A stretch of DNA of 64,000 nt. It comes from Promethearchaeota archaeon (lineage in GTDB: Archaea; Asgardarchaeota; Lokiarchaeia; Sigyniarchaeales; SOKP01). The position numbers and the translations under genes were made by a program. The stretch spans positions 352,001 to 416,000 of the forward strand of contig JBHLLT010000002.1 in assembly GCA_048938855.1 (NCBI GenBank). Reading direction: 5' to 3'. The stretch's first letter is position 1. Each line of letters opens with the position of its first letter. Positions 1 through 64,000 of the stretch are shown here, one piece after another. The notes under the pieces are model-generated. The model ran no database searches and was not told the origin of the DNA. It saw only the letters and a list, made by a program, of their open reading frames with translations.

Positions 1-86
1 AATTAAAGAAACGTTTGACCCAAATAATATATCTGATTCTGGATTTTACATTTCACCACAAAATAAATAAAATTCTGGAAAATATC

Positions 87-503
87 ATGGAAAACACAAA
101 CCAACAAGACAACAAAGTAAGAGGTTTTGCAGTTTTAATTAAAAGTATTTTAATGCCTCTAAATGAAAACAAGAAATTTAAAGAAAGTTTTAGAAATGTT
201 AAAGCCAAAATTCTCTTAAATGCCTCGAACTTAAATTATGCGGCTATAATTAATGTTGAAAATGGTTTAGTGAGAGTCGATAGTATTCCAAATAGGCCCG
301 AAGAAAATTTAAAAAAAAAAAAGTTAGGATGGGATGGCTTTCTTGAGATGGATACTCAAACATTCCTAGCTGTTGCGATGAATCGACTCTCATTACTGGG
401 AGTTGCAAAAATGTGGTTAACAAGGAGAATTAAGATGCGTGGAATCAGAAAACTTTTGATTTTATTAAAAATGTTTAGATTTTTAACAAATTATAATAAT
501 TAG
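87..503 (+). CDS. SCP2 (sterol carrier protein 2)-like lipid-binding protein
   Basis: ORF 15..503, first ATG at 87. The C-terminal pattern 'DGFLEMDTQTFLAVAMNRLSLLGVAKMWLTRRIKMRG' resembles the SCP2 fold signature. Confidence 0.6.
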   Translation: MENTNQQDNKVRGFAVLIKSILMPLNENKKFKESFRNVKAKILLNASNLNYAAIINVENGLVRVDSIPNRPEENLKKKKLGWDGFLEMDTQTFLAVAMNRLSLLGVAKMWLTRRIKMRGIRKLLILLKMFRFLTNYNN

Positions 504-545
504 CTTTTATTTCAAGAAATTTAAGAATTTAGAAAATTGTTAATT

Positions 546-1592
546 ATGAGTGCAAAAATTATAGAAGCTTGGCTCGGACCAGGTAGAAAGGATGGTAAAA
601 TTAAACCAATCAAGCCAAAAGATGATGCATTACATATTGATATGAAAAAGAAAGGCACTAGAGAATGGTGGTATTTTGATGCTCGTCTGGATAATGGATA
701 TACTGTAGTTGGATTTTTTCGAGCAAAACACGAACGAACTGGTAAAACTGGTGTAGAGATTGCGATTTATAAACCGAATGGAGAAAAAATCCAGAAAGTA
801 ATAGATTACCCTCATTCTGATCTTATTGCTTCTCAGGATTTGCCAGAAGTTCAAATTGGAAAAAATTATATCAAAATTGATTATTCTAATAAAGAACTTC
901 CAACTTATGAAATTTTCCTTGATGAAGGTGAGTTTGGTCTTCATCTGAAATATCTTGCTCAAGTCCATGGTTGGAAACCTGGAAAGGGATATATTGAATT
1001 TGGCAAATCAAATCAATTTGGATGGGTTGTAGCTATACCTCGAGCAAATGTTGAGGGTACAATTAGGGTTAACAATGAGACTATTCAAGTAAAGGGTCTT
1101 GGATATCATGATCATAATTGGTTGAATTTTAATTTTGCAATGATAATAGACTACTGGTATTGGGGCAGAATATACTCTGATAATTATACAGCCATTTTTG
1201 CTTATATTAAATGTAATAAGAAAATGGAAAATTATCCAATTAAAGTTCTGATGTTAGCAAAAAATGAAAACGTAAATATCAGTACAGGGGAATATGAATT
1301 AATGCAAAATAATTTTGAATATAATAATAAAGCAGGAAATAAATATCCAAAATTTTTAAAATTTAAATTTAATAATCGTTATGAATTAATCCTCGAAGTT
1401 CAAGAGATTATTGATGCTGATAATTTACTCTATGAGTTGGGACCGATTACACGCTTCTTAGCGAAAAATCTACTAAAATTAAATCCTGGATATTTTCGAT
1501 TAAATTCTAAATTTCAACTTAATATTCCAATAGATGGGAAAATTTATACAGAAGAAGGTACTACACTTCACGAAATGGTAATAGCAAAATAA
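546..1592 (+). CDS. CrtC/AttH/tocopherol-cyclase-like (lipocalin-type beta-barrel) hydratase or cyclase
   Basis: Motifs EWWYFD, GYHDHNW and WYWGR; first ATG at 546. Confidence 0.7.
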   Translation: MSAKIIEAWLGPGRKDGKIKPIKPKDDALHIDMKKKGTREWWYFDARLDNGYTVVGFFRAKHERTGKTGVEIAIYKPNGEKIQKVIDYPHSDLIASQDLPEVQIGKNYIKIDYSNKELPTYEIFLDEGEFGLHLKYLAQVHGWKPGKGYIEFGKSNQFGWVVAIPRANVEGTIRVNNETIQVKGLGYHDHNWLNFNFAMIIDYWYWGRIYSDNYTAIFAYIKCNKKMENYPIKVLMLAKNENVNISTGEYELMQNNFEYNNKAGNKYPKFLKFKFNNRYELILEVQEIIDADNLLYELGPITRFLAKNLLKLNPGYFRLNSKFQLNIPIDGKIYTEEGTTLHEMVIAK

Positions 1593-1616
1593 AAAATTAG
1601 CTAATAATAAACACTT

Positions 1617-2303
1617 CTATTTTTTTTCTTCTAACGCCTTTTTTGGAAACAATCGGTTTTTCAATTTGACCGTACCTGTATCCATGTCATATTCCACTAA
1701 TCCTACTTTAGCTAATTCCTGTATTGAATGTAATACAAATGCACCACCAATCCCTAATGTTGTTTTTAATTCTTCTCTAGACATTACTTCTTTATCTCCA
1801 TGTAATGTAAGAAGGATCCTGTAATGAGCTTGCCCCGCCCATATTTCAGAAACTAGTACTGTATATATGGAAAGTAAAGCGCGAACCCTATCAAAATTAT
1901 ATTCTGCTTCTTCGGCTTCTTCCGCAACTTTCATAAATTTAGATAATTCAACTTTAACTTTTTGATATTCATCTAATAATTTTAATTGTTCTTCTGTTAA
2001 TGAACCTATTTTTTGATCTCTTTCTTGCTTTTCTAATTCAAGTTTTTTCGTTGCTTCTTCCAAATTAATTTTCTCTCCCTGTAAATTTTGTTTCTCGCTT
2101 TCTAATTTGGTTTTTTCTTCTTCCAGTAGCCTTTTTTCATTTTCAAGCGTTCTTTTTTCTTTACTTAATGCTTCTTTATCACTTTCAAGTTTTATCAATG
2201 CTGTTCTCGATGTCTCCAAGACTTCAATAAAATCCTTAAAACTTGATTCAGCAGCTCGGATTGTTTCATCAAGAATGTCCAAAGTTTTTTTATTATCAGA
2301 CAT
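1617..2303 (-). CDS. Coiled-coil protein with C-terminal winged-helix-like domain
   Basis: Long heptad run (LExEK repeats), then 'HYRILLTLHGDKEVMSREELKTTLGIGGAFVLHSIQELAKVGLVEYD', a wHTH pattern. ATG at 2303; ORF track starts at 2312. Confidence 0.65.
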   Translation of the reverse strand: MSDNKKTLDILDETIRAAESSFKDFIEVLETSRTALIKLESDKEALSKEKRTLENEKRLLEEEKTKLESEKQNLQGEKINLEEATKKLELEKQERDQKIGSLTEEQLKLLDEYQKVKVELSKFMKVAEEAEEAEYNFDRVRALLSIYTVLVSEIWAGQAHYRILLTLHGDKEVMSREELKTTLGIGGAFVLHSIQELAKVGLVEYDMDTGTVKLKNRLFPKKALEEKK

Positions 2304-2370
2304 TAGAATCACAATTTATTTTATTCAATTATTTTTATTATATTTATTCTATTAAAAAAATTTATCAAAT

Positions 2371-3585
2371 ATGGCAGAAGAAGAAAAACCTTCTCAAGCT
2401 ATTAAACTTATATTAGGAGTTACAGTTCCAATCTTTATAATGGGACTTGTATCATTTTTTACTGATATTTCAAGTGAAATGATTCAAAGCATATTACCCT
2501 ATTTTATTTATGATGTTGGCGGAACTGCATTAACACTAGGATTAATTACTGGCTTTACAACCGCAATAGCAAATATATTCAAAGGAATTTCTGGATGGAT
2601 AAGCGATAGAATTAATAAAAGAAAGCCTTTTGTTGTTGCAGGTTATTCAATATCAAATATTTCTAAACCATTCATGGCATTTAGTCCTTCTTGGGGATTT
2701 ATATTAGGATTAAAATCTATTGATCGCTTTGGTAAAGGACTTAGGACATCTTCTAGAGATACATTAATATCTTATTATGCTAGAGAACAAGGAAAATCGT
2801 TTGGAGTGCATAGGGCTATGGACACTTTAGGTGCTGTTCTGGGTTCTTTTTTAGCGTTTTTATTTTTATTTTTGAGTTGGTCTTATTCTCAAATAATTTT
2901 TTTCTCGATAATCCCCGGTTTTCTAGCAATAATTCTAATCCTATCTATAAAAGATGTAAATCCAAACGAGTTAGAAAAAAAGCTTAGAAAAGTTGATGAA
3001 AAACCAAAAGTGGAAAAGCTGAGCAAAAATTTTATTAAATTAATTATTATCTTAGGAGTTATTGAATTTGCTAGTTTGGATATTGCCTTTCTTCAAATTA
3101 GAGCTGGATCGTTTATCAATGTGTTGTTCTTCATACCAATATTGTATATGTTAAGCAATATTGTTTATACAATATTTTCTCCTATTACAGGAATATTATC
3201 TGATAGAATCGGGAGAAAAAAAGTGATAGATATTGGGTTAATTATTCTTCTTGTCTCATGTGTTATTTTAGCAATTCCAGTAGATTTTTCTCTCTTTTCA
3301 TTTATTATCATTATCATCATATTTGCAATGTATGGCTTTTACCAAGCTTCTGTAGATCCAATATCGAGAGCTTACATTGCTGACTTAGCAGGTAAAAAAA
3401 AACGAGGTCGGGCTTATGGTTACTATTATCTCTCTGTGGGAATTATATCTTTATCAGAGTCTCTAATTTTTGGGTTTATATATGATTTATCCCCTACTTG
3501 GGCTTTTACCTATATTTCAATCCTCCTATCAATATGCATTATTATATTTACTATCACCGATTTTACTAAGATTCTTAAGAATTGA
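2371..3585 (+). CDS. MFS transporter
   Basis: About 12 hydrophobic segments; motif A in both halves (GWISDRINKRK, GILSDRIGRKK); TDISSEMI. Confidence 0.9.
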   Translation: MAEEEKPSQAIKLILGVTVPIFIMGLVSFFTDISSEMIQSILPYFIYDVGGTALTLGLITGFTTAIANIFKGISGWISDRINKRKPFVVAGYSISNISKPFMAFSPSWGFILGLKSIDRFGKGLRTSSRDTLISYYAREQGKSFGVHRAMDTLGAVLGSFLAFLFLFLSWSYSQIIFFSIIPGFLAIILILSIKDVNPNELEKKLRKVDEKPKVEKLSKNFIKLIIILGVIEFASLDIAFLQIRAGSFINVLFFIPILYMLSNIVYTIFSPITGILSDRIGRKKVIDIGLIILLVSCVILAIPVDFSLFSFIIIIIIFAMYGFYQASVDPISRAYIADLAGKKKRGRAYGYYYLSVGIISLSESLIFGFIYDLSPTWAFTYISILLSICIIIFTITDFTKILKN

Positions 3586-3666
3586 TTTTGATATCAAGAT
3601 TTCCTAAATACTTCACCTAAACAGTTAAATAAATTTGATTATTGATTGTTTTTGGTGAAATAACAA

Positions 3667-4449
3667 ATGAAAGAAAATTATTGTCTTACTTCTAAAGATG
3701 TAATTCAATCAGCTATGGCTACCAGTAATAAAACTATGAAAGACTTTGAAGTCGATCCAATATTAATCATTCTTTTCTCTGGTGGCTTATTGAATTATCT
3801 AAAAGAAATCATTAATCTAAAAGAATCAGAGTGGTTATTACAATACCATCCTTACGGTGGTGGGGAACTATATCGAGGTAAATATGAAGATATTTCCCTT
3901 TCTGTACTATTACCACCAATGGGTGCTTCAATAATGGCCTCAAATGCAGAGGATTTGATCTATTGTGGAGCTAAAACAATTCTTCTTGTTTGTGGTTCGT
4001 GGGGTATAGGTGAAAAAGTAAAATTGTTCGATTACATTATTCCTACGCACGGTTTTGGATTAGATGGAACATCCTTACATTATGGAAGAAAGTTAAATGA
4101 AGAAGTTGAAATAAATAAAGAAATTGTTAACATATTCACTGAGGAGACAAAAAAAAAAGCTGATAATTATCATTTAGGAAAAAATTATAGTAAGGAGGCG
4201 TTCTATCGCATAAATAAACAAGAAATATTTGAATTACGGAAAAAGGGATGTGTCTCAATGGAAAATGGAGAGCTTAATGTATTAGCTACTATATGCAATA
4301 ACTATGACATTAAATTTGGGGCGATTTTTTATAGTTATTATAATCCAGTTGACGGCTGGAATATTTCTTGGAAAGATGATATGTATAAAAATTGTGTTAA
4401 CCTAGAAGGAGAAATTGCATTAGCTACCATAAAAAGACTGATAAAATAA
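3667..4449 (+). CDS. Nucleoside phosphorylase family protein (PNP/UDP type)
   Basis: PMGAS...EDLIYCGAK, DGTS-HY and SMEN motifs, all divergent. Confidence 0.7.
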   Translation: MKENYCLTSKDVIQSAMATSNKTMKDFEVDPILIILFSGGLLNYLKEIINLKESEWLLQYHPYGGGELYRGKYEDISLSVLLPPMGASIMASNAEDLIYCGAKTILLVCGSWGIGEKVKLFDYIIPTHGFGLDGTSLHYGRKLNEEVEINKEIVNIFTEETKKKADNYHLGKNYSKEAFYRINKQEIFELRKKGCVSMENGELNVLATICNNYDIKFGAIFYSYYNPVDGWNISWKDDMYKNCVNLEGEIALATIKRLIK

Positions 4450-4469
4450 AAAAGTAAAGAATTCTTCGA

Positions 4470-5726
4470 TTATTGAGTCCAGAGATCAGCTAAGTATATT
4501 AAAACTTCAGACGCTTTTTGTAAAGCTATAGTTGGGATGTACTCTTTTCTAGAATGAAATAATAAACCTCCAGAAAAAATGTTCGGTGTTGGAATTCCTT
4601 TAGCACTCAACCGGGCTCCATCCGTTCCTCCTCTTATTGGATGATTTATCACATCTAATCCCGCTTTTTCGATTGCTTGTTTTGCTAAATCAACAACTAC
4701 TGGTTTTTTTTCTAAATATGTATACATATTTTGATATTGATGTCTATAATCAATTTCAATCTTTAATCCAGGATAACGAATCTCATAAGCTTTCTTTAGA
4801 TTATTTAAATATTCAATCCGTCTTTTGTTGTTTTCTTCTTTAAAATCTCTAATTAACATTCTGGAGGTGGCTTCCTCTGCTTTTCCCTGTAATTTAGTTA
4901 AATGAAAAAATCCTTCTCTCTCTTCAGTATGTTCAGGTGATTCAGATTCAGGAAGTTCACTGAAGAATCTAGTAGCAATTTGTATTGCATTGATCATCTT
5001 ATTCTTTGCATGTCCAGGATGAACACTTAATCCTATAAATTTAGTTTGAGCTAACCACGCATCAAAACATTCAAATTCTAATTCACCCATTTCACCACCA
5101 TCAATAGTATAGCAAATTTTAGGAAGTTTTTTCAAATCAGCCTTATCAATTCCTAATCCAGTCTCTTCATCTGTAGTGAAGCAGATTACTATTGGGCCAT
5201 GTTTTAATTCATCGAATTTTTTCCATGCGGCGCAGGCAGCCATAATTTCAGCTACTCCTGCTTTATCATCTGCTCCTAATAAAGTGTCTCCCTCAGATGT
5301 AATTATATCAAGACCTACGTATTCTTCTAAATTGGGAGAATCTTCAGTACTTAGGACTAAATCCTTATTTTGAGAATATTTAATCTCTTTACCATCATAA
5401 TTTTCGTGAATTATAGGTTTTACATCTTTTCCGTTTACTGCTGATGACGTATCAACATGAGCTAATAAACCAATAGGTTTCACTTTTTCAAAACCTTTAC
5501 TTGCTGGCAAAAAAGCATAAACAAAACCATATTCATCATGGATTATATCTTTAAGGTTTAATTGTTTTAATTCCTCTACCAAAAGCTTTCCAAGATCAAA
5601 TTGAACTTTTGTGGAGGGAACAGTCTCTATTGTCTCATCTGAAGTAGTCCAGACTTTTACATACCTTAAAAATCGTTCTAAAGCTTCATCTAATAAAAAT
5701 TCTTGTATCTCTTTTGATAGTTCCAT
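4470..5726 (-). CDS. pepT: Peptidase T (M20B tripeptidase)
   Basis: AHVDT, LLGADDKAG, DEE, IRGGTDG and PTPNIF motifs. Confidence 0.95.
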   Translation of the reverse strand: MELSKEIQEFLLDEALERFLRYVKVWTTSDETIETVPSTKVQFDLGKLLVEELKQLNLKDIIHDEYGFVYAFLPASKGFEKVKPIGLLAHVDTSSAVNGKDVKPIIHENYDGKEIKYSQNKDLVLSTEDSPNLEEYVGLDIITSEGDTLLGADDKAGVAEIMAACAAWKKFDELKHGPIVICFTTDEETGLGIDKADLKKLPKICYTIDGGEMGELEFECFDAWLAQTKFIGLSVHPGHAKNKMINAIQIATRFFSELPESESPEHTEEREGFFHLTKLQGKAEEATSRMLIRDFKEENNKRRIEYLNNLKKAYEIRYPGLKIEIDYRHQYQNMYTYLEKKPVVVDLAKQAIEKAGLDVINHPIRGGTDGARLSAKGIPTPNIFSGGLLFHSRKEYIPTIALQKASEVLIYLADLWTQ

Positions 5727-5785
5727 ATCAATGAAAATTAATCTTAAATTTTAAATTTGAACAAAATATCAAAAAAAAAAAACTA

Positions 5786-6583
5786 TCATTTGCCCTTGAA
5801 TCTTGGTTTTCTTTTTTTCATAAATGATCTCATTCCTTCGCCAAAATCATAAGTTTTTATATTTTTACAGTATAATTTAAATTCATTTTGTAATGAAGGA
5901 AATAACTCATTAATTTGTGAAAAATTTAGCATAGCTTTATTATATCCAAGACATTTAGTTGGCAAATTTGCTAACTCTTTTACAAACTCCAAAGATTTTT
6001 GTTTAAATTCTTCATTGGGGTATACTTGGCTTACTAATCCGATCTCTAAAGCTTCTTTTGCATCAAGATGTCTTCCAGTTAAGATTATCTCTGTTGCCCG
6101 TCCAAAACCAACAATCTTTGGAAGAAACCAAGTCGCTCCACTTAACACACAATGAGCTCTACTTGTTCGATGATCTCCAATCTTCAAACTTTCAGCTGCT
6201 AATCGAAAATCACAAGCGAGAGCAATATCAAAACCTGCCCCTAAACAATATCCATGTAATAAGGCTACAACTGGTTTTTCTATTTCTCGTATTAAACGAA
6301 CAAGTCGATGATGTGGCATTTGAGATCCATCTTCTAAAGGTGAGAATTTAACTCCTTCTGGCCCCATACTTTTCATGTCATCACCAGAACAGAAACTACT
6401 GCCACTTCCTTCAACCATTATTGCTCGAATCGATTTATCCTTCTTGGCATTTTCCAAAACATCCACAATTTCCATTAGTAAAGGATATTGTAATGCATTC
6501 AATTTATCTGGACGGTTAAGTGTAATACTACAAATTCCATCTTCAAGTTTTAATATGATGTGTTCAAAATCCTTGTCTAACAT
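5786..6583 (-). CDS. Enoyl-CoA hydratase/isomerase family protein
   Basis: LNRPDKLNAL, FCSGDD, GYCLGAGFDIALACD motifs. Confidence 0.9.
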   Translation of the reverse strand: MLDKDFEHIILKLEDGICSITLNRPDKLNALQYPLLMEIVDVLENAKKDKSIRAIMVEGSGSSFCSGDDMKSMGPEGVKFSPLEDGSQMPHHRLVRLIREIEKPVVALLHGYCLGAGFDIALACDFRLAAESLKIGDHRTSRAHCVLSGATWFLPKIVGFGRATEIILTGRHLDAKEALEIGLVSQVYPNEEFKQKSLEFVKELANLPTKCLGYNKAMLNFSQINELFPSLQNEFKLYCKNIKTYDFGEGMRSFMKKRKPRFKGK

Positions 6584-6710
6584 GATGATACAATCCTAAT
6601 TATCTAAATATTAGATTGAATAATTTAAAGTTAACTTATGATTAAAAGGATATAAATGAAATTAATATAATATTTATAGGTTTAAATTAAAAATAAAAAT
6701 TGTAAATTAT

Positions 6711-7373
6711 CTACCAAATTTCAAACTTTTCATCAAGTCTAGTAGAGAAAACTAATAAATATGGAATTAATAGATCTAAAGCACTCTGCCAAGCATTGAT
6801 CAAAGGCGCACCAATCAATATTGCCATCATACCTGTTATTTGAGGTAACCCTAAGAATTCCAAAGTAATCATATCAGCATAAACTGAGAAGACTGTTAAA
6901 TATGCAATAATATTCAAAACTTCCATAACACTAATACGAAGAACAGTACCTATTAAGCCATAAATGACGTAATTTTTTGGTACTTTCAATTTTTTACTAT
7001 TTAATTGTCCAGGTTCTCTTTTATATAATTTTAAAAATAGAATTGGAATAATTATTAAAGAAATCGTAGCAGCGAATTTCATTGAAGGTCCAATCCATCC
7101 TGTAGAATCAAAAGGCATTAATCCAACAGTTCCAACAGCGCTACACAAAATACCCGCTTTTACTCCAAATATTAATAAACAAGCAATCCATATGATTGAA
7201 ATTGGATCTACAATTGCAATAAACCATCCCGGGATTCTTGGTATATTTGGAGCAAGGAATGCCCCTACAACTACAGATAAAGCTCCAAAAATAGCAGCTC
7301 CAGCTATTTGTATCAACAATTGTGAAGAACTACTCCTTATTGCTTCTTTTTCTCCAGGTCTTATTTCAGACAT
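6711..7373 (-). CDS. ECF transporter S-component (RibU-like)
   Basis: 5-6 TM segments; N-terminal 'AAIFGALSVV' and 'VDPISIIW...LIFG' fit S-components. ATG at 7373. Confidence 0.6.
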   Translation of the reverse strand: MSEIRPGEKEAIRSSSSQLLIQIAGAAIFGALSVVVGAFLAPNIPRIPGWFIAIVDPISIIWIACLLIFGVKAGILCSAVGTVGLMPFDSTGWIGPSMKFAATISLIIIPILFLKLYKREPGQLNSKKLKVPKNYVIYGLIGTVLRISVMEVLNIIAYLTVFSVYADMITLEFLGLPQITGMMAILIGAPLINAWQSALDLLIPYLLVFSTRLDEKFEIW

Positions 7374-7464
7374 CTTAAATATCAAAATCTTTATTCAATA
7401 TTCTAATCTTATTAGGTAGATTAGGTTTTAATATTTAAATTGTTTTAGTTGAATCATAACTTTT

Positions 7465-7495
7465 ATGTGTACACATGTCATTTTGAGTGTGTACA
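7465..7495. promoter_or_regulatory. Candidate tandem operator upstream of the ECF S-component gene
   Basis: Perfect palindrome ATGTGTACACAT at 7465-7476 and a second TGTGTACA at 7488-7495; the GTAC centres are 22 bp apart. Confidence 0.5.
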
Positions 7496-7632
7496 GAAAT
7501 TTGAAAGTTATTAAGCTATTAAATCGATCTATAGGAATATCTATTTAATTTAGAGAAAAATTATAATTAATTCTGTCCACTAACTTACATTTTTTAATTA
7601 ATGATCTACTCATTTTTGGAGATGAAAAATCC

Positions 7633-8817
7633 TTAAGAAAATTTCTTTCCTAATCCTCTGTAAGTATAATATTTATCTATAAATGTACCTTTTGAATAAA
7701 TATTTACGTCATTAAAATGTTCTAATGGTTCACCTGCTTTTCCAAATCTACAAAAAATTGGATCACCAAGATCAATAGTTATTTTTTTTGGATCAAACTT
7801 AAGAGGTGTTTGAACTTCTCCAAATTCTTCATTTTTAAATGGCTTTAGGTTATTAGGTTTAATTACAATGGGGTGAGCTCTTACCGAACCAGAACTGACG
7901 TAACCCCCAGAAAAACACGTTATAATATTATCTTTTGGCTTTCTAACAACTTGAAGTACAAAAAAAAGAGAAGGAATAAACTCTTGAAGAGATATAATTG
8001 AATCGAAGATATGAGATTTAAAGAGTAAAGATCCGATACCAATTTCTGTTATTGAGGGTTCATTAGCAGTTTCTTGAAAACATCCAGAACCGCCTCCATT
8101 CACTACTTCAGGTTCTAATCCTTCTGAGATTAAATTATTCACTACTTTTTCTCTTAATTCATTTACATGCATTCGTGAACGCTTTTTAATCCATCGTATA
8201 AATACACTGGTATCCCCTAGACTTGCATTTTGAGCTTCGTAACCCATAATCCCTTTGTACTTTAAGTTTTTACATTTCTCAATATCTCTCGCGAGTTTAA
8301 TTATATCTTCAGAGGTTCTTAAAGGACTTCTCAGAACTCCAACATTTTGTCCTAAAAAATGATCTGCTACATCCAATTCAATTAGTATATTAAACTCTAC
8401 ATCGTGTCTTATTGCTGCCTTTTCCAATTGGTTTATATGATATTTAGAATCTATCATGACAGATATCTCTACTCCTTCTATTGAAGCGGCTCTACATAGT
8501 TCTTCAATATCAATAGGAGAGATAGTAGGATAACCTAATAATATATCTCTTATTTTGTAATTTTCAGCAAAAAACAATGTTTCAGCGGAATTATAAGTAA
8601 ATATACCATTAACAAAATCTTTTTCTTCTACAATTTTTATCAATTCTGGCACACGTACTGATTTAGTACATAATCGCATACTCTTTTTTGATGTTCTTAA
8701 AAATTCTCCAACTCTTTCCAAGTTTTGGTTAAAAGCATCAATATCACATATGACTAATGGAAATTTACAATTTTTTACTAAATCTTTTAAATCCTCATAA
8801 GATGATGAAAAAAACAT
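7633..8817 (-). CDS. Type III PLP enzyme (alanine racemase-like, DSD1/D-threonine aldolase family)
   Basis: RLCTKSVR (PLP lysine), GIMGYEAQ, NGGGSG and GEVQTP motifs. Confidence 0.85.
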   Translation of the reverse strand: MFFSSSYEDLKDLVKNCKFPLVICDIDAFNQNLERVGEFLRTSKKSMRLCTKSVRVPELIKIVEEKDFVNGIFTYNSAETLFFAENYKIRDILLGYPTISPIDIEELCRAASIEGVEISVMIDSKYHINQLEKAAIRHDVEFNILIELDVADHFLGQNVGVLRSPLRTSEDIIKLARDIEKCKNLKYKGIMGYEAQNASLGDTSVFIRWIKKRSRMHVNELREKVVNNLISEGLEPEVVNGGGSGCFQETANEPSITEIGIGSLLFKSHIFDSIISLQEFIPSLFFVLQVVRKPKDNIITCFSGGYVSSGSVRAHPIVIKPNNLKPFKNEEFGEVQTPLKFDPKKITIDLGDPIFCRFGKAGEPLEHFNDVNIYSKGTFIDKYYTYRGLGKKFS

Positions 8818-8960
8818 TTATAATCTACTTCTTTTTTGAGATTATTTTGTATTTATAATTTTTCTTCTTTTAACTCTAGTTTTAGCAAATATCACATAAC
8901 TTTTTTTTTTCATTAATTAGAAATAATTTTTTAATTACTACTATAGTATTGGTGCTTATC

Positions 8961-9353
8961 ATGGTAGAGAAAATAAAATTTAAGTTAACAGCAGAGAAAG
9001 AGCTAGAAGAAGAATATTATAATGTTAAACTTTCACCAGAACAAGAGAGAAGCATTAAAATTTTATCAGAAATATTAGCAAAACAATTACCATTATCATC
9101 AATGGCTATTCAGGGGAATGCGAGATTTACTATGAGAGATTGGCAACAAAAGAATCATGAAATAGCTGCAAATATTTCTAAAATGCCAATGGAAAAAAAA
9201 CTTAAAGTTGCTAAAGAAATCACAGACTATGGTAAAGAAAGGATGAAAAAACTTTTAGCTTTTCCAGAAAAGCATAAAGAACTCATAGATAAGGCTTATG
9301 ATGAAGCTTGGCAAATATATGTTGAGCAGCTTTCAAAATATCAAGCTAGCTAA
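8961..9353 (+). CDS. Hypothetical helical protein
   Basis: Clean ORF filling the gap between genes; ATG at 8961. Confidence 0.6.
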   Translation: MVEKIKFKLTAEKELEEEYYNVKLSPEQERSIKILSEILAKQLPLSSMAIQGNARFTMRDWQQKNHEIAANISKMPMEKKLKVAKEITDYGKERMKKLLAFPEKHKELIDKAYDEAWQIYVEQLSKYQAS

Positions 9354-9366
9354 CTTTGTTTGTATC

Positions 9367-10722
9367 CTATTTTAATATTTTTTTTTCTTTTGCATCTAAT
9401 TCTAGCCAGTCAGATACATTTTTGAGTTGTTTTCTTGAGGATGCACTTAAAACTTTTAGAAAAGGAAGTAAATCTTGAATGAAATCAACTTCAGAGATCT
9501 CGTATTTATTCTTGATTTTTTCTAAAAACTCTTTTTCAACATTTGTTAAAGAGAAGTAACTCCCAGAAGCATATCGTGGAAAAACAACTCTTTGAAAACC
9601 TTTAGATATTGGAGTTTCCTTCCTTGTTAAAGCTACTCCTCCAGCAAAAAGGTCAAAAAAATATGGTAATAAACCCCAATATTGGTTAGTTCTAATCCTT
9701 CCAAAAATTTCATCTGCCAGTGAAAGATTTTCAAAAGCGTTAATGAGTTCTCTATTAGTTTTTATAAAAGTAAGGAGATTCTCATTTATCCATTTGTATA
9801 GGAAATTGTAATCCACATCAGATTTATCAGTTAAATTTCGTGCTTCTTTTAAAGAAGTAACTTGAAATAATTCTCTAATTAGGGTGAAAATTTCTTCTAG
9901 ATTATCACGCCGAAGACTTCTAATTAATTCTTTTACATCTCCTTCAACTTTTCCTTGCCCAATTCCTTGAATATCGTTTATAATTCCTCGCAGATCTCCA
10001 TTATTTCTATCAATAATTAAATCTATATCTTCCTCTTGAAGAGTGGTGATCTTCTCTTTCTTTATAATATTATCTACAATTTTAAGTACTTCCCTTTTCG
10101 GTAAAGTGTGAACTTCATATCGTTTAATTTTATTATAGAGTGGCTGCAAATTTGTTTTATACTCATTGGAACACATTATAATGGGAAATTGCGTGTTTTG
10201 GATTAAATCTATCACTGTAGGAATAGCTCCTCTATCTTGTACTCCATAAATTCCATCGATTTCATCAATTAAAATCAATTTTTCTTTGGATTCAGTAATA
10301 AAATCCATAATTCCTCGAGATTTAGTAGTTTCTTTCAACCTTCTTTCTAATGCATCCCTAGTTCGTGTATCAGATGCATTTGTTTCTACTACTTCCATAT
10401 TAAAATCATTAGCAAGGGCATAAACTATAGAAGTTTTGCCAATTCCTGGTGGTCCCTCCAATAAAACAGCCGCTTTTTCAGAGGGTATTCGATTTTCTTC
10501 CTTCTGCTCTTTTTCACTAGCGGTTCTATTGAATTCTCGAATCCTCTTATTTTCTCTATTAATTCTTTCTCTTTCTTCAAAGAATTGGTTTAAAAAGTTG
10601 GTTAGTTCTTCATCCAATTTTACACGTTGCCTTCCAAGCCTGGCGGTGGGCAAAGCCATATTTTTAATGCTTTTTGGGCGATATTTCTCAACCCACGGAA
10701 TCTCAGGATTACTTTTTGACAT
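9367..10722 (-). CDS. rfcL: Replication factor C large subunit
   Basis: PWVEKYRP, GPPGIGKT, NASDTR, LIDEIDG and GDLR motifs; no SRC motif. Confidence 0.93.
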   Translation of the reverse strand: MSKSNPEIPWVEKYRPKSIKNMALPTARLGRQRVKLDEELTNFLNQFFEERERINRENKRIREFNRTASEKEQKEENRIPSEKAAVLLEGPPGIGKTSIVYALANDFNMEVVETNASDTRTRDALERRLKETTKSRGIMDFITESKEKLILIDEIDGIYGVQDRGAIPTVIDLIQNTQFPIIMCSNEYKTNLQPLYNKIKRYEVHTLPKREVLKIVDNIIKKEKITTLQEEDIDLIIDRNNGDLRGIINDIQGIGQGKVEGDVKELIRSLRRDNLEEIFTLIRELFQVTSLKEARNLTDKSDVDYNFLYKWINENLLTFIKTNRELINAFENLSLADEIFGRIRTNQYWGLLPYFFDLFAGGVALTRKETPISKGFQRVVFPRYASGSYFSLTNVEKEFLEKIKNKYEISEVDFIQDLLPFLKVLSASSRKQLKNVSDWLELDAKEKKILK

Positions 10723-10735
10723 TTGCTTTACACAC

Positions 10736-11821
10736 TCACATATATTCTGAAAATAGACAAATTTTAGATAATAAAGCAGAAACTTGGATATCTATATCTA
10801 ATCCATCCAATGTGCGAAAATCAGAGTCTGCAATCAAGTTAATAAATTTAATACGAGTAAATTTACTTATAGGTAATTTGTTAATCTCAATAAGAAGTAA
10901 TTTATACAATTCATGAGCGCTATATTTGTAACTAGAAAGAATATTCCTTGCTAAATCTCGGGTTTTTGGAAAATCACCTTTAAGCGCTACCATTAAAAGG
11001 CTTCTTATAAGATCATTATGAAATTTCTGAGACGTTTCATATAATATTTCTTCATTGATCGTATTATCAGAGACGCTGCTTAGTTGAAGGATATCTATTG
11101 CTCTTGAAATTCTACCTTCTGAAATTTTATATAAAATCTCAATACATTCATCTGATATCTTTAGCGTCTCTTTTTCGGCAATGGTTAGAATCAATTCTCT
11201 AAAATCATTTAATTTAACCCGAGATACTAGAATAATTTGACATCTACTTATTATAGGATTAATTATATTCGAAATCTTAGTGGTTATTAGGATCATTCTA
11301 CAATTTGAACCATAGATTTCCATTAACCTTCTAAAGCCTTGTTGATTTGAGCCTAAAGATTCGAAATTTTTTACTATAAGTATTTTAAATGGCGCTCCTC
11401 CCAAAACCTTTAATTGAACGAATGGTTTTATTCTTACCTGAATAAAAGCAGGTGTAGTTATCTTTTTCCCCGCAATACTGCCTATTTTACTTGTAGATAC
11501 ATATGCATCTGTTCTTGCTTGTTTTCTTTCTTCCTCATTTAAAGGAACATTTGCATAAACTAATTTAAAATTCGCATCATAAGTTTTCCCAAGAAATTCC
11601 TTTGAAAAAAGTTGGGCAATCATAGTTTTTCCAATGCCTTGAGAACCAACGAACAGTAGATGTGGGAAATTACCTTGCTGAATTATAGATTTCAAGGTTT
11701 CCTTAACCTGATGTCTTCCACAAACTTGATTTAGATTCATTGGATGATACTTTATGCGCCAAATAGGAATTTCTTCATTCAAATCAATTACCTTATCTCT
11801 ACTCTTATAAATATAATTCAT
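10736..11821 (-). CDS. rfcS: Replication factor C small subunit paralogue with degenerate ATPase site
   Basis: WRIKYHP, PHLLFVGSQGIGKT and SRC present. Walker B reads ILIVKNFE; sensor-2 GDLR reads GRIS. Confidence 0.85.
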   Translation of the reverse strand: MNYIYKSRDKVIDLNEEIPIWRIKYHPMNLNQVCGRHQVKETLKSIIQQGNFPHLLFVGSQGIGKTMIAQLFSKEFLGKTYDANFKLVYANVPLNEEERKQARTDAYVSTSKIGSIAGKKITTPAFIQVRIKPFVQLKVLGGAPFKILIVKNFESLGSNQQGFRRLMEIYGSNCRMILITTKISNIINPIISRCQIILVSRVKLNDFRELILTIAEKETLKISDECIEILYKISEGRISRAIDILQLSSVSDNTINEEILYETSQKFHNDLIRSLLMVALKGDFPKTRDLARNILSSYKYSAHELYKLLLIEINKLPISKFTRIKFINLIADSDFRTLDGLDIDIQVSALLSKICLFSEYM

Positions 11822-12789
11822 TAAGATTGGACATTCTCTATAATCATTGCTAATAGGGCCGAAATTTGTATTTTTTCATCTGCTCCTTGACTTATTCGAT
11901 AATCAATTTCTCCAATAAAAACTCTTATTTTAATAATATTTTCAGTGTCTAAATTTAATGATGGAAGAATTTCTGAAATCTGTCTAATAAAGTTACGACT
12001 GTCAAAAATTTCAATAGACTCTACAATTTCTCCAGCTCTCATAAAACCTTTACTTTTTAAAGATTTAATTAATTCATCTAGGGTTTTTTCTTCCAAAAAA
12101 CCTGAAATCTTCATAACTTCATTTATATCTAAATTCTCTAATAAATCTAGAGCAACAGCCATTTGTAAGGTATTTATTGCTTTTCTTAAGTCCCCCCCTG
12201 AAATAAAAAATAATTTATTGAAAAAATCTTCAGCTTTATCAGAAGGTATTTTTAATTTCTCTTTTTTTACGATTTCTTTTAGCCTTTCAATAATTCTCTC
12301 TTTCGGCAAACTTACAAACCTAAACACAGCACATCTGGATACTATTGGATCAATAATTCTATTAATATAATTACACAATAAGATGAATTTTATATTATTT
12401 GAAGACTTTTCTATTATTCTTCTAAGCGCTTGTTGAACTTGGCCCGGTATATTATCCGCCTCATCTAAGATTACAAATTTAATGGTCCCATCTTTTATTA
12501 TACTCTGGTCTACAAAATTCTTAAGAATGTTTCTCACAAATTCTATTCTTACCGTATCAGAAGCATTTAATTCTAAAAGATTTGTATCAAGTTGATCTTC
12601 TCTAAGAAAATGTCTAGCAATGATTAAAGCTGTACTAGTTTTTCCAGTTCCCGCTGGACCTGTAAAAATGAGATGAGGAATATTTGTAGTTTGAACGAAT
12701 TTTTTGAGGTTGTTGATAGCAATGTTCTGGCTTACGATGTCGTCAAATGTAACCGGACGATACTTTTCTGTCCAAGGGATCTCTAACAT
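11821..12789 (-). CDS. rfcS: Replication factor C small subunit (canonical)
   Basis: PWTEKYRP, GPAGTGKT, LELNASD, DEAD, SRC and GDLR all intact. Confidence 0.95.
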   Translation of the reverse strand: MLEIPWTEKYRPVTFDDIVSQNIAINNLKKFVQTTNIPHLIFTGPAGTGKTSTALIIARHFLREDQLDTNLLELNASDTVRIEFVRNILKNFVDQSIIKDGTIKFVILDEADNIPGQVQQALRRIIEKSSNNIKFILLCNYINRIIDPIVSRCAVFRFVSLPKERIIERLKEIVKKEKLKIPSDKAEDFFNKLFFISGGDLRKAINTLQMAVALDLLENLDINEVMKISGFLEEKTLDELIKSLKSKGFMRAGEIVESIEIFDSRNFIRQISEILPSLNLDTENIIKIRVFIGEIDYRISQGADEKIQISALLAMIIENVQS

Positions 12790-12819
12790 GTTAGTAATCC
12801 TATTAGTATTATCACTTAC

Positions 12820-13296
12820 CTAATCTTTTGCGTCTTTTTCAGTAAGATTTAACTCTAAAACTTCGTAAACTTTTTTAAAATTCATTTTTTCATAAAGCTT
12901 AGAAGCTTCCAATGCTTTCTCTTTAATATTAACTCTTATTCTCTCAACTTTTATTTTCTTTAAATGCTCTAAAGCTTTTTCTAGTAATAGACTTCCTACT
13001 CCTTTTTTTCTATAAGGTTCTTTTAAAAAGAACTGTTTGATATATCCTTCGGATGATCCAAAGGGATCAATTCGAAGCTCCGCTATAATCATTCCAATAA
13101 TCTCATCAGAATCTTCATCAATAGCTATTAATATACCATGTCGTTGGAGTGGATCATATAAGCGCCGTCGGATACCCCAATCAAATCTTTTTGGATCGAA
13201 TTCTTGCCCCAAACCTTCTACCAACTGCTGTGTCAATTCTTTTAAAATATCAATCTGATCCGGACTTGCTACGTTTACTTTTATATTTGAACTCAT
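12820..13296 (-). CDS. GNAT family N-acetyltransferase
   Basis: Acetyl-CoA motif YRKKGVGSLLL; ASKLYEKMNF. Confidence 0.85.
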   Translation of the reverse strand: MSSNIKVNVASPDQIDILKELTQQLVEGLGQEFDPKRFDWGIRRRLYDPLQRHGILIAIDEDSDEIIGMIIAELRIDPFGSSEGYIKQFFLKEPYRKKGVGSLLLEKALEHLKKIKVERIRVNIKEKALEASKLYEKMNFKKVYEVLELNLTEKDAKD

Positions 13297-13468
13297 ATTT
13301 CATCGTGAATGTTTATTCTAATAAAATAATTATTGCTATTTTATAATTTAAATTTTCTTGACTTAAAATTAATAAAATAACAAATGAGATGTTAATTAAT
13401 ACACCCTTTAATTAAAACAATCGCTTTTAAAAAAATTAAAATAAAATAAATATATACACACAAAAATG

Positions 13469-13756
13469 TTAAAAATGGCGAGCTGATGTGCCATCCCAAG
13501 CCCTTACCGTCTCATTTACCCATCCGCATTTTGGACATTTATCTGGGAGTTCCCAACTTTCAAGTGCGGGGTGTATACGACAATATAATCCTCCACATTT
13601 TGCACAAACAAGATATTTAGCTCCACAACCCGCACACATCTTTAATTGTCCCTCTTCAACAAAGGGAAAGGCTCTTTTCATCCATTCATCATGAGCAAGA
13701 GAAAAGTTCTCTTTTCCACACACAATACAATGAACACCATCTTCTTCATGACTCAT
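13469..13756 (-). CDS. Small double zinc-ribbon protein
   Basis: Four CxxC motifs (CIVC, CAGC, CAKC, CPKC); ATG at 13756. Confidence 0.75.
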   Translation of the reverse strand: MSHEEDGVHCIVCGKENFSLAHDEWMKRAFPFVEEGQLKMCAGCGAKYLVCAKCGGLYCRIHPALESWELPDKCPKCGWVNETVRAWDGTSARHF

Positions 13757-13924
13757 AAATTTCACCAAATATTATACCTAATGATTGAATTACTTGAAAT
13801 TAATACTTTTACAATGTAATAATATTAAATAAATAATAAAATTACAAATTATATATTTTCTTATATGTAAAAATTGATTAAAAAATAAAAAAAAAATTAA
13901 GGAACTACAAAGACATTTTTAATA

Positions 13925-14248
13925 TTACATTTTTAGTTTCTTAGTCCCTGTGCCACCTTTAACTTCTGGATTGACAGCCTCAAGATTTTGCAGTATTGTA
14001 AATATCGCATCTTCTTCTAAAGCTTCTTTAAAAGCGAGGTACATCTCTTTGTCTCTGATAAATAATCCCTTTCTTTTCATTGGACCACCATCGCTTTTTA
14101 ATGGGTTAACTTCTATAAATAGAAGTGCAGGTCTTGTTTTTGTTCCAGGAACTTTTACTACATACACACCAGGAACATCAGTTTCCATTTTTTCCCAATC
14201 CGCACCATTTTTTAAATGGTCACTCAATTGTGCTTGAATATCTGCCAT
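13925..14248 (-). CDS. Conserved archaeal-type protein, possible PC4/Sub1-like ssDNA-binding fold
   Basis: Beta-rich core ending in 'DGGPMKRKGLFI..KEMYLAFKEAL', resembling the PC4 motif 'GEMKPGRKGISL..EQW..LKE'. Confidence 0.5.
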   Translation of the reverse strand: MADIQAQLSDHLKNGADWEKMETDVPGVYVVKVPGTKTRPALLFIEVNPLKSDGGPMKRKGLFIRDKEMYLAFKEALEEDAIFTILQNLEAVNPEVKGGTGTKKLKM

Positions 14249-14516
14249 TATAAATCATTTTTATATTACATAATGTGTTACGTCTTACATACAATACATG
14301 TATAAAAATTTTTTGAAATATGAGTTTCCATTATAAACTAGATATTTTAAGAATGTAGCCAACTATTAAAAAAGTTTGAAGAAATCATTTTAATTTCAAA
14401 TAAAAGGAAAATTATCTCTTTTGTCGGATTTCTTGGGGTTAATTTCCACTAAATCTTTATATATTACTAAGGTGATATGTATATTCATCAACAACTCAAA
14501 GAATTTTGTGATTTTA

Positions 14517-14738
14517 ATGAAATTAATATCTGTAAATTTACCAGAATCGTATTTGAAGGTCTTGGAGATACTTGTACTTAACGGAAAATTTCCGAATCGC
14601 TCTGAAGCTATAAGGGTAGCCATCCGAGACTTAATTAAGACCGAATATTTGATTGAAGAATCCGTAAATAGAAATATTGCACCAAGTCTAATAGAATCTG
14701 AAGTAGAAAATGAAATTCAAGAAAATTTGGTCATTTAA
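14517..14738 (+). CDS. Ribbon-helix-helix regulator (CopG family, CdrS-like)
   Basis: MKLISVNLPESYL...GKFPNRSEAIRVAIRDLI; ATG at 14517. Confidence 0.85.
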   Translation: MKLISVNLPESYLKVLEILVLNGKFPNRSEAIRVAIRDLIKTEYLIEESVNRNIAPSLIESEVENEIQENLVI

Positions 14739-14781
14739 CTTATCATTTTATTTTTTTAAAATAAGGTGATAAAGAGAATAT

Positions 14782-17700
14782 TCAATCTCTTTTTTTTAAT
14801 AAGTCCAAAACTTTTTTCCTTCTTTCTTCTCTTCTAGCAGCGATTCTAGTCCGCAATTCTGCTGTTGTATCTTCAGAAGGGGTTCCTACTTTTGCTTTTT
14901 CAGGTTTTAGTCCGAGTTTTTCTCTAAGATTTGAAATAATTTCATTGATTTTAATAGTATATCTTGTACCGATAGTTAAATTATTAAGTTGAAAATTTGC
15001 TTCATTTAACTCTGAAATTGCTCTCTTGATTTGATTCTCACTTATAGCTTCTTGGGCATTATCAAGAGCCTTATAGGCCTCTTTAAAGTTTTTATTTTGT
15101 AAAACATCATCAGTGACATCTAAGATGATTATAGGAATATCAGCTTGATTTTTTACATCTTCAACTTGTTCATTAATTTTCATAATTTCTTCTTCTTTGC
15201 CCAGATTAGATAATCTTTGGATTTCTTCTATCATCATTAAGATTCCCTCATTATATCGGAAATTTTCGATTAATTTACTTGCTTTGTCTAACTTAGCTGA
15301 AATTTTTCTCAGAACTTCTTCTTGTACGAATCTACGTTTCTCCTCCTTCTTTCTCTTAGCTTCTTCCTCTCGTTGTCTTTTAGCTTCTTCTTTAATTAAC
15401 ATTAATTGCTTTTCTTCTTCAATTTTTTTTGCTCTTATATCTTCTAGAATCTGCACTTTTTTTTGTTCCCTTTTAAGCTTAAATAAAAGATCATTATTTA
15501 TACGTGAAACTTCCCTTTGCCATGATATTTGTTGAAATAAATCACGAGCTTCAACAAATTTCTCATAAGCCTCAGTAAATTTTCCTTTATCCATGAGTAA
15601 TGTTCCTTCTTCTAGAAATTTATAAGCATTCTCTGAGATTTGATGTTCTTGTTCTTTTGCATGTTGAATTTTTAGAAATTCTTTTCTCTTTTCGTCTTGT
15701 TGCTGTTTTCTTAATATTTCAGCCTCAGCTAATTTTTCCTCTAATTTTTGTTCTGTTAATTGTTTTTCAATTTCTCTCTGTTCCAGCGTTTTTTGTTCCA
15801 TTTCAAATGCTTCTTTCTTGCTTTTGATCATTGAAATTGAATCTAGGACCATTTTAATTCCTTCTTCCCATTCAATTTCTTCAAAGATAATCTCACTTTC
15901 TTTGTAATATTCAATTGCTTTATCAAAATGATTCTGCCTTAGTTCACGTTTAGCTTGATCCATTAAACGAAATGCTTTATCTTTTTGACTTTCGAATTGT
16001 GCTACACGTTCTTTCTTGAGATCAAGGGATTCTTTTCGTTGTTTTATTAGTTTTTCTTGCTCTATTTTTGCTTGTTCTAGTAATCTTTGTTGAACTAGTA
16101 ATTCTTCTTCTCTTTTTCTTACCTTTTCAGCTTCTAAAGCACGAATTCTCTGATCTTTGGTGGCTTTTTCCTTATAAAAGTTAATTGTATTTTTTAGCTT
16201 CGCTGACTCTTCTATCCATCCTATATCTTCAAAACTTTTTCTAGCATCTCGATAGATTTCTATTATTTTTTCATAAGGTGCTTCATAGTCAAAAACACCA
16301 GCTTTAATTTTTAGCTCGTATTCTTGAGCCATTCTTTCTGCATTTTGAATCATATTAAAAATCTTGGCAGTAATTTCATCTGATTCTTTTTCCTTTTGTT
16401 CTATTTCTAATAAACGTTCCTTTCTTTCGAGAAAATCCCTATCTGGTTCAGCTCCCGCACCTATTAATCCAATACCAGGTTTCTCTAATTTTTTTTTCTC
16501 AATTTCTCTTAATTTATCATCTTTTTCCTTCTTTTCCCTGTAAAATTTAATGGTTTCAATTAAACGACTAGCTTCTTCTTTCCATCCAATTTTGTTGAAC
16601 ATATCTCGAGCAAGTTCATAATTAGCTATTGCTTCACTATATGGACTTTCATAAACTAAAATATCTTTTCTGATGCTTAATTCATAGCTCTTGACGGCTT
16701 TTTCTGCTTCATTAATTAAATTCATAGCTTTATCTAAAAGGATATCTTCTTCTTTCTCTAATTCTTCAACTATTTCTGGTCTAGCAGGGATGGTTTCTTT
16801 TTTACCCAATTTATGAAGATCTTCAATTTCTTTATCTCTTTGAGCTTTTTTTGCTTCTACTTCAAGTAATTTTTCATGCTTATCTTGTTTTTCTTGGTAA
16901 ATCTTGACTTGGTTAGCGTAAATTTGTGATTGGTCTATCCAACCTCTTTCAACCAATTTATCTTTGAGTTCAGAATAAATTTCAATAATTTCAGAATATG
17001 GAGTATTCTCCAACACTTCACCTTTTTTTATTGCTTTTTTCATAGCAGAATCAAATTCTCTTTCCAATTTTTCTGCTTTGTTTAAGTTTTCTGTGATATA
17101 ACTTTCAAACTCTTTTTCCTCTCTCTTTTTTTGTAGACTACTTAATTTTTGTTGATCTACCTCACCTATTTTATCTCTTTTATGCATATCTTCTATAGCT
17201 TTTTCTCTCTGAGCTTTTTGTAATTCAACTTCTAACAATTTTTTGTGATTCTCTGATTTTTCTTCATAAATTTTAATCTGATTTGCAAATACTTTTGCTT
17301 GTTCTATCCAACCTCTAGCATACACTTTGTCACGTATTGATTTATAAATCTCAATGACATCAGCATATGGAGTATTTTCAAGGATTTTACCTTCTTTAAA
17401 AGCCTTCCTTTTTTCTATTTCATAGTCTCGTACCATCTTTTCTGCAATATTTACATTTTTGGAAATTAATTTCTCAAAATCTTCTTCCTCTTTTTTTCTT
17501 TCAATAGCTTTTAATCTTTTTTTGTCTATTTCCATTTCTTGATCAACTTTGTGCATATCTTCAAGTGCTTTTTCTCGCTGAGCTTTTTCTAATTCAACTT
17601 CTAACAATTTTTGATGGTTCTCTAATTTTTCTTCATAAATTTTTATTTGGTTTGAATATATTTCTGCTTGTTTTAGCCAACCCCGAGCATATACTTTTTC

Positions 17701-20058
17701 ACGTATTGACTTATAAATTTCAATAACTTCAGCATATGGAGTATTTTCAAGGATTTTACCTTCTTTAAAAGCCTTCCTTTTTTCTATTTCATAGTCTCGT
17801 ACCATTTTTTCTGCAATATTTACATTTTCGGAAATAGATTTTTCAAAATCTTCTTCTTCTTTTTTTCTTTCAATAGCTTTTAATCTTTTTTTATCTACTC
17901 CAATTTCTTGACCTATTTTATGCAGTTCTTCAAGATCTTTTTCTCTTTGAGCTTTTTTAGCCTCTACCTCTCGTAATTTGTTATCTTGTTCTAATTTTTG
18001 AGAATAATAATTTATTTGACTATTATATACTTCTACTTCTTCTCCCCTTCCTTTTTCCAGCAACATACGTTTAATTCTTTCATAAATTCCGATAATCTTT
18101 AAAAAGGGTGGATTTTTTGCTAATGTTCCTTTTTTAATGGCTTTTTTCATATTGGATTCATATTCTCTTGCCATTAATTCAGCTCGATTTATCATTACCT
18201 CAAGAACGCTGTCAAAATCTTCTTTCTCCTTTTCCTTTATTTTTTCTTCTTCTAAAATTTTTAATTTTTCAATATCAAGTCCTACAGTTGGTTTTTCTTT
18301 AACTTTAAGTGATTCTTCAATCTCTTCCTCCTTTTTCGCCTTATCAGCTTCGATCTGACGTAAGTGATTATCCTTTTCTAACTTTTGGTTATAAGTATAT
18401 ATCTGACTTGAAAATATTTTGACATCTGTTTCCCAACCTCTTTCTAAGGCTATTTGTTTAGCCTCTTTGAAAATTTTGATAATCTCAGAATAGGGGCATT
18501 TTAATTCGAATTTCCCTTGTCTTAATGCAACTTCATATTCTCTTGCTAAACGTTCAGCTCTTTTTGTTTTCTCTTCAAGTTGACTTCGAATATTTTGAAT
18601 CTCAAGTTGTTTTTGACGCTGCTCTTCCAATAATGCTTTCTGTTTTTCATCCAATTTCTCTTCTACTGGTACTTCCTTAACTTTTAATAATTCTTCTGCT
18701 TCTTTCTGTTTTTTCTTTTTATCAGCTTCAATTTGTCTTATCTTTTGGTCTTTCTCAAATTTTTGGATGTATACATTTATCGTGTCATCATAAATAGCAG
18801 CTTCATTATACCAACCCTTATCAATAAGTAAATCCTTAATTTTTTGATAAATTTCAATTACTTTAGGGTAAATACACTCTTCTACCACACTTCCCTCTTT
18901 TATTGCTTTTTGCATCGCTAATTCATATTCTCTACCCATTCTCACGGCTTCTGTTGCCATATTATCAATTTGGGCTTTAAAAAAATCCTGTTCCATTTTT
19001 TGAAACTCAATTCCTCTTAACCTTTCCATTTGTGCGAGTCTCTCTTGGTCACTTATCTCTTTAACATGCTCTTCAATAACTTTTTCCTTATGGATTTCAG
19101 TTTCAATTTTTTGTTTAATTTCTAATCTTTCTTTTTCTAATCCTTTAAAATGTTTAATTTTCTCGTTCTCTAAAAGTGCGATTGTTTCTAGAATTCTTTG
19201 AACTTCATATTTCCAGTTTAGTTCTTCAAATAAACTTACACCTTCTCTATATAATTCAATAGCCTGATCATATTCATTTATTTTAGCATATTCTACAGCT
19301 TGATCTAATATCTCATACGCTTTAGAAGATACTTCTTCCTCTCTTTTTTTAGTCTCAAGAAATTGGGTTAATTTTTCTTCTTTTTCTTGTATCTTCTTTG
19401 GAGGTTCTTTTAATTCTATGGATTCTTCTGACTCTTCTTTCTTAATAACTCGTAAAAATTCTGCTTTTTTATTATAACATTCTTCAATCAGTACATAAAG
19501 TCTTTTTATTTCATCAGATTTGCCAAGATTTTCTAAAAATTTTTCAGCTTCATCATATTTATCAAGGGCCTCTTCAAATTTATTGCTATTACTTAACTCA
19601 TGAGCCTGTACTATCAATTGGTTTGCTTTACTAATTAAATCTTCTTCTATTTTTATGTCTTCAATCACTTCAGGTTCTTTAGTAATTTGAACCTCCTCAG
19701 TTGTTTCCAGATTGTCAACTAACTCAACTTTCTCTTCTGGTTTTGTTTCGATTTGTCTAAATGCTTCTTCTTTTAGCAGATATACTTCTGAAATCTTATC
19801 ATTAATAGCTTTAATTTCTTCTGTTCTATTAATTTGAGTATACAACCCAATTGCTTGACGTAAGATTTCAATACTATCATCATAATACTGTGATTGTATT
19901 AGATTAATAGCATGTTCTACCAATTCATAAGCTTCGGAGGCAATTTCTTCCTCCATTTCCATTAAATCAGAAAAAAAAGCATCTTTTGTTAAATCCAATT
20001 CATCATCGTCGAATTCCTGGTCAAAATCTTCTTCTCTTTTCTCTTCCATAAACTTCAT
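14782..20058 (-). CDS. Giant E/K-rich repeat protein (about 15 TPR/MIT-like three-helix units joined by charged helical linkers)
   Basis: 1758-aa ORF with recurring 'AE...REYE...PY.EIIEIY......RGW..E...Y...I..Y.EK' and 'A..L...A......F.EA...Y..A...F..I.W..E' units. Confidence 0.8.
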   Translation of the reverse strand: MKFMEEKREEDFDQEFDDDELDLTKDAFFSDLMEMEEEIASEAYELVEHAINLIQSQYYDDSIEILRQAIGLYTQINRTEEIKAINDKISEVYLLKEEAFRQIETKPEEKVELVDNLETTEEVQITKEPEVIEDIKIEEDLISKANQLIVQAHELSNSNKFEEALDKYDEAEKFLENLGKSDEIKRLYVLIEECYNKKAEFLRVIKKEESEESIELKEPPKKIQEKEEKLTQFLETKKREEEVSSKAYEILDQAVEYAKINEYDQAIELYREGVSLFEELNWKYEVQRILETIALLENEKIKHFKGLEKERLEIKQKIETEIHKEKVIEEHVKEISDQERLAQMERLRGIEFQKMEQDFFKAQIDNMATEAVRMGREYELAMQKAIKEGSVVEECIYPKVIEIYQKIKDLLIDKGWYNEAAIYDDTINVYIQKFEKDQKIRQIEADKKKKQKEAEELLKVKEVPVEEKLDEKQKALLEEQRQKQLEIQNIRSQLEEKTKRAERLAREYEVALRQGKFELKCPYSEIIKIFKEAKQIALERGWETDVKIFSSQIYTYNQKLEKDNHLRQIEADKAKKEEEIEESLKVKEKPTVGLDIEKLKILEEEKIKEKEKEDFDSVLEVMINRAELMAREYESNMKKAIKKGTLAKNPPFLKIIGIYERIKRMLLEKGRGEEVEVYNSQINYYSQKLEQDNKLREVEAKKAQREKDLEELHKIGQEIGVDKKRLKAIERKKEEEDFEKSISENVNIAEKMVRDYEIEKRKAFKEGKILENTPYAEVIEIYKSIREKVYARGWLKQAEIYSNQIKIYEEKLENHQKLLEVELEKAQREKALEDMHKVDQEMEIDKKRLKAIERKKEEEDFEKLISKNVNIAEKMVRDYEIEKRKAFKEGKILENTPYADVIEIYKSIRDKVYARGWIEQAKVFANQIKIYEEKSENHKKLLEVELQKAQREKAIEDMHKRDKIGEVDQQKLSSLQKKREEKEFESYITENLNKAEKLEREFDSAMKKAIKKGEVLENTPYSEIIEIYSELKDKLVERGWIDQSQIYANQVKIYQEKQDKHEKLLEVEAKKAQRDKEIEDLHKLGKKETIPARPEIVEELEKEEDILLDKAMNLINEAEKAVKSYELSIRKDILVYESPYSEAIANYELARDMFNKIGWKEEASRLIETIKFYREKKEKDDKLREIEKKKLEKPGIGLIGAGAEPDRDFLERKERLLEIEQKEKESDEITAKIFNMIQNAERMAQEYELKIKAGVFDYEAPYEKIIEIYRDARKSFEDIGWIEESAKLKNTINFYKEKATKDQRIRALEAEKVRKREEELLVQQRLLEQAKIEQEKLIKQRKESLDLKKERVAQFESQKDKAFRLMDQAKRELRQNHFDKAIEYYKESEIIFEEIEWEEGIKMVLDSISMIKSKKEAFEMEQKTLEQREIEKQLTEQKLEEKLAEAEILRKQQQDEKRKEFLKIQHAKEQEHQISENAYKFLEEGTLLMDKGKFTEAYEKFVEARDLFQQISWQREVSRINNDLLFKLKREQKKVQILEDIRAKKIEEEKQLMLIKEEAKRQREEEAKRKKEEKRRFVQEEVLRKISAKLDKASKLIENFRYNEGILMMIEEIQRLSNLGKEEEIMKINEQVEDVKNQADIPIIILDVTDDVLQNKNFKEAYKALDNAQEAISENQIKRAISELNEANFQLNNLTIGTRYTIKINEIISNLREKLGLKPEKAKVGTPSEDTTAELRTRIAARREERRKKVLDLLKKRD
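17212..17949. repeat. In-frame tandem duplication, 369-bp (123-aa) unit, two highly similar copies
   Basis: Stretches such as AATTCAACTTCTAACAATTTTT and CAGCATATGGAGTATTTTCAAGGATTTTACCTTCTTTAAAAGCCTTCC recur at a 369-bp offset. Boundaries are approximate. Confidence 0.85.
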
Positions 20059-20171
20059 CTACCTTTAAGGAGAATTAAGAATGAATCTAAATTATAAATC
20101 TCTTTACAAATTCAAAATAATAATTTAGTGTTAATTAAAAAATCATTACTCAAAAATAAATATTTAATTAA

Positions 20172-20567
20172 TTATATCTCGAACTTTCCTAAATTTCTGT
20201 TAAGAAAATCATCGCAAATTTTACCTCCCTCATTTGTTAAACTCCATCCACTAGTATCTCTTTTTACAAGATTTAATTTTTCAACACTAGCTAAAACCGA
20301 ATGAACTTCATCCTCAGTTTTACGAACACCAAAATCTACTCTCAAACTAAAAACAATTTCATCAATTGGGACAGATCCTCCTAACTCATCTTCCATTACC
20401 CCTAAAGCTGCAATAATTCGATTTTGTTCTGCCATCCCTGCATCCAGCGAATGCGAAACTTCATCAAGTAGCCATGGATTCTTTTCTAACATCTTTTTAA
20501 TTCCCTTTTCATCACCTTTCTCAAATAAAATGTCAAATTCTTCACGGATCTTTTTCTTCTTAGCCAT
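20172..20567 (-). CDS. Hypothetical protein with C-terminal winged-helix-like domain
   Basis: 'VPIDEIVFSL...EDEVHSVLASVEKLNLVKR..SGWSLTNEG' fits a wHTH wing. Confidence 0.6.
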   Translation of the reverse strand: MAKKKKIREEFDILFEKGDEKGIKKMLEKNPWLLDEVSHSLDAGMAEQNRIIAALGVMEDELGGSVPIDEIVFSLRVDFGVRKTEDEVHSVLASVEKLNLVKRDTSGWSLTNEGGKICDDFLNRNLGKFEI

Positions 20568-20676
20568 AAAAATAGCCTATCTATCTGTTTAATTAGAAAA
20601 ATTCTAGATAATTTATTATTATCTATAATATAAATTTAGATAATAAAATCTTTTATGATGCTATTTAAAATAAGAT

Positions 20677-21396
20677 TTATGTTAGTTTTGTTAAAAATTC
20701 TCCGACTTCTTGAGCATTACACATATGGAACTTTTTATCCTCGCCCTTAATATATGCTACTCTTATATTTTCTTTTGTTGCCTCCTCATCAATTGATTCC
20801 TTAAGAGCTTTTAAAGTAAAATTCACGAGCTCATCAAAAGTCATGTTTTCATTATAATTTTCGAGTAAATATTCTCTAGCAGTCGCTTCTCCTGTTCCAA
20901 TTGCATAGGCTTTGAATGAACGGTAAATTCCACTTGGAGATGTTGTGTAAATTTGTGTTCCACTAGCATCAATTGCTACAAAGAAAAGCGCACATCCCCA
21001 CGGTCTTACACCCCCAAATTGCGTATATTGCTGCTTTAAGTCGGCAACTGCCTTAGCTAGCATATTTAAGCGAACTGGCTCATCATATGTCAATCTAAAT
21101 GATTGAGCTTGAACTCTTGCATAATTGATCAACGCTCTCGAATCTGCATGCAGTCCTGAAATAGCAACTCCAATATGTTCATCCACTTGGAATAATTTAT
21201 CTATTGAATCCGCATCCATTAATGGGGAAGCAATCTTGATTTGTGCTGCTAAACACACATCTTCTTTTGATTTAACTGCTACAGCGAGTGTACCTCGTCT
21301 AACTGCTTCTAATGCATACTCTACCTGGAATAGACGCCCCTCAGGACTAAATACAGTTAAAGCACGATCATATGCCCTACCTGCTGCTCCAAACAT
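20677..21396 (-). CDS. psmA: Proteasome alpha subunit
   Basis: YDRALTVFSPEGRLFQVEYA signature; YTQFGGVRPWG. Confidence 0.97.
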   Translation of the reverse strand: MFGAAGRAYDRALTVFSPEGRLFQVEYALEAVRRGTLAVAVKSKEDVCLAAQIKIASPLMDADSIDKLFQVDEHIGVAISGLHADSRALINYARVQAQSFRLTYDEPVRLNMLAKAVADLKQQYTQFGGVRPWGCALFFVAIDASGTQIYTTSPSGIYRSFKAYAIGTGEATAREYLLENYNENMTFDELVNFTLKALKESIDEEATKENIRVAYIKGEDKKFHMCNAQEVGEFLTKLT

Positions 21397-21478
21397 TTAA
21401 TTTACCTATTATTATTTGATTTTATTCTAATAAAATATACAACAAAATTTTAATTTATGGTTTATAACAAATAAAAAG

Positions 21479-22033
21479 CTATATCTTTTTAGTCTTTTCT
21501 AAAATAGCTTTAGTCAAATCTTTAAAAACAGGTTCAACAAGCACATCTTCTTTAGCACTTGTTTCAAGATAGGCTATTGCGTTTAGTTCTTCCTTTAAAG
21601 CTTCTCCTTCACTTGTTCCAACTTCTCTTTGTCCCTTTTCTGCCAAATCGATCTTATTACCAACTAAGATGGACGGTTTACCATCACCAATTACTCTTTC
21701 CACCTCATTCTTCCAATTTAAAATATTTTGAAAGGAACTTCTTCGCGTTAGATCAAATGTATATACTGTTGCGCTACTTCCCCGATAAAAAGGTGGACGT
21801 ACGAAACTAAAATGTTTCTGACCTGCTAAATCCCAAAGCTGAAGTTTAACCAAATAATTTGGATACTCGTCTAGGTCAACTTTTTTAGTAGAAAAGTTGG
21901 ATCCAATCGTCATGATGTAATTTTCTTTAAACGTGTTCTCACAATAGCGGAGAACCATAGACGTCTTTCCCACACCACCGTCACCTACAACGCATATCTT
22001 ATAGATAAATGACTTGATTGCTCCATCCGTAAT
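21479..22033 (-). CDS. Rab-like small GTPase, probable ATT start at 22033
   Basis: Extending the ORF upstream gives YKICVVGDGGVGKT (G1), TIG (G2), WDLAGQ (G3), NKID (G4) and SAK (G5). The ORF-track start at 21973 cuts the P-loop. Confidence 0.9.
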   Translation of the reverse strand: MTDGAIKSFIYKICVVGDGGVGKTSMVLRYCENTFKENYIMTIGSNFSTKKVDLDEYPNYLVKLQLWDLAGQKHFSFVRPPFYRGSSATVYTFDLTRRSSFQNILNWKNEVERVIGDGKPSILVGNKIDLAEKGQREVGTSEGEALKEELNAIAYLETSAKEDVLVEPVFKDLTKAILEKTKKI

Positions 22034-22266
22034 TTTCCCGTCTCACCATTCTGGCTAAATTATTAAACTCAATATCAACAATCATTCAAGCTTTCCATTT
22101 TTTTATCGATAAAAAATATTGAAAGTTGCATTATTGAGAATTATTTATAATATTATATTATATTGCATACATAAAAATAATCGTTAATATTTGTTTTTTT
22201 TTTGAATCAGAATTTTGGGATAATATACTTATATTTTGATATAGATCAAGGTTAAAAAAAATTGAC

Positions 22267-23088
22267 TTATTTACCTATAAAAACGGGATCTCTTTTATCC
22301 TTCAGAGCTTTTAAGGATTCTCCAAAATCTATACTTCGAATCGCTTTAGTCCACACTTTATTTTCCATGTCTAATTGAGTCTCTATAATATTCCTAAAAT
22401 ATGTATGCATAGTTGTTTTAATTAATTTAATAGAAAGGGATGGTCCTTTTGGAGGAATTAACCTTAAAGCTTGCTTTCTTGAAAAAGACATTAATTCTTC
22501 TTTAGGTAATACTTTATTAATCAGCCCTAATCTTTCTGCGTCTTGAGCAGTCATCCGATCGCCAAGATAAAATAGTTCTTTTGCCCTATTTAAACCTATC
22601 ATTAATGGAAAAAGAACTGTAGTTGCAAAGTCAGGTATAACTGCTCTCTTTATAAAAAATAATGCCCACCATGCGTCTTCAGCCATGTAGATTAAATCTG
22701 AACAAATTACAGGAAGTGTAAATCCTCCTCCTACGGCGAAACCATTAATTACTGATATGACTGGTTTTGAAAAATCCCAAAACTTAAGGCATAATATCTT
22801 TGATGCCATGTCTCTTAAATTGATTTCCTTTCTATAGTTTTCAGGTATATCATTCAATACATCATCTGAAAAATATCCTCCTGAAGAGAAAGCTCCCGCT
22901 TCTTCACACCCCGTTAATATCATTACTTTAACTTCTTCATCCTTTTCAGCATGGTCTACAGCATACCAAAGTTCTAAAAGCCCCAATGGAGAAAGAGCAT
23001 TTTTTTTAGAAGGCCAATTTAAAGTAACAGTTAGAATTCCATTTTCTTCCTTTTCATATTTAATCTGTTTAAAATCTTCGACTAGCAT
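22267..23088 (-). CDS. Enoyl-CoA hydratase/isomerase family protein
   Basis: LNWPSKKNAL, FSSGG, NGFAVGGG motifs; ATG at 23088. Confidence 0.88.
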   Translation of the reverse strand: MLVEDFKQIKYEKEENGILTVTLNWPSKKNALSPLGLLELWYAVDHAEKDEEVKVMILTGCEEAGAFSSGGYFSDDVLNDIPENYRKEINLRDMASKILCLKFWDFSKPVISVINGFAVGGGFTLPVICSDLIYMAEDAWWALFFIKRAVIPDFATTVLFPLMIGLNRAKELFYLGDRMTAQDAERLGLINKVLPKEELMSFSRKQALRLIPPKGPSLSIKLIKTTMHTYFRNIIETQLDMENKVWTKAIRSIDFGESLKALKDKRDPVFIGK

Positions 23089-23179
23089 AAATACAATAAA
23101 ATCATAAAACAATAAAATATTTTATAAGGTTATGTTGCGATAAAGAATTTTTAATTTATAGTATCAGTGCTATTAGAAA

Positions 23180-23956
23180 ATGAGTTCTATAGAAGATAAG
23201 ATTAGAAAATTAGCAAAATTAATTCTAAATTCTAATAATATCATTGCATTAACAGGCGCAGGGATGTCAACTGAAAGTGGAATTGCGGATTTTAGGACAC
23301 CAGGTGAAGGGCTATGGGAAAAAGTTGATCCATATGAGTTCGCATCGATTCATTCTTATATAGCTAACACGAGTAAGAATTTAGAATTTATGTTGGAAAC
23401 TGGAAGAAATATTTTTAGAGCACGCCCAAATAAAGGTCATAAAGCTCTAACCAGACTTCAAAAGCTTGGAAAGCTAAAAGGAGTATTAACTCAAAATATA
23501 GATAGACTGCATCAGAAAGCCAGAACTAAGAATATTGTTGAATTTCATGGAAATGCTTATGAAGCAAAGTGTATGACCTGTGGGCAAGTTTATGAAATAA
23601 CAGTTATGGTTAATCAAGTAATGAGAGGGAAAACCTCTCCATCTTGTGATAAATGCAGAGGTTTGCTTAAACCAAACGCAATATTTTTTGGGGAATCACT
23701 TGAGTCTCAAACGCTTGAAGCTGCAGATAAAATGCTTGAAGCATGCGATTTACTTCTAGTTTTAGGGTCATCTCTTGTAGTCTATCCGGTAGCGTGGTAT
23801 CCTTCTCGAGTTCTATCTACTGGAGCTAAACTGGCTATCATAAATATTCAAGAGACTGATATGGACTCAGCTGCTGAGGTTGTAATTCATGAAAAAATAG
23901 GAGACGTGCTTCCAGAAGTAGTTTCCATTGTTGAAAACAAAATGAAAATAAACTAA
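23180..23956 (+). CDS. cobB: NAD-dependent protein deacylase (sirtuin)
   Basis: GAGMSTESGIADFR, TQNID, FHG, two CxxC and GSSL motifs. Confidence 0.95.
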   Translation: MSSIEDKIRKLAKLILNSNNIIALTGAGMSTESGIADFRTPGEGLWEKVDPYEFASIHSYIANTSKNLEFMLETGRNIFRARPNKGHKALTRLQKLGKLKGVLTQNIDRLHQKARTKNIVEFHGNAYEAKCMTCGQVYEITVMVNQVMRGKTSPSCDKCRGLLKPNAIFFGESLESQTLEAADKMLEACDLLLVLGSSLVVYPVAWYPSRVLSTGAKLAIINIQETDMDSAAEVVIHEKIGDVLPEVVSIVENKMKIN

Positions 23957-23966
23957 AACAACTATT

Positions 23967-24701
23967 TTATCGATTTTTTAAAGAAGTTTTATTATTTATT
24001 ACTGAAACGATTGCTATTATGAAAATTGTAAGTATTATTAATAATAAATTAAAATCCCCAATATCGTTATTTTGATTAGCTGTATATGATATAAATGTTA
24101 AAACTGATACTGATAAATTATTGTTTTTTACATCTTCTTTTATCAATAATCCTTGTTCATCATAAGTCAAAATAAGTTGATCATTACCGATGTCAATAGT
24201 GACTGTGTTATTCTCAACAGTTACGCTCCAATTTGTAGTCCCTTCAATAAAATCTTTTACAACATTTACATCTACGGGATCATTCGGAATAACATAATAT
24301 CCTCCATAACCATTTAATAACAGATTATCCATGGATTGATTATATCTAAAATACTGAAGAGTTTTATTATAAATTAAGCATGCTTGGTTTTGATATTTTT
24401 TTGAATCAACAATAGAAACTTGATATTTATTAGTAGTAGAATTATACTCACTAACAGTTATATTGGCTCCCAATGCTTCAATTGGCTCATAAATCTTTGA
24501 TAAATCCACAAATTCTACTTTGAGTCTTAATGTTCCCGGAGCCGTATAATTGTCAAAATCATATTCTATGAAACCTTCCTCGTCTACGGGGAGGCAAGAA
24601 TCCCCAAGTTGAAAATCAGCAAAAATAGAACTCACTATGCAAGAAAAAGTTAAAAAGAATATTACTATGTCCCCCAAAATATACTTTTTTAATTTCATCA
24701 A
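23967..24701 (-). CDS. Secreted or cell-surface protein with N-terminal signal/anchor and C-terminal TM helix
   Basis: Hydrophobic N- and C-termini, basic tail, several N-x-S/T sequons. Confidence 0.65.
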   Translation of the reverse strand: MMKLKKYILGDIVIFFLTFSCIVSSIFADFQLGDSCLPVDEEGFIEYDFDNYTAPGTLRLKVEFVDLSKIYEPIEALGANITVSEYNSTTNKYQVSIVDSKKYQNQACLIYNKTLQYFRYNQSMDNLLLNGYGGYYVIPNDPVDVNVVKDFIEGTTNWSVTVENNTVTIDIGNDQLILTYDEQGLLIKEDVKNNNLSVSVLTFISYTANQNNDIGDFNLLLIILTIFIIAIVSVINNKTSLKNR

Positions 24702-24807
24702 AATTTAATGGCCTACATTCATAAAAAAATTTTTCCTAATTAGGTTTCTAAGGGTTATATTCTCAAAAAGAAATAAGAAAAAAATTATTAATAATATATC
24801 TTCTAGA

Positions 24808-26523
24808 TTAGCCGGATCTTAGAACCTTCTTGTCAATTTTCCCAACAACGGTTAAAGGAAGCTCTTCTGAAAATTCTATTAATTTGGGAACTTCATATGG
24901 GGCTAAGTCATCTTTAGAGAAATTTATTATATCTTCTTTCAAAGCTTCTTTATTTCCATCGAATTCATAATCTGGGGAGATTTGGATGAATGCTTTTACA
25001 ATTTCAGACCCAGGTCTATCGGGGTTTGGGACTCCAATTAATGCGATCATACCAATTGCTGGATGTTTTGCAAGGGTATCTTCAACTTTTGCTGAAAAGA
25101 CTTTGAATCCTCCAACAATAATCATATCTTTGGTACGATCGACAATTCGAATGTAACCATCTTCATCCATAATTCCAACATCCCCGGTATGCATATAACC
25201 ATCTTTGTCTATGGCTTTTGCAGTTTCTTCTGGTTTATTATAGTATCCTTGCATAACTAATGGACCACTTACACAAAGCTCTCCAGGTTCTCCTAATGGG
25301 ACGATTTCATTCGTTTCAGGATTCACAATCTTTAAATCGACATTTAAAAAGGGTAAACCTACTGTACCTAGCTTTTTTGTACCTATAGAAGGGTTCATAC
25401 TCGCAACTGGTGAAAGTTCAGTCATTCCCCAAAGTTCCAGTAATTTTCCTTCACCAACTATGCTTTCTAAAGTTTCTTGAGACTCTTTTGGGAATGGAGC
25501 CGCTGCAGAGATGCACAATTTTAAATTTGAATGATCTAACCTTTTAAATTTGCGAAAATTGATCAAAATTTGATATAAGGAAGGTACATTTACTAGCATT
25601 GTTGGTCTATATTTTTTCATTTCATTACAAATATGCAATGCATCACGAGGATTAGCAATAATAATTTGACTCATCCCATTATAAAGAGCTCCTTGACATA
25701 CTGTTAAACCAGCAATATGAAACATTGGAAATCCTGATAATAATACTCCCTTTCCTCGTTCCCATTGGAGCCAAGTAATTATCCCCTTCATATTTGAAAC
25801 ATAATTCCTGTGACTTAACATTGCACCTTTTGGTGGCCCTGTAGTACCTCCAGTGTATTGGATCCAGCCTATATCATCGGGGCTTAAATCAACTTTAGGA
25901 AGATCGGCTGAAAAGTCCGTCAAAACATCATCTTGATAATTATAAACGATTTTCCCTTCCAAGGGAGTGATTTCACCTGAGGGAATTTCTGTTACAGCTT
26001 TAATTTTTGCTTGATCCTCCTTAGAAAATGAACCAATTACACTTGTTTCAACAACAACTTTAAGCTGTGGTAATTTATCAGCAATTTTTGTTAACCTATG
26101 TTGAAAAATAGCATCTAGAGTGACTAAAGCCACTTTTTTACCACCCTTTCCAAGATCATCCAATTGATAATGCAATTGAACATCAGACATTAAAGGGCTG
26201 ACTCCTGAAACAATACATCCTGCTTTAAGTGTGCCTAAAACAGAATATACGTATTCAGGAATATTTGCTAGATTAATACCAACTACATCACCTTTTTGAA
26301 ATCCATTTTCAATCAACATATTAGCAAATTGATTAGAATATTTATCTACTTCACTAAAACTGATCTCTAATCCTTGATACGCTAGTGCCATTTTATCAGA
26401 GAAATTTTCAAATGTGGGTCTTATCATTTCTGGATAAGTAGTTTCGAATTCTTGAGGGGCAATGTCTTCCATTCTAGGATCCCAGTTTTTCTTCCAAAAG
26501 CGACTTTCATATGGATTTGACAT
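24808..26523 (-). CDS. Long-chain fatty-acid--CoA ligase
   Basis: YTGGTTGPPKG, WGMTE, HTGD, DRTKDMI, VGKIDK motifs; ATG at 26523. Confidence 0.92.
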   Translation of the reverse strand: MSNPYESRFWKKNWDPRMEDIAPQEFETTYPEMIRPTFENFSDKMALAYQGLEISFSEVDKYSNQFANMLIENGFQKGDVVGINLANIPEYVYSVLGTLKAGCIVSGVSPLMSDVQLHYQLDDLGKGGKKVALVTLDAIFQHRLTKIADKLPQLKVVVETSVIGSFSKEDQAKIKAVTEIPSGEITPLEGKIVYNYQDDVLTDFSADLPKVDLSPDDIGWIQYTGGTTGPPKGAMLSHRNYVSNMKGIITWLQWERGKGVLLSGFPMFHIAGLTVCQGALYNGMSQIIIANPRDALHICNEMKKYRPTMLVNVPSLYQILINFRKFKRLDHSNLKLCISAAAPFPKESQETLESIVGEGKLLELWGMTELSPVASMNPSIGTKKLGTVGLPFLNVDLKIVNPETNEIVPLGEPGELCVSGPLVMQGYYNKPEETAKAIDKDGYMHTGDVGIMDEDGYIRIVDRTKDMIIVGGFKVFSAKVEDTLAKHPAIGMIALIGVPNPDRPGSEIVKAFIQISPDYEFDGNKEALKEDIINFSKDDLAPYEVPKLIEFSEELPLTVVGKIDKKVLRSG

Positions 26524-26897
26524 TTTTTTATTCACATTTTTCTTCTTTTCAATACAATTTAAAATCGAATTGTGATATTTAATAAGCCATTTTTTATTAA
26601 AAAGGTTTATCAAAATTATATGTTCTTTAATAATTCAATAAGATTTTTCTTAGAATTGTATAATTTTTTTAAAAATTAAAAATTTGAAAAAAAGTATATA
26701 AAAAATATAGAATTCTCAAACTTTTTTTTTATTTTTACTTCCAATCACCCCCCTCCGTCTTCATAGAACAATACTACTTTAAAAAGAATGCTTCTTCTTA
26801 TAAAATGGAATAAAATTTCTTTCCAATGGAGAATCTGCAAAGATTTCAGAAAATTGTCGGTGTATATTCGTTTTATTTTGAAGAATTGCTATTTCAC

Positions 26898-27650
26898 ATG
26901 ATGACTCTGAATCAGACAGGATTCACATTATATAAAAAGAACAACAATATTTCTCTAATCTCAAGTGGTGATAGCACTTTAGATGAACTGCTTTCTGGAG
27001 GATTTCATCGGGATTTGGTGTATTTACTCTACGGAGATAAGAAACTAACAACTAATGTTTTATTGACTACGGCAGTTATCGCCCAAAAAGCTTTTACCAA
27101 TGGAGGGATTGGAGAAGGTATTAGAGTTGCTTTTATTGATGGAAATAATAGGTTTAATCCATATAATGTAAGTAAGTTTGCCGTGTCTCAGAATCTTTCC
27201 CCTCAAAAAACATTGGAAAACATTCTTATTTCACGGGCGTTCACATGGGATCAAATGGTCGAGATTTTGGAAAATAGACTTTCCGCACTAGAAGATGTGA
27301 AAGTTGTGCTAATATCTGGGATCACAACTATGTTTGAAGGTTACGAAAAACAGACATTCGAAGATCTCTTAAGAACTATAGACGGAATTAAACAAATACT
27401 TTGGAAAACAAATCCTCTCATTATCATAACGGCACCCTTACACGAAAACTCCCTTTTTAGACCGAAAGGTGGAAAAATCCTTTCGCATTTTGGAAATGTG
27501 CTCGTGATGATAAATGATGATGAAAGGTATGTAGAATATGTTCTCGTTCAGCACCCATATCTTCCAGAAAATCGGTTGTTGAAGTGGAAACCTCGTACAT
27601 CCAAGAAGAAAGTACCCTTAAAAAACACTACATTAGATTATTGGGTTTGA
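26898..27650 (+). CDS. Inactive RadA/RecA-like protein of the PolB2-associated type
   Basis: 'SSGDSTLDELLSGGF', 'FIDGNNRFNPY' and 'LENILISRAFT' present; Walker A degenerate (YGDKKLTT). Start is 26898 or 26826. Confidence 0.8.
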   Translation: MMTLNQTGFTLYKKNNNISLISSGDSTLDELLSGGFHRDLVYLLYGDKKLTTNVLLTTAVIAQKAFTNGGIGEGIRVAFIDGNNRFNPYNVSKFAVSQNLSPQKTLENILISRAFTWDQMVEILENRLSALEDVKVVLISGITTMFEGYEKQTFEDLLRTIDGIKQILWKTNPLIIITAPLHENSLFRPKGGKILSHFGNVLVMINDDERYVEYVLVQHPYLPENRLLKWKPRTSKKKVPLKNTTLDYWV

Positions 27651-27654
27651 CAAA

Positions 27655-28077
27655 TTACCAAAATGCTTTTTCGAATTTGTCTATTGTATCCTGTAAACTA
27701 TCTTTAATTTGATTTTCGAAATCAACAAAAATACTTACATCATTATCCCAGTTATTAAAAAACTCTTTGGGATATATAGTGAAAAACTTATTTACAATTT
27801 TAGCAAGTTCTTCCTTGATCTTTTTTTCTTTAATTTTTTTTGGAGCATTTACTATAAATGAAATCCCAAATTGTTTCATAATGATATATTTGTTATCTTT
27901 AATTTCAAAACTAGATAAACCGCCACTTTCTAATTCTTCTGCTATTAGATTTAAAGCAGACATCAATGCCCCAATTAACTGTTCATCGACTTTTTTTTCA
28001 AGAACACGGTGAAATAAGACCGCTCCTGCATCATTTAGTATCCAAATGTCTTGTATTATTTTTTCCACTGAAATCAC
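27655..28077 (-). CDS. Longin-like domain protein (eukaryotic-signature type)
   Basis: 'IQDIWILNDAGAVLFHR...DEQLIGALMSAL...ELAKIVNKF' fits the longin/sigma-adaptin topology. Confidence 0.7.
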   Translation of the reverse strand: MISVEKIIQDIWILNDAGAVLFHRVLEKKVDEQLIGALMSALNLIAEELESGGLSSFEIKDNKYIIMKQFGISFIVNAPKKIKEKKIKEELAKIVNKFFTIYPKEFFNNWDNDVSIFVDFENQIKDSLQDTIDKFEKAFW

Positions 28078-28167
28078 TGCTAAAATTATACCTAATTTTC
28101 TATATGATAATTAAAAAAAAAATATAAATATATTTTTTAATGTTAGGTTTAAAATAATAAAAAGTAT

Positions 28168-28902
28168 CTATTCTCTGGATTTGGGTCTTATATATCCATA
28201 GTATGCGCCAAAGATTCCAACAATGGCAGAAATCCACGCTAAATAATAAAAAGCTGTAAAACCGGGGTTTCCCAAAAGTACAAATACTCGATCTATTGCA
28301 AACCAAAGAAATATCAGCATAAAGCTAAAGGACATGATCGCTAATGACAAAAAAGCCTGTTTATACGCTTTTTCCTTTACAGCTCGATAAGACTCTATCG
28401 ATCTTCTCAAAAAAGGGCCATAAACCAAAACCATATAAATAAACACAAACAAGAACGCAAACACATCTAAAAGATGATTATCATTTAAATAGATGAATAA
28501 TACATAGAAACAACAAAATATTCCATAAATTATTACAACAATTCTTTGCCATTTGATATACCCTTTTTCAAAAACGCCTACTTTAAGGATATAAGACAAG
28601 AAAATCGCAATTGTTACAAAGAATTCGCTTAGTCGAAAATCTACTGTTATATTATACATCCAAGTAATTATAGATCCATCTTGTATTATACTTACCTGAG
28701 CGATAACAAATACTTTTGACAACCAAGAAAAAATTATTGCTATAAAGTAACAAAAGAAAATTAAGAAAAGCAATCGGGTTAATCTATGACGCTTTACGTA
28801 ATATTTTTTTAATATCAACCCCAATAAAATTGCTGCGAATAAGAGTATAAAAGATTCAAAGACCATACCTATAAAATTGAGTTGTAAATCATATTGAAAC
28901 AT
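28168..28902 (-). CDS. Seven-TM membrane protein, sensor/receptor-like
   Basis: About 7 hydrophobic segments and no soluble domain. Confidence 0.65.
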   Translation of the reverse strand: MFQYDLQLNFIGMVFESFILLFAAILLGLILKKYYVKRHRLTRLLFLIFFCYFIAIIFSWLSKVFVIAQVSIIQDGSIITWMYNITVDFRLSEFFVTIAIFLSYILKVGVFEKGYIKWQRIVVIIYGIFCCFYVLFIYLNDNHLLDVFAFLFVFIYMVLVYGPFLRRSIESYRAVKEKAYKQAFLSLAIMSFSFMLIFLWFAIDRVFVLLGNPGFTAFYYLAWISAIVGIFGAYYGYIRPKSRE

Positions 28903-29155
28903 GTTATTATTATGAAAATCTGCTCATTTAAAGTTTTATTTTAAAGAGAATTTTGTGCAAAAAAGAATTTTCTCTATAATTAGCTTGTTTTGTTTTCTTT
29001 AAACTATCCTTATCTCTCTATTTTTTATTTATTAAGAAAATGTGAATTTATCAAGGTTTTAAGATTAAATATATAAATATGTTTAGCCTTTAAATAACGT
29101 AAAGAATATTAGTCTAAATATAAAAGGAAAATAATTTTTGGAGGAGTGAAGAATT

Positions 29156-29506
29156 TTGGACATGAAAACATTTAAAAAGACATTTAAATTAATCTGTGAC
29201 TCATGTGGAGAATTTACTCATACAGATACTCAATATTGTGAAAAATGTGGGGCAGAAGCGGTAAGAACCGCAACGAAAGAAGATTATGAAAAACATAATA
29301 AAGAAGCAGATGATAAAGTTAAGGAATCTAGGAAAGTCGCTGATGGATTAAGAAAGGAAGCCGATAAAGTTAAAAAGAAAGCTGATAAAGTTAAAAAGGA
29401 AAAAAGAAAAGCTGAAAAGGAAGCTGAAGAAGCGGAGTGGGAAGCTGAAAGGGAAGCTGAAGAAGCAGAGTGGGAAGCAGCAAGAATTCAGAAGAAATCA
29501 GACTAA
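29156..29506 (+). CDS. Zinc-ribbon protein with charged helical tail
   Basis: CDSC...CEKC; GGAGGAGTGA RBS before TTG; short DNA repeats encode ADKVKK and EAEEAEWEA. Confidence 0.7.
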   Translation: MDMKTFKKTFKLICDSCGEFTHTDTQYCEKCGAEAVRTATKEDYEKHNKEADDKVKESRKVADGLRKEADKVKKKADKVKKEKRKAEKEAEEAEWEAEREAEEAEWEAARIQKKSD

Positions 29507-29597
29507 AAGTAACACAATTTTTAGAAAGATTAACGTTATTTAAGAATCGTTGGTTGGGGTATTACAGGATGTTTTAAATTTATAAATGTATCTATTC

Positions 29598-30011
29598 TTA
29601 TTTTTTCTTTTTTTTATACATATTTGGGTCTTTTTCCTCAAGTGTGAGAGGGTCTCCTCCATATTGTATCTTTCTGGCTGAATAATATAGAGTTGATTTT
29701 TCATCACAAATTTTATCCCATTCTTCTAAACCTAATTTTTGAATCATTACTGAGTTATAAACTTTTGAATTATGGGGAGTAAAGATCTCAAAATTTACAA
29801 TTGGTTGTAATTTCTCACAAGGAAATTCAGTACATTCGTAACAGAAATCATACCCTTTATTTGTTATACACTCATATGTCTTACAGACAGGAAACTTAAG
29901 GATTTGTCCTTGTTGCTCTCGACATCCTTTGCACCCAAACGATTCTACTCCTGGACACCTTTTACAATAAATTCCACATGGAGCATGCCAATTTTTTCTT
30001 TCTTCAGTCAT
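29598..30011 (-). CDS. DUF3795 family Cys-rich protein
   Basis: APCGIYCKRC, CKGCR and CYECTEFPC motifs. Confidence 0.8.
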   Translation of the reverse strand: MTEERKNWHAPCGIYCKRCPGVESFGCKGCREQQGQILKFPVCKTYECITNKGYDFCYECTEFPCEKLQPIVNFEIFTPHNSKVYNSVMIQKLGLEEWDKICDEKSTLYYSARKIQYGGDPLTLEEKDPNMYKKKKK

Positions 30012-30193
30012 ATTTCAAATCTTTCGTATATTAAAATAGTTTTTAGTTAAAAATTTTGGGTTTAATTTATAATCAATATATCTTCTCATTTTTCAAAAAG
30101 CATGAAAAGATTTAAATAGGTTATTTTATAATTAAATGATGGATTTCCCATATTTCAAATATCATGAAGTATAAATAGAGTTGAAAAAATTAA

Positions 30194-30334
30194 ATGTGTC
30201 ATTTTGTATATCCTAAAGGAGATATAAAAAAATGTGAATTATGTGAAGGTAATGGTGTTATTTATGTTTGGAGAAGTGATTTGGAAGAATTTGAGATGAT
30301 AATATGCCCAGAATGTCAAGGTACAGAAGATTAA
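30194..30334 (+). CDS. 46-aa zinc-finger microprotein (DnaJ-type CxxCxG pair)
   Basis: Manual translation: MCHFVYPKGDIKKCELCEGNGVIYVWRSDLEEFEMIICPECQGTED*. Confidence 0.6.
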   Translation: MCHFVYPKGDIKKCELCEGNGVIYVWRSDLEEFEMIICPECQGTED

Positions 30335-30348
30335 TTATAAGAGTTTAA

Positions 30349-31317
30349 TCACTTCAAACCCAAAAATCTAGCTGCATTCTTATAGATCCATTTTTCCTTT
30401 ACCTCTTCTTTTAGAGGCAATTTCATGACTTCATCAGCTAATTGCTTTATTGACATCCCCATAAAGAGCCAAGTGGATCCAAATAGAATTCTATCTTGCA
30501 GGACTGAATTTCCGTAATGGATAAGAGATTCCCACCCGGTTCCTTTCATACCAATATATTTTGGTAGATAAGAAGCAATATCAACGTAGATATTTGGGTT
30601 TCGCCATGCAACTGCAACAATTTCATTCACCCATGGCCATCCACCATGTCCAGCAATAATTTTTAAATTGGGAAAATCTTGAGCAACAATATCAAGATAT
30701 ATCGGGCGTTCTACTTCCATTGAATTAGTAGAATAATTAATAGATATATGAAACCATACTGGAATATCAAGTTCTACACAAACAGAATAAATAGGGTACA
30801 TCTTTTTATGGGATGGTGGAATTTGAAACATAAATGGTCTGAGAGCAATTCCTCTAAGGCCTAAATCATATGACCGTCTAATCTCTTTTAATGCTTTCTT
30901 TTTTTTTAGAGGATCTATACCCGCAAAACCTATAAACTTCTCAGGAAATTCTTTTACAATATTAGCATAGTAATCATTTGGCAGTCCGGCAATACTGCTA
31001 GGAGTTTCTTCATCTAAATTGAATATAACTGCTTTTTCAACACCCATTTTATCAAGCTGTTCCACAAACTTTTCAACGGGCATAGTTAGTTTTTGTATTT
31101 TTGCTAAAAGAGGTTCAATTGCCTTTTTTAGCTCAGATGTGCTCAGGGTTGATTTCATTTTGTATAGCTCTTCTGGTGTAATGCCTAAAAGAGGTGCTAC
31201 TCTTGGACCAAAAACATCCCTAAGATATCTTGCCATTTGAGGGGGCAACGAAACTAAAAGATCGACAAAAACCTCCTCTGTAGGCACATAACACAGAGAA
31301 TCAATTATCTTATACAT
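30349..31317 (-). CDS. Amidohydrolase_2 family metal-dependent hydrolase
   Basis: FIGFAGIDP, PVWFH, GHGGWPW, YVDIA motifs; the usual N-terminal HxH and FGSD are altered. Confidence 0.85.
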   Translation of the reverse strand: MYKIIDSLCYVPTEEVFVDLLVSLPPQMARYLRDVFGPRVAPLLGITPEELYKMKSTLSTSELKKAIEPLLAKIQKLTMPVEKFVEQLDKMGVEKAVIFNLDEETPSSIAGLPNDYYANIVKEFPEKFIGFAGIDPLKKKKALKEIRRSYDLGLRGIALRPFMFQIPPSHKKMYPIYSVCVELDIPVWFHISINYSTNSMEVERPIYLDIVAQDFPNLKIIAGHGGWPWVNEIVAVAWRNPNIYVDIASYLPKYIGMKGTGWESLIHYGNSVLQDRILFGSTWLFMGMSIKQLADEVMKLPLKEEVKEKWIYKNAARFLGLK

Positions 31318-31469
31318 ATCTTACCATCTCATAATTTCTATATAGTATTATAATTGGGATTATTCTCAATTTTTCTTATTAAGAAAAAAATCAGAAAACT
31401 AGTATTGTATTTTTGTTTTAATTTGTTAAATTACTTTCTTTTTTGGATTTATTAGATCAAGTGTCAAAT

Positions 31470-31736
31470 ATGGGAAGAACTGTACCCTCTTTTAGACCTG
31501 CATTAGAGCATGAAATTGAAAGCTGGAAAGACTTCAAAAGAGCATTACGTCCTAAAGAGCAGAAGATATTTGATAAATTGATGAATTTTGCTCGAATACA
31601 TGCTGATGCTGGGAGTATGAGCGCACGTCCAATGTTATCAGAAGTATTGTTTATTTCCTTTGCAATTGAACAAGAAAAAAAAATTGGTTTGTTAGAAGAG
31701 AAAGTAAAAGAATTAGAGAAACAATTGAAGGAATAA
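31470..31736 (+). CDS. Small helical PolB2-associated protein (arCOG07300-like)
   Basis: MGRTVPSFR...WKDFKRALR..EQKIFDKL; ends 1 bp before polB2. Confidence 0.8.
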   Translation: MGRTVPSFRPALEHEIESWKDFKRALRPKEQKIFDKLMNFARIHADAGSMSARPMLSEVLFISFAIEQEKKIGLLEEKVKELEKQLKE

Positions 31737-31737
31737 T

Positions 31738-34152
31738 ATGAAATCTGAATTTCAAGAGCAATTTGATGGGTGGCTTTTAGATGTATCCACTTATGGCAAT
31801 GGAGTCATTCTTTGGGTTAAAACTGTAAAAGAACAACAAGTTATAAAAATTTTTCACGATTTCTGTCCTGAGTTTTTTGCTGTACCCCAAAAACATGTTG
31901 GCAAAGATTTTAAGAGATTAAAGCAGATTCTCAAATCCCACCATAATGTTAAAGACGTAAGAATCTGTGAAAAATATGTGACGCTCGAAGATCAAGAAAA
32001 AGTAAAGATATTTGGAGTTTCTGTCAAAAAACCTTCGGTATTTAAGAATACTATCAAAGAAGTCGATGAAATCGGTTTTTTTACATTATACAATACTGAT
32101 CTTCCAATTTCTCAAATGTACTTCTATGTTAATGACTTGTTCCCGATGTCTCTATGCAATTTTAGAGTTAAAATTGAAAATAAGGGAAGATCTGAAGTAC
32201 CAGTAATGCGTTTGATATCATTAGAGTTGAATGATGACAACGAAGAACTGTTTTATGAACTACCCCCTCTAAAAGCTGTATGGCTGGATATTAAAGTGCA
32301 ACAGCGTGGGATGAAATCGTATTATAATGATTCTCTCCTATATGCTGAAGTTAGCATAGTTGAAAATGATGAGAAAGCTAACATTCCAAGAGCAGATGGG
32401 CAGAAAAAAAACAAGATCTTAATAGATAAAGCAGATGAAGCCGAAACCATAAAAACAATAAGCAAAGTAATTGAGCGATTGGATCCTGACATTATATTAA
32501 CACATGGAGGAGATGAATTTGTATTTCCGTACTTAGTTGCTCGAGCATCAGTGAATCGAGTTTCAAAGGATCTCTATCTCTCTCGGACAAAAACGCCTCT
32601 CAAAAATTGCATCTTTAATCTTTCTGGAAACTCAGAGCATTACATGTCATATGGAATAATAATGAGGCGCTCCAAAACTCAAGTCTATTTAACAGGGCGG
32701 TTTCACCTAGACACAACAACTTATGGCAGTCTACATTTTAGTGAGGGGAATATACCAGGAGTAATAGAAGTTGCAAGAGTATCCCGAGTTCCTATGCAAA
32801 GACTCTGTAGAGTAACTATTGGTGGTGCACTGCAATCAATACAATATTATAATGCATACAAACTAGATCATCTTATCCCGCCATTTAAGAAAAGTCCGGA
32901 AAGTTTTCGAAATGGTATGGAATTGATAATAAATGATAGGGGAGGGCATATATTTGAACCATTAATTGGGGTTTTTGATCAAGTTGTAGAATTAGACTTT
33001 TCTTCAATGTATCCGTCGCTAATGGCAAATTTTAACATTTCTCCGGAAACTATTAACTGTAAATGCTGTAAAGATGACGGTACAGGAATTAAAGTACCCG
33101 GTACAAAATTTCATATATGCACAAAAAGGCAGGGCATCATTTCTAAATCAATTAGCTTGCCACTTAGAAAACGATTAGAATGCAAAGAATATAACAAGAC
33201 TCATGATGATATTCGATACAAATTCACCGATATTGCTTTAAAATGGGTACTTGTTGTAAGTTTTGGATATTTAGGTTTTAAAAATGCTCGTTTCGGTAAA
33301 ATTGAGGCACATCAAACGGTTTGTGCTTTTGCACGTGAGTTTTTATTGAGATCTACTGAGATTGCAAAAAGTTATGGCTGTAAGGTTGTCCATGGAATTG
33401 TTGATTCTATGTGGCTTCAAGATACGAAAGGAAGAACTCCAGAGGAATTTGAAATAGTAACAAAAAAGATTGCAAAAGAAATTTCTGACACAACGAACAT
33501 TCCAATGAGTTGGGACGGACAGTTTAATGTCATTGTCTTTTTACCTTCTCGAGCAGAACCAGATGTTCCAGCACTTAGTCACTATTGGGGGATAAAGACT
33601 AATGGCGAAGTGAAAGTGAGGGGTATTGAAGTGAGACGCAGAGATATGCCCAAAATTGTGAAAGATGCACAGTATGCGTTTATTGATATATTTAAAGGAG
33701 CAAAGACCGTTGATGAATTCAAAAAAAGAATACCAGAAGCAAAGAAAAAACTATTTGAATACGTGGAGAGGGTTTACTCAGGAGAAATCTCTCGTGATGA
33801 ACTCACGATAAAGCAAAAGATCTCTCGAAGTCCAAATCAATATAAGGTAAATTCATACCAAGCGGTTGCTGCTAGACAGTTAGAACGATCGGGTATTATA
33901 GCGTCCGCAGGAAAAAATGTGAGGTACATTATTCTTAATGCTGATGCGGATCCGAATTTTCCTGAAAAAAAAGTTATCCTTTCAGCTTTATATGACGAAA
34001 AAAGACATGATTACGACAGAAAGAAGTATGTAGAACTTCTGAAAAGAGCTTTTGAAAGCATTTTTCCTTTTGAATTCCCGGAACTTGAAGAATTGTTGAG
34101 TTCAGATTACAATAAAAAATCTCTTCAAAAAGATTTGTCATGTTTCATTTAA
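31738..34152 (+). CDS. polB2: Family B DNA polymerase, PolB2 group
   Basis: DFSSMYPS and KWVLVVSFGYLG present; motif C reads HGIVDS (first Asp lost); exonuclease motifs degenerate; adjacent to an arCOG07300-like gene. Confidence 0.9.
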   Translation: MKSEFQEQFDGWLLDVSTYGNGVILWVKTVKEQQVIKIFHDFCPEFFAVPQKHVGKDFKRLKQILKSHHNVKDVRICEKYVTLEDQEKVKIFGVSVKKPSVFKNTIKEVDEIGFFTLYNTDLPISQMYFYVNDLFPMSLCNFRVKIENKGRSEVPVMRLISLELNDDNEELFYELPPLKAVWLDIKVQQRGMKSYYNDSLLYAEVSIVENDEKANIPRADGQKKNKILIDKADEAETIKTISKVIERLDPDIILTHGGDEFVFPYLVARASVNRVSKDLYLSRTKTPLKNCIFNLSGNSEHYMSYGIIMRRSKTQVYLTGRFHLDTTTYGSLHFSEGNIPGVIEVARVSRVPMQRLCRVTIGGALQSIQYYNAYKLDHLIPPFKKSPESFRNGMELIINDRGGHIFEPLIGVFDQVVELDFSSMYPSLMANFNISPETINCKCCKDDGTGIKVPGTKFHICTKRQGIISKSISLPLRKRLECKEYNKTHDDIRYKFTDIALKWVLVVSFGYLGFKNARFGKIEAHQTVCAFAREFLLRSTEIAKSYGCKVVHGIVDSMWLQDTKGRTPEEFEIVTKKIAKEISDTTNIPMSWDGQFNVIVFLPSRAEPDVPALSHYWGIKTNGEVKVRGIEVRRRDMPKIVKDAQYAFIDIFKGAKTVDEFKKRIPEAKKKLFEYVERVYSGEISRDELTIKQKISRSPNQYKVNSYQAVAARQLERSGIIASAGKNVRYIILNADADPNFPEKKVILSALYDEKRHDYDRKKYVELLKRAFESIFPFEFPELEELLSSDYNKKSLQKDLSCFI

Positions 34153-34169
34153 TATAAATAAAAAAAAGA

Positions 34170-34715
34170 TTAGGGAATTACAAGTATCCCAAAAAAATCA
34201 CATACTATTATTATTAAACAGATCAATTCTAATAAAATCCAGAGATTGCGTTTTAAATTTCTAATCGCTCCTAGTGGTTTACCAGCATAGTTGATTATAT
34301 TATATATAAAAATTAGTACCCAAGTAGTTATCAAAAATGTAATTGGTAATATCAATGTGATTAAATGAAGACCTATATAAGTGAGTAGGTATTTATAACC
34401 CAGAATTGTAAATCCTGTTAAAACTAAAGTAAAACCAAGTCCAAATGAATATTCTGCGAATGTTACAAATCGATTAATGCGGGTTTCAGAGACATTACCT
34501 TGATTTGCTTCAAACTGAGCTTTGGAATTAACAGATACAGAATTAACAAAAAAGATAAATGAAACCATTAACAAAAATGTACTTGTAACTATTCCATTTG
34601 CAGGTGGAACTTGCCAAATTAAAGCCAAAATCGTCAAAACCGCACCCATCATCACTGTACTTAGCACTATCCAATCTCTTACGTTTATTTTTTGCTTACG
34701 CTCTTCATTACTCAT
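34170..34715 (-). CDS. Hypothetical 5-TM membrane protein
   Basis: Five hydrophobic segments. Confidence 0.7.
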   Translation of the reverse strand: MSNEERKQKINVRDWIVLSTVMMGAVLTILALIWQVPPANGIVTSTFLLMVSFIFFVNSVSVNSKAQFEANQGNVSETRINRFVTFAEYSFGLGFTLVLTGFTILGYKYLLTYIGLHLITLILPITFLITTWVLIFIYNIINYAGKPLGAIRNLKRNLWILLELICLIIIVCDFFGILVIP

Positions 34716-34821
34716 TTTCTTAGTCTCAAAAATTTTTAGTTAATTAAGATTACTTGAGACTTAAAATTTAAAGATTATCATACAATCTATCAACGATAAA
34801 ATAAAAAAAGAAAGTAAAAGT

Positions 34822-35454
34822 TTATTTAAAAGGCTGTCTAATGACAGTTTTCATGTTTTCTGGTGTAGCTTTTCGTGGATCACTAAGATAGATTTCATGA
34901 TGTTTTTGATTGTGCCCATCAAAAGTCCCACCAATTGATTCAATAAATTTGTGTACTTTTTCAACAGTTGGACCTTCTTCAGAATAAGGGCCAATATGCA
35001 TTATCTGTGCTACTTTTCCTTCTTTATATGATTGAAGATAAAGTTTTGAAATTTTGTCTTTAAGTTCTGGTTTCTTTTCTACTGTAATTTTAATTGCCTC
35101 GTCAATCATCTCTTGAGTTATCCAATCAGGTTGCATAATCATCATAATCCACTTCCATTTATCTCGATTTCCCTTTGTAAAATCGTCCATATTATCAGCC
35201 CACCAGAGACCTTCTAAAGGAGGCACGACATAGTCTTTCCCTTTTGCCTTACTCAAGAATTTTGTTTTGAACGCAATTGGATATAACACAGCTAGAGCAT
35301 CTTGATACTCTTGTGAATCACCTGGGGATCCCATTCCATCAATCATTAAGAATTGCATTTCAGGAACTTCAACCATTACTACTTTCTGAGCATTTGGATT
35401 ATAAAATTCTTTCATTGATTTTTTAAAATCTACTTTCATTGGAATAATATTCAC
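34822..35454 (-). CDS. GyrI-like small-molecule-binding protein
   Basis: FLMIDG.G.P, PPLEGLWW, HIGPYSEE and HHEIYLSDPR motifs. Confidence 0.9.
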   Translation of the reverse strand: MNIIPMKVDFKKSMKEFYNPNAQKVVMVEVPEMQFLMIDGMGSPGDSQEYQDALAVLYPIAFKTKFLSKAKGKDYVVPPLEGLWWADNMDDFTKGNRDKWKWIMMIMQPDWITQEMIDEAIKITVEKKPELKDKISKLYLQSYKEGKVAQIMHIGPYSEEGPTVEKVHKFIESIGGTFDGHNQKHHEIYLSDPRKATPENMKTVIRQPFK

Positions 35455-35468
35455 CTTTAAAATTTATT

Positions 35469-35783
35469 TTAAATATTTGAAGCTATTACTTCTCCAATCC
35501 ATTCCTTTACATTTGAACAAACTTTTGAAGCTTCTTCTATTGTCATTGCCATTTCTTCAGGAGGATCTATCTTAAAGAAACTGTCTATATCGGGAATTTC
35601 AAAATATCCGATATATTGAGGAATATTATCTCCTCTTAATGTCGCTTTTTGCTTAAATAATTGCCAATTTTTACAGTATTTTGACATTATAGGTATACCA
35701 TAGTTTTTCATATACTCTACAAATTTCTTTTCATTCTTCTGTAAAACTTCAAACGAATAGAAGAACTTAGCAATTTTAGTCAA
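35469..35783 (-). CDS. Dimeric alpha-beta barrel protein (EthD/NIPSNAP-like)
   Basis: 104 aa with a ferredoxin-like pattern and 'PQYIGYFEIPDIDSF'. Confidence 0.5.
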   Translation of the reverse strand: MTKIAKFFYSFEVLQKNEKKFVEYMKNYGIPIMSKYCKNWQLFKQKATLRGDNIPQYIGYFEIPDIDSFFKIDPPEEMAMTIEEASKVCSNVKEWIGEVIASNI

Positions 35784-35808
35784 GTTTTAACATACCTTAT
35801 TTTTTAAT

Positions 35809-35940
35809 TTATTCTCGTGGCTGAAAGCTGTTTGTAGGGCATTTATTTGTATCTAACGTTGCAGGAACTTCATGCCCAAAACAATCTCCTTTCATCTCAT
35901 CTATAGGTTTGTAATATTTGCAATCTTTACATTGAGCCAT
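35809..35940 (-). CDS. 43-aa four-Cys microprotein, BssC/TutF-like candidate Fe-S protein
   Basis: Manual translation: MAQCKDCKYYKPIDEMKGDCFGHEVPATLDTNKCPTNSFQPRE*; first gene of a co-oriented trio. Confidence 0.7.
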   Translation of the reverse strand: MAQCKDCKYYKPIDEMKGDCFGHEVPATLDTNKCPTNSFQPRE

Positions 35941-35989
35941 TTTATTTGATCATCCCAAAATTATTTCTTAGTTATTATATATAAGTATG

Positions 35990-36047
35990 ATTTGTGACAA
36001 TAAGAAACTTATTATTTTACAAAGATTATTTAAGTCATGTCACAAAT
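35990..36047. promoter_or_regulatory. Inverted repeat in a divergent promoter, candidate regulator binding sites
   Basis: ATTTGTGACA at 35990-35999 and TGTCACAAAT at 36038-36047: perfect 10-bp arms with a 38-bp spacer. Confidence 0.5.
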
Positions 36048-36086
36048 TACTATACTATCGAATAACGATAAATATCTCATTATAAG

Positions 36087-37100
36087 ATGAACTCGCAAAT
36101 TCTTGCTTTTCTTAAAGAAATTGGATTTTCTGATATTCAAATAGATATTTACAAATATTTTTTGATGTATAAAACTGGCACTATTAATGATATTAAAACG
36201 GAACTTAATTATTCATATACCCAAGTATATCATAACCTTCTTTATCTAGGAAATAGAAACCTTATAGAATCCTCAAATGAATCAAAACCAAAATTATATT
36301 TTAGAGTCAATCCAAAAATAGCATTGACAAAATTAGTTACCAAGAAAATAAACAATCTTAAATACAATATTGAGAAAATTGATGAGGAGCTTAAAGCTCA
36401 AGAAAGTAAGTTTGGAAGATGTTTGAAGGATATTAGTTTCTATCATTATTCTGATGTTAACCTTGCTTATGAAAACTTTTACAATTTGTTTGAAACAAGT
36501 CAAAAAGAAATTATATTAACTTCATTACCCCCCTCAATGCTAAAAAAACTTGAACCTAGTCTATATGAGGCGTATAGGAGAGGGATTGAAATTAAGTTCT
36601 ACTTTTCTTTAGCAGATTTTGAAGAAATCTCTAATTATCTTGAAATTATTACAGATATCCTAAAAAAAATCAAAATTGAATTAATTCAAACAGAACAAAA
36701 AACTTGCCAAGTTATTAAATACAACGATGAAATAGTAAATATGGGTAATATCCTTTTAGATGAGAATTATTTGAACTCAATTGTTTTTAAAGAAGATGAA
36801 GCATTTCATTTTGATGGTTTTCGAAGTCCTTTTGCAAAACAAGCGAAAAATTACTTAGAAGTATTAACTGTTGTTAAGAGAATAGAAATTGAGTATCCTG
36901 AACCAATTAAGAAAATATTGAATACAATTAAGGAAACCAAAATTATTAAAACTAGAGATCTTAGTAGTAAATCGAAATTAGGTGGAGCAAAATTAAAAGA
37001 AATCCTAGGATTCTTAGTAGATGAAGGATTAATTAAAGAAACTATAATTAAAGGAGAAAATGCCGGTCGACCAAAAAGAGTATACTCCTTAGTAAGTTAA
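36087..37100 (+). CDS. TrmB family transcriptional regulator with additional C-terminal wHTH
   Basis: LKEIGFS...KPKLYFRVNP N-terminus; SQKEIIL...AYRRGIEI effector domain; GRPKRVYSL wing. Confidence 0.85.
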   Translation: MNSQILAFLKEIGFSDIQIDIYKYFLMYKTGTINDIKTELNYSYTQVYHNLLYLGNRNLIESSNESKPKLYFRVNPKIALTKLVTKKINNLKYNIEKIDEELKAQESKFGRCLKDISFYHYSDVNLAYENFYNLFETSQKEIILTSLPPSMLKKLEPSLYEAYRRGIEIKFYFSLADFEEISNYLEIITDILKKIKIELIQTEQKTCQVIKYNDEIVNMGNILLDENYLNSIVFKEDEAFHFDGFRSPFAKQAKNYLEVLTVVKRIEIEYPEPIKKILNTIKETKIIKTRDLSSKSKLGGAKLKEILGFLVDEGLIKETIIKGENAGRPKRVYSLVS

Positions 37101-37328
37101 TATTCTTATTAACTTATATATAATTCATTTTTGTCGGATACATCCTTTGTAAAGAAAATATAAAAGTTTTCCTATTAATATCTTTGTTAAATATATTATT
37201 TCGTTCTTTTGGAGCGAATTTTAGAATATAATGCTCAAATCTAAATATACAAATTTGTATTATTTTTCCAGAATTAGAAAACTGATAGTCTGTATTGGTT
37301 TATTTTAAATAAGATTAAATATAAAATT

Positions 37329-37487
37329 ATGTCAAAAGCAGTTTCTTATTATGATTGGGAATTATCATTTAAGACCAAATCTAATAAGGATCAGACGGAA
37401 CACAAAGAAAATTTTAATTCTCTAGGAATTTCTGATAACAATTTCAAGGATTTTATAAAAACATGGAAAGAAAAAAACCTTTCTTAA
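37329..37487 (+). CDS. Possible 52-aa microprotein
   Basis: Manual translation MSKAVSYYDWELSFKTKSNKDQTEHKENFNSLGISDNNFKDFIKTWKEKNLS*, lying in an otherwise empty gap. Confidence 0.4.
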   Translation: MSKAVSYYDWELSFKTKSNKDQTEHKENFNSLGISDNNFKDFIKTWKEKNLS

Positions 37488-37518
37488 ATTTCAGTTTCTT
37501 AAGGCATTAAACATATCG

Positions 37519-40110
37519 TTATTCAATTATATCATAACGATAGAAAAGTTTGACTATCAGTCTTATAAACCAAAAATATCTTTTAGGAATTTTACTAATT
37601 AAAGTATTCAAAAATGGGAAATTTTCATCAGAGTTAGATGGTAAATTTTTCTCGAAATTAGGCCAATTTAACCCACCTGTTGCCTTAGGTGGTTTACCAA
37701 AGCTTTTAACATTTTTCCAGTCATTTTTATTTGTTTTTGACCCCAACCATGTTGTATCCGTTTTAATATAGATTAATTCATTTGATTCAAATTTTATTAT
37801 ACCAAATACATTTATAGGGCCGATACCTCCTATGTAATCAAAATTCTCAATTAATATCACATTTTCCCCTTTTATTAGATAATCCTTAATATCAAATATT
37901 TGTATATTGTTTTCAATCCCAACAAAATTTAATGTTCTTCTTGTAATCACATGCCCAATATATTCATTATTTATATAAACTTTCGCGAAACACCCTGCTA
38001 TTACTTGTAAATAAGCCTGACTGATTTCTTCGTCAATATGAATATGCTTTTTATAATATGTTGTATGAACGTCATGTATGTAATTTGAATTAAAATAAAT
38101 CAGTTCACTTGGGATGTTAGGATCTTCCCATTGACTATTAGTCTTAAGCTTATTTAATTTATCATCGTAAAATTGCATTAACCATAAATATTTTTGCTTG
38201 ATTGATTTAAATCCTTCTTTCTTAGAGGATTTTAGCCATAATATTTCATGCTCTTCTAATAAATCTATCAAATCTTCTTTTAGATCTTTAATTTCTTTTA
38301 TCAATCGATCTTTTCGATTTTTCTTACTTTTAAATAAATATTCAATAGAATTTTTCGAATTTACTCTTTTTTTACAATAAAATTTTAAATTTTTAGCAAC
38401 AAAAGCGAGACTCCTAATATTTATTTTATTTTTGGGGATAATATTCTCTAATTCTTCACACTTTTTAATTATTTCATCCATATCTGAGATTAGTTTGCCA
38501 AAACCCTTAACTTTTATATTCTTTTTGTACTTAGAAGTTTTCTTATTAAATGGATGAGCAAAAAAATGATTATAATAACCTGATGGTCTGGTATGTAATA
38601 ATCTTTTATCTTGAATTAACCTCAACTTGCTAAAAATTTCAACCAATCGACGATCATCAATTCCAAAGAAATGAATAAATAGACTTTTCCAAAATTTAAA
38701 CTGATTAATTTCTCTTAATGGATTCCAACCTATCATACCAGAGAAAATAAAACCATAAATTCTGTTCTCTCGAATTTCTTTGTTTCTATAATCACCCCAA
38801 CTTGATGTGATTTCTCCAATTATCCCTTTTTCATAACCATACTTAATTAAATTTGCGATATTTTTTTCGTATTTATCGATTGATGGAAAAAATCGATTGA
38901 AATCCATTATTGAAGGACTAACTATTATTGGAAAACCAAATTTATTAATTTCTTTTAATATAGGATATTTTTCTTTCACATTATAATTCCAATATACTAT
39001 AATCATATCTTTAGGTAAATTTTTGAGGAGTTTCTTCAATGTATATAGAGTATCATGGTAGATAACAATTTTTTGATATCCATATTTTTTAACGATTTTA
39101 TAAACTTTTTTATAATGATTAAGATAAGCATTTTCAATACCAATTTCATTTATATATTGTTTCGAATTTTCTCGTCCAACATCTAAACTTTCATCGCCTC
39201 CAATATGAAAATATTCAGATGTAAAAACTTCACTTAGTTCACCGATCATACCATCTAAAATTTCATATATTTCCTTATTTGCAATATTTAAACTGTTTGA
39301 ACCTGGAAATTCTCCATACTTCCAATATTTAGGACTATGTAAAATATTATCCCAATTTCCTAATGTTTGAAAGACAGGAATCAGTTCCACAAACCATTTT
39401 TTTGCATATTCGATTAAATTTTTTAATTCTTCTTTAGAATAGGCGCCTCTATCTTTTCCAATATCGGGATAATTTTTAAAGCTAAACATGTCTAACATAA
39501 ACGCTAAATAATATTGATTTACTTTATAACAGCTTAAAGTCTTGATAAATTTCTTCAAATTTTCAATTGTAGGTGCTTGACCTCTTGAAATATCATCAGA
39601 GATGCCACGAATTTGTAAAGAAGGAAAATCTAAAATTCTTAAATTATTAATTGAGAGCTTATCACTAGACGAATTTAATAATTGAAGAAAAGTTTGAACT
39701 CCATAATAGAATCCTTGTAAAAATTTTGCTTTTATAATTACTTTAGAATCTCTAGCGATTAAGAGATATCCTTGATTTTCGTATAACTTCTTCTTTTTAG
39801 TTTCATTATAAAGCGATTCTGGAAAAATAGAGATACTCTCATCTAAAAATAAATTTATCTTTGGAAAATTATCAGGATCTTGAACTTTAATAACTTCTAT
39901 ATTCTTATTAAAACTAGAAGAGGCTAAAGATTCTTGTATTTGTTGTATAATATAATTATTTTTTTCAGATAAATCGGTATACAATTTCGAAAATTCATTA
40001 ATTTTCATTTTTTGAGAATTATCAATCTTAATGTATTGAGGAGAAGGAATTATAAATAATTCTTCTTTTGTCACTTCAGTTTGAACTAAATTATCTAAAT
40101 AAAGGAACAT
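37519..40110 (-). CDS. Glycoside hydrolase family 20 (beta-N-acetylhexosaminidase) with C-terminal beta-sandwich
   Basis: [16 protein letters not shown] and catalytic HIGGDE motifs; no signal peptide. Confidence 0.88.
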
Positions 40111-40173
40111 AATTTTAATTAAAAAAGATTAAAAAATTTAGCTAAATAAAGGAAAATTAATTTTCTTTTAAAT

Positions 40174-41859
40174 TTATACTTCTTCTCCTCGCCTTTTGGC
40201 CTCAATTTCCTTTAGGTCTTTCCTAAGCACTTTACCTACAAGAGTCTCTGGCAACTCTTTTCTATATTCGATATGTTTTGGTACTTTATAGGGTGCTACG
40301 TTTTTCCTGCAAAATTCTCTTAATTCATTTGTCATTTCTTCACTTTCCATAAAACCATCTTTTAAAACTATATATGCCTTAACATGTTCACTACCTGGGA
40401 TTTTCGGATTGGGGATTCCAATAATAGCAACATTTTCAACAGCTTCGTGTTCAAATAAGACATCTTCAAGTTCCCTTGGATATACTTTAAACCCACTAAC
40501 ATTTATCATATCTTTTTTTCTGTCAACAATGTAGAAGTAACCATCTTCGTCCATTTTTCCAATATCACCTGTTAACAACCAACCATCTTTAATTTGATTC
40601 TCAGTAGCATCTGGTTTATTCCAATATCCTTTCATCACTTGAGGGCCTTTTATTATAATTTCTCCTTCTTGACCAAGCGGCATAATTTTTGTATAGTCAT
40701 CAATATTAACTATTTTTACTACTGTATCAGGAATAGGCATTCCGACAGAACCGACTTTTCTTGTACCGATAAATGGATTACTATTTGTTACAGGTGAAGA
40801 TTCTGTTAAACCATAACCTTCAAGAATTTTACCACCAGTTCTCTCTTCAAATTCTTTCTGAACTTCCGGTGGCATTGGAGCTGCTCCAGTATTGCAAATC
40901 CTAATAGATTTCAAATCTTTAGCATAGTCTTCAAGATCGTCTCGTTCTAGCAAACGCATATACATCGTTGGAACACCTGGAAACATTGTAGGTTTCGTAG
41001 ATTTTATTAATTCGAATAAAGATTTTTGATCTCTTGGATCAGGATTTAGAGCTATTGTCGATCCGTTATAAATATGTAAATTCATACATACAGTTTGACC
41101 ATAAATATGAAATAATGGTAAATTTGTTAAAATGGTTTCTTTTCCTCTTCTAAAGTCTTCTCCACCCCACGCAACTACAGCCATACAGTTCGAGACAAGA
41201 TTATAATGAGTAAGCATTGCTCCTTTTGGTAATCCTGTTGTACCTCCCGTATATTGAAGGCATGCGGGATCTTCTTTTGCTTTAATTTCAAATTGAGGAG
41301 GGTTAGGTTTAGTACTATTAATTAAATTAAGAAATTGCAAAGTTCCTGCGATTTCTGGGGGATTTCTTGAAGCCATTGGTGCATAATCAAAGATATTGGT
41401 AACAATGATATGCCTAAGGCGCGTACGTTCCTTTATTTTATTGATCTTCTCTATTTGATTATCCCAAGCAATAATAATCTCAGCTCCAGAATCATTTAAT
41501 TGGTAAGCGAGTTCATGTTCAGTGTGTAAAACTGAACAAGCAGTGACAATACCACCAGCTTTCAATATTCCATAATAACCAATTATAAATTGAGGAAAAT
41601 TTGGAATCATTAATGCAACAACTTGTCCTTTTTTTAACCCCAAATTAACTAAGGCAGTTGCGAGTCTTTCTGCAATGTCTTTTAACTTTTTATAAGAAAT
41701 TTTATTCTTCATAAACCAGATTGCAGTTCTACTTCCAAATTCATTTGTTGAATTGTCGAGAAATTTATAGATATTCATTTCAGGATAATCAATACTACTA
41801 GGGACTCCTTTATCATAATTTTTTAACCAAGGCTTTTCAGCATAAGGGTCTTCACTCAT
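40174..41859 (-). CDS. Long-chain fatty-acid--CoA ligase
   Basis: YTGGTTGLPKG, YGLTE, TGD, DRKKDMI and VGKVLR motifs. Confidence 0.93.
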   Translation of the reverse strand: MSEDPYAEKPWLKNYDKGVPSSIDYPEMNIYKFLDNSTNEFGSRTAIWFMKNKISYKKLKDIAERLATALVNLGLKKGQVVALMIPNFPQFIIGYYGILKAGGIVTACSVLHTEHELAYQLNDSGAEIIIAWDNQIEKINKIKERTRLRHIIVTNIFDYAPMASRNPPEIAGTLQFLNLINSTKPNPPQFEIKAKEDPACLQYTGGTTGLPKGAMLTHYNLVSNCMAVVAWGGEDFRRGKETILTNLPLFHIYGQTVCMNLHIYNGSTIALNPDPRDQKSLFELIKSTKPTMFPGVPTMYMRLLERDDLEDYAKDLKSIRICNTGAAPMPPEVQKEFEERTGGKILEGYGLTESSPVTNSNPFIGTRKVGSVGMPIPDTVVKIVNIDDYTKIMPLGQEGEIIIKGPQVMKGYWNKPDATENQIKDGWLLTGDIGKMDEDGYFYIVDRKKDMINVSGFKVYPRELEDVLFEHEAVENVAIIGIPNPKIPGSEHVKAYIVLKDGFMESEEMTNELREFCRKNVAPYKVPKHIEYRKELPETLVGKVLRKDLKEIEAKRRGEEV

Positions 41860-41936
41860 TTCTATATTACCTTTTTAATTTTTCATATTTTTTATGTTAT
41901 AAAATTAAATAATTTGATATTGACTAATTAATTTTC

Positions 41937-43361
41937 TTATTCTTCTGTTAAAATGTCTATGGCATTAAGAGCAGATTCACAAACATAATCACACCTATCG
42001 TGTACTAACCCATTTAAACTTGAAATTATTTCATCTGTGTTTATGCCAATCAATCCTAAAGCTTCTGATGCTCTCCATCTAACATCAGGATTTTCATCCT
42101 TAAGAGCTTTTATTAAAGATGGAATTACTTTATTTGAAATTGAGCCTAATTTTCCTAAAGAAAGTGCTGCAACACGTCTTACAATATATTTTGGGTCATT
42201 TAAAGCTTTAGCAAGAGCATAAACTGCCTCTTCTGAATTTAATCCAATCTCCCCTAATGCTCTAGCAACTTCTACTCTAAAAGATGCCTTTTTCGAAAAA
42301 GGATCTTTAAAAAATGTGTCCATTTTTTTTATAAATTTGTTTGTAAAAGTAGGAGATATATCTTTTTCTTGTTCCTGCATATAAAGATAGTCAATTAATA
42401 CTGGTACAGCTTCTTCAGCATCAATACTTATCCCTCTTAATGCAGAAATTATAATATTTCTCATATTGATATTTGATTTTTCTATTGCTTTAATTAAATA
42501 TGGCACAGCAATTTTACCAATATTCCTGAGAGCATCAGCAGCTTTTCCTCTAACAGCTTCAACTTTATCATTTAATAAATCTGCTACTCTTTCAATAATT
42601 TTTGGATCATTAACTTTCATCTCTCCTAAAGTTTCAACTGCTTTTTTCCTAACTGTATCACTCTTATGAGATAATATATCTAAGAGACTAGGAATAGCAG
42701 CCTCTCCAATATCACTTAAAGTGTTCGAAACTCGGTATCTTACTCTCCAATCGGGATCTTCAAGTGCAGTTATTAAATTTGGTATTGCCTTTGTAGATCC
42801 TCTTCCAATCTTGCTAATTGATTGAGCAGAGGCAGTTCTAACTTTCCAACTTACATCTTTAAGGCCATTCATTAAATGCGGAATTGCTTCATATGCATCT
42901 GTTCCGAGATCTCCAAGTGCTATCGCAACCTCAGCTCGCACAATTTCAGATTTGTCATCTAATGCATCTATTAATCCTGAAATTGCTTCATTAGTAGGTT
43001 CTCCAATACTCCCAATAGCGATTGCAGCCTCTTTTCTTATTGATTCTTCATTATCTGTTAACATTTTAGATAATTGAGGTATTGCATCGTTGGCAATTTT
43101 TCCTATTTTACCCATTGTTCTAGCAGCTTCACGACAAATACTCCAATCATTATCTTCTAAACACTCTTTCAACTTTGAAAGACCATTAACAGACTTTTGT
43201 CCCAATTCTCCTAATACAAGAATAGCATTAAATTTAACAGATCTAATTTCACTACCTAAATGGTTTATTACTTCATTTATAACAGCTTCATCTTTCTCGA
43301 TACGAGATAAAACTAGATCAATTCGAGCATCTCTTAATAAATGTTCCAAAGAAGCAGACAT
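41937..43361 (-). CDS. HEAT-repeat (PBS lyase-like) protein
   Basis: More than 10 repeats of 'AIP.LI.AL.D....VR..AA.ALG.IG'. Confidence 0.9.
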   Translation of the reverse strand: MSASLEHLLRDARIDLVLSRIEKDEAVINEVINHLGSEIRSVKFNAILVLGELGQKSVNGLSKLKECLEDNDWSICREAARTMGKIGKIANDAIPQLSKMLTDNEESIRKEAAIAIGSIGEPTNEAISGLIDALDDKSEIVRAEVAIALGDLGTDAYEAIPHLMNGLKDVSWKVRTASAQSISKIGRGSTKAIPNLITALEDPDWRVRYRVSNTLSDIGEAAIPSLLDILSHKSDTVRKKAVETLGEMKVNDPKIIERVADLLNDKVEAVRGKAADALRNIGKIAVPYLIKAIEKSNINMRNIIISALRGISIDAEEAVPVLIDYLYMQEQEKDISPTFTNKFIKKMDTFFKDPFSKKASFRVEVARALGEIGLNSEEAVYALAKALNDPKYIVRRVAALSLGKLGSISNKVIPSLIKALKDENPDVRWRASEALGLIGINTDEIISSLNGLVHDRCDYVCESALNAIDILTEE

Positions 43362-43372
43362 TTCAAATCACC

Positions 43373-44086
43373 TTAAATACCTAAATATACTTGTTTAATT
43401 CGTGGTTCTCTCTTTAATTCTTCTTTCGTCCCTCGCATCTCAATTTTTCCTTCTTCTAGAACATGAATGTATTGTGAAACATCCATAGCTAAAACCGCAT
43501 CTTGTTCAACCAATAGAGTTGTTGTTCCTTCTTCTTTTATTTTCTCAATGGCATCAAAAATACTCTGTTTAACTTTTGGTGCTAATCCTAAAGATGGCTC
43601 GTCCATAAGTAATAGTTTCGGATTGGACATTATGGCCCGAGCAATTGCTAACATTTGTTGTTCTCCACCACTTAGTGTTCCCGCTCTCTGTTTTAACCTT
43701 TCTTTTAAACGTGGGAATATTTCATATATAAAATCTAATAATTCATCAAACTTTTTCCTATTTTTAAGTGTGTATGCGCCTAATCGTAGGTTTTCAGCAA
43801 CAGTCATATCATAAAATAATCTACGTCGTTCTGGACAATGAGAAATTCCCCTTTTAGCAATTTTATGAGGTTTCATACCATCTATCCTCTCACCTAAAAA
43901 TACTATTTTCCCTCTGTCTGGTTCTTCTAAACCCGAAATTACCCTAAGTAGAGTAGATTTTCCCGCTCCATTTGGGCCAATTACTGAATCTAACGATTGT
44001 TCGTCTATTTTTAAATTAATTTCTTCAAGAGCTCTAGCTTTTCCATAATAATGATATATTTTTTTTATTTCAAGCAAATCCTTCAC
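43373..44086 (-). CDS. livF: HAAT-family ABC transporter ATPase
   Basis: GPNGAGKST, LSGGEQQMLA, DEPSLGLAP, LVEQ motifs. Confidence 0.92.
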   Translation of the reverse strand: MKDLLEIKKIYHYYGKARALEEINLKIDEQSLDSVIGPNGAGKSTLLRVISGLEEPDRGKIVFLGERIDGMKPHKIAKRGISHCPERRRLFYDMTVAENLRLGAYTLKNRKKFDELLDFIYEIFPRLKERLKQRAGTLSGGEQQMLAIARAIMSNPKLLLMDEPSLGLAPKVKQSIFDAIEKIKEEGTTTLLVEQDAVLAMDVSQYIHVLEEGKIEMRGTKEELKREPRIKQVYLGI

Positions 44087-44810
44087 CTCTTCCTAAATAT
44101 GCTTCAAGTACAATTTTATTATTAGCAACCTCTCGAGGAGGTCCATCTGCAATAAATCTACCTTGGTGCATCGCAATTACTCTTGGTACTAGTGTCATTA
44201 ATTCACGAAGTACATGTCCAGTCAAAAAAATAGTAACCCCATCATCATGTAACTTTTTAATTAAATCAGTTATAACTGAATTTTCCTCGTGTGTTAATCC
44301 ACTAAAAGGCTCATCTAAAAGAAGTAATTCAGGATTGGTTCCAAGAGCCTTTCCAATTTGCAATTTCCTTAGATCACCATGAGGTAAAACTATTGGAGGA
44401 ATTCTAGCTTTATCTATAAGGCCTACAGAAGCGAGAATTGAACTTGCCTGTGCTTCAGTACCAACTTTTTTAGAAAGTTTTTTTCCCCTATTAGATAAGC
44501 AAGGTACTGTTATATTATCAAGTAAACTTAGAAATTTGAAAGATCGAACTAGTTGGAAAGTTCGAGCTATTCCCAAGTTTACAATTTTGAAAGGTCTCAT
44601 TCCAGTAATGTCAACGCCATCAAATCTAATTCTACCTGAAGAAGGTTTTTCAAACCCACTAATTAAATTGAAAACTGTTGTTTTTCCCGCACCATTTGGA
44701 CCAATCAAACCTACGAATTCTCCTCGTTCGATTTCGAAGCTAAAATCATTGACGGCTGTTAATCCTCCAAATTTTTTTGTTAAATTTTTAACTTCTAAAA
44801 TAACTCCCAT
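44070..44810 (-). CDS. livG: HAAT-family ABC transporter ATPase
   Basis: FGGL.AV, GPNGAGKTT, GIARTFQ, LLDEP and AYLG motifs. Confidence 0.92.
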   Translation of the reverse strand: MGVILEVKNLTKKFGGLTAVNDFSFEIERGEFVGLIGPNGAGKTTVFNLISGFEKPSSGRIRFDGVDITGMRPFKIVNLGIARTFQLVRSFKFLSLLDNITVPCLSNRGKKLSKKVGTEAQASSILASVGLIDKARIPPIVLPHGDLRKLQIGKALGTNPELLLLDEPFSGLTHEENSVITDLIKKLHDDGVTIFLTGHVLRELMTLVPRVIAMHQGRFIADGPPREVANNKIVLEAYLGRGEGFA

Positions 44811-44846
44811 TCTTTAACTCATCTTATGTTAAATTTTTATAAAATC

Positions 44847-45869
44847 TTATCTACCTAGCAATACATCCCATAAATCTTTCAAACGCTCCAATATAGGCTT
44901 TAATATACCATGTTCAGCAAACCTGACAACGATAATTAATATTAATGCAAAAATTAAAAATACATAATTTTCAAAACCAATTTGTATAAGAGAATATTCA
45001 AGAAAAATGAAGAAAAAAGCCCCCAATGCTGATCCAGAAATTGATGTTAACCCCCCTAAAGATGCCATCAAAATAGCAAAAAATGAAATAGTAGAACCAA
45101 AGTTTCCAGTAGGATTTACCGCTCCAACATATAAAGCGTAAAAAGAACCTGCAATTCCAGCGAATAAAGCACTTAACATGAAAGCATAAACTTTATATCT
45201 AGTTGTATTGACTCCCGAAGCATCTGCTCCTGTCTCATCATCTCGAATAGCTTTTAAGATAGTTCCAAATTTAGATTTAGCGATTTGGAAAATTATAATA
45301 AAAATTGCTACCATTGAAATTAAAATAATAAAATATTCAATAATTGGATTTGGACCTATACTGGGAAGTCCAGAAATTCCCTCTGAACCAAAAAAAATAT
45401 ACGATAACGATCCCATCAAAAACAATTTTAGTAGAATTAAGCTGAATGCAAGTGTTCCTAAAGCTAAATAAGGACCTTTTAAACGCAAACAGGGAATTCC
45501 AATGATTAATCCAAAAAAGACAGCTCCTATGGGGCCAATAATAACTGCTGCCCAAATAGGAAAATACCGGTAACTAATTAGATAAGCACAAATATAACCT
45601 GCAATTCCAAAAAAAATAGAATGACCAAAACTAATTTGACCAGATATTCCAGTTAATAGATCCCAACTTGCAGCAAAAATTGAATAAATCATTGCTAAAG
45701 TAAATTGTCGTAAAAAAACATACAAAAAATTCTGATTTGGAGAAAAAAAGGGAAGCATAATAAGAGCAATTAAAGTAAAAAGAGTTAACCCCCCAGTAAA
45801 TGTTTTAGCCCAAGATTTTAAATAATGTGGTACTTCTGAAACTTTATTCTTAATATTTTTTTTAGTCAA
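44847..45869 (-). CDS. livM: HAAT-family ABC permease
   Basis: GQISFGH, LRLKGPYLAL, AIRDDE..A...GVN motifs. Confidence 0.9.
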   Translation of the reverse strand: MTKKNIKNKVSEVPHYLKSWAKTFTGGLTLFTLIALIMLPFFSPNQNFLYVFLRQFTLAMIYSIFAASWDLLTGISGQISFGHSIFFGIAGYICAYLISYRYFPIWAAVIIGPIGAVFFGLIIGIPCLRLKGPYLALGTLAFSLILLKLFLMGSLSYIFFGSEGISGLPSIGPNPIIEYFIILISMVAIFIIIFQIAKSKFGTILKAIRDDETGADASGVNTTRYKVYAFMLSALFAGIAGSFYALYVGAVNPTGNFGSTISFFAILMASLGGLTSISGSALGAFFFIFLEYSLIQIGFENYVFLIFALILIIVVRFAEHGILKPILERLKDLWDVLLGR

Positions 45870-45873
45870 TATA

Positions 45874-46761
45874 TTATCTCACCTCTTTTTTTCCAAATAA
45901 TCCTTGTGGTCTTATTAAAAGCACGATTACAATAACAATTATAGGTACTAAATGAGCCCAAGAAGGTCCATTGGGTATAAAAACTGATGTAAAACTAGTA
46001 ATATATCCAACAATAAAAGATCCAATAATACTTCCAATAAGACTTCCCATTCCACCAAGAATAACTACTGCAAATGAGCTCGTTAAATATTCCCATCCCA
46101 TATGCGGACCGTTTATAGAAGCTCCTGGTAAATAAAGGAATGCTCCAATTCCAGCAAGGAATGCAGAGATCATTACAGTATATAAAAGTATCCTATTTGC
46201 ATTTATGCCCATAAGTGTTGCAGCTTCACGATCTTGCGAAACAGCACGAATCGATTTACCTATTTTTGTCTTATTAATAAATAATGCGAAGGTTAATACT
46301 ATAATCAAAGAAATAATAATAAGTAATATGTATTGATTTATCATCGTATATCCTAAAACATCCACTGAACCTGGTATTAATCTTAATTGTGGAAGTGACC
46401 AAGATTCTGTACCTGAAATTATTAAAACTAATTGTTCTATGAAGAAAGCTAGAGCAAAAGTAATTAGAACAACTCCTACACTAGTATCTTGAAGTGGTTT
46501 AATTAATAATAAATAAGTTAACCCTCCAATGATTGTTATGACCACTAGTGCTATAACAACTATAAGCCAATTAAGCCCTGCAAGTATTGGCCACGATAAC
46601 ATCCATAAAAGAAGATATCCCGTTAACATAAAATAAGCACCATGAGCTAAATTCATAATGCCACCTACTCCATAAACCAAGGAATATCCTAAAGAAATTA
46701 ATGCAAGAACAGCGCCCTGTAAGGCACCATTAAATAACATATTAATTATATCGCTAATCAT
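45874..46761 (-). CDS. livH: HAAT-family ABC permease
   Basis: GYSLVYG...NLAHG, IRAVSQDREAATLMGI and RPQGLFG motifs. Confidence 0.92.
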   Translation of the reverse strand: MISDIINMLFNGALQGAVLALISLGYSLVYGVGGIMNLAHGAYFMLTGYLLLWMLSWPILAGLNWLIVVIALVVITIIGGLTYLLLIKPLQDTSVGVVLITFALAFFIEQLVLIISGTESWSLPQLRLIPGSVDVLGYTMINQYILLIIISLIIVLTFALFINKTKIGKSIRAVSQDREAATLMGINANRILLYTVMISAFLAGIGAFLYLPGASINGPHMGWEYLTSSFAVVILGGMGSLIGSIIGSFIVGYITSFTSVFIPNGPSWAHLVPIIVIVIVLLIRPQGLFGKKEVR

Positions 46762-46918
46762 AATAATTAACTCTGAAAATAATTACAACAGACTCTTATA
46801 TTTATTGTTCAATCTCATCTTTTATAAAACTAATCTTTATTCCATTTTTAGACAAATATATACAATTCATTGATTTTATATAATAAAAAAAAGAAATTAA
46901 TTAAATTTTTAAATTATT

Positions 46919-48349
46919 TTATGGGGTACTCCAAGCGGTATGAACCCATGGTGGTACTTGATATGTACCTAACGGAGTAATCCTATCATTTGGATATTCA
47001 TTACCGTAAGCAGGCACAACCACCTTAGTACTATTTGCTTGCCATTGAGTCCACAACGTATATGAAAATGGATATCCTTCAACTAGATCATGAGTGTCAG
47101 GCCACCATGCACCTCCTCCACTTACTCCTGGATGGGGGTTGGATCTTGTCCAAGTTTCCATTTCTGCTATAAGATCAAGAGCATCTAGTGAATCTTGTGC
47201 GACTGCTGCATCTATAATCCCCATTACAGCATCATATGCACCACATGCTATATAAAGTGGTTCATGTCCGAATTCTGCCTTAAAAGCATTCCAAAATGTG
47301 ATAGTAGTAGCACTTTTGTTAACTGCATATGCTGTTTGCATTAACGTCTCATATATGCAATCACCACCGCTTTGTGTCCAAAATGTATCTAATTGAGATT
47401 GTACATCTATTCCTATTATAACATAGTTTGGGTGTAAACTTGCATATTGTTGCATCATCATAATACCTCCTTGAGCAGAAATAACTGGGATCAAAATATC
47501 AACACCTTGATTACTCATTGTTTGTAAATGAGTATTCATATCTGCTGCACTTAACGTCACATCATATCTAATCACTGCTGCTGGAGGAACTGATATTTTA
47601 CCACCGGAGTAATAGGGTAATGCAACTGGCATGTTAGTTGTCATACCTTCACTCCAAGTCAAATCTTCAGCAAGAATACCAATAGTATCAATCTCTTCAC
47701 CGCCATAGTACCCTGCATATGTTCCATTTAAAACAGCTTGATAAGTAAGAAGAAATGCGACGATTTCACTCCCTAATGCGGATGTGTTTATTGGCATAAA
47801 TCTCCAGAAATATTTATATCGATCATAATAGTTTTTAACATTTAAACAGAATATATCTGTAGCTGCTCCTGTATCAATAAACAAAATCTTATTATCCATA
47901 AATACTTCTTGGTATGCTAGTAATGCTTCAGATCTAAATCCACCAAGTGCAAAATCAACATTTTTTTTATAAACTAACCTTTCTGCTGCAGCTATTCCCC
48001 TTGAGGTCACTAAATTTGGATTAGATTCATCAGTATCTTCTCTTGTTACCCCAATATAATAGGTGGTACTGTTAATAACAACTCCTCCTCCTTGATTTAT
48101 AGTTTTTGCTGCGAACCATGCTCCTTCATAATTAGCATCTCCTTGTATCTCCCCCGTATCACCAGCGCAACCAATTTTAATAATTTGATCGGCACTCAAT
48201 CCTGCTGGCGCACCGGGGCAATCAGCAGAGCTCCATTGATATTCACCAGCTCCTGGTGCTAAAAGAAAAAACCAAGCCCCAACGCCTATCCCAGTACCAA
48301 TAACAGCGATAAGTACAATAGCTAGAATTCTTTTTGCCATTTGTTCCAT
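46919..48349 (-). CDS. HAAT-family ABC substrate-binding protein, membrane-anchored
   Basis: N-terminal TM anchor; IKIG, INQGGG and GGFRSE motifs; first gene of the liv-type operon. Confidence 0.85.
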   Translation of the reverse strand: MEQMAKRILAIVLIAVIGTGIGVGAWFFLLAPGAGEYQWSSADCPGAPAGLSADQIIKIGCAGDTGEIQGDANYEGAWFAAKTINQGGGVVINSTTYYIGVTREDTDESNPNLVTSRGIAAAERLVYKKNVDFALGGFRSEALLAYQEVFMDNKILFIDTGAATDIFCLNVKNYYDRYKYFWRFMPINTSALGSEIVAFLLTYQAVLNGTYAGYYGGEEIDTIGILAEDLTWSEGMTTNMPVALPYYSGGKISVPPAAVIRYDVTLSAADMNTHLQTMSNQGVDILIPVISAQGGIMMMQQYASLHPNYVIIGIDVQSQLDTFWTQSGGDCIYETLMQTAYAVNKSATTITFWNAFKAEFGHEPLYIACGAYDAVMGIIDAAVAQDSLDALDLIAEMETWTRSNPHPGVSGGGAWWPDTHDLVEGYPFSYTLWTQWQANSTKVVVPAYGNEYPNDRITPLGTYQVPPWVHTAWSTP

Positions 48350-48545
48350 TTATTAGATCACTTCTTTAAAAAATTTTAATATATCATGTATGTTTATTTT
48401 TAGATTAACAAATATTAGTTCATTTTAACATATATTTAAAGTTTTCAACTTTTCATATTTGAAATCGGCTGATGTCAACAAAAATGTTTTAAAAAATAAA
48501 AAAAAAGATGTAAAATCTTGGACTTTTTGTAAAATCTTAGGCCTT

Positions 48546-51500
48546 TTATAGAACAATGTTCACAAAAATTTGAATTCCCACGATAATCCCTACAACTATA
48601 ACCAGTACTATGAATATTATAAGCGTGTAAAATCTCCACTTAATTGAGATATTTTCACTTCGTTCCTTAAATCTTATATAGGGCAATAATATCACCCCTA
48701 TAATCCAAATAGATATCCAAAAAGTAAATACATACCAAACAGGCGTTATAATCGCAAATAAAAGTACAATGATGCTTCCCCAACTAATTATTAACCGAAT
48801 AATACGACGTCTGAACCTTACATCAACATCATCAGTTTTTTTGGAGGGTAGAATAGCGTACATCATACCAAATATCGGAAAAATTAAAAGGATTGAATGT
48901 GTCCACCCTAAAAGATTTCCTACTGCTGGTGATATAGAGATACCGATTAAACTGGATATGAATACACTAAAAATTATCCAAAGAGTTTTATAATTTACTT
49001 TAATAAAATGGAAAATTTTAATAAACATATTCTTGATTGCTAACTGTATAGCTTTGAAGAATTTTGAGAGATACTCTACAATATTATTAATAAATCTTTT
49101 TAATTCCTCTAAAAGAAAGATAAATGGATAAAGTATAATACCAAAAATAATAAAAGTTATGCCTAAACCTAAGGATGAAGCACGATATACTATTATACAC
49201 AATAATGTGAATATCACTAACCAAAATATAAATGCCTTGGATACGAATTTTGAATGCTTTTTAAATGGTCTTACCTGGATTGTTAAAAATATAACAAAAA
49301 TAAGTAGACTGCTACTTATGTTTAAAGCTAAATCAAAATTTGGAACTCCTAAAAAACCTAAAAACAAATCAACTGACAGTAATGCCCCAATTACTAGAAA
49401 TGAGATAGATCTCAAAGATTTACGTAATTTCTCATTAACAATTTTATCTATAAGAGTTATTACAAACAATATAGATAACGATGCTAAGAATAAATTAAGG
49501 TTAGCAAAATGATTTGAACCAAGGAAATACAGGGGCCATGTAATAAAATTCAGATATGATATTATTATTAAACCTGACTTGATTTTCTTTTTATACGTAG
49601 CAACAACCTTCCAAAAACTCAATAATTTAAATAGATACGCGAACTCAAGAATTTGAATTATTACTATAATAGGAATTACTGTAAAAAAGAAACCACTAAA
49701 AAGTGTACTGTAAATCCAGATTAAGTATGTTGATGTAAAGATCATTATCATAATCCAAGAGAAGGATTTGACATAATCAGTTAGTTTTCCTAAGAATTTG
49801 AATAAAACACTATCTATTATCATTAAGATGTGAATTATAATACTCAAAATCAATAATATCAATTGTAAATTCAAGCCTACCAATATTAATGGTTGTACTA
49901 TAGAAAAACACAATGTAGCATAGAAGCCAATACCTAAAAGCCGGTGGATGTATTTTTGAGCCTTATCATAAGCTTCTTTTTTAACAGGGGAAGAGAGTTT
50001 TAACACTTTAAAGAAAGAATAATTTGTATAAAATTGCATTATCAAAAAGAAGAAGATTTCTAGACTAAGCAAGAAAAGAAATTGAGATACAAAGCTGTGT
50101 AAAAAGAGAAATAGATTTAACGATAATGCAAAATAACTAATTGTATGAACTAAACCCGCATAAATTATCTTTACTTTCTTTATAGAATAAATGTCTAATA
50201 GTGTTAAGACAAATAATATTGATAATGCCACCAATATACTTTCATAAACTCCTAAAAATGCACTTACTAAACCGTATACCATAATACTTATTTCAAAATA
50301 TAATATCAAAACCATAAATGAATGTATCTTTGATGAAAAGTCCGGATATTTTTGTTTTCCCCATATAATATCATAATATTTTATAGATACAAATGAAAGG
50401 CATATTTCTATAAAAATAATTAAATTAATAGAAATGAAGTTCAAAGAACCAAACAGTATGAATATATATGCCAAATTTACTGCAATTAATCCTTGAAATA
50501 CGATAAAAAGAATAAATTCGACTCTGTACTTTATATTTTTTTCGATTCTAACGAATAATAGACTGAAGAAATATAAAAAAAGAGAGGAATTCTGAAATAA
50601 TAAAGATAAGTATCCAAATCCCCTTAATTGGTCAAAAATAAGTACAAGTCCATTAGATATTAAAGATGCTATAAAAAATGAACTCCAGATGAAGGAATTA
50701 TAAATAAGTAATATCCTGAGCTTTGAAATTGTCTCTTTTGAAATCTTTAAGCGAGACATGAAATGAAGTGTAAGTAGATTTAGAACTGAAAATGTTAAAA
50801 CTAAGAGAAAAGGGTTCAAATGAAATAAATATATAAATAAAGAAAATGTATTACAGAAAATAAACCAACTCCATAGTGTAAATCTGTTTCGGGTTGAATC
50901 TATTAAAAATTTAAAAATACTCTTATCCATGAAAGCGACTTCAATAAATAGCATAATAGTTGACGATAATAGAACCAAATAGATTATAATTACTAAATTA
51001 AGATTGATAAAAACAAGATATAGGAAGATATTCATTCCGACGGCTATAGTAATAAAAAGATATAAAACACAGCTTAAGATGCTAAAATTACGTAATAAAC
51101 CTTTTAATTTTATATCCAGCTCTGACTTTATTATATATTTCATACAAATTAGGAATAAAAATGGCCATATGAATAGAAAATCAAAAATTTGATAAATAAT
51201 TATGATATCCGTAAATATTATTGACATAAATAGATTTGGTAAAATAATCGTGAGAAATAATGATATACATACTGAGTTTGTTAAGAAACATGTAAAATTA
51301 AGCCATTTTAATTGAGTTTTATCTTTGTAAATCTTAAATATACTATTTTTTATTTCTTCCGTATCATCTTCTACAGACCGCTTGAAAAGATTAATTAAAA
51401 TCTGAAAGGTAATAAGGTAAAGCATCGGCCATGATAAAAATGCAAAAATCCAATTAGAATAAATTAAATCAAGTGTCAATAACCATTCAATAATAGGAGA

Positions 51501-54500
51501 AATTATAGGTATTGGAATGACAAACCAAAGAATATATCGATATTCAACAAATATTTTGTAGAGAAAAATAATGAACACAGCAGAAAAGACAGTTATTAAT
51601 ATTCCAATTGGAGCATGAAATAAAATTGAGCTGAGAGAAGTTATTGATAAGGATGACCCAAGTGCTACAGCTAAATAGGGATATATTTTATTAAGACGTA
51701 ATCTCATCTTATAACGGTTAAATATAAAATAGGAGCATCCAAATACAGTAAGTCCTAATGATAACGCTAAAATTATAAATCCTAGAAAGAAATAAAAAGT
51801 GTTGAATGTCAGCCATGAGAAATTTATAATCAATATCCAAGAAAGGCATAAATCTATTATTCTTTTTGGCAACTTCAAGTATTTAGAAGAAAAGAGCGTA
51901 ACCCCAAATACCAATAGACTTAAGTTTACTGCAAAAATTATATGATGAATTACAGCATAGAGAATAAAATAGATTGTTAAGAAAATTCCTAATAAGGATA
52001 TGCTATATGCTGTTATCAAGACCAAGCCAATAGATCTAATATTTGGGAAGAAGGAGTATACTATTAAAAATATTCCAATAACTAAAATATCAAGAGAAAT
52101 CGTAATTTCTAAGGGGAGACCAATCGAAGTTAAATAAAACAATAAAAATGAAACATTCATAAATGTCATTGGAAATAACCAAAAGATTGAAACTATTTTC
52201 CAAAATTTAAATAACATTAATAAAGGCATCAAAAGAGTGGCTGAAAACATAATAAAAAACAAATTTCTTAGAACAAGATCCGCTACAAATAAATTCTGAC
52301 TAAACCAATAAAGTAAAAATAAACTTTCACCCCAAATTGTAAAAACAATTATAGAAAAGTATTTCTTAATTTTACTATACACCACTGGTATGAAAAATAA
52401 AGAGCAAATTATGAGAGATAAAAAGAAAGAACCCCCAAATTCAAGAGTTCCAATACTCCATAGTTCTGTGGTAAAGATATCTATTCCTGTTAAACTTTGG
52501 TAGATTATATACCAATTTATTATAGGTAGAATGTTCCACATGTACCACCCTGATTTCCAAATCGCCCAAGATACTTTCCATTGGTAAATTCCAATAGATA
52601 GATAAAATAGAAAGACGCCAAAATTAATAGAAACTATTAAGGGAACTATAGACAATAGCGGCATTGATAGAGCTGCAATTATTAGAAAATATATAAATGT
52701 TGGAAAAGAAATAACAATTGAGATTAATACAATATAAAATGATTTCTTTCTAAATCTTGCAGGAGCGTTATTATATAAAAGAACAAACGCAAATCCTGTC
52801 ATACTCAAAGTTAATGTAAACGTTAAAATTGGGTTGAATTCACTAAATATAGGGCCACTAAATAGCACAAAATACGACATAAAGCTGATGAAATCAAATA
52901 CAAATAGAATTACACATGGATTTATAAACCATTTATAGCGTTCATCCTCTTTACGATAAAATGAGATTCCCAAAAATAGCAAAAACAAGAAAAGAGATAT
53001 TGTTATGTTATAAAGAAGTAAAATATTTGTAAATAAGCTTAGATAGATAAAAGATAGGGTTGAGATGAGAAAATATAATGAAAATTTTTCAAAAGTATTA
53101 TTTCTTTTTATATTTAATAATATCGAGAAAAATAAAACTCCACTTAGGGATAGAGGATAATTTATAGCAAATAAACCTATTAGATCAATATTATAAGCAG
53201 TTATAACCTCATAAAAGGTTAAAACAACAAGAACATCAACAATAATAACATAACTCAATAAGAAATAAGTTATAAACCTATAAATGGGAAAAATATTTCT
53301 TTTAGTAAGAATAAATATGGCTACTATTACAATAAGAATTGGTGAGAAAAATAAACCAAAATAAAGAAGGCTTGTTGACAATATGATTGATAAAATATAA
53401 AAACCAAACAATCTTAAATTAGCTTCTTCTTCGACTATTTTATTAAATTTTGAAAAGAAATAAAATATAATCAAGATCGGAGTAATTATAAGAGTGGATA
53501 TATGAAGACTAGGGTTAAAAGAGAAAATAGGGATTTGAGGTGTCAAATTAAAAAGAATTTCAAGGTATATGCTCAATAATGATATCATAAATACTATTAC
53601 TGTTACTTTTTTCAATGCTAGTTGATTTTTAACTGAGATATATTTCAAATTCTTTAAAACATAAAGACTAAGAGGAGTAAAGAAGGCAAACGTTAAACAA
53701 AATAATGTAATTACGTTCAAAATAAAGAATTGATATATAAAATAATTGAGTATCGAAGTTAACAAAATGCAAATTACACTCTTAACCATTAGCCATGTAC
53801 ATAACTGAATAATTGTCTTAAGTTGTGTAAATCTCATTTCACTTAGACTATTCAAGAAAATAAGTGATAAAAGAATAATGATGAAAAAAAATCCAATCCA
53901 AGTTGATCCACTAATTAAAACTGGTAACGTGTTCAGAAAAGTAAAAAGATTAAGAGAGATGATTAAAAATGTAAAAATAGAGGATATTGAGATAATTAAA
54001 CCATAAATTGGTATATCTATAAATTTACTTAAATTTGGTAATTTAGTAATTACTTTTGAGGCGAAACTTATCGTATATATACTTAGAGTAAAAAAGACAA
54101 AAAAACAGCAGCTCAATATTAAATAAGTAAATGGAGTCAATTCAATCGTAGTGATAAAGATTGAAGCAATATAATAAGATACAAATAATGTGAAAGAAAA
54201 CCAAGTGATTAATCCCACTGTTTTGAAACTCTTGATGTAAATACTTTTTAATTTAATTTTTGTACTAATAAATTCAGAAACCCTCAAAAAACAAAATAGT
54301 AAAAATAATGTTATTGTAATTATTAGGATATAATTTGGTAATAATCCAATTCTTACTAGCTCTAATCCAATTATTGTAGGTATAGAGATAATTAAGGCAG
54401 ATAGAGCAAGAAAGTTATAGATTGTTAACTTTTTAATTAAATCTAAGTTGAAATATTCTCTTTTATAAGAATAATAGAATAGTAAAAACCATGAAATAAG

Positions 54501-57107
54501 TAAAGTGATTAACGGTAAGACATACGCATATAAAGTTCCACTTAATAGGAACCATGGGTAGTAGAATACTGTTGTAAAGCTTATACAAAATCCAACAATC
54601 ACACGTGATTTCAGAAAGAAATTAACAGTTTTTTCTTTACATTCTAATTTTTTTAATGAATAATAGTAAACACTTAAAATTATAAAAAGAATATATAAAG
54701 TAAAATTAATTACTGTCATTATTAAGAGAATTAAATCAAAATATAGGCCTAAATTATATATATCTAACCCTATAAAAGTGGGAATCACTGTTAATGTTGC
54801 AGATAATATTACACTGTTTACTTTAATTGCGCTAATTGCAAAGGTAGGATATATCTGTTTCTTTCTTAGATAGATAACAGGCAAAAAGAAGACTAAAGTA
54901 GAGACCAAAAGTGGGAGATTAAAAACAAATATTGTATTCAATGTTAGCCTTAAAAATAAGTAAAATACTATTAATACGCTATATAGCAAAACAAAAACAT
55001 TTATTTTAATGTAAAAGTCTTCAGAAAAAATCCATCTTTTTGAGATAAGGTTAATTAATACGCAAACTGAAGCTAATGATGAAAATATTGAATATAGTGC
55101 ATTATCAAACAAAGGGAGACTATGAAATACTGAAAAAAATAATGTATAGAATAAATATAAAAGTTCGATGGTTATCAAATATGAATTTATTTTAACATAT
55201 TTCTTAAACCTGGATTCTTTCACGCGATCTAAATTCACGCCAAATTTTATAATAAAATAATAGAAAACTGAGGTAATAAGGAAATCAAATGCTAATAGAA
55301 TAAAAATTGCAGAAAGCAAAGAGATAATAAGTAGAGATATGAATAAATCACTTAATAGTATCCAAAGAGCAAAATAAGTATATTTTAAGAAATATTCTTT
55401 AGGAAAAATATGTAGAACATTATTTAAATAGAGAAAAGCAATAAAAACGATTGGAAAGCAAATTAACGAGATACATAATACTTGTAAAAACGGAATGAAC
55501 TCGATTAAGTAGTAGAATCTAAAATTAACAAATACAAATAGAATTAGTTCGATTAATAAACTATTCACTAATACAATCCTTCTAAATAATTTAGGACTCT
55601 TTACATTGAAATATCTAATACCAAGTATATAGTTGGAAATTAGTAAGGTTATTAGAATAAATATTGAGTGTAAGAGAATGTTTGAAACTAAAATCACAAC
55701 GGGAGGATCTGAGGGAAATGTAGTAGATTCAATGATCATTGGAAAGAATATATATAATACTAAGCAAAAACTTGCGACAGCAAGTAAATTTTGGAAAATG
55801 ATAACTTCATCTTTAGCAAAATATTTTAGTTTAACGAAAATTTGTAAAACAAAATATAGAGCGATTGTAAGTATTAGGAAATTTATTAATATCGTCTGTA
55901 TGGATGATGGAATTATTCCAAATGAGATAGCGACTAAAATTGCTATCGAATTTAATAAGCCTGCAAATTTATTATACTTTTTTGAACATAGACCTGCCTT
56001 CTGTTCATAATGAAGCAGAAAATAGATGAATGGTAGAACTATTAAAATTATTAGAGGAACTCTTGTTGAAAAGGAATATAAAGAAATTAATATAATCAAA
56101 ATGCTAGAGAGAACTGAATTGTATTTTTGATATTTTACATATCCTAATTGAGTTTTTTCATTGGAAGTTTCTTCCCTTTCAGAATTATTATATATCGATA
56201 ACTTTGAAGTGAAATGAAAACCAATATAAAACCTGGATTTAAAATAAAACAAAACAAAAATTATAACCAAGAAAAGATTATTTATTACTTCTAAACTCAA
56301 AAATGGAATTCCCGAAATAACTCGTGCAGAAATTGTAATAAGAGGTATTTCGATTAAAAGAATAAAAATTAAGCCTATTTGAGTGTCTACTAATCGCCGT
56401 TTAAAGATTGTCAGGGATTTAAGTATAACTTTTTTTTCTTTTATAGATTCGCGAATAGATTTTACCTGAGTCTTTGTACTTGTAAAGGTAATAATATAGA
56501 AAATTATATTTGTTAAAAGAGCAAAAAGCCAAGCAAAATTAGTAGGTGCTAGAAAGGATAAAAAGAAAATATGGATCACATAATTTAGGAAAACAAGGAA
56601 ATTGTAAGGTTGTTTAATCATCAATTCGGTACTCTTAGCATGTTTAAACTCGCTTTCTTTTAAATCAAAATAATCTATAGGTTGGAAATGATAATAATAA
56701 TAAACGATATTATAGAGAAACGCATAACTAATAAGTGGAAGGTAAATAAATGAGTCATATGGTGAAATAAGGATAAATATGGGAGTTGTGATAAATGATA
56801 CAACGGAAATCAGATATAATACATGAATTCGTGCCCCTAGATTATTTGTTTTATTTAGAAAAAAGGGATTATCTCTATATTTGTCATAAGCTTTATAAAA
56901 AAATAGCAACGAAAACATAAACCCGACAATTGAGAAAGATAATGAAATGAATAATCCAACACTGGCAAAATTAAAAATAGCAAAAATTGCGATTGCTACT
57001 ATTAATGGAGCAATAATTAAAAAGAAGGCAAACCACCATGATTTATGGAGCACTTCAGTTGCCTTTCTAATTCTCTCTTGCGAGTTATCACTACTTTTTG
57101 ATTTCAT
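48546..57107 (-). CDS. Giant polytopic membrane protein (2853 aa), function unknown
   Basis: Uninterrupted 8.5-kb ORF of hydrophobic segments separated by short, often Lys/Arg-rich loops. Confidence 0.85.
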   Translation of the reverse strand: MKSKSSDNSQERIRKATEVLHKSWWFAFFLIIAPLIVAIAIFAIFNFASVGLFISLSFSIVGFMFSLLFFYKAYDKYRDNPFFLNKTNNLGARIHVLYLISVVSFITTPIFILISPYDSFIYLPLISYAFLYNIVYYYYHFQPIDYFDLKESEFKHAKSTELMIKQPYNFLVFLNYVIHIFFLSFLAPTNFAWLFALLTNIIFYIITFTSTKTQVKSIRESIKEKKVILKSLTIFKRRLVDTQIGLIFILLIEIPLITISARVISGIPFLSLEVINNLFLVIIFVLFYFKSRFYIGFHFTSKLSIYNNSEREETSNEKTQLGYVKYQKYNSVLSSILIILISLYSFSTRVPLIILIVLPFIYFLLHYEQKAGLCSKKYNKFAGLLNSIAILVAISFGIIPSSIQTILINFLILTIALYFVLQIFVKLKYFAKDEVIIFQNLLAVASFCLVLYIFFPMIIESTTFPSDPPVVILVSNILLHSIFILITLLISNYILGIRYFNVKSPKLFRRIVLVNSLLIELILFVFVNFRFYYLIEFIPFLQVLCISLICFPIVFIAFLYLNNVLHIFPKEYFLKYTYFALWILLSDLFISLLIISLLSAIFILLAFDFLITSVFYYFIIKFGVNLDRVKESRFKKYVKINSYLITIELLYLFYTLFFSVFHSLPLFDNALYSIFSSLASVCVLINLISKRWIFSEDFYIKINVFVLLYSVLIVFYLFLRLTLNTIFVFNLPLLVSTLVFFLPVIYLRKKQIYPTFAISAIKVNSVILSATLTVIPTFIGLDIYNLGLYFDLILLIMTVINFTLYILFIILSVYYYSLKKLECKEKTVNFFLKSRVIVGFCISFTTVFYYPWFLLSGTLYAYVLPLITLLISWFLLFYYSYKREYFNLDLIKKLTIYNFLALSALIISIPTIIGLELVRIGLLPNYILIITITLFLLFCFLRVSEFISTKIKLKSIYIKSFKTVGLITWFSFTLFVSYYIASIFITTIELTPFTYLILSCCFFVFFTLSIYTISFASKVITKLPNLSKFIDIPIYGLIISISSIFTFLIISLNLFTFLNTLPVLISGSTWIGFFFIIILLSLIFLNSLSEMRFTQLKTIIQLCTWLMVKSVICILLTSILNYFIYQFFILNVITLFCLTFAFFTPLSLYVLKNLKYISVKNQLALKKVTVIVFMISLLSIYLEILFNLTPQIPIFSFNPSLHISTLIITPILIIFYFFSKFNKIVEEEANLRLFGFYILSIILSTSLLYFGLFFSPILIVIVAIFILTKRNIFPIYRFITYFLLSYVIIVDVLVVLTFYEVITAYNIDLIGLFAINYPLSLSGVLFFSILLNIKRNNTFEKFSLYFLISTLSFIYLSLFTNILLLYNITISLFLFLLFLGISFYRKEDERYKWFINPCVILFVFDFISFMSYFVLFSGPIFSEFNPILTFTLTLSMTGFAFVLLYNNAPARFRKKSFYIVLISIVISFPTFIYFLIIAALSMPLLSIVPLIVSINFGVFLFYLSIGIYQWKVSWAIWKSGWYMWNILPIINWYIIYQSLTGIDIFTTELWSIGTLEFGGSFFLSLIICSLFFIPVVYSKIKKYFSIIVFTIWGESLFLLYWFSQNLFVADLVLRNLFFIMFSATLLMPLLMLFKFWKIVSIFWLFPMTFMNVSFLLFYLTSIGLPLEITISLDILVIGIFLIVYSFFPNIRSIGLVLITAYSISLLGIFLTIYFILYAVIHHIIFAVNLSLLVFGVTLFSSKYLKLPKRIIDLCLSWILIINFSWLTFNTFYFFLGFIILALSLGLTVFGCSYFIFNRYKMRLRLNKIYPYLAVALGSSLSITSLSSILFHAPIGILITVFSAVFIIFLYKIFVEYRYILWFVIPIPIISPIIEWLLTLDLIYSNWIFAFLSWPMLYLITFQILINLFKRSVEDDTEEIKNSIFKIYKDKTQLKWLNFTCFLTNSVCISLFLTIILPNLFMSIIFTDIIIIYQIFDFLFIWPFLFLICMKYIIKSELDIKLKGLLRNFSILSCVLYLFITIAVGMNIFLYLVFINLNLVIIIYLVLLSSTIMLFIEVAFMDKSIFKFLIDSTRNRFTLWSWFIFCNTFSLFIYLFHLNPFLLVLTFSVLNLLTLHFMSRLKISKETISKLRILLIYNSFIWSSFFIASLISNGLVLIFDQLRGFGYLSLLFQNSSLFLYFFSLLFVRIEKNIKYRVEFILFIVFQGLIAVNLAYIFILFGSLNFISINLIIFIEICLSFVSIKYYDIIWGKQKYPDFSSKIHSFMVLILYFEISIMVYGLVSAFLGVYESILVALSILFVLTLLDIYSIKKVKIIYAGLVHTISYFALSLNLFLFLHSFVSQFLFLLSLEIFFFLIMQFYTNYSFFKVLKLSSPVKKEAYDKAQKYIHRLLGIGFYATLCFSIVQPLILVGLNLQLILLILSIIIHILMIIDSVLFKFLGKLTDYVKSFSWIMIMIFTSTYLIWIYSTLFSGFFFTVIPIIVIIQILEFAYLFKLLSFWKVVATYKKKIKSGLIIISYLNFITWPLYFLGSNHFANLNLFLASLSILFVITLIDKIVNEKLRKSLRSISFLVIGALLSVDLFLGFLGVPNFDLALNISSSLLIFVIFLTIQVRPFKKHSKFVSKAFIFWLVIFTLLCIIVYRASSLGLGITFIIFGIILYPFIFLLEELKRFINNIVEYLSKFFKAIQLAIKNMFIKIFHFIKVNYKTLWIIFSVFISSLIGISISPAVGNLLGWTHSILLIFPIFGMMYAILPSKKTDDVDVRFRRRIIRLIISWGSIIVLLFAIITPVWYVFTFWISIWIIGVILLPYIRFKERSENISIKWRFYTLIIFIVLVIVVGIIVGIQIFVNIVL

Positions 57108-57302
57108 CGCCCACCACGATTTTTATTATACGTTGAGATTAATAATAATTTTGGTTTATAAATTTTTCAGAATTATCTTTACAAATATATTTTACTAATG
57201 TGTTAAGACCACTTAAAAGGTTTTGTCACTTATGCTAGTAGAACCTATAAAAATAGTAGTAAATCGTTTATTAAGGTGGTAGTAAATTTAAAATTAGTTT
57301 AA

Positions 57303-58625
57303 TTATCTAAAATTTGGTAAATAATTTTTTTGAACTTCCATCATATCATTAAATATCTTTTCTGCCATTTCAAAATTACCTACATTAGGATCAATAGCCA
57401 AACTTGCAATTGCTAATTCTTTCGATTCTTTTAGAACTGCTTCAACACATAAATCTTGAACTGATGCTTCGATACGAAGTAAAGCAGCAATATTTTTAGG
57501 TAATGATCCTACTCTGATGCCACTAATCCCATTTCTATTGACAATCGCTGAGCATTCTAAAATTAAATCATTTGGCAAATTATCAACTATATTATCATTA
57601 GGGATGTTTACTGCCGTCTCATACGAATTCGTATCATTAATTAAAGCTTCAATAATTGGAATAGCGCGTTCTCCTGAGGGGACACTATATAAGATTCCTT
57701 TTTTCGGAAATCTTCCTTCTTTTAGTTTTTTATAATATATAAGATACCTTTTATATCGCAGATCTCCTTCTTTTTCAATAAAATTTAGCCAATCTAACAT
57801 ATCTTGAGTCTTAGTGAATTCTTCTCCAAATTGGAGATATTCTCCTAAATGATTATCACCTACATAGGGAAAAAATCCAAATCTTTTATAAACTTCAAAT
57901 GTAAGCTTGGAAAACTCAAATTTATGTTCTGTAGTACTGAAATAATTCATAGCTTTATTATTAAATTCAGGCATCAAATCTTTACCAGTTATTAAGTCTT
58001 CAAGACTAATCAAAAATGCAAAATGATTTAATCCATTTGTTTTCATCTTTAATTCATCTATAGATTTATTAAATAATATAGGTAAATGCCGTACCATAAA
58101 TCCAATTTGATGGCATAATCCAACAAATTTTAGAATTTCTGTACTTCTTTTAATTGCTAAGCAAACTCGAGACACTGGATTAGAAAAATTAATAAAAAAT
58201 GCATTAGGACAAATTTTTTCAACATCTTTAACAATCTCTATAATGGGGGGAATTATTCTCCAGGAATGAAATGTACCCCCTGGTCCCCCACACTCACCCA
58301 GAATCTGGGTGGATCCATATTTTCTTGGGACCTCATAATCTTGACGCCATAATTTCATTCTATCTCCAATTTCTATTGAATTAATTATGAAATTGGCATC
58401 CTTTAGTGCTTTAACTCTGTTAGTTGTCCTTTCAAGAAACATTTTATTTTTATGAAGTTCATTTTCAGCGACTAAAAGATCATAAATCATTTCCAATTTA
58501 TCTTTATTAATATCATGAAGAACGACTGTAGACCCTTCCAAAACATCACTTAAATATATATCATTGAACATATGTCTTCCAAATGATGCCGAACCCGCTC
58601 CAATCAACACTATCTTTTTATTCAT
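57303..58625 (-). CDS. Glycoside hydrolase family 4 (alpha-galactosidase/alpha-glucosidase type)
   Basis: KIVLIGAGS, GECGGPGG, NFSNP, GLCH and GLNH motifs. Confidence 0.92.
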   Translation of the reverse strand: MNKKIVLIGAGSASFGRHMFNDIYLSDVLEGSTVVLHDINKDKLEMIYDLLVAENELHKNKMFLERTTNRVKALKDANFIINSIEIGDRMKLWRQDYEVPRKYGSTQILGECGGPGGTFHSWRIIPPIIEIVKDVEKICPNAFFINFSNPVSRVCLAIKRSTEILKFVGLCHQIGFMVRHLPILFNKSIDELKMKTNGLNHFAFLISLEDLITGKDLMPEFNNKAMNYFSTTEHKFEFSKLTFEVYKRFGFFPYVGDNHLGEYLQFGEEFTKTQDMLDWLNFIEKEGDLRYKRYLIYYKKLKEGRFPKKGILYSVPSGERAIPIIEALINDTNSYETAVNIPNDNIVDNLPNDLILECSAIVNRNGISGIRVGSLPKNIAALLRIEASVQDLCVEAVLKESKELAIASLAIDPNVGNFEMAEKIFNDMMEVQKNYLPNFR

Positions 58626-59040
58626 ATAATATTCCCCATTATATTAGGCAAATATTTTATGTTTAGTTAAAAGTATAATCACCTTAATATGTTCTTCTGG
58701 ATGTTCCATTATACTTACTTGTCAAATTTCTTAATAGTTTGACAAATGGGAAGGAAATGGGAAAGTTTATAAGGTGTCTCTATCTAATTTTATATAATGA
58801 GTTTTTCACAAAATAATAATACTACAGATAATAATTGCGGCTTACATGCATACGTAAAGCCAATCTTTATTCGTAGTATTATTAAGAGAGAATAAATCAA
58901 ACCTCTTAACCTTTTTCCTTTAATTTTTACTGATTTGTTCTCTTTTATAACTACATAACAATAAAGATTATTTGAAATAGGTTAATATTAGATTTGTTCC
59001 TCCTAAAGAAGGACTCAATTAAAAAAGGAGGTGAAATAGA

Positions 59041-59220
59041 CTGAAAGAAAAATCAGATAATATGGATCTGATATTAGAATATTATCAAGATTGGGATTCT
59101 TATAAGAGCCCAGTCATGATGTCATTCGATGCCCCAAATGAGTTTTCCGAAAGTCTTGAAGCTGAAGACGAACGAAGGATGAAATCTTTAAGGCAAAAAA
59201 TGAGTAGAAGACTGGGTTGA
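59041..59220 (+). CDS. Small acidic/basic protein (59 aa from CTG, or 52 aa from ATG 59062)
   Basis: Perfect RBS GGAGGTGA at 59027-59034; translation (M)KEKSDNMDLILEYYQDWDSYKSPVMMSFDAPNEFSESLEAEDERRMKSLRQKMSRRLG*. Confidence 0.6.
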   Translation: MKEKSDNMDLILEYYQDWDSYKSPVMMSFDAPNEFSESLEAEDERRMKSLRQKMSRRLG

Positions 59221-59268
59221 TAAAATTAAAACTTAATTATAAATTTTAAACAATTTTTTTTATTATTT

Positions 59269-60450
59269 TTATTTTAATAGTGGCTTTATACGATTTATTG
59301 CTTCAATTAACCTGTTTTCTGGTTGTGTTAAAGCAAATCTTACATATCCCTCTCCATATTGACCAAACCCAATTCCTGGCGTTGTTATTACCCCAATATC
59401 AATTAATTTCTTTACGAACTCCATACAACTAATATTTTTATAACTTTCAGGAATTTGAGTCCAAACATAAAATGTAGCTTGAGGTGTGTCAGTTATCCAA
59501 CCATTATCATTTAATCCTTTCACTAGGACATCTCTCCGCCGTTGATAAGTCTCCACTATCTTCTCCACTATTTCCGGTTTTTTTTCTGATTTATATTCAT
59601 TTAACCCTATTGCAACTGCTTTTTGAATAAATGTAGGACAACCAGAATCGATTTGAGATTTAACTTTTCTTAAACCTTTAACGATATCTTTATTACCCGC
59701 AACCCAACCACACCTGAATCCTGTCATATTAAACATTTTAGATGCACTATTAATTTCGATATGGTTAGGATCAATCTCTAATATTGATGGTGCAATGTAT
59801 TCTCCAAATGTAAACTCCGAATATGGATTGTCATGAACTATAATAAAATTGTAGTCTTCAGCATAATCCACAACTTTTTTAAGATAGACCTTAGGTATTG
59901 TTGCTCCTGTTGGATTATTAGGGTAATTTAAATACATTAATTTGGCTTTTCTAAGAACTTCTGTATCAATGGCATCTAAATCAGGTAAAAAATGATTCTC
60001 TTTTAATAAAGGCATTAAATAAGGTTCTGCATCACATAGTTTTGTGGCTCCATTCTCATAAACCGGATATCCTGGATTTGGGCATAGCACAATATCTCCT
60101 GGATTTATAAAGGCTCTAGCAATATTAGCAACACCTTCCTTACCTCCAATGACATTTGATACTTCATCTTTAGGTCTTAAATCCACATTAAACCTAATTT
60201 TATACCATTTTGCAACAGCTTCTCTAAAACTTTCTTCTCCCATACTAGCAGGATATTTCTGATTCTCGAGAATTTTAACTTGTTTTATTATCTCATTAAT
60301 GATCAATTCAGGAGTAGGTAAATCAGGGTCTCCTATTCCTAAAGGGATTAGATCAATTCCCTTCCTTTTCTTTTCTGCTATTATCTGTTCAATCTCAACA
60401 AAGACGTATATTGGTAGTCTTTTTATTCTCTCAGAATATTCTATTCTAAT
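59269..60450 (-). CDS. dapL: Class I/II PLP aminotransferase, LL-diaminopimelate aminotransferase-like; probable ATT start
   Basis: Upstream extension gives SERIKRLPIYVF...DLIPLGIGDPDLPTP; also NYPNNPTG, SASKMFNMTGFRCG and GEGYVRFAL. Confidence 0.8.
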   Translation of the reverse strand: MRIEYSERIKRLPIYVFVEIEQIIAEKKRKGIDLIPLGIGDPDLPTPELIINEIIKQVKILENQKYPASMGEESFREAVAKWYKIRFNVDLRPKDEVSNVIGGKEGVANIARAFINPGDIVLCPNPGYPVYENGATKLCDAEPYLMPLLKENHFLPDLDAIDTEVLRKAKLMYLNYPNNPTGATIPKVYLKKVVDYAEDYNFIIVHDNPYSEFTFGEYIAPSILEIDPNHIEINSASKMFNMTGFRCGWVAGNKDIVKGLRKVKSQIDSGCPTFIQKAVAIGLNEYKSEKKPEIVEKIVETYQRRRDVLVKGLNDNGWITDTPQATFYVWTQIPESYKNISCMEFVKKLIDIGVITTPGIGFGQYGEGYVRFALTQPENRLIEAINRIKPLLK

Positions 60451-60569
60451 TTAAAACACCTTCAATATAAAATTTGCTTTAGAAATATGTTAAATTATTC
60501 AATTAAAATGAAAAAATTTTCTTTATCAATTAAGAAAAATAAATGAAAAAAAAAATATTTAAGATTCTC

Positions 60570-61883
60570 CTAGGTGGTTCTTTCGAGATTAACTTCATAA
60601 TCTTTGGGATTCAAAGTAAAGAAAACACCCAAACCGATATTCATAATTATCGCCATAGTTAAGAAAAGAATAGCATAAATGAAGAATGCCTCTAGTCCTG
60701 CTAACACCCCGATTAAAATACTTGTTAATTGTAATCCGATTGTTGATCCAATATTTGTGAACGAATTACATGTAGCATAATAGGTACTATCCATTTCAGG
60801 ATATTGCTGTGATTCTTGACCTATGACAGCAGAAAATGCGGAATTTCTCCAACCAGCAGAAGATCCTAGTAGTAAGGAAAATATGAGTAATACAGGCCAA
60901 ACTATTGGTATTATAAATATCAAGAAAGAAATGGTGGTTAATATAAATGATGTGTAAACAGCTCGTTTTCTAGATTGTAAATCGGCTATTCTCCCTCCAA
61001 TTATAGCACCAGTAATTACCCCTAAACCAATAATTAAAGCTATTAGGGCTTGAGGAGCATATAAATCTTGGTGAGCTGGATCACCAATAAGATCCAATGA
61101 TGCCCCACTAGCAGAGACTAGACCCCATTGAATTAGAATAAAAAGAGGTACGACTACGAAAACAATTCCATCACAAAATGCGTTAAATAAAGAGAATGCA
61201 TATACTTTCCAATTTTTTCTTTTGCCAAAAATTATTTTAAGATTTCTTATGGCATTTATTTCTATTTTTTTTATTGATTCTTTAACTAGTAATATAGTAA
61301 ATGAAAAAATCATCATAGCAATACCTAGTCCTATAAATACTAACTCTACGAATCCTCCCGTCAATAATATTAAAATTACCAACAATGGACCACCAGCGAT
61401 TATACCAACAGACCTAAATCCCCAACAAATTCCTTGTACTCGTCCAAGCTTTTCTTTGGGGTATATATCTAAAATTAATCCATCTATGGCAGTATCACCC
61501 ATCGCAACTCCAATTACAATTAAGACTCCCAGAAATGTAACCAAAAATATTGCATTATTTGCTGTTAACAAAAATGGAAACATTACCCAAACTATACCTG
61601 AGAGTATAGATGGACCAATTATCCAGGGTTTTCTTCTTCCAAGGTTTCCCAAACCTATTTTATCGGACAAAATACCATAAATAAATTTTACCCCAAAGGG
61701 AAGAAGAACAATTGACATCATAGAAGCAATTTGACTTGAAGTTAAGGTTCCAGGAGGTAATACATAGAATAGAAAAATAGGAATAATTGTTGTAAACATC
61801 GATTGATTGATTCCTTGAACAAAGTAATTAAGTGAAAAAACTCCAATATTCAATTTTTTTAATTCTACCCCACTTTCTTCCAT
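60570..61883 (-). CDS. MFS transporter (AmpG/BT1-like)
   Basis: YFVQG, LPFGVKFIYGILSD, GRRKPWI and DTAIDG motifs; about 12 TMs. Confidence 0.85.
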   Translation of the reverse strand: MEESGVELKKLNIGVFSLNYFVQGINQSMFTTIIPIFLFYVLPPGTLTSSQIASMMSIVLLPFGVKFIYGILSDKIGLGNLGRRKPWIIGPSILSGIVWVMFPFLLTANNAIFLVTFLGVLIVIGVAMGDTAIDGLILDIYPKEKLGRVQGICWGFRSVGIIAGGPLLVILILLTGGFVELVFIGLGIAMMIFSFTILLVKESIKKIEINAIRNLKIIFGKRKNWKVYAFSLFNAFCDGIVFVVVPLFILIQWGLVSASGASLDLIGDPAHQDLYAPQALIALIIGLGVITGAIIGGRIADLQSRKRAVYTSFILTTISFLIFIIPIVWPVLLIFSLLLGSSAGWRNSAFSAVIGQESQQYPEMDSTYYATCNSFTNIGSTIGLQLTSILIGVLAGLEAFFIYAILFLTMAIIMNIGLGVFFTLNPKDYEVNLERTT

Positions 61884-62053
61884 ATTAATAACCTAAATTA
61901 ATCTATTTTTTATTAAAATTATAATTTAAAAAGTAATTTGTTTTTATGATTAATAATATTAATGGATTTTTATGGTGTAAATCTGAATTCTTTACCCCCA
62001 AATAGAGTCTTCTAATACTATGAAGAAGAGCGAAAAAAGTAAAAATTAGTATT

Positions 62054-62227
62054 TTATCTCGAAAAATCTCTCTGTATTTGGAGTTCCCGTTTGTAGAATT
62101 TAATTTGACTCTTTATAAACCTAAGCGGTCTTGGCTGTATTAGATGTTCATATTTCTGTAGATGATCTTCCAAAAGGTTAATGGCAAGCTCTAACTTACT
62201 AATTCTTTTTTGAGTTTGACTCATCAT
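62054..62227 (-). CDS. 57-aa helical-hairpin microprotein
   Basis: Manual translation MMSQTQKRISKLELAINLLEDHLQKYEHLIQPRPLRFIKSQIKFYKRELQIQRDFSR*, with two amphipathic helices. Confidence 0.6.
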   Translation of the reverse strand: MMSQTQKRISKLELAINLLEDHLQKYEHLIQPRPLRFIKSQIKFYKRELQIQRDFSR

Positions 62228-62428
62228 AATTTTATCTTACAACAAACACTTAAATTTATATTAATCGGGATTTAAGATGCATCAATTAAAAATTATTAGG
62301 GGCTTTAAATTTTATGGATTTTTACTAAGACTTTCGCTTCTTCTTATAAAATCTTCTCATAATATAATTAAATCATGAATTTTTTTATTTATTAAAAACT
62401 ATTTAAGGAACTTTCAAATTAGGGGACT

Positions 62429-63328
62429 ATGGTTGTTCAAATAACTTACCACTATAATAATGAAATTCTAGAGTGGCAATGGGCATCTGATAATGATTTG
62501 ATGCCATATCCTTATTTTACTTCTTGCTATTTAGTGGATGGTCTCCTAATTGATTCAGGTGCTCCTGGAGGAGCAAATGATCTTAAGCTATTCCTTGAAT
62601 CACTTAAACCTAATCAAATGATTGATAAATGTTTTATAACACATGCACATGAAGATCATGCTGGTGGTGCTCATATGATTCAAACTGAATTCGGAATACC
62701 AATATTTACCAGCAAAGAAACAGTAGATCTCTTAAAAAAGGGAAATACTTATCCTGAATATCGTCAATTAGCATGGGGTCCGAAATTATTACCAGTTGAT
62801 GCTAAAGAAATTAATGAACCAATAATAACTAAGGCAAAGAAATATAAGTTTGAATTATTCCCAATGATCGGCCATGCTTCAGAATTAGTTGCTTTAATTG
62901 AAAAAGAACAAAAATGGGCTTTTGTAGCTGATGCTGTGCAACCTAAATACAAGATGATTTTTGGTCGGAATAGCGACATCCAAGAAGATATATCTTTAAT
63001 ATATCAATCTCTTTCTAAGTTATATGAATTTACAGTGGGTATGGACAAATTACTAATCTTCTCTGCAGGAAATGGTGTACTCCAAGGAAGAAACATGATA
63101 AAAGAAAAGATGGAGGAGATTGAAAATTTATATACTAGAGTTCATCAGGAGCATAGTAAACTTCAGAAGGAAGGATTTAAAGAAAAAAAAATTACAAAAA
63201 AAATAGTTAAGAAAATATTCAAAAGAGAGAGTATTATTGGTCAATTAACTCTAGGTGACCTTTCTAGAGAAAATCTAATCCTTTCCCTATTAAAATGGGA
63301 AAAAAAAGAGGATTTAATTATTTTATAA
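62429..63328 (+). CDS. Metallo-beta-lactamase fold hydrolase
   Basis: LLIDSG, THAHEDHAGG, GH and AD motifs. Confidence 0.9.
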   Translation: MVVQITYHYNNEILEWQWASDNDLMPYPYFTSCYLVDGLLIDSGAPGGANDLKLFLESLKPNQMIDKCFITHAHEDHAGGAHMIQTEFGIPIFTSKETVDLLKKGNTYPEYRQLAWGPKLLPVDAKEINEPIITKAKKYKFELFPMIGHASELVALIEKEQKWAFVADAVQPKYKMIFGRNSDIQEDISLIYQSLSKLYEFTVGMDKLLIFSAGNGVLQGRNMIKEKMEEIENLYTRVHQEHSKLQKEGFKEKKITKKIVKKIFKRESIIGQLTLGDLSRENLILSLLKWEKKEDLIIL

Positions 63329-64000
63329 GTGTCTTGGAACGTTTATCTCAAGATCCGATATTGGATATGAGTAGCAAGGATGGAAATAATTAAATTTCTT
63401 ATCTGCAGCCTTTCTCCAATCACTAATTGGACTTATATATATATTTCCTGATATGAGAAGAGAACGACAGAATCCACATTCACCAGATCGACATTTTGAT
63501 GGAGGGGCAAGATTTGCTCTTTCCATCGCAACAAGAATTGATTCAGTAGCATTTGCAGGGATTTCTTGTATTTTATCTCCAATTTGAACTTTAATTCTAA
63601 ATGTTTTTTCAGCCAATTCTTTGGGATATCCAGAATAACTAATAATATCTTTTATTTCACCAAATGCCTCTCTACGAATTCGTTTTCTAGATACATCAAA
63701 TCTCTTCAATTCTTTTTCTACAAACTCATACATTACTTGGGGGCCACAGATGAAAACCGTACTATTCTTTACATCACAATATTTTTCAATAATATCACCA
63801 GTTATAAAACCAGATTCGCACCCTTTTAAAGAAACTACTTCACAACTTAGTATATGAATTATTTTTATTTTATCAGGGTATTCCTCCATGAGCTTATTAA
63901 ACTCCTCATAAAAGATAATATCATCTTCTTCACTACTGCCATAGAAAATAGTTAAATTAGCATCTATTTTACCTTCTATAATTGATTTAGCGATTGAACG
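63323..64000 (-). CDS. Ferredoxin-NAD(P) reductase-type protein with C-terminal 2Fe-2S domain (5' end outside the window)
   Basis: Frame is open to the window edge (RSIAKS...TIFYGS); FICGP, REAFG and CRSGECGFC...C motifs. Confidence 0.9.
   Translation of the reverse strand, partial: RSIAKSIIEGKIDANLTIFYGSSEEDDIIFYEEFNKLMEEYPDKIKIIHILSCEVVSLKGCESGFITGDIIEKYCDVKNSTVFICGPQVMYEFVEKELKRFDVSRKRIRREAFGEIKDIISYSGYPKELAEKTFRIKVQIGDKIQEIPANATESILVAMERANLAPPSKCRSGECGFCRSLLISGNIYISPISDWRKAADKKFNYFHPCYSYPISDLEINVPRHL

Follow-up and report, generated by a model that had tools for sequence, protein, structure and literature searches.

A single uninterrupted reading frame on the minus strand of contig JBHLLT010000002.1, from a Promethearchaeota archaeon, raises the question of what a cell gains from a 2853-residue protein that lies almost wholly within its membrane. 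The frame belongs to a window of 64,000 nucleotides, which is the whole stretch of DNA analyzed and the one to which all coordinates refer. ORF calling assigned the 2,853 codons exactly to the interval listed for the giant gene in Table 1, and no ORF longer than 125 aa was found in the other frames of that interval. A preliminary description made from the sequence had already seen this ORF as a protein built almost entirely of transmembrane (TM) helices, and the analysis presented here follows that description through topology, internal repeats, distribution, and likely role.

One polypeptide of about 89 membrane helices

The protein is dominated by Leu, Ile, and Phe (16.4, 15.8, and 12.3 % of residues), and dynamic-programming hydropathy segmentation of the whole chain yielded 88 TM segments spanning 62 % of its residues. 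One additional helix was missed by the predictor in a Trp-rich stretch, which brings the total to about 89. The preliminary estimate of roughly 80 hydrophobic segments was thus right about the many-helix build and slightly low in the figure. Its statement that no soluble domain exists also holds up, as no two helices are more than 52 aa apart, and even this widest gap (1508-1559) holds a kinked helix. AlphaFold models covering 1,595 residues together agree closely with the hydropathy count. The model of aa 1230-1910 (pLDDT 83.2, pTM 0.55) contains 24 TM-length helices against 23 predicted plus the missed one, and the model of aa 1940-2853 (pLDDT 81) contains 29 against 29. In an alternate-loop count, Lys and Arg residues number 196 in the 45 cytoplasmic loops versus 7 in the outside loops, and the chain is therefore a series of about 44 hairpins (helices of 19-34 hydrophobic, membrane-spanning residues) with tight turns on the outside and basic loops on the inside. 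The outer turns are uncharged and only 2-16 aa long, and the cytoplasmic connectors are Lys/Arg-rich and 4-52 aa long. The K/R-rich loops switch parity precisely at the Trp-rich signature (aa 1508-1540). The locus accordingly encodes one polypeptide of about 89 TM helices, or about 44 hairpins, with almost nothing outside the bilayer. To our knowledge, this number of spans is far above that of any characterized polytopic protein and more than twice the 38 of Piezo. That the gene represents a genuine giant polytopic protein family is virtually certain.

The gene is present in a single copy in the source genome, which is 97 % complete. A 195-nt spacer separates it from a GH4 gene and carries AT-rich, TATA-like boxes farther upstream of a Shine-Dalgarno-like site. 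If the candidate oligo-T terminator downstream of the stop codon works as such, the giant gene would form its own transcription unit. The order aminotransferase-GH4-giant gene is kept within the family f1, and the liv-type ABC operon downstream is common to close relatives only. No neighbor is shared with f3 genomes, and no functionally informative gene neighborhood conserved across the order was found.

Table 1. Features of the giant gene and its flanks in the 64,000-nucleotide window.
Feature	Residues (aa)	Coordinates	Strand	Description
Giant polytopic membrane protein gene (P0001)	2853 in all	48546..57107	-	About 89 TM helices; N-terminus inside, C-terminus at outer face
Shine-Dalgarno-like GTGGTGG		57111..57117	-	3 nt upstream of ATG; read from sequence
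Oligo-T run T9-A-T6, candidate archaeal terminator		48491..48506	-	About 40 nt past TAA stop; read from sequence
Basic N-terminal cytoplasmic segment and TM1, conserved	1-45	56973..57107	-	Family consensus EKI.KATE.L.K.WWF
Array A, three tandem repeats of about 130 aa (4-TM, two-hairpin)	604-738, 678-843, 807-973	54189..55298	-	Self-BLAST, hhalign
Single-copy conserved core, 24 TM helices	1230-1910	51378..53420	-	Most conserved part of the family
Trp-rich signature	1508-1540	52488..52586	-	Continues via PI.N into kinked helix (TM missed by predictor)
Only sizeable outer-face element	1541-1559	52431..52487	-	G-[IV]-D motif, then small predicted beta-hairpin
Array B, about five 4-TM units of about 125 aa	2000-2625	49233..51110	-	hhalign
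C-terminal module, conserved	2531-2853	48549..49517	-	YPFIFLLEE, amphipathic helix, and IKWRFY before last TM
Long basic amphipathic cytoplasmic helix	about 2667-2708	48984..49109	-	Continuous with preceding TM helix

Hairpin arrays around a conserved core

Autocorrelation of the sequence peaks at 60-63, 127-134, 195, 253, and 317 aa; at its most basic level, the structure repeats with each 2-TM hairpin, or about every 63 aa. The preliminary description had noted internal similarity, which beats chance in both self-BLAST and hhalign. Segments 697-839 and 829-965 align at 35.8 bits in self-BLAST versus no more than 23.9 bits in three shuffles, and hhalign on array A gave the two clear copies a probability of 98 % and the first one 77 %, with a reversed-profile null whose maximum score was 31.7. 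In array B, hhalign paired 2013-2132 with 2263-2385 at 96.8 % and 2227-2360 with 2481-2608 at a score of 37, which exceeds the same null maximum. The 4-TM repeat units (about 125-134 aa) that had been proposed for the protein are detected at aa 604-973 and 2000-2625 only, and no repeat rose above the reversed-profile null in profile-profile windows outside these two regions. At the level of sequence repeats, the proposal therefore stands for about a third of the protein. The individual motifs first picked out by eye are all in place: two IPT.IGL motifs 134 aa apart (starting at aa 768 and 902), ISFPTFIYFLI (aa 1466-1476), a Trp-rich string (aa 1508-1524), and the long amphipathic helix near the C-terminus.

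Comparison of orthologues shows how the chain changes length. Indels come in discrete sizes of one hairpin (63-70 aa), one 4-TM unit (134-135 aa), or one 8-TM block (245-256 aa). Also seen are insertions of 177-179 aa, which we read as about three hairpins, and larger deletions at the N-terminus that reach up to about 330 aa. Array A gains or loses 134-135 or 245-256 aa, and array B carries 250-aa and 179-aa insertions in orthologues and extra tandem copies of its unit in an f4 homologue. The conserved core and the C-terminal module are thus flanked by arrays of 2- and 4-helix units whose number varies between species. In one clade, the first 300 or so residues are encoded as a separate overlapping ORF, so an interruption at a cytoplasmic loop is tolerated.

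The core stands out in the family with a column identity of 0.59-0.69 versus about 0.48 elsewhere. Homologues from cultured organisms and closed genomes each have one core copy, matched at E values of 1e-50 to 1e-67 by the first f1 profile, built from 30 sequences; later profile searches included these homologues themselves and are hence not independent. In an order-wide core alignment of 58 sequences, the invariant residues are only Trp, Phe, Pro, and one Asn, among them W1517, W1524, P1528, and N1531. Trp 1510, 1514, 1517, 1521, and 1524 line one helix face. The beta-hairpin predicted in the outer-face element corresponds to DSSP strands at core-model residues 321-328, where the pLDDT is only 57-58. 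At the other conserved sites, the C-terminal module matches homologues of cultured species at E 1e-12 to 1e-22, its amphipathic helix is part of a 59-residue helix in the model (model residues 707-765), and the N-terminal segment has related wording in distant homologues of cultured species. Within f1, 20 conserved polar or charged residues fall inside predicted TM helices, including E520, E648, E916, K1109, E2234, E2272, D2305, H2321, H2426, D2432, D2580, and several Asn. The f1 motifs that bear these intramembrane acidic and His residues had no match in f3 and f4 homologues in a pattern search.

Relatives, distribution, and likeness to known proteins

Across 400 sampled Asgard genomes, the family is present in about 116 of the 153 that belong to one order, and the core protein, core profile, and C-terminal profile matched nothing in the other 247 or so. 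Some NCBI records labeled Thor-, Hod-, Hermod-, or Odinarchaeota do carry the giant gene, and all GTDB-placed genomes with a match are in the same order as the source genome, so the family is specific to Lokiarchaeia-type Asgard archaea. Searches of some near-complete genomes from the same taxonomic family did not recover the gene (e.g., genus g11 is mostly negative), which makes it dispensable. The preliminary description had proposed that the protein may shape, scaffold, or sense tension in the membrane, roles that remain inferential, and had suggested a connection to the protrusive morphology of these archaea. That connection is weakened by the absence of the family from every sampled Asgard group beyond this one order and even from some near-complete genomes of the order itself. 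Homologues fall into 114 clusters of 1570-3754 aa, several of them colinear over the full length at 33-60 % identity, and colinear orthologues down to about 30 % identity occur in more than 100 genomes. Together with a dN/dS of 0.14-0.17 versus four orthologues, this conservation shows a real gene under purifying selection. The giant gene itself matches the core profile at E 3.9e-263 and also matches the C-terminal profile; it has the single-copy core signature and the C-terminal module in a protein of TM hairpins longer than the 2300 aa taken to define the family. By alignment, it shares the signature W..G...W...PI.N, followed by G[IV]D and then GS...LP, with f3 and f4 homologues. An exhaustive HMMER search of the core profile against 1.84 billion representative proteins returned 60 matches, nearly all giant members or fragments of them, and one 196-aa row at E 1.8e-6. 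Small stand-alone relatives of the repeat units amounted to four matches, all of them fragments on short contigs.

The closest comparison is to homologues in cultured or closed Lokiarchaeia, namely, DSAG12_00898 of P. syntrophicum MK-D1 (QEE15075.1, 3940 aa), two paralogues in Ca. L. ossiferum (NEF87_002906, 3146 aa, and NEF87_003094, 4905 aa), and MCF2139232.1 of Ca. Harpocratesius repetitus (4296 aa). These proteins have the same single-copy core and C-terminal module as the giant protein, resemble it in N-terminal wording, and likewise consist of TM hairpins throughout, with a similar GRAVY (about 0.9-1.0). They differ in being 300-2050 aa longer through more hairpin units, in having a core identity of only 19-24 %, and in their gene neighborhoods. 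The full Trp stripe, H.LMI.D, and IKWRFY are specific to f1 and not literally conserved in them. All are annotated as "hypothetical protein", a literature search turned up no paper that mentions the locus tags or describes the family, and the two L. ossiferum tags were not found in the supplements examined of a motility preprint on that organism.

The protein fits no known family and, for the modeled regions aa 1230-1910 and 1940-2853, no known fold, which agrees with its preliminary description as an uncharacterized, almost wholly intramembrane protein of repeated helical units. Pfam and NCBIfam assigned no family to the whole protein, nine fragments searched against Pfam at E<=10 gave just two chance-level rows (E 0.09-0.18), and a 30-sequence profile had no match among PDB sequences at E<=1. 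Transporter and channel superfamilies (MFS, RND, ABC-TMD, APC, and Mrp/complex-I antiporter-like) had no Pfam, NCBIfam, or PDB-sequence match, and DUF2157 and other described polytopic DUFs had none in Pfam-A or NCBIfam with the whole protein, so that neither fused transporter domains nor a DUF2339/DUF2157-like protein was detected. Neither model had a significant Foldseek match in the PDB (best E 0.14-0.23); heading the lists, without significance, were soluble alpha-alpha solenoids such as TPR and HAT proteins, a result in keeping with stacked hairpins. VIA-align, run wide on both models, reached a best Z of 8.3-8.8 over 120-150 residues, which lies within the stated background of the tool for helical models, and no family stood out in the fold searches. 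The best ESM Atlas score was 0.89, to unnamed clusters.

Two likenesses deserve comment. Piezo1/2, to which the protein had been likened from the start with no homology claimed, is of the same size class (about 2500-2800 aa) and is likewise built from repeated 4-TM units. Piezo also has a cap, a beam, an anchor, and a pore module. None of these was recognized in the giant protein, which has no cap-like soluble domain (its longest loop is 52 aa) and about 89 rather than 38 TM helices on a 2-TM base unit. The comparison goes no further in the searches, since Piezo Pfam domains (PF12166, PF15917, and related) had no match with the whole protein at E<=1 or with nine fragments at E<=10, and no Piezo chain was among the matches listed by Foldseek (ranks to 50, less a few duplicate-entry rows) or VIA-align (50 matches listed) for the two models. 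Soluble alpha-alpha solenoids such as Ski3, Ctr9, APC subunits, and designed helical toroids share stacked antiparallel helix pairs and length change by whole repeats. However, the TPR/HAT matches are weak (E >= 0.14, TM-score <= 0.19; one designed toroid reached TMq 0.27 at E 1.1), and these proteins are soluble with helices of 12-20 residues, so the likeness is an analogy only.

A proposed scaffold and its alternatives

We tentatively prefer, at somewhat less than even odds, a structural membrane scaffold in the form of a length-adjustable ribbon or solenoid of hairpins. Hairpin topology and the nature of the Foldseek neighbors suggest that the chain may run as stacked helical hairpins within the membrane, where it would cover roughly 100 nm2 of bilayer as a rigid patch or belt of adjustable length. 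Through its many basic loops on the inner side, the protein would hold on to head groups of anionic lipids or to partners in the cytoplasm, and the core, with its Trp-lined interfacial helix and sole outer loop bearing G-I/V-D, could be a site of self-association or partner binding. The protein would be neither a catalytic enzyme nor a classical transporter. Several observations argue for a structural over a catalytic role: the order-wide invariant core residues are limited to Trp, Phe, Pro, and one Asn; length varies in whole hairpins, 4-TM, and 8-TM units, with a different copy number in f4; the split ORF shows that the chain can be interrupted; no enzyme or transporter family was detected by sequence and no such fold in the two models, whose top non-significant Foldseek neighbors are alpha-alpha solenoids; and the order lacks an informative conserved gene neighborhood. 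Counting against a scaffold are the f1-conserved intramembrane polar and charged residues, which might bind ions or lipids instead of contributing to packing, and the dispensability of the gene, which does not fit a core structural role. A bolder version, possible but on balance doubtful, is a membrane-embedded alpha-solenoid in which a rigid belt, arc, or raft of roughly 44 stacked TM hairpins, tens of nanometers long, would mechanically organize, stiffen, or partition the wall-less Lokiarchaeales membrane, for example along or at the base of protrusions, with a length tuned during evolution by the gain or loss of hairpins and with no bacterial or eukaryotic counterpart. If true, it would represent a new membrane architecture and protein-based membrane shaping.

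The best of the alternatives, although unlikely, is that the helix field handles lipids or defends against membrane damage by sequestering or buffering lyso-lipids or detergent-like molecules or by shielding the membrane from lipases. This role is modeled on bacterial Arc3A/DUF2339 (PF10101), a precedent that itself weighs against the scaffold as a protein of similar character with a lipid-handling or defense role. Arc3A, e.g., PA5114 of Pseudomonas aeruginosa, lacks catalytic residues and has 35 predicted TM segments, a number that differs among species; it confers protection from a phospholipase toxin, and its helix field is proposed to sequester or buffer harmful lipids or to shield the membrane from lipases (PMC8926400). 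It is predicted to reach the outer membrane, has a partner, Arc3B, and its substrates are ester lysophospholipids (PMC8926400). Very large size, densely packed TM helices in variable arrays, and the lack of a catalytic signature, soluble domain, and characterized homologues are common to both proteins. The patchy presence of the giant gene within the order would suit an accessory or defense role, and one L. ossiferum paralogue adjoins a PlsC-type acyltransferase gene, a single case. However, the two proteins have no detectable sequence relationship. PF10101 matched neither the protein nor its fragments at E<=10, nor its own genome at E<=0.01, and none of the 400 Asgard genomes rose above the 33.6-bit family cutoff, the weak matches lying at other loci; the ESM Atlas similarity to a DUF2339-bearing cluster, 0.80, is at chance level. 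Classical ester phospholipases do not accept the ether lipids of archaea as substrates, and ester lysophospholipids are absent from archaeal membranes. No Arc3B-like partner gene and no conserved lipid-enzyme neighbor was seen at the loci examined. Arc3A was the only functionally studied protein of similar general character that we found. Were the giant protein to work as Arc3A does, a poorly understood "TM-helix field" defense principle would extend to archaea.

It is rather improbable that the protein anchors another assembly in the membrane or offers it a platform there, be it an SPFH/flotillin microdomain, the cytoskeleton, or a surface structure, with its own basic loops and amphipathic helix as docking sites. 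The Lys/Arg-rich cytoplasmic loops and the conserved amphipathic helix of about 40 aa would suit docking, and in MK-D1 the gene immediately upstream of the giant gene, on the same strand, encodes an SPFH/flotillin protein. This adjacency was seen at one of six listed f3 loci, where Pfam was run on the neighbors of four giant genes in three genomes. An anchor also overlaps the preferred scaffold and does not exclude it. Slightly less probable again is a giant ion- or solute-conducting machine (a channel, antiporter-like protein, or mechanosensor) that would use the conserved intramembrane acidic and His residues. Such residues (E, D, H, and K) are conserved within f1, and VIA-align returned 3- to 4-helix matches to Mrp/complex-I small subunits, ORAI, and YnaI at Z 7.5-8.5. 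However, these values are background for helical models and cover 80-130 residues only, the f1 motifs were not found by pattern in f3/f4 homologues, and the order-wide core contains no invariant charged residue. Piezo, transporter, and channel families gave no match by sequence or, for the two models searched, by fold, and whole-hairpin indels and a split gene would be unusual for a fixed conduction pathway. Finally, a chance or decaying ORF could be imagined from the GC content, down to 25 % across the gene, and the T-rich coding strand, but an open frame of 2853 codons is not expected by chance in AT-rich DNA, and the idea is refuted by the colinear orthologues, the dN/dS, transcription in MK-D1, and the confident AlphaFold models.

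The scaffold and its alternatives raise the questions of how about 44 consecutive hairpins are inserted by Sec/YidC-type machineries, what the cell gains from so large an area of pure intramembrane protein, and whether, in the archaea nearest to the ancestor of eukaryotes, hairpin solenoids can act as mechanical or lipid-organizing elements. As the family is under purifying selection in an order that includes the cultured MK-D1 and L. ossiferum, these questions are open to experiment now, and a deposited L. ossiferum proteome (PXD074767) could reveal the protein. The MK-D1 transcriptome already shows expression, with DSAG12_00898 transcribed at RPKM 152 and the four neighbors shown at 203-317 (Imachi 2020, Suppl. 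Table 3, PMC7015854).

Hairpin topology of the giant protein

The giant protein, the 2853-residue product of window 48546-57107 on the minus strand, was divided by a self-written, simple dynamic-programming hydropathy segmenter into 88 transmembrane (TM) segments comprising 62 % of its residues. Because every loop is at most 52 residues long, there is no soluble domain, and the preliminary description of a protein made almost entirely of TM helices was borne out. Two AlphaFold2 models were built on orthologue alignments. The model of residues 1230-1910 (pLDDT 83.2, pTM 0.55) has 24 helices of TM length versus 23 predicted plus one missed by the segmenter, and the model of residues 1940-2853 (pLDDT 81.1, pTM 0.50) has 29 versus 29 predicted. 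The missed helix is kinked, 27 residues long, and located at about 1514-1540. Lys and Arg are confined to alternate loops for helices 1-46, and this parity is reversed precisely at the Trp-rich stretch 1508-1559. Once the missed helix is added, 45 inside loops (843 residues) contain 196 Lys and Arg, and 44 outside loops (234 residues, median 4) contain 7. The protein therefore has about 89 TM helices with its N terminus inside; these pair into about 44 hairpins, whose outer turns are tight and uncharged and whose inner connectors are basic. The early estimate of about 80 helices was right in that TM helices are very many but slightly low, judging by the segmenter, the models, and the charge pattern. 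Autocorrelation of hydropathy and of Lys/Arg density peaks at 60-63 residues, with harmonics at 127-134, 195, 253, and 317. The sole notable outer element is a predicted β-hairpin of ~20 residues that follows a conserved G-[IV]-D motif.

Length-variable modular arrays surround a fixed core

The IPT.IGL motif pair, 134 residues apart, that had prompted the proposal of 4-TM repeat units was found again. Self-BLAST of residues 697-839 against 829-965 scored 35.8 bits (shuffles ≤23.9), and a profile-profile comparison of this pair returned 98 % probability. A scan of 134-residue profile windows along the full profile, judged against reversed profiles as the null (highest score 31.7), located two tandem-repeat regions, arrays A and B (table), and the proposal stands for these; elsewhere in the protein the scan detected no sequence repeats. 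The core is present exactly once in each distant homologue. In 58 core sequences from across the order, nothing is invariant except Trp, Phe, and Pro residues and one Asn, and the alignment gives the signature W..G...W...PI.N followed by G[IV]D and next by GS...LP. The Trp-rich segment described earlier is real, and within f1, the family of the window protein, Trp 1510, 1514, 1517, 1521, and 1524 line a single helix face.

Length differences among orthologues are mostly quantized, at 63-70 residues (one hairpin), 134-135 residues (4 TM), or 245-256 residues (8 TM); insertions of 177-179 residues also occur, and deletions at the N terminus reach about 330 residues. One homologue in family f4 carries additional tandem copies of the array-B unit. 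In one clade, the N-terminal ~300 residues (about 10 TM) form a separate ORF in a different frame that overlaps the ORF for the remaining ~2530 residues by 8 nt, with the break at a long cytoplasmic loop. This arrangement was seen in five MAGs, so a sequencing error is not the cause; the gene is genuinely split there or carries a frameshift site.

Features of the giant protein, its gene, and related loci (L-numbers, loci of homologues in other genomes; f1 and f3, families of one Asgard order)
Feature	Location or record	Strand or length	Remarks
Array A	aa 604-738, 678-843, 807-973		profile-window scan
Array B	about five units, aa 2000-2625		profile-window scan; 2013-2132 vs 2263-2385, 96.8 %
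Single-copy core	aa ~1230-1910		between arrays A and B; highest conservation in protein
C-terminal module	aa 2531-2853		conserved
N-terminal segment	first ~45 aa		conserved
Split giant gene	L049:9945-10883 and L049:10876-18477	+	same pattern in L035, L039, L064, L051
Aminotransferase and GH4 genes	window 57303-60306		order aminotransferase-GH4-giant kept across f1
liv-type ABC importer operon (binding protein, two permeases, two ATPases)	window 43373-48349		downstream; common to close relatives only
f3 homologue, P. syntrophicum MK-D1	DSAG12_00898	3940 aa	exact look-up
f3 homologue, Ca. L. ossiferum	NEF87_002906	3146 aa	exact look-up
f3 homologue, Ca. L. ossiferum	NEF87_003094	4905 aa	exact look-up
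f3 homologue, Ca. Harpocratesius repetitus	MCF2139232.1	4296 aa	exact look-up

Known folds and possible roles

The giant protein matched no described family by sequence and, in the models of residues 1230-1910 and 1940-2853, no known fold, and we found no paper describing it; its public records all read "hypothetical protein". Pfam and NCBIfam returned nothing for the whole protein or for nine fragments (E ≤ 10), nor did the ESM Atlas or a search of PDB sequences with the family profile. With the two models, Foldseek found no match in the PDB (best E 0.14-0.23), the top rows being non-matching soluble TPR/HAT-type solenoids with TM-scores ≤0.19; the best Z in a wide VIA-align search, 8.3-8.8 across 120-150 residues, was at background level for helical models. 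Piezo chains, to which the preliminary description had drawn a comparison without claiming homology, were absent from the fold-search matches listed for these models.

Our preferred reading, held tentatively, is that the protein may be a structural ribbon of hairpins in the membrane. Such a ribbon would form a rigid patch or belt within the membrane, with basic inner loops that could bind partners or anionic lipids and a core that might mediate association. Supporting this reading, the core has no order-wide invariant charged residues, indels are whole repeats, the chain tolerates a split, and a transporter or enzyme fold was not detected in the models of residues 1230-1910 and 1940-2853. Counting against it, 20 polar or charged intramembrane residues are conserved within f1, and some genomes dispense with the gene. 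A role in lipid buffering or defense like that of Arc3A is rather unlikely. Arc3A (DUF2339), which has 35 TM helices in variable number, lacks catalytic residues, and defends against a phospholipase toxin (PMC8926400), is the nearest functional analogue; membership of DUF2339 itself was rejected, as its profile matches neither the protein nor the source genome, nor any of 400 sampled Asgard genomes above the family cut-off. Improbable too is a platform on which partners such as flotillin would dock, a reading that overlaps with the hairpin ribbon, and a conductor of ions or solutes is the less probable of these last two.

The gene, its neighbors, and its distribution

The coding region is a single unbroken ORF of 2853 codons, and no ORF longer than 125 residues occurs in its other frames. 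By sequence inspection, a Shine-Dalgarno-like GTGGTGG lies 3 nt 5′ of the ATG and a T9-A-T6 run lies ~40 nt 3′ of the TAA stop. With ~195 nt of spacer on both sides, the gene appears to be transcribed as a unit of its own. That the ORF is non-functional can be dismissed, since its length is not expected by chance in AT-rich DNA and dN/dS of 0.14-0.17 against four orthologues agrees in showing purifying selection. The gene has 25 % GC versus ~30 % in the surrounding DNA, and its coding strand is T-rich (AT skew is strongly positive on the plus strand at window 50000-56000) because the protein is rich in Leu, Ile, and Phe (16.4, 15.8, and 12.3 %); this composition accounts for the GC dip, which does not point to foreign DNA.

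In f1, the giant gene follows the aminotransferase and GH4 glycosidase genes, all on one strand, even at ~33 % orthologue identity; no neighbors are common with f3 genomes. In MK-D1, an SPFH/Band-7 flotillin-like gene (L081:2207-3439 (+)) is directly upstream of the orthologue on the same strand, and in L. ossiferum a PlsC-type acyltransferase gene (L079:2101-3021 (-)) adjoins the 3146-residue paralogue. Each is a single case, and neither adjacency is conserved at other loci with annotated neighbors.

Homologues fall into 114 clusters (1570-3754 residues), all unnamed or "hypothetical" and none with a Pfam domain. Of 1.84 billion representative proteins searched exhaustively with the core profile (HMMER), 60 matched, nearly all family members or fragments. 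Across the 400 sampled Asgard genomes, queries with the core protein, core profile, and C-terminal profile matched 100-105 of 134 in f1, 1 of 1 in f2, 4-12 of 14 in f3, and 2 of 4 in f4; about 247 genomes from the remaining 29 families gave no match. Assembly fragmentation accounts for some absences within the order, as C-terminal pieces sit at contig ends; several genomes at least 96 % complete, notably in genus g11, also lack the gene. It is single-copy in the source genome (97 % complete) and in most others, and L. ossiferum (L079, L080) has two paralogues. The family is transcribed in culture, since Supplementary Table 3 of Imachi et al. 2020 lists DSAG12_00898 at RPKM 152 and four of its neighbors at 203-317 (PMC7015854). 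Some public records with the gene are labeled Thor-, Odin-, Hod-, or Hermodarchaeota (L057 = DATKTW010000160.1, L028, L033, L041, L023, L005, and others) and one "Nanopelagicaceae bacterium"; all GTDB-placed genomes with a match belong to one order, and the deviating labels probably reflect submitter taxonomy or mis-binning.
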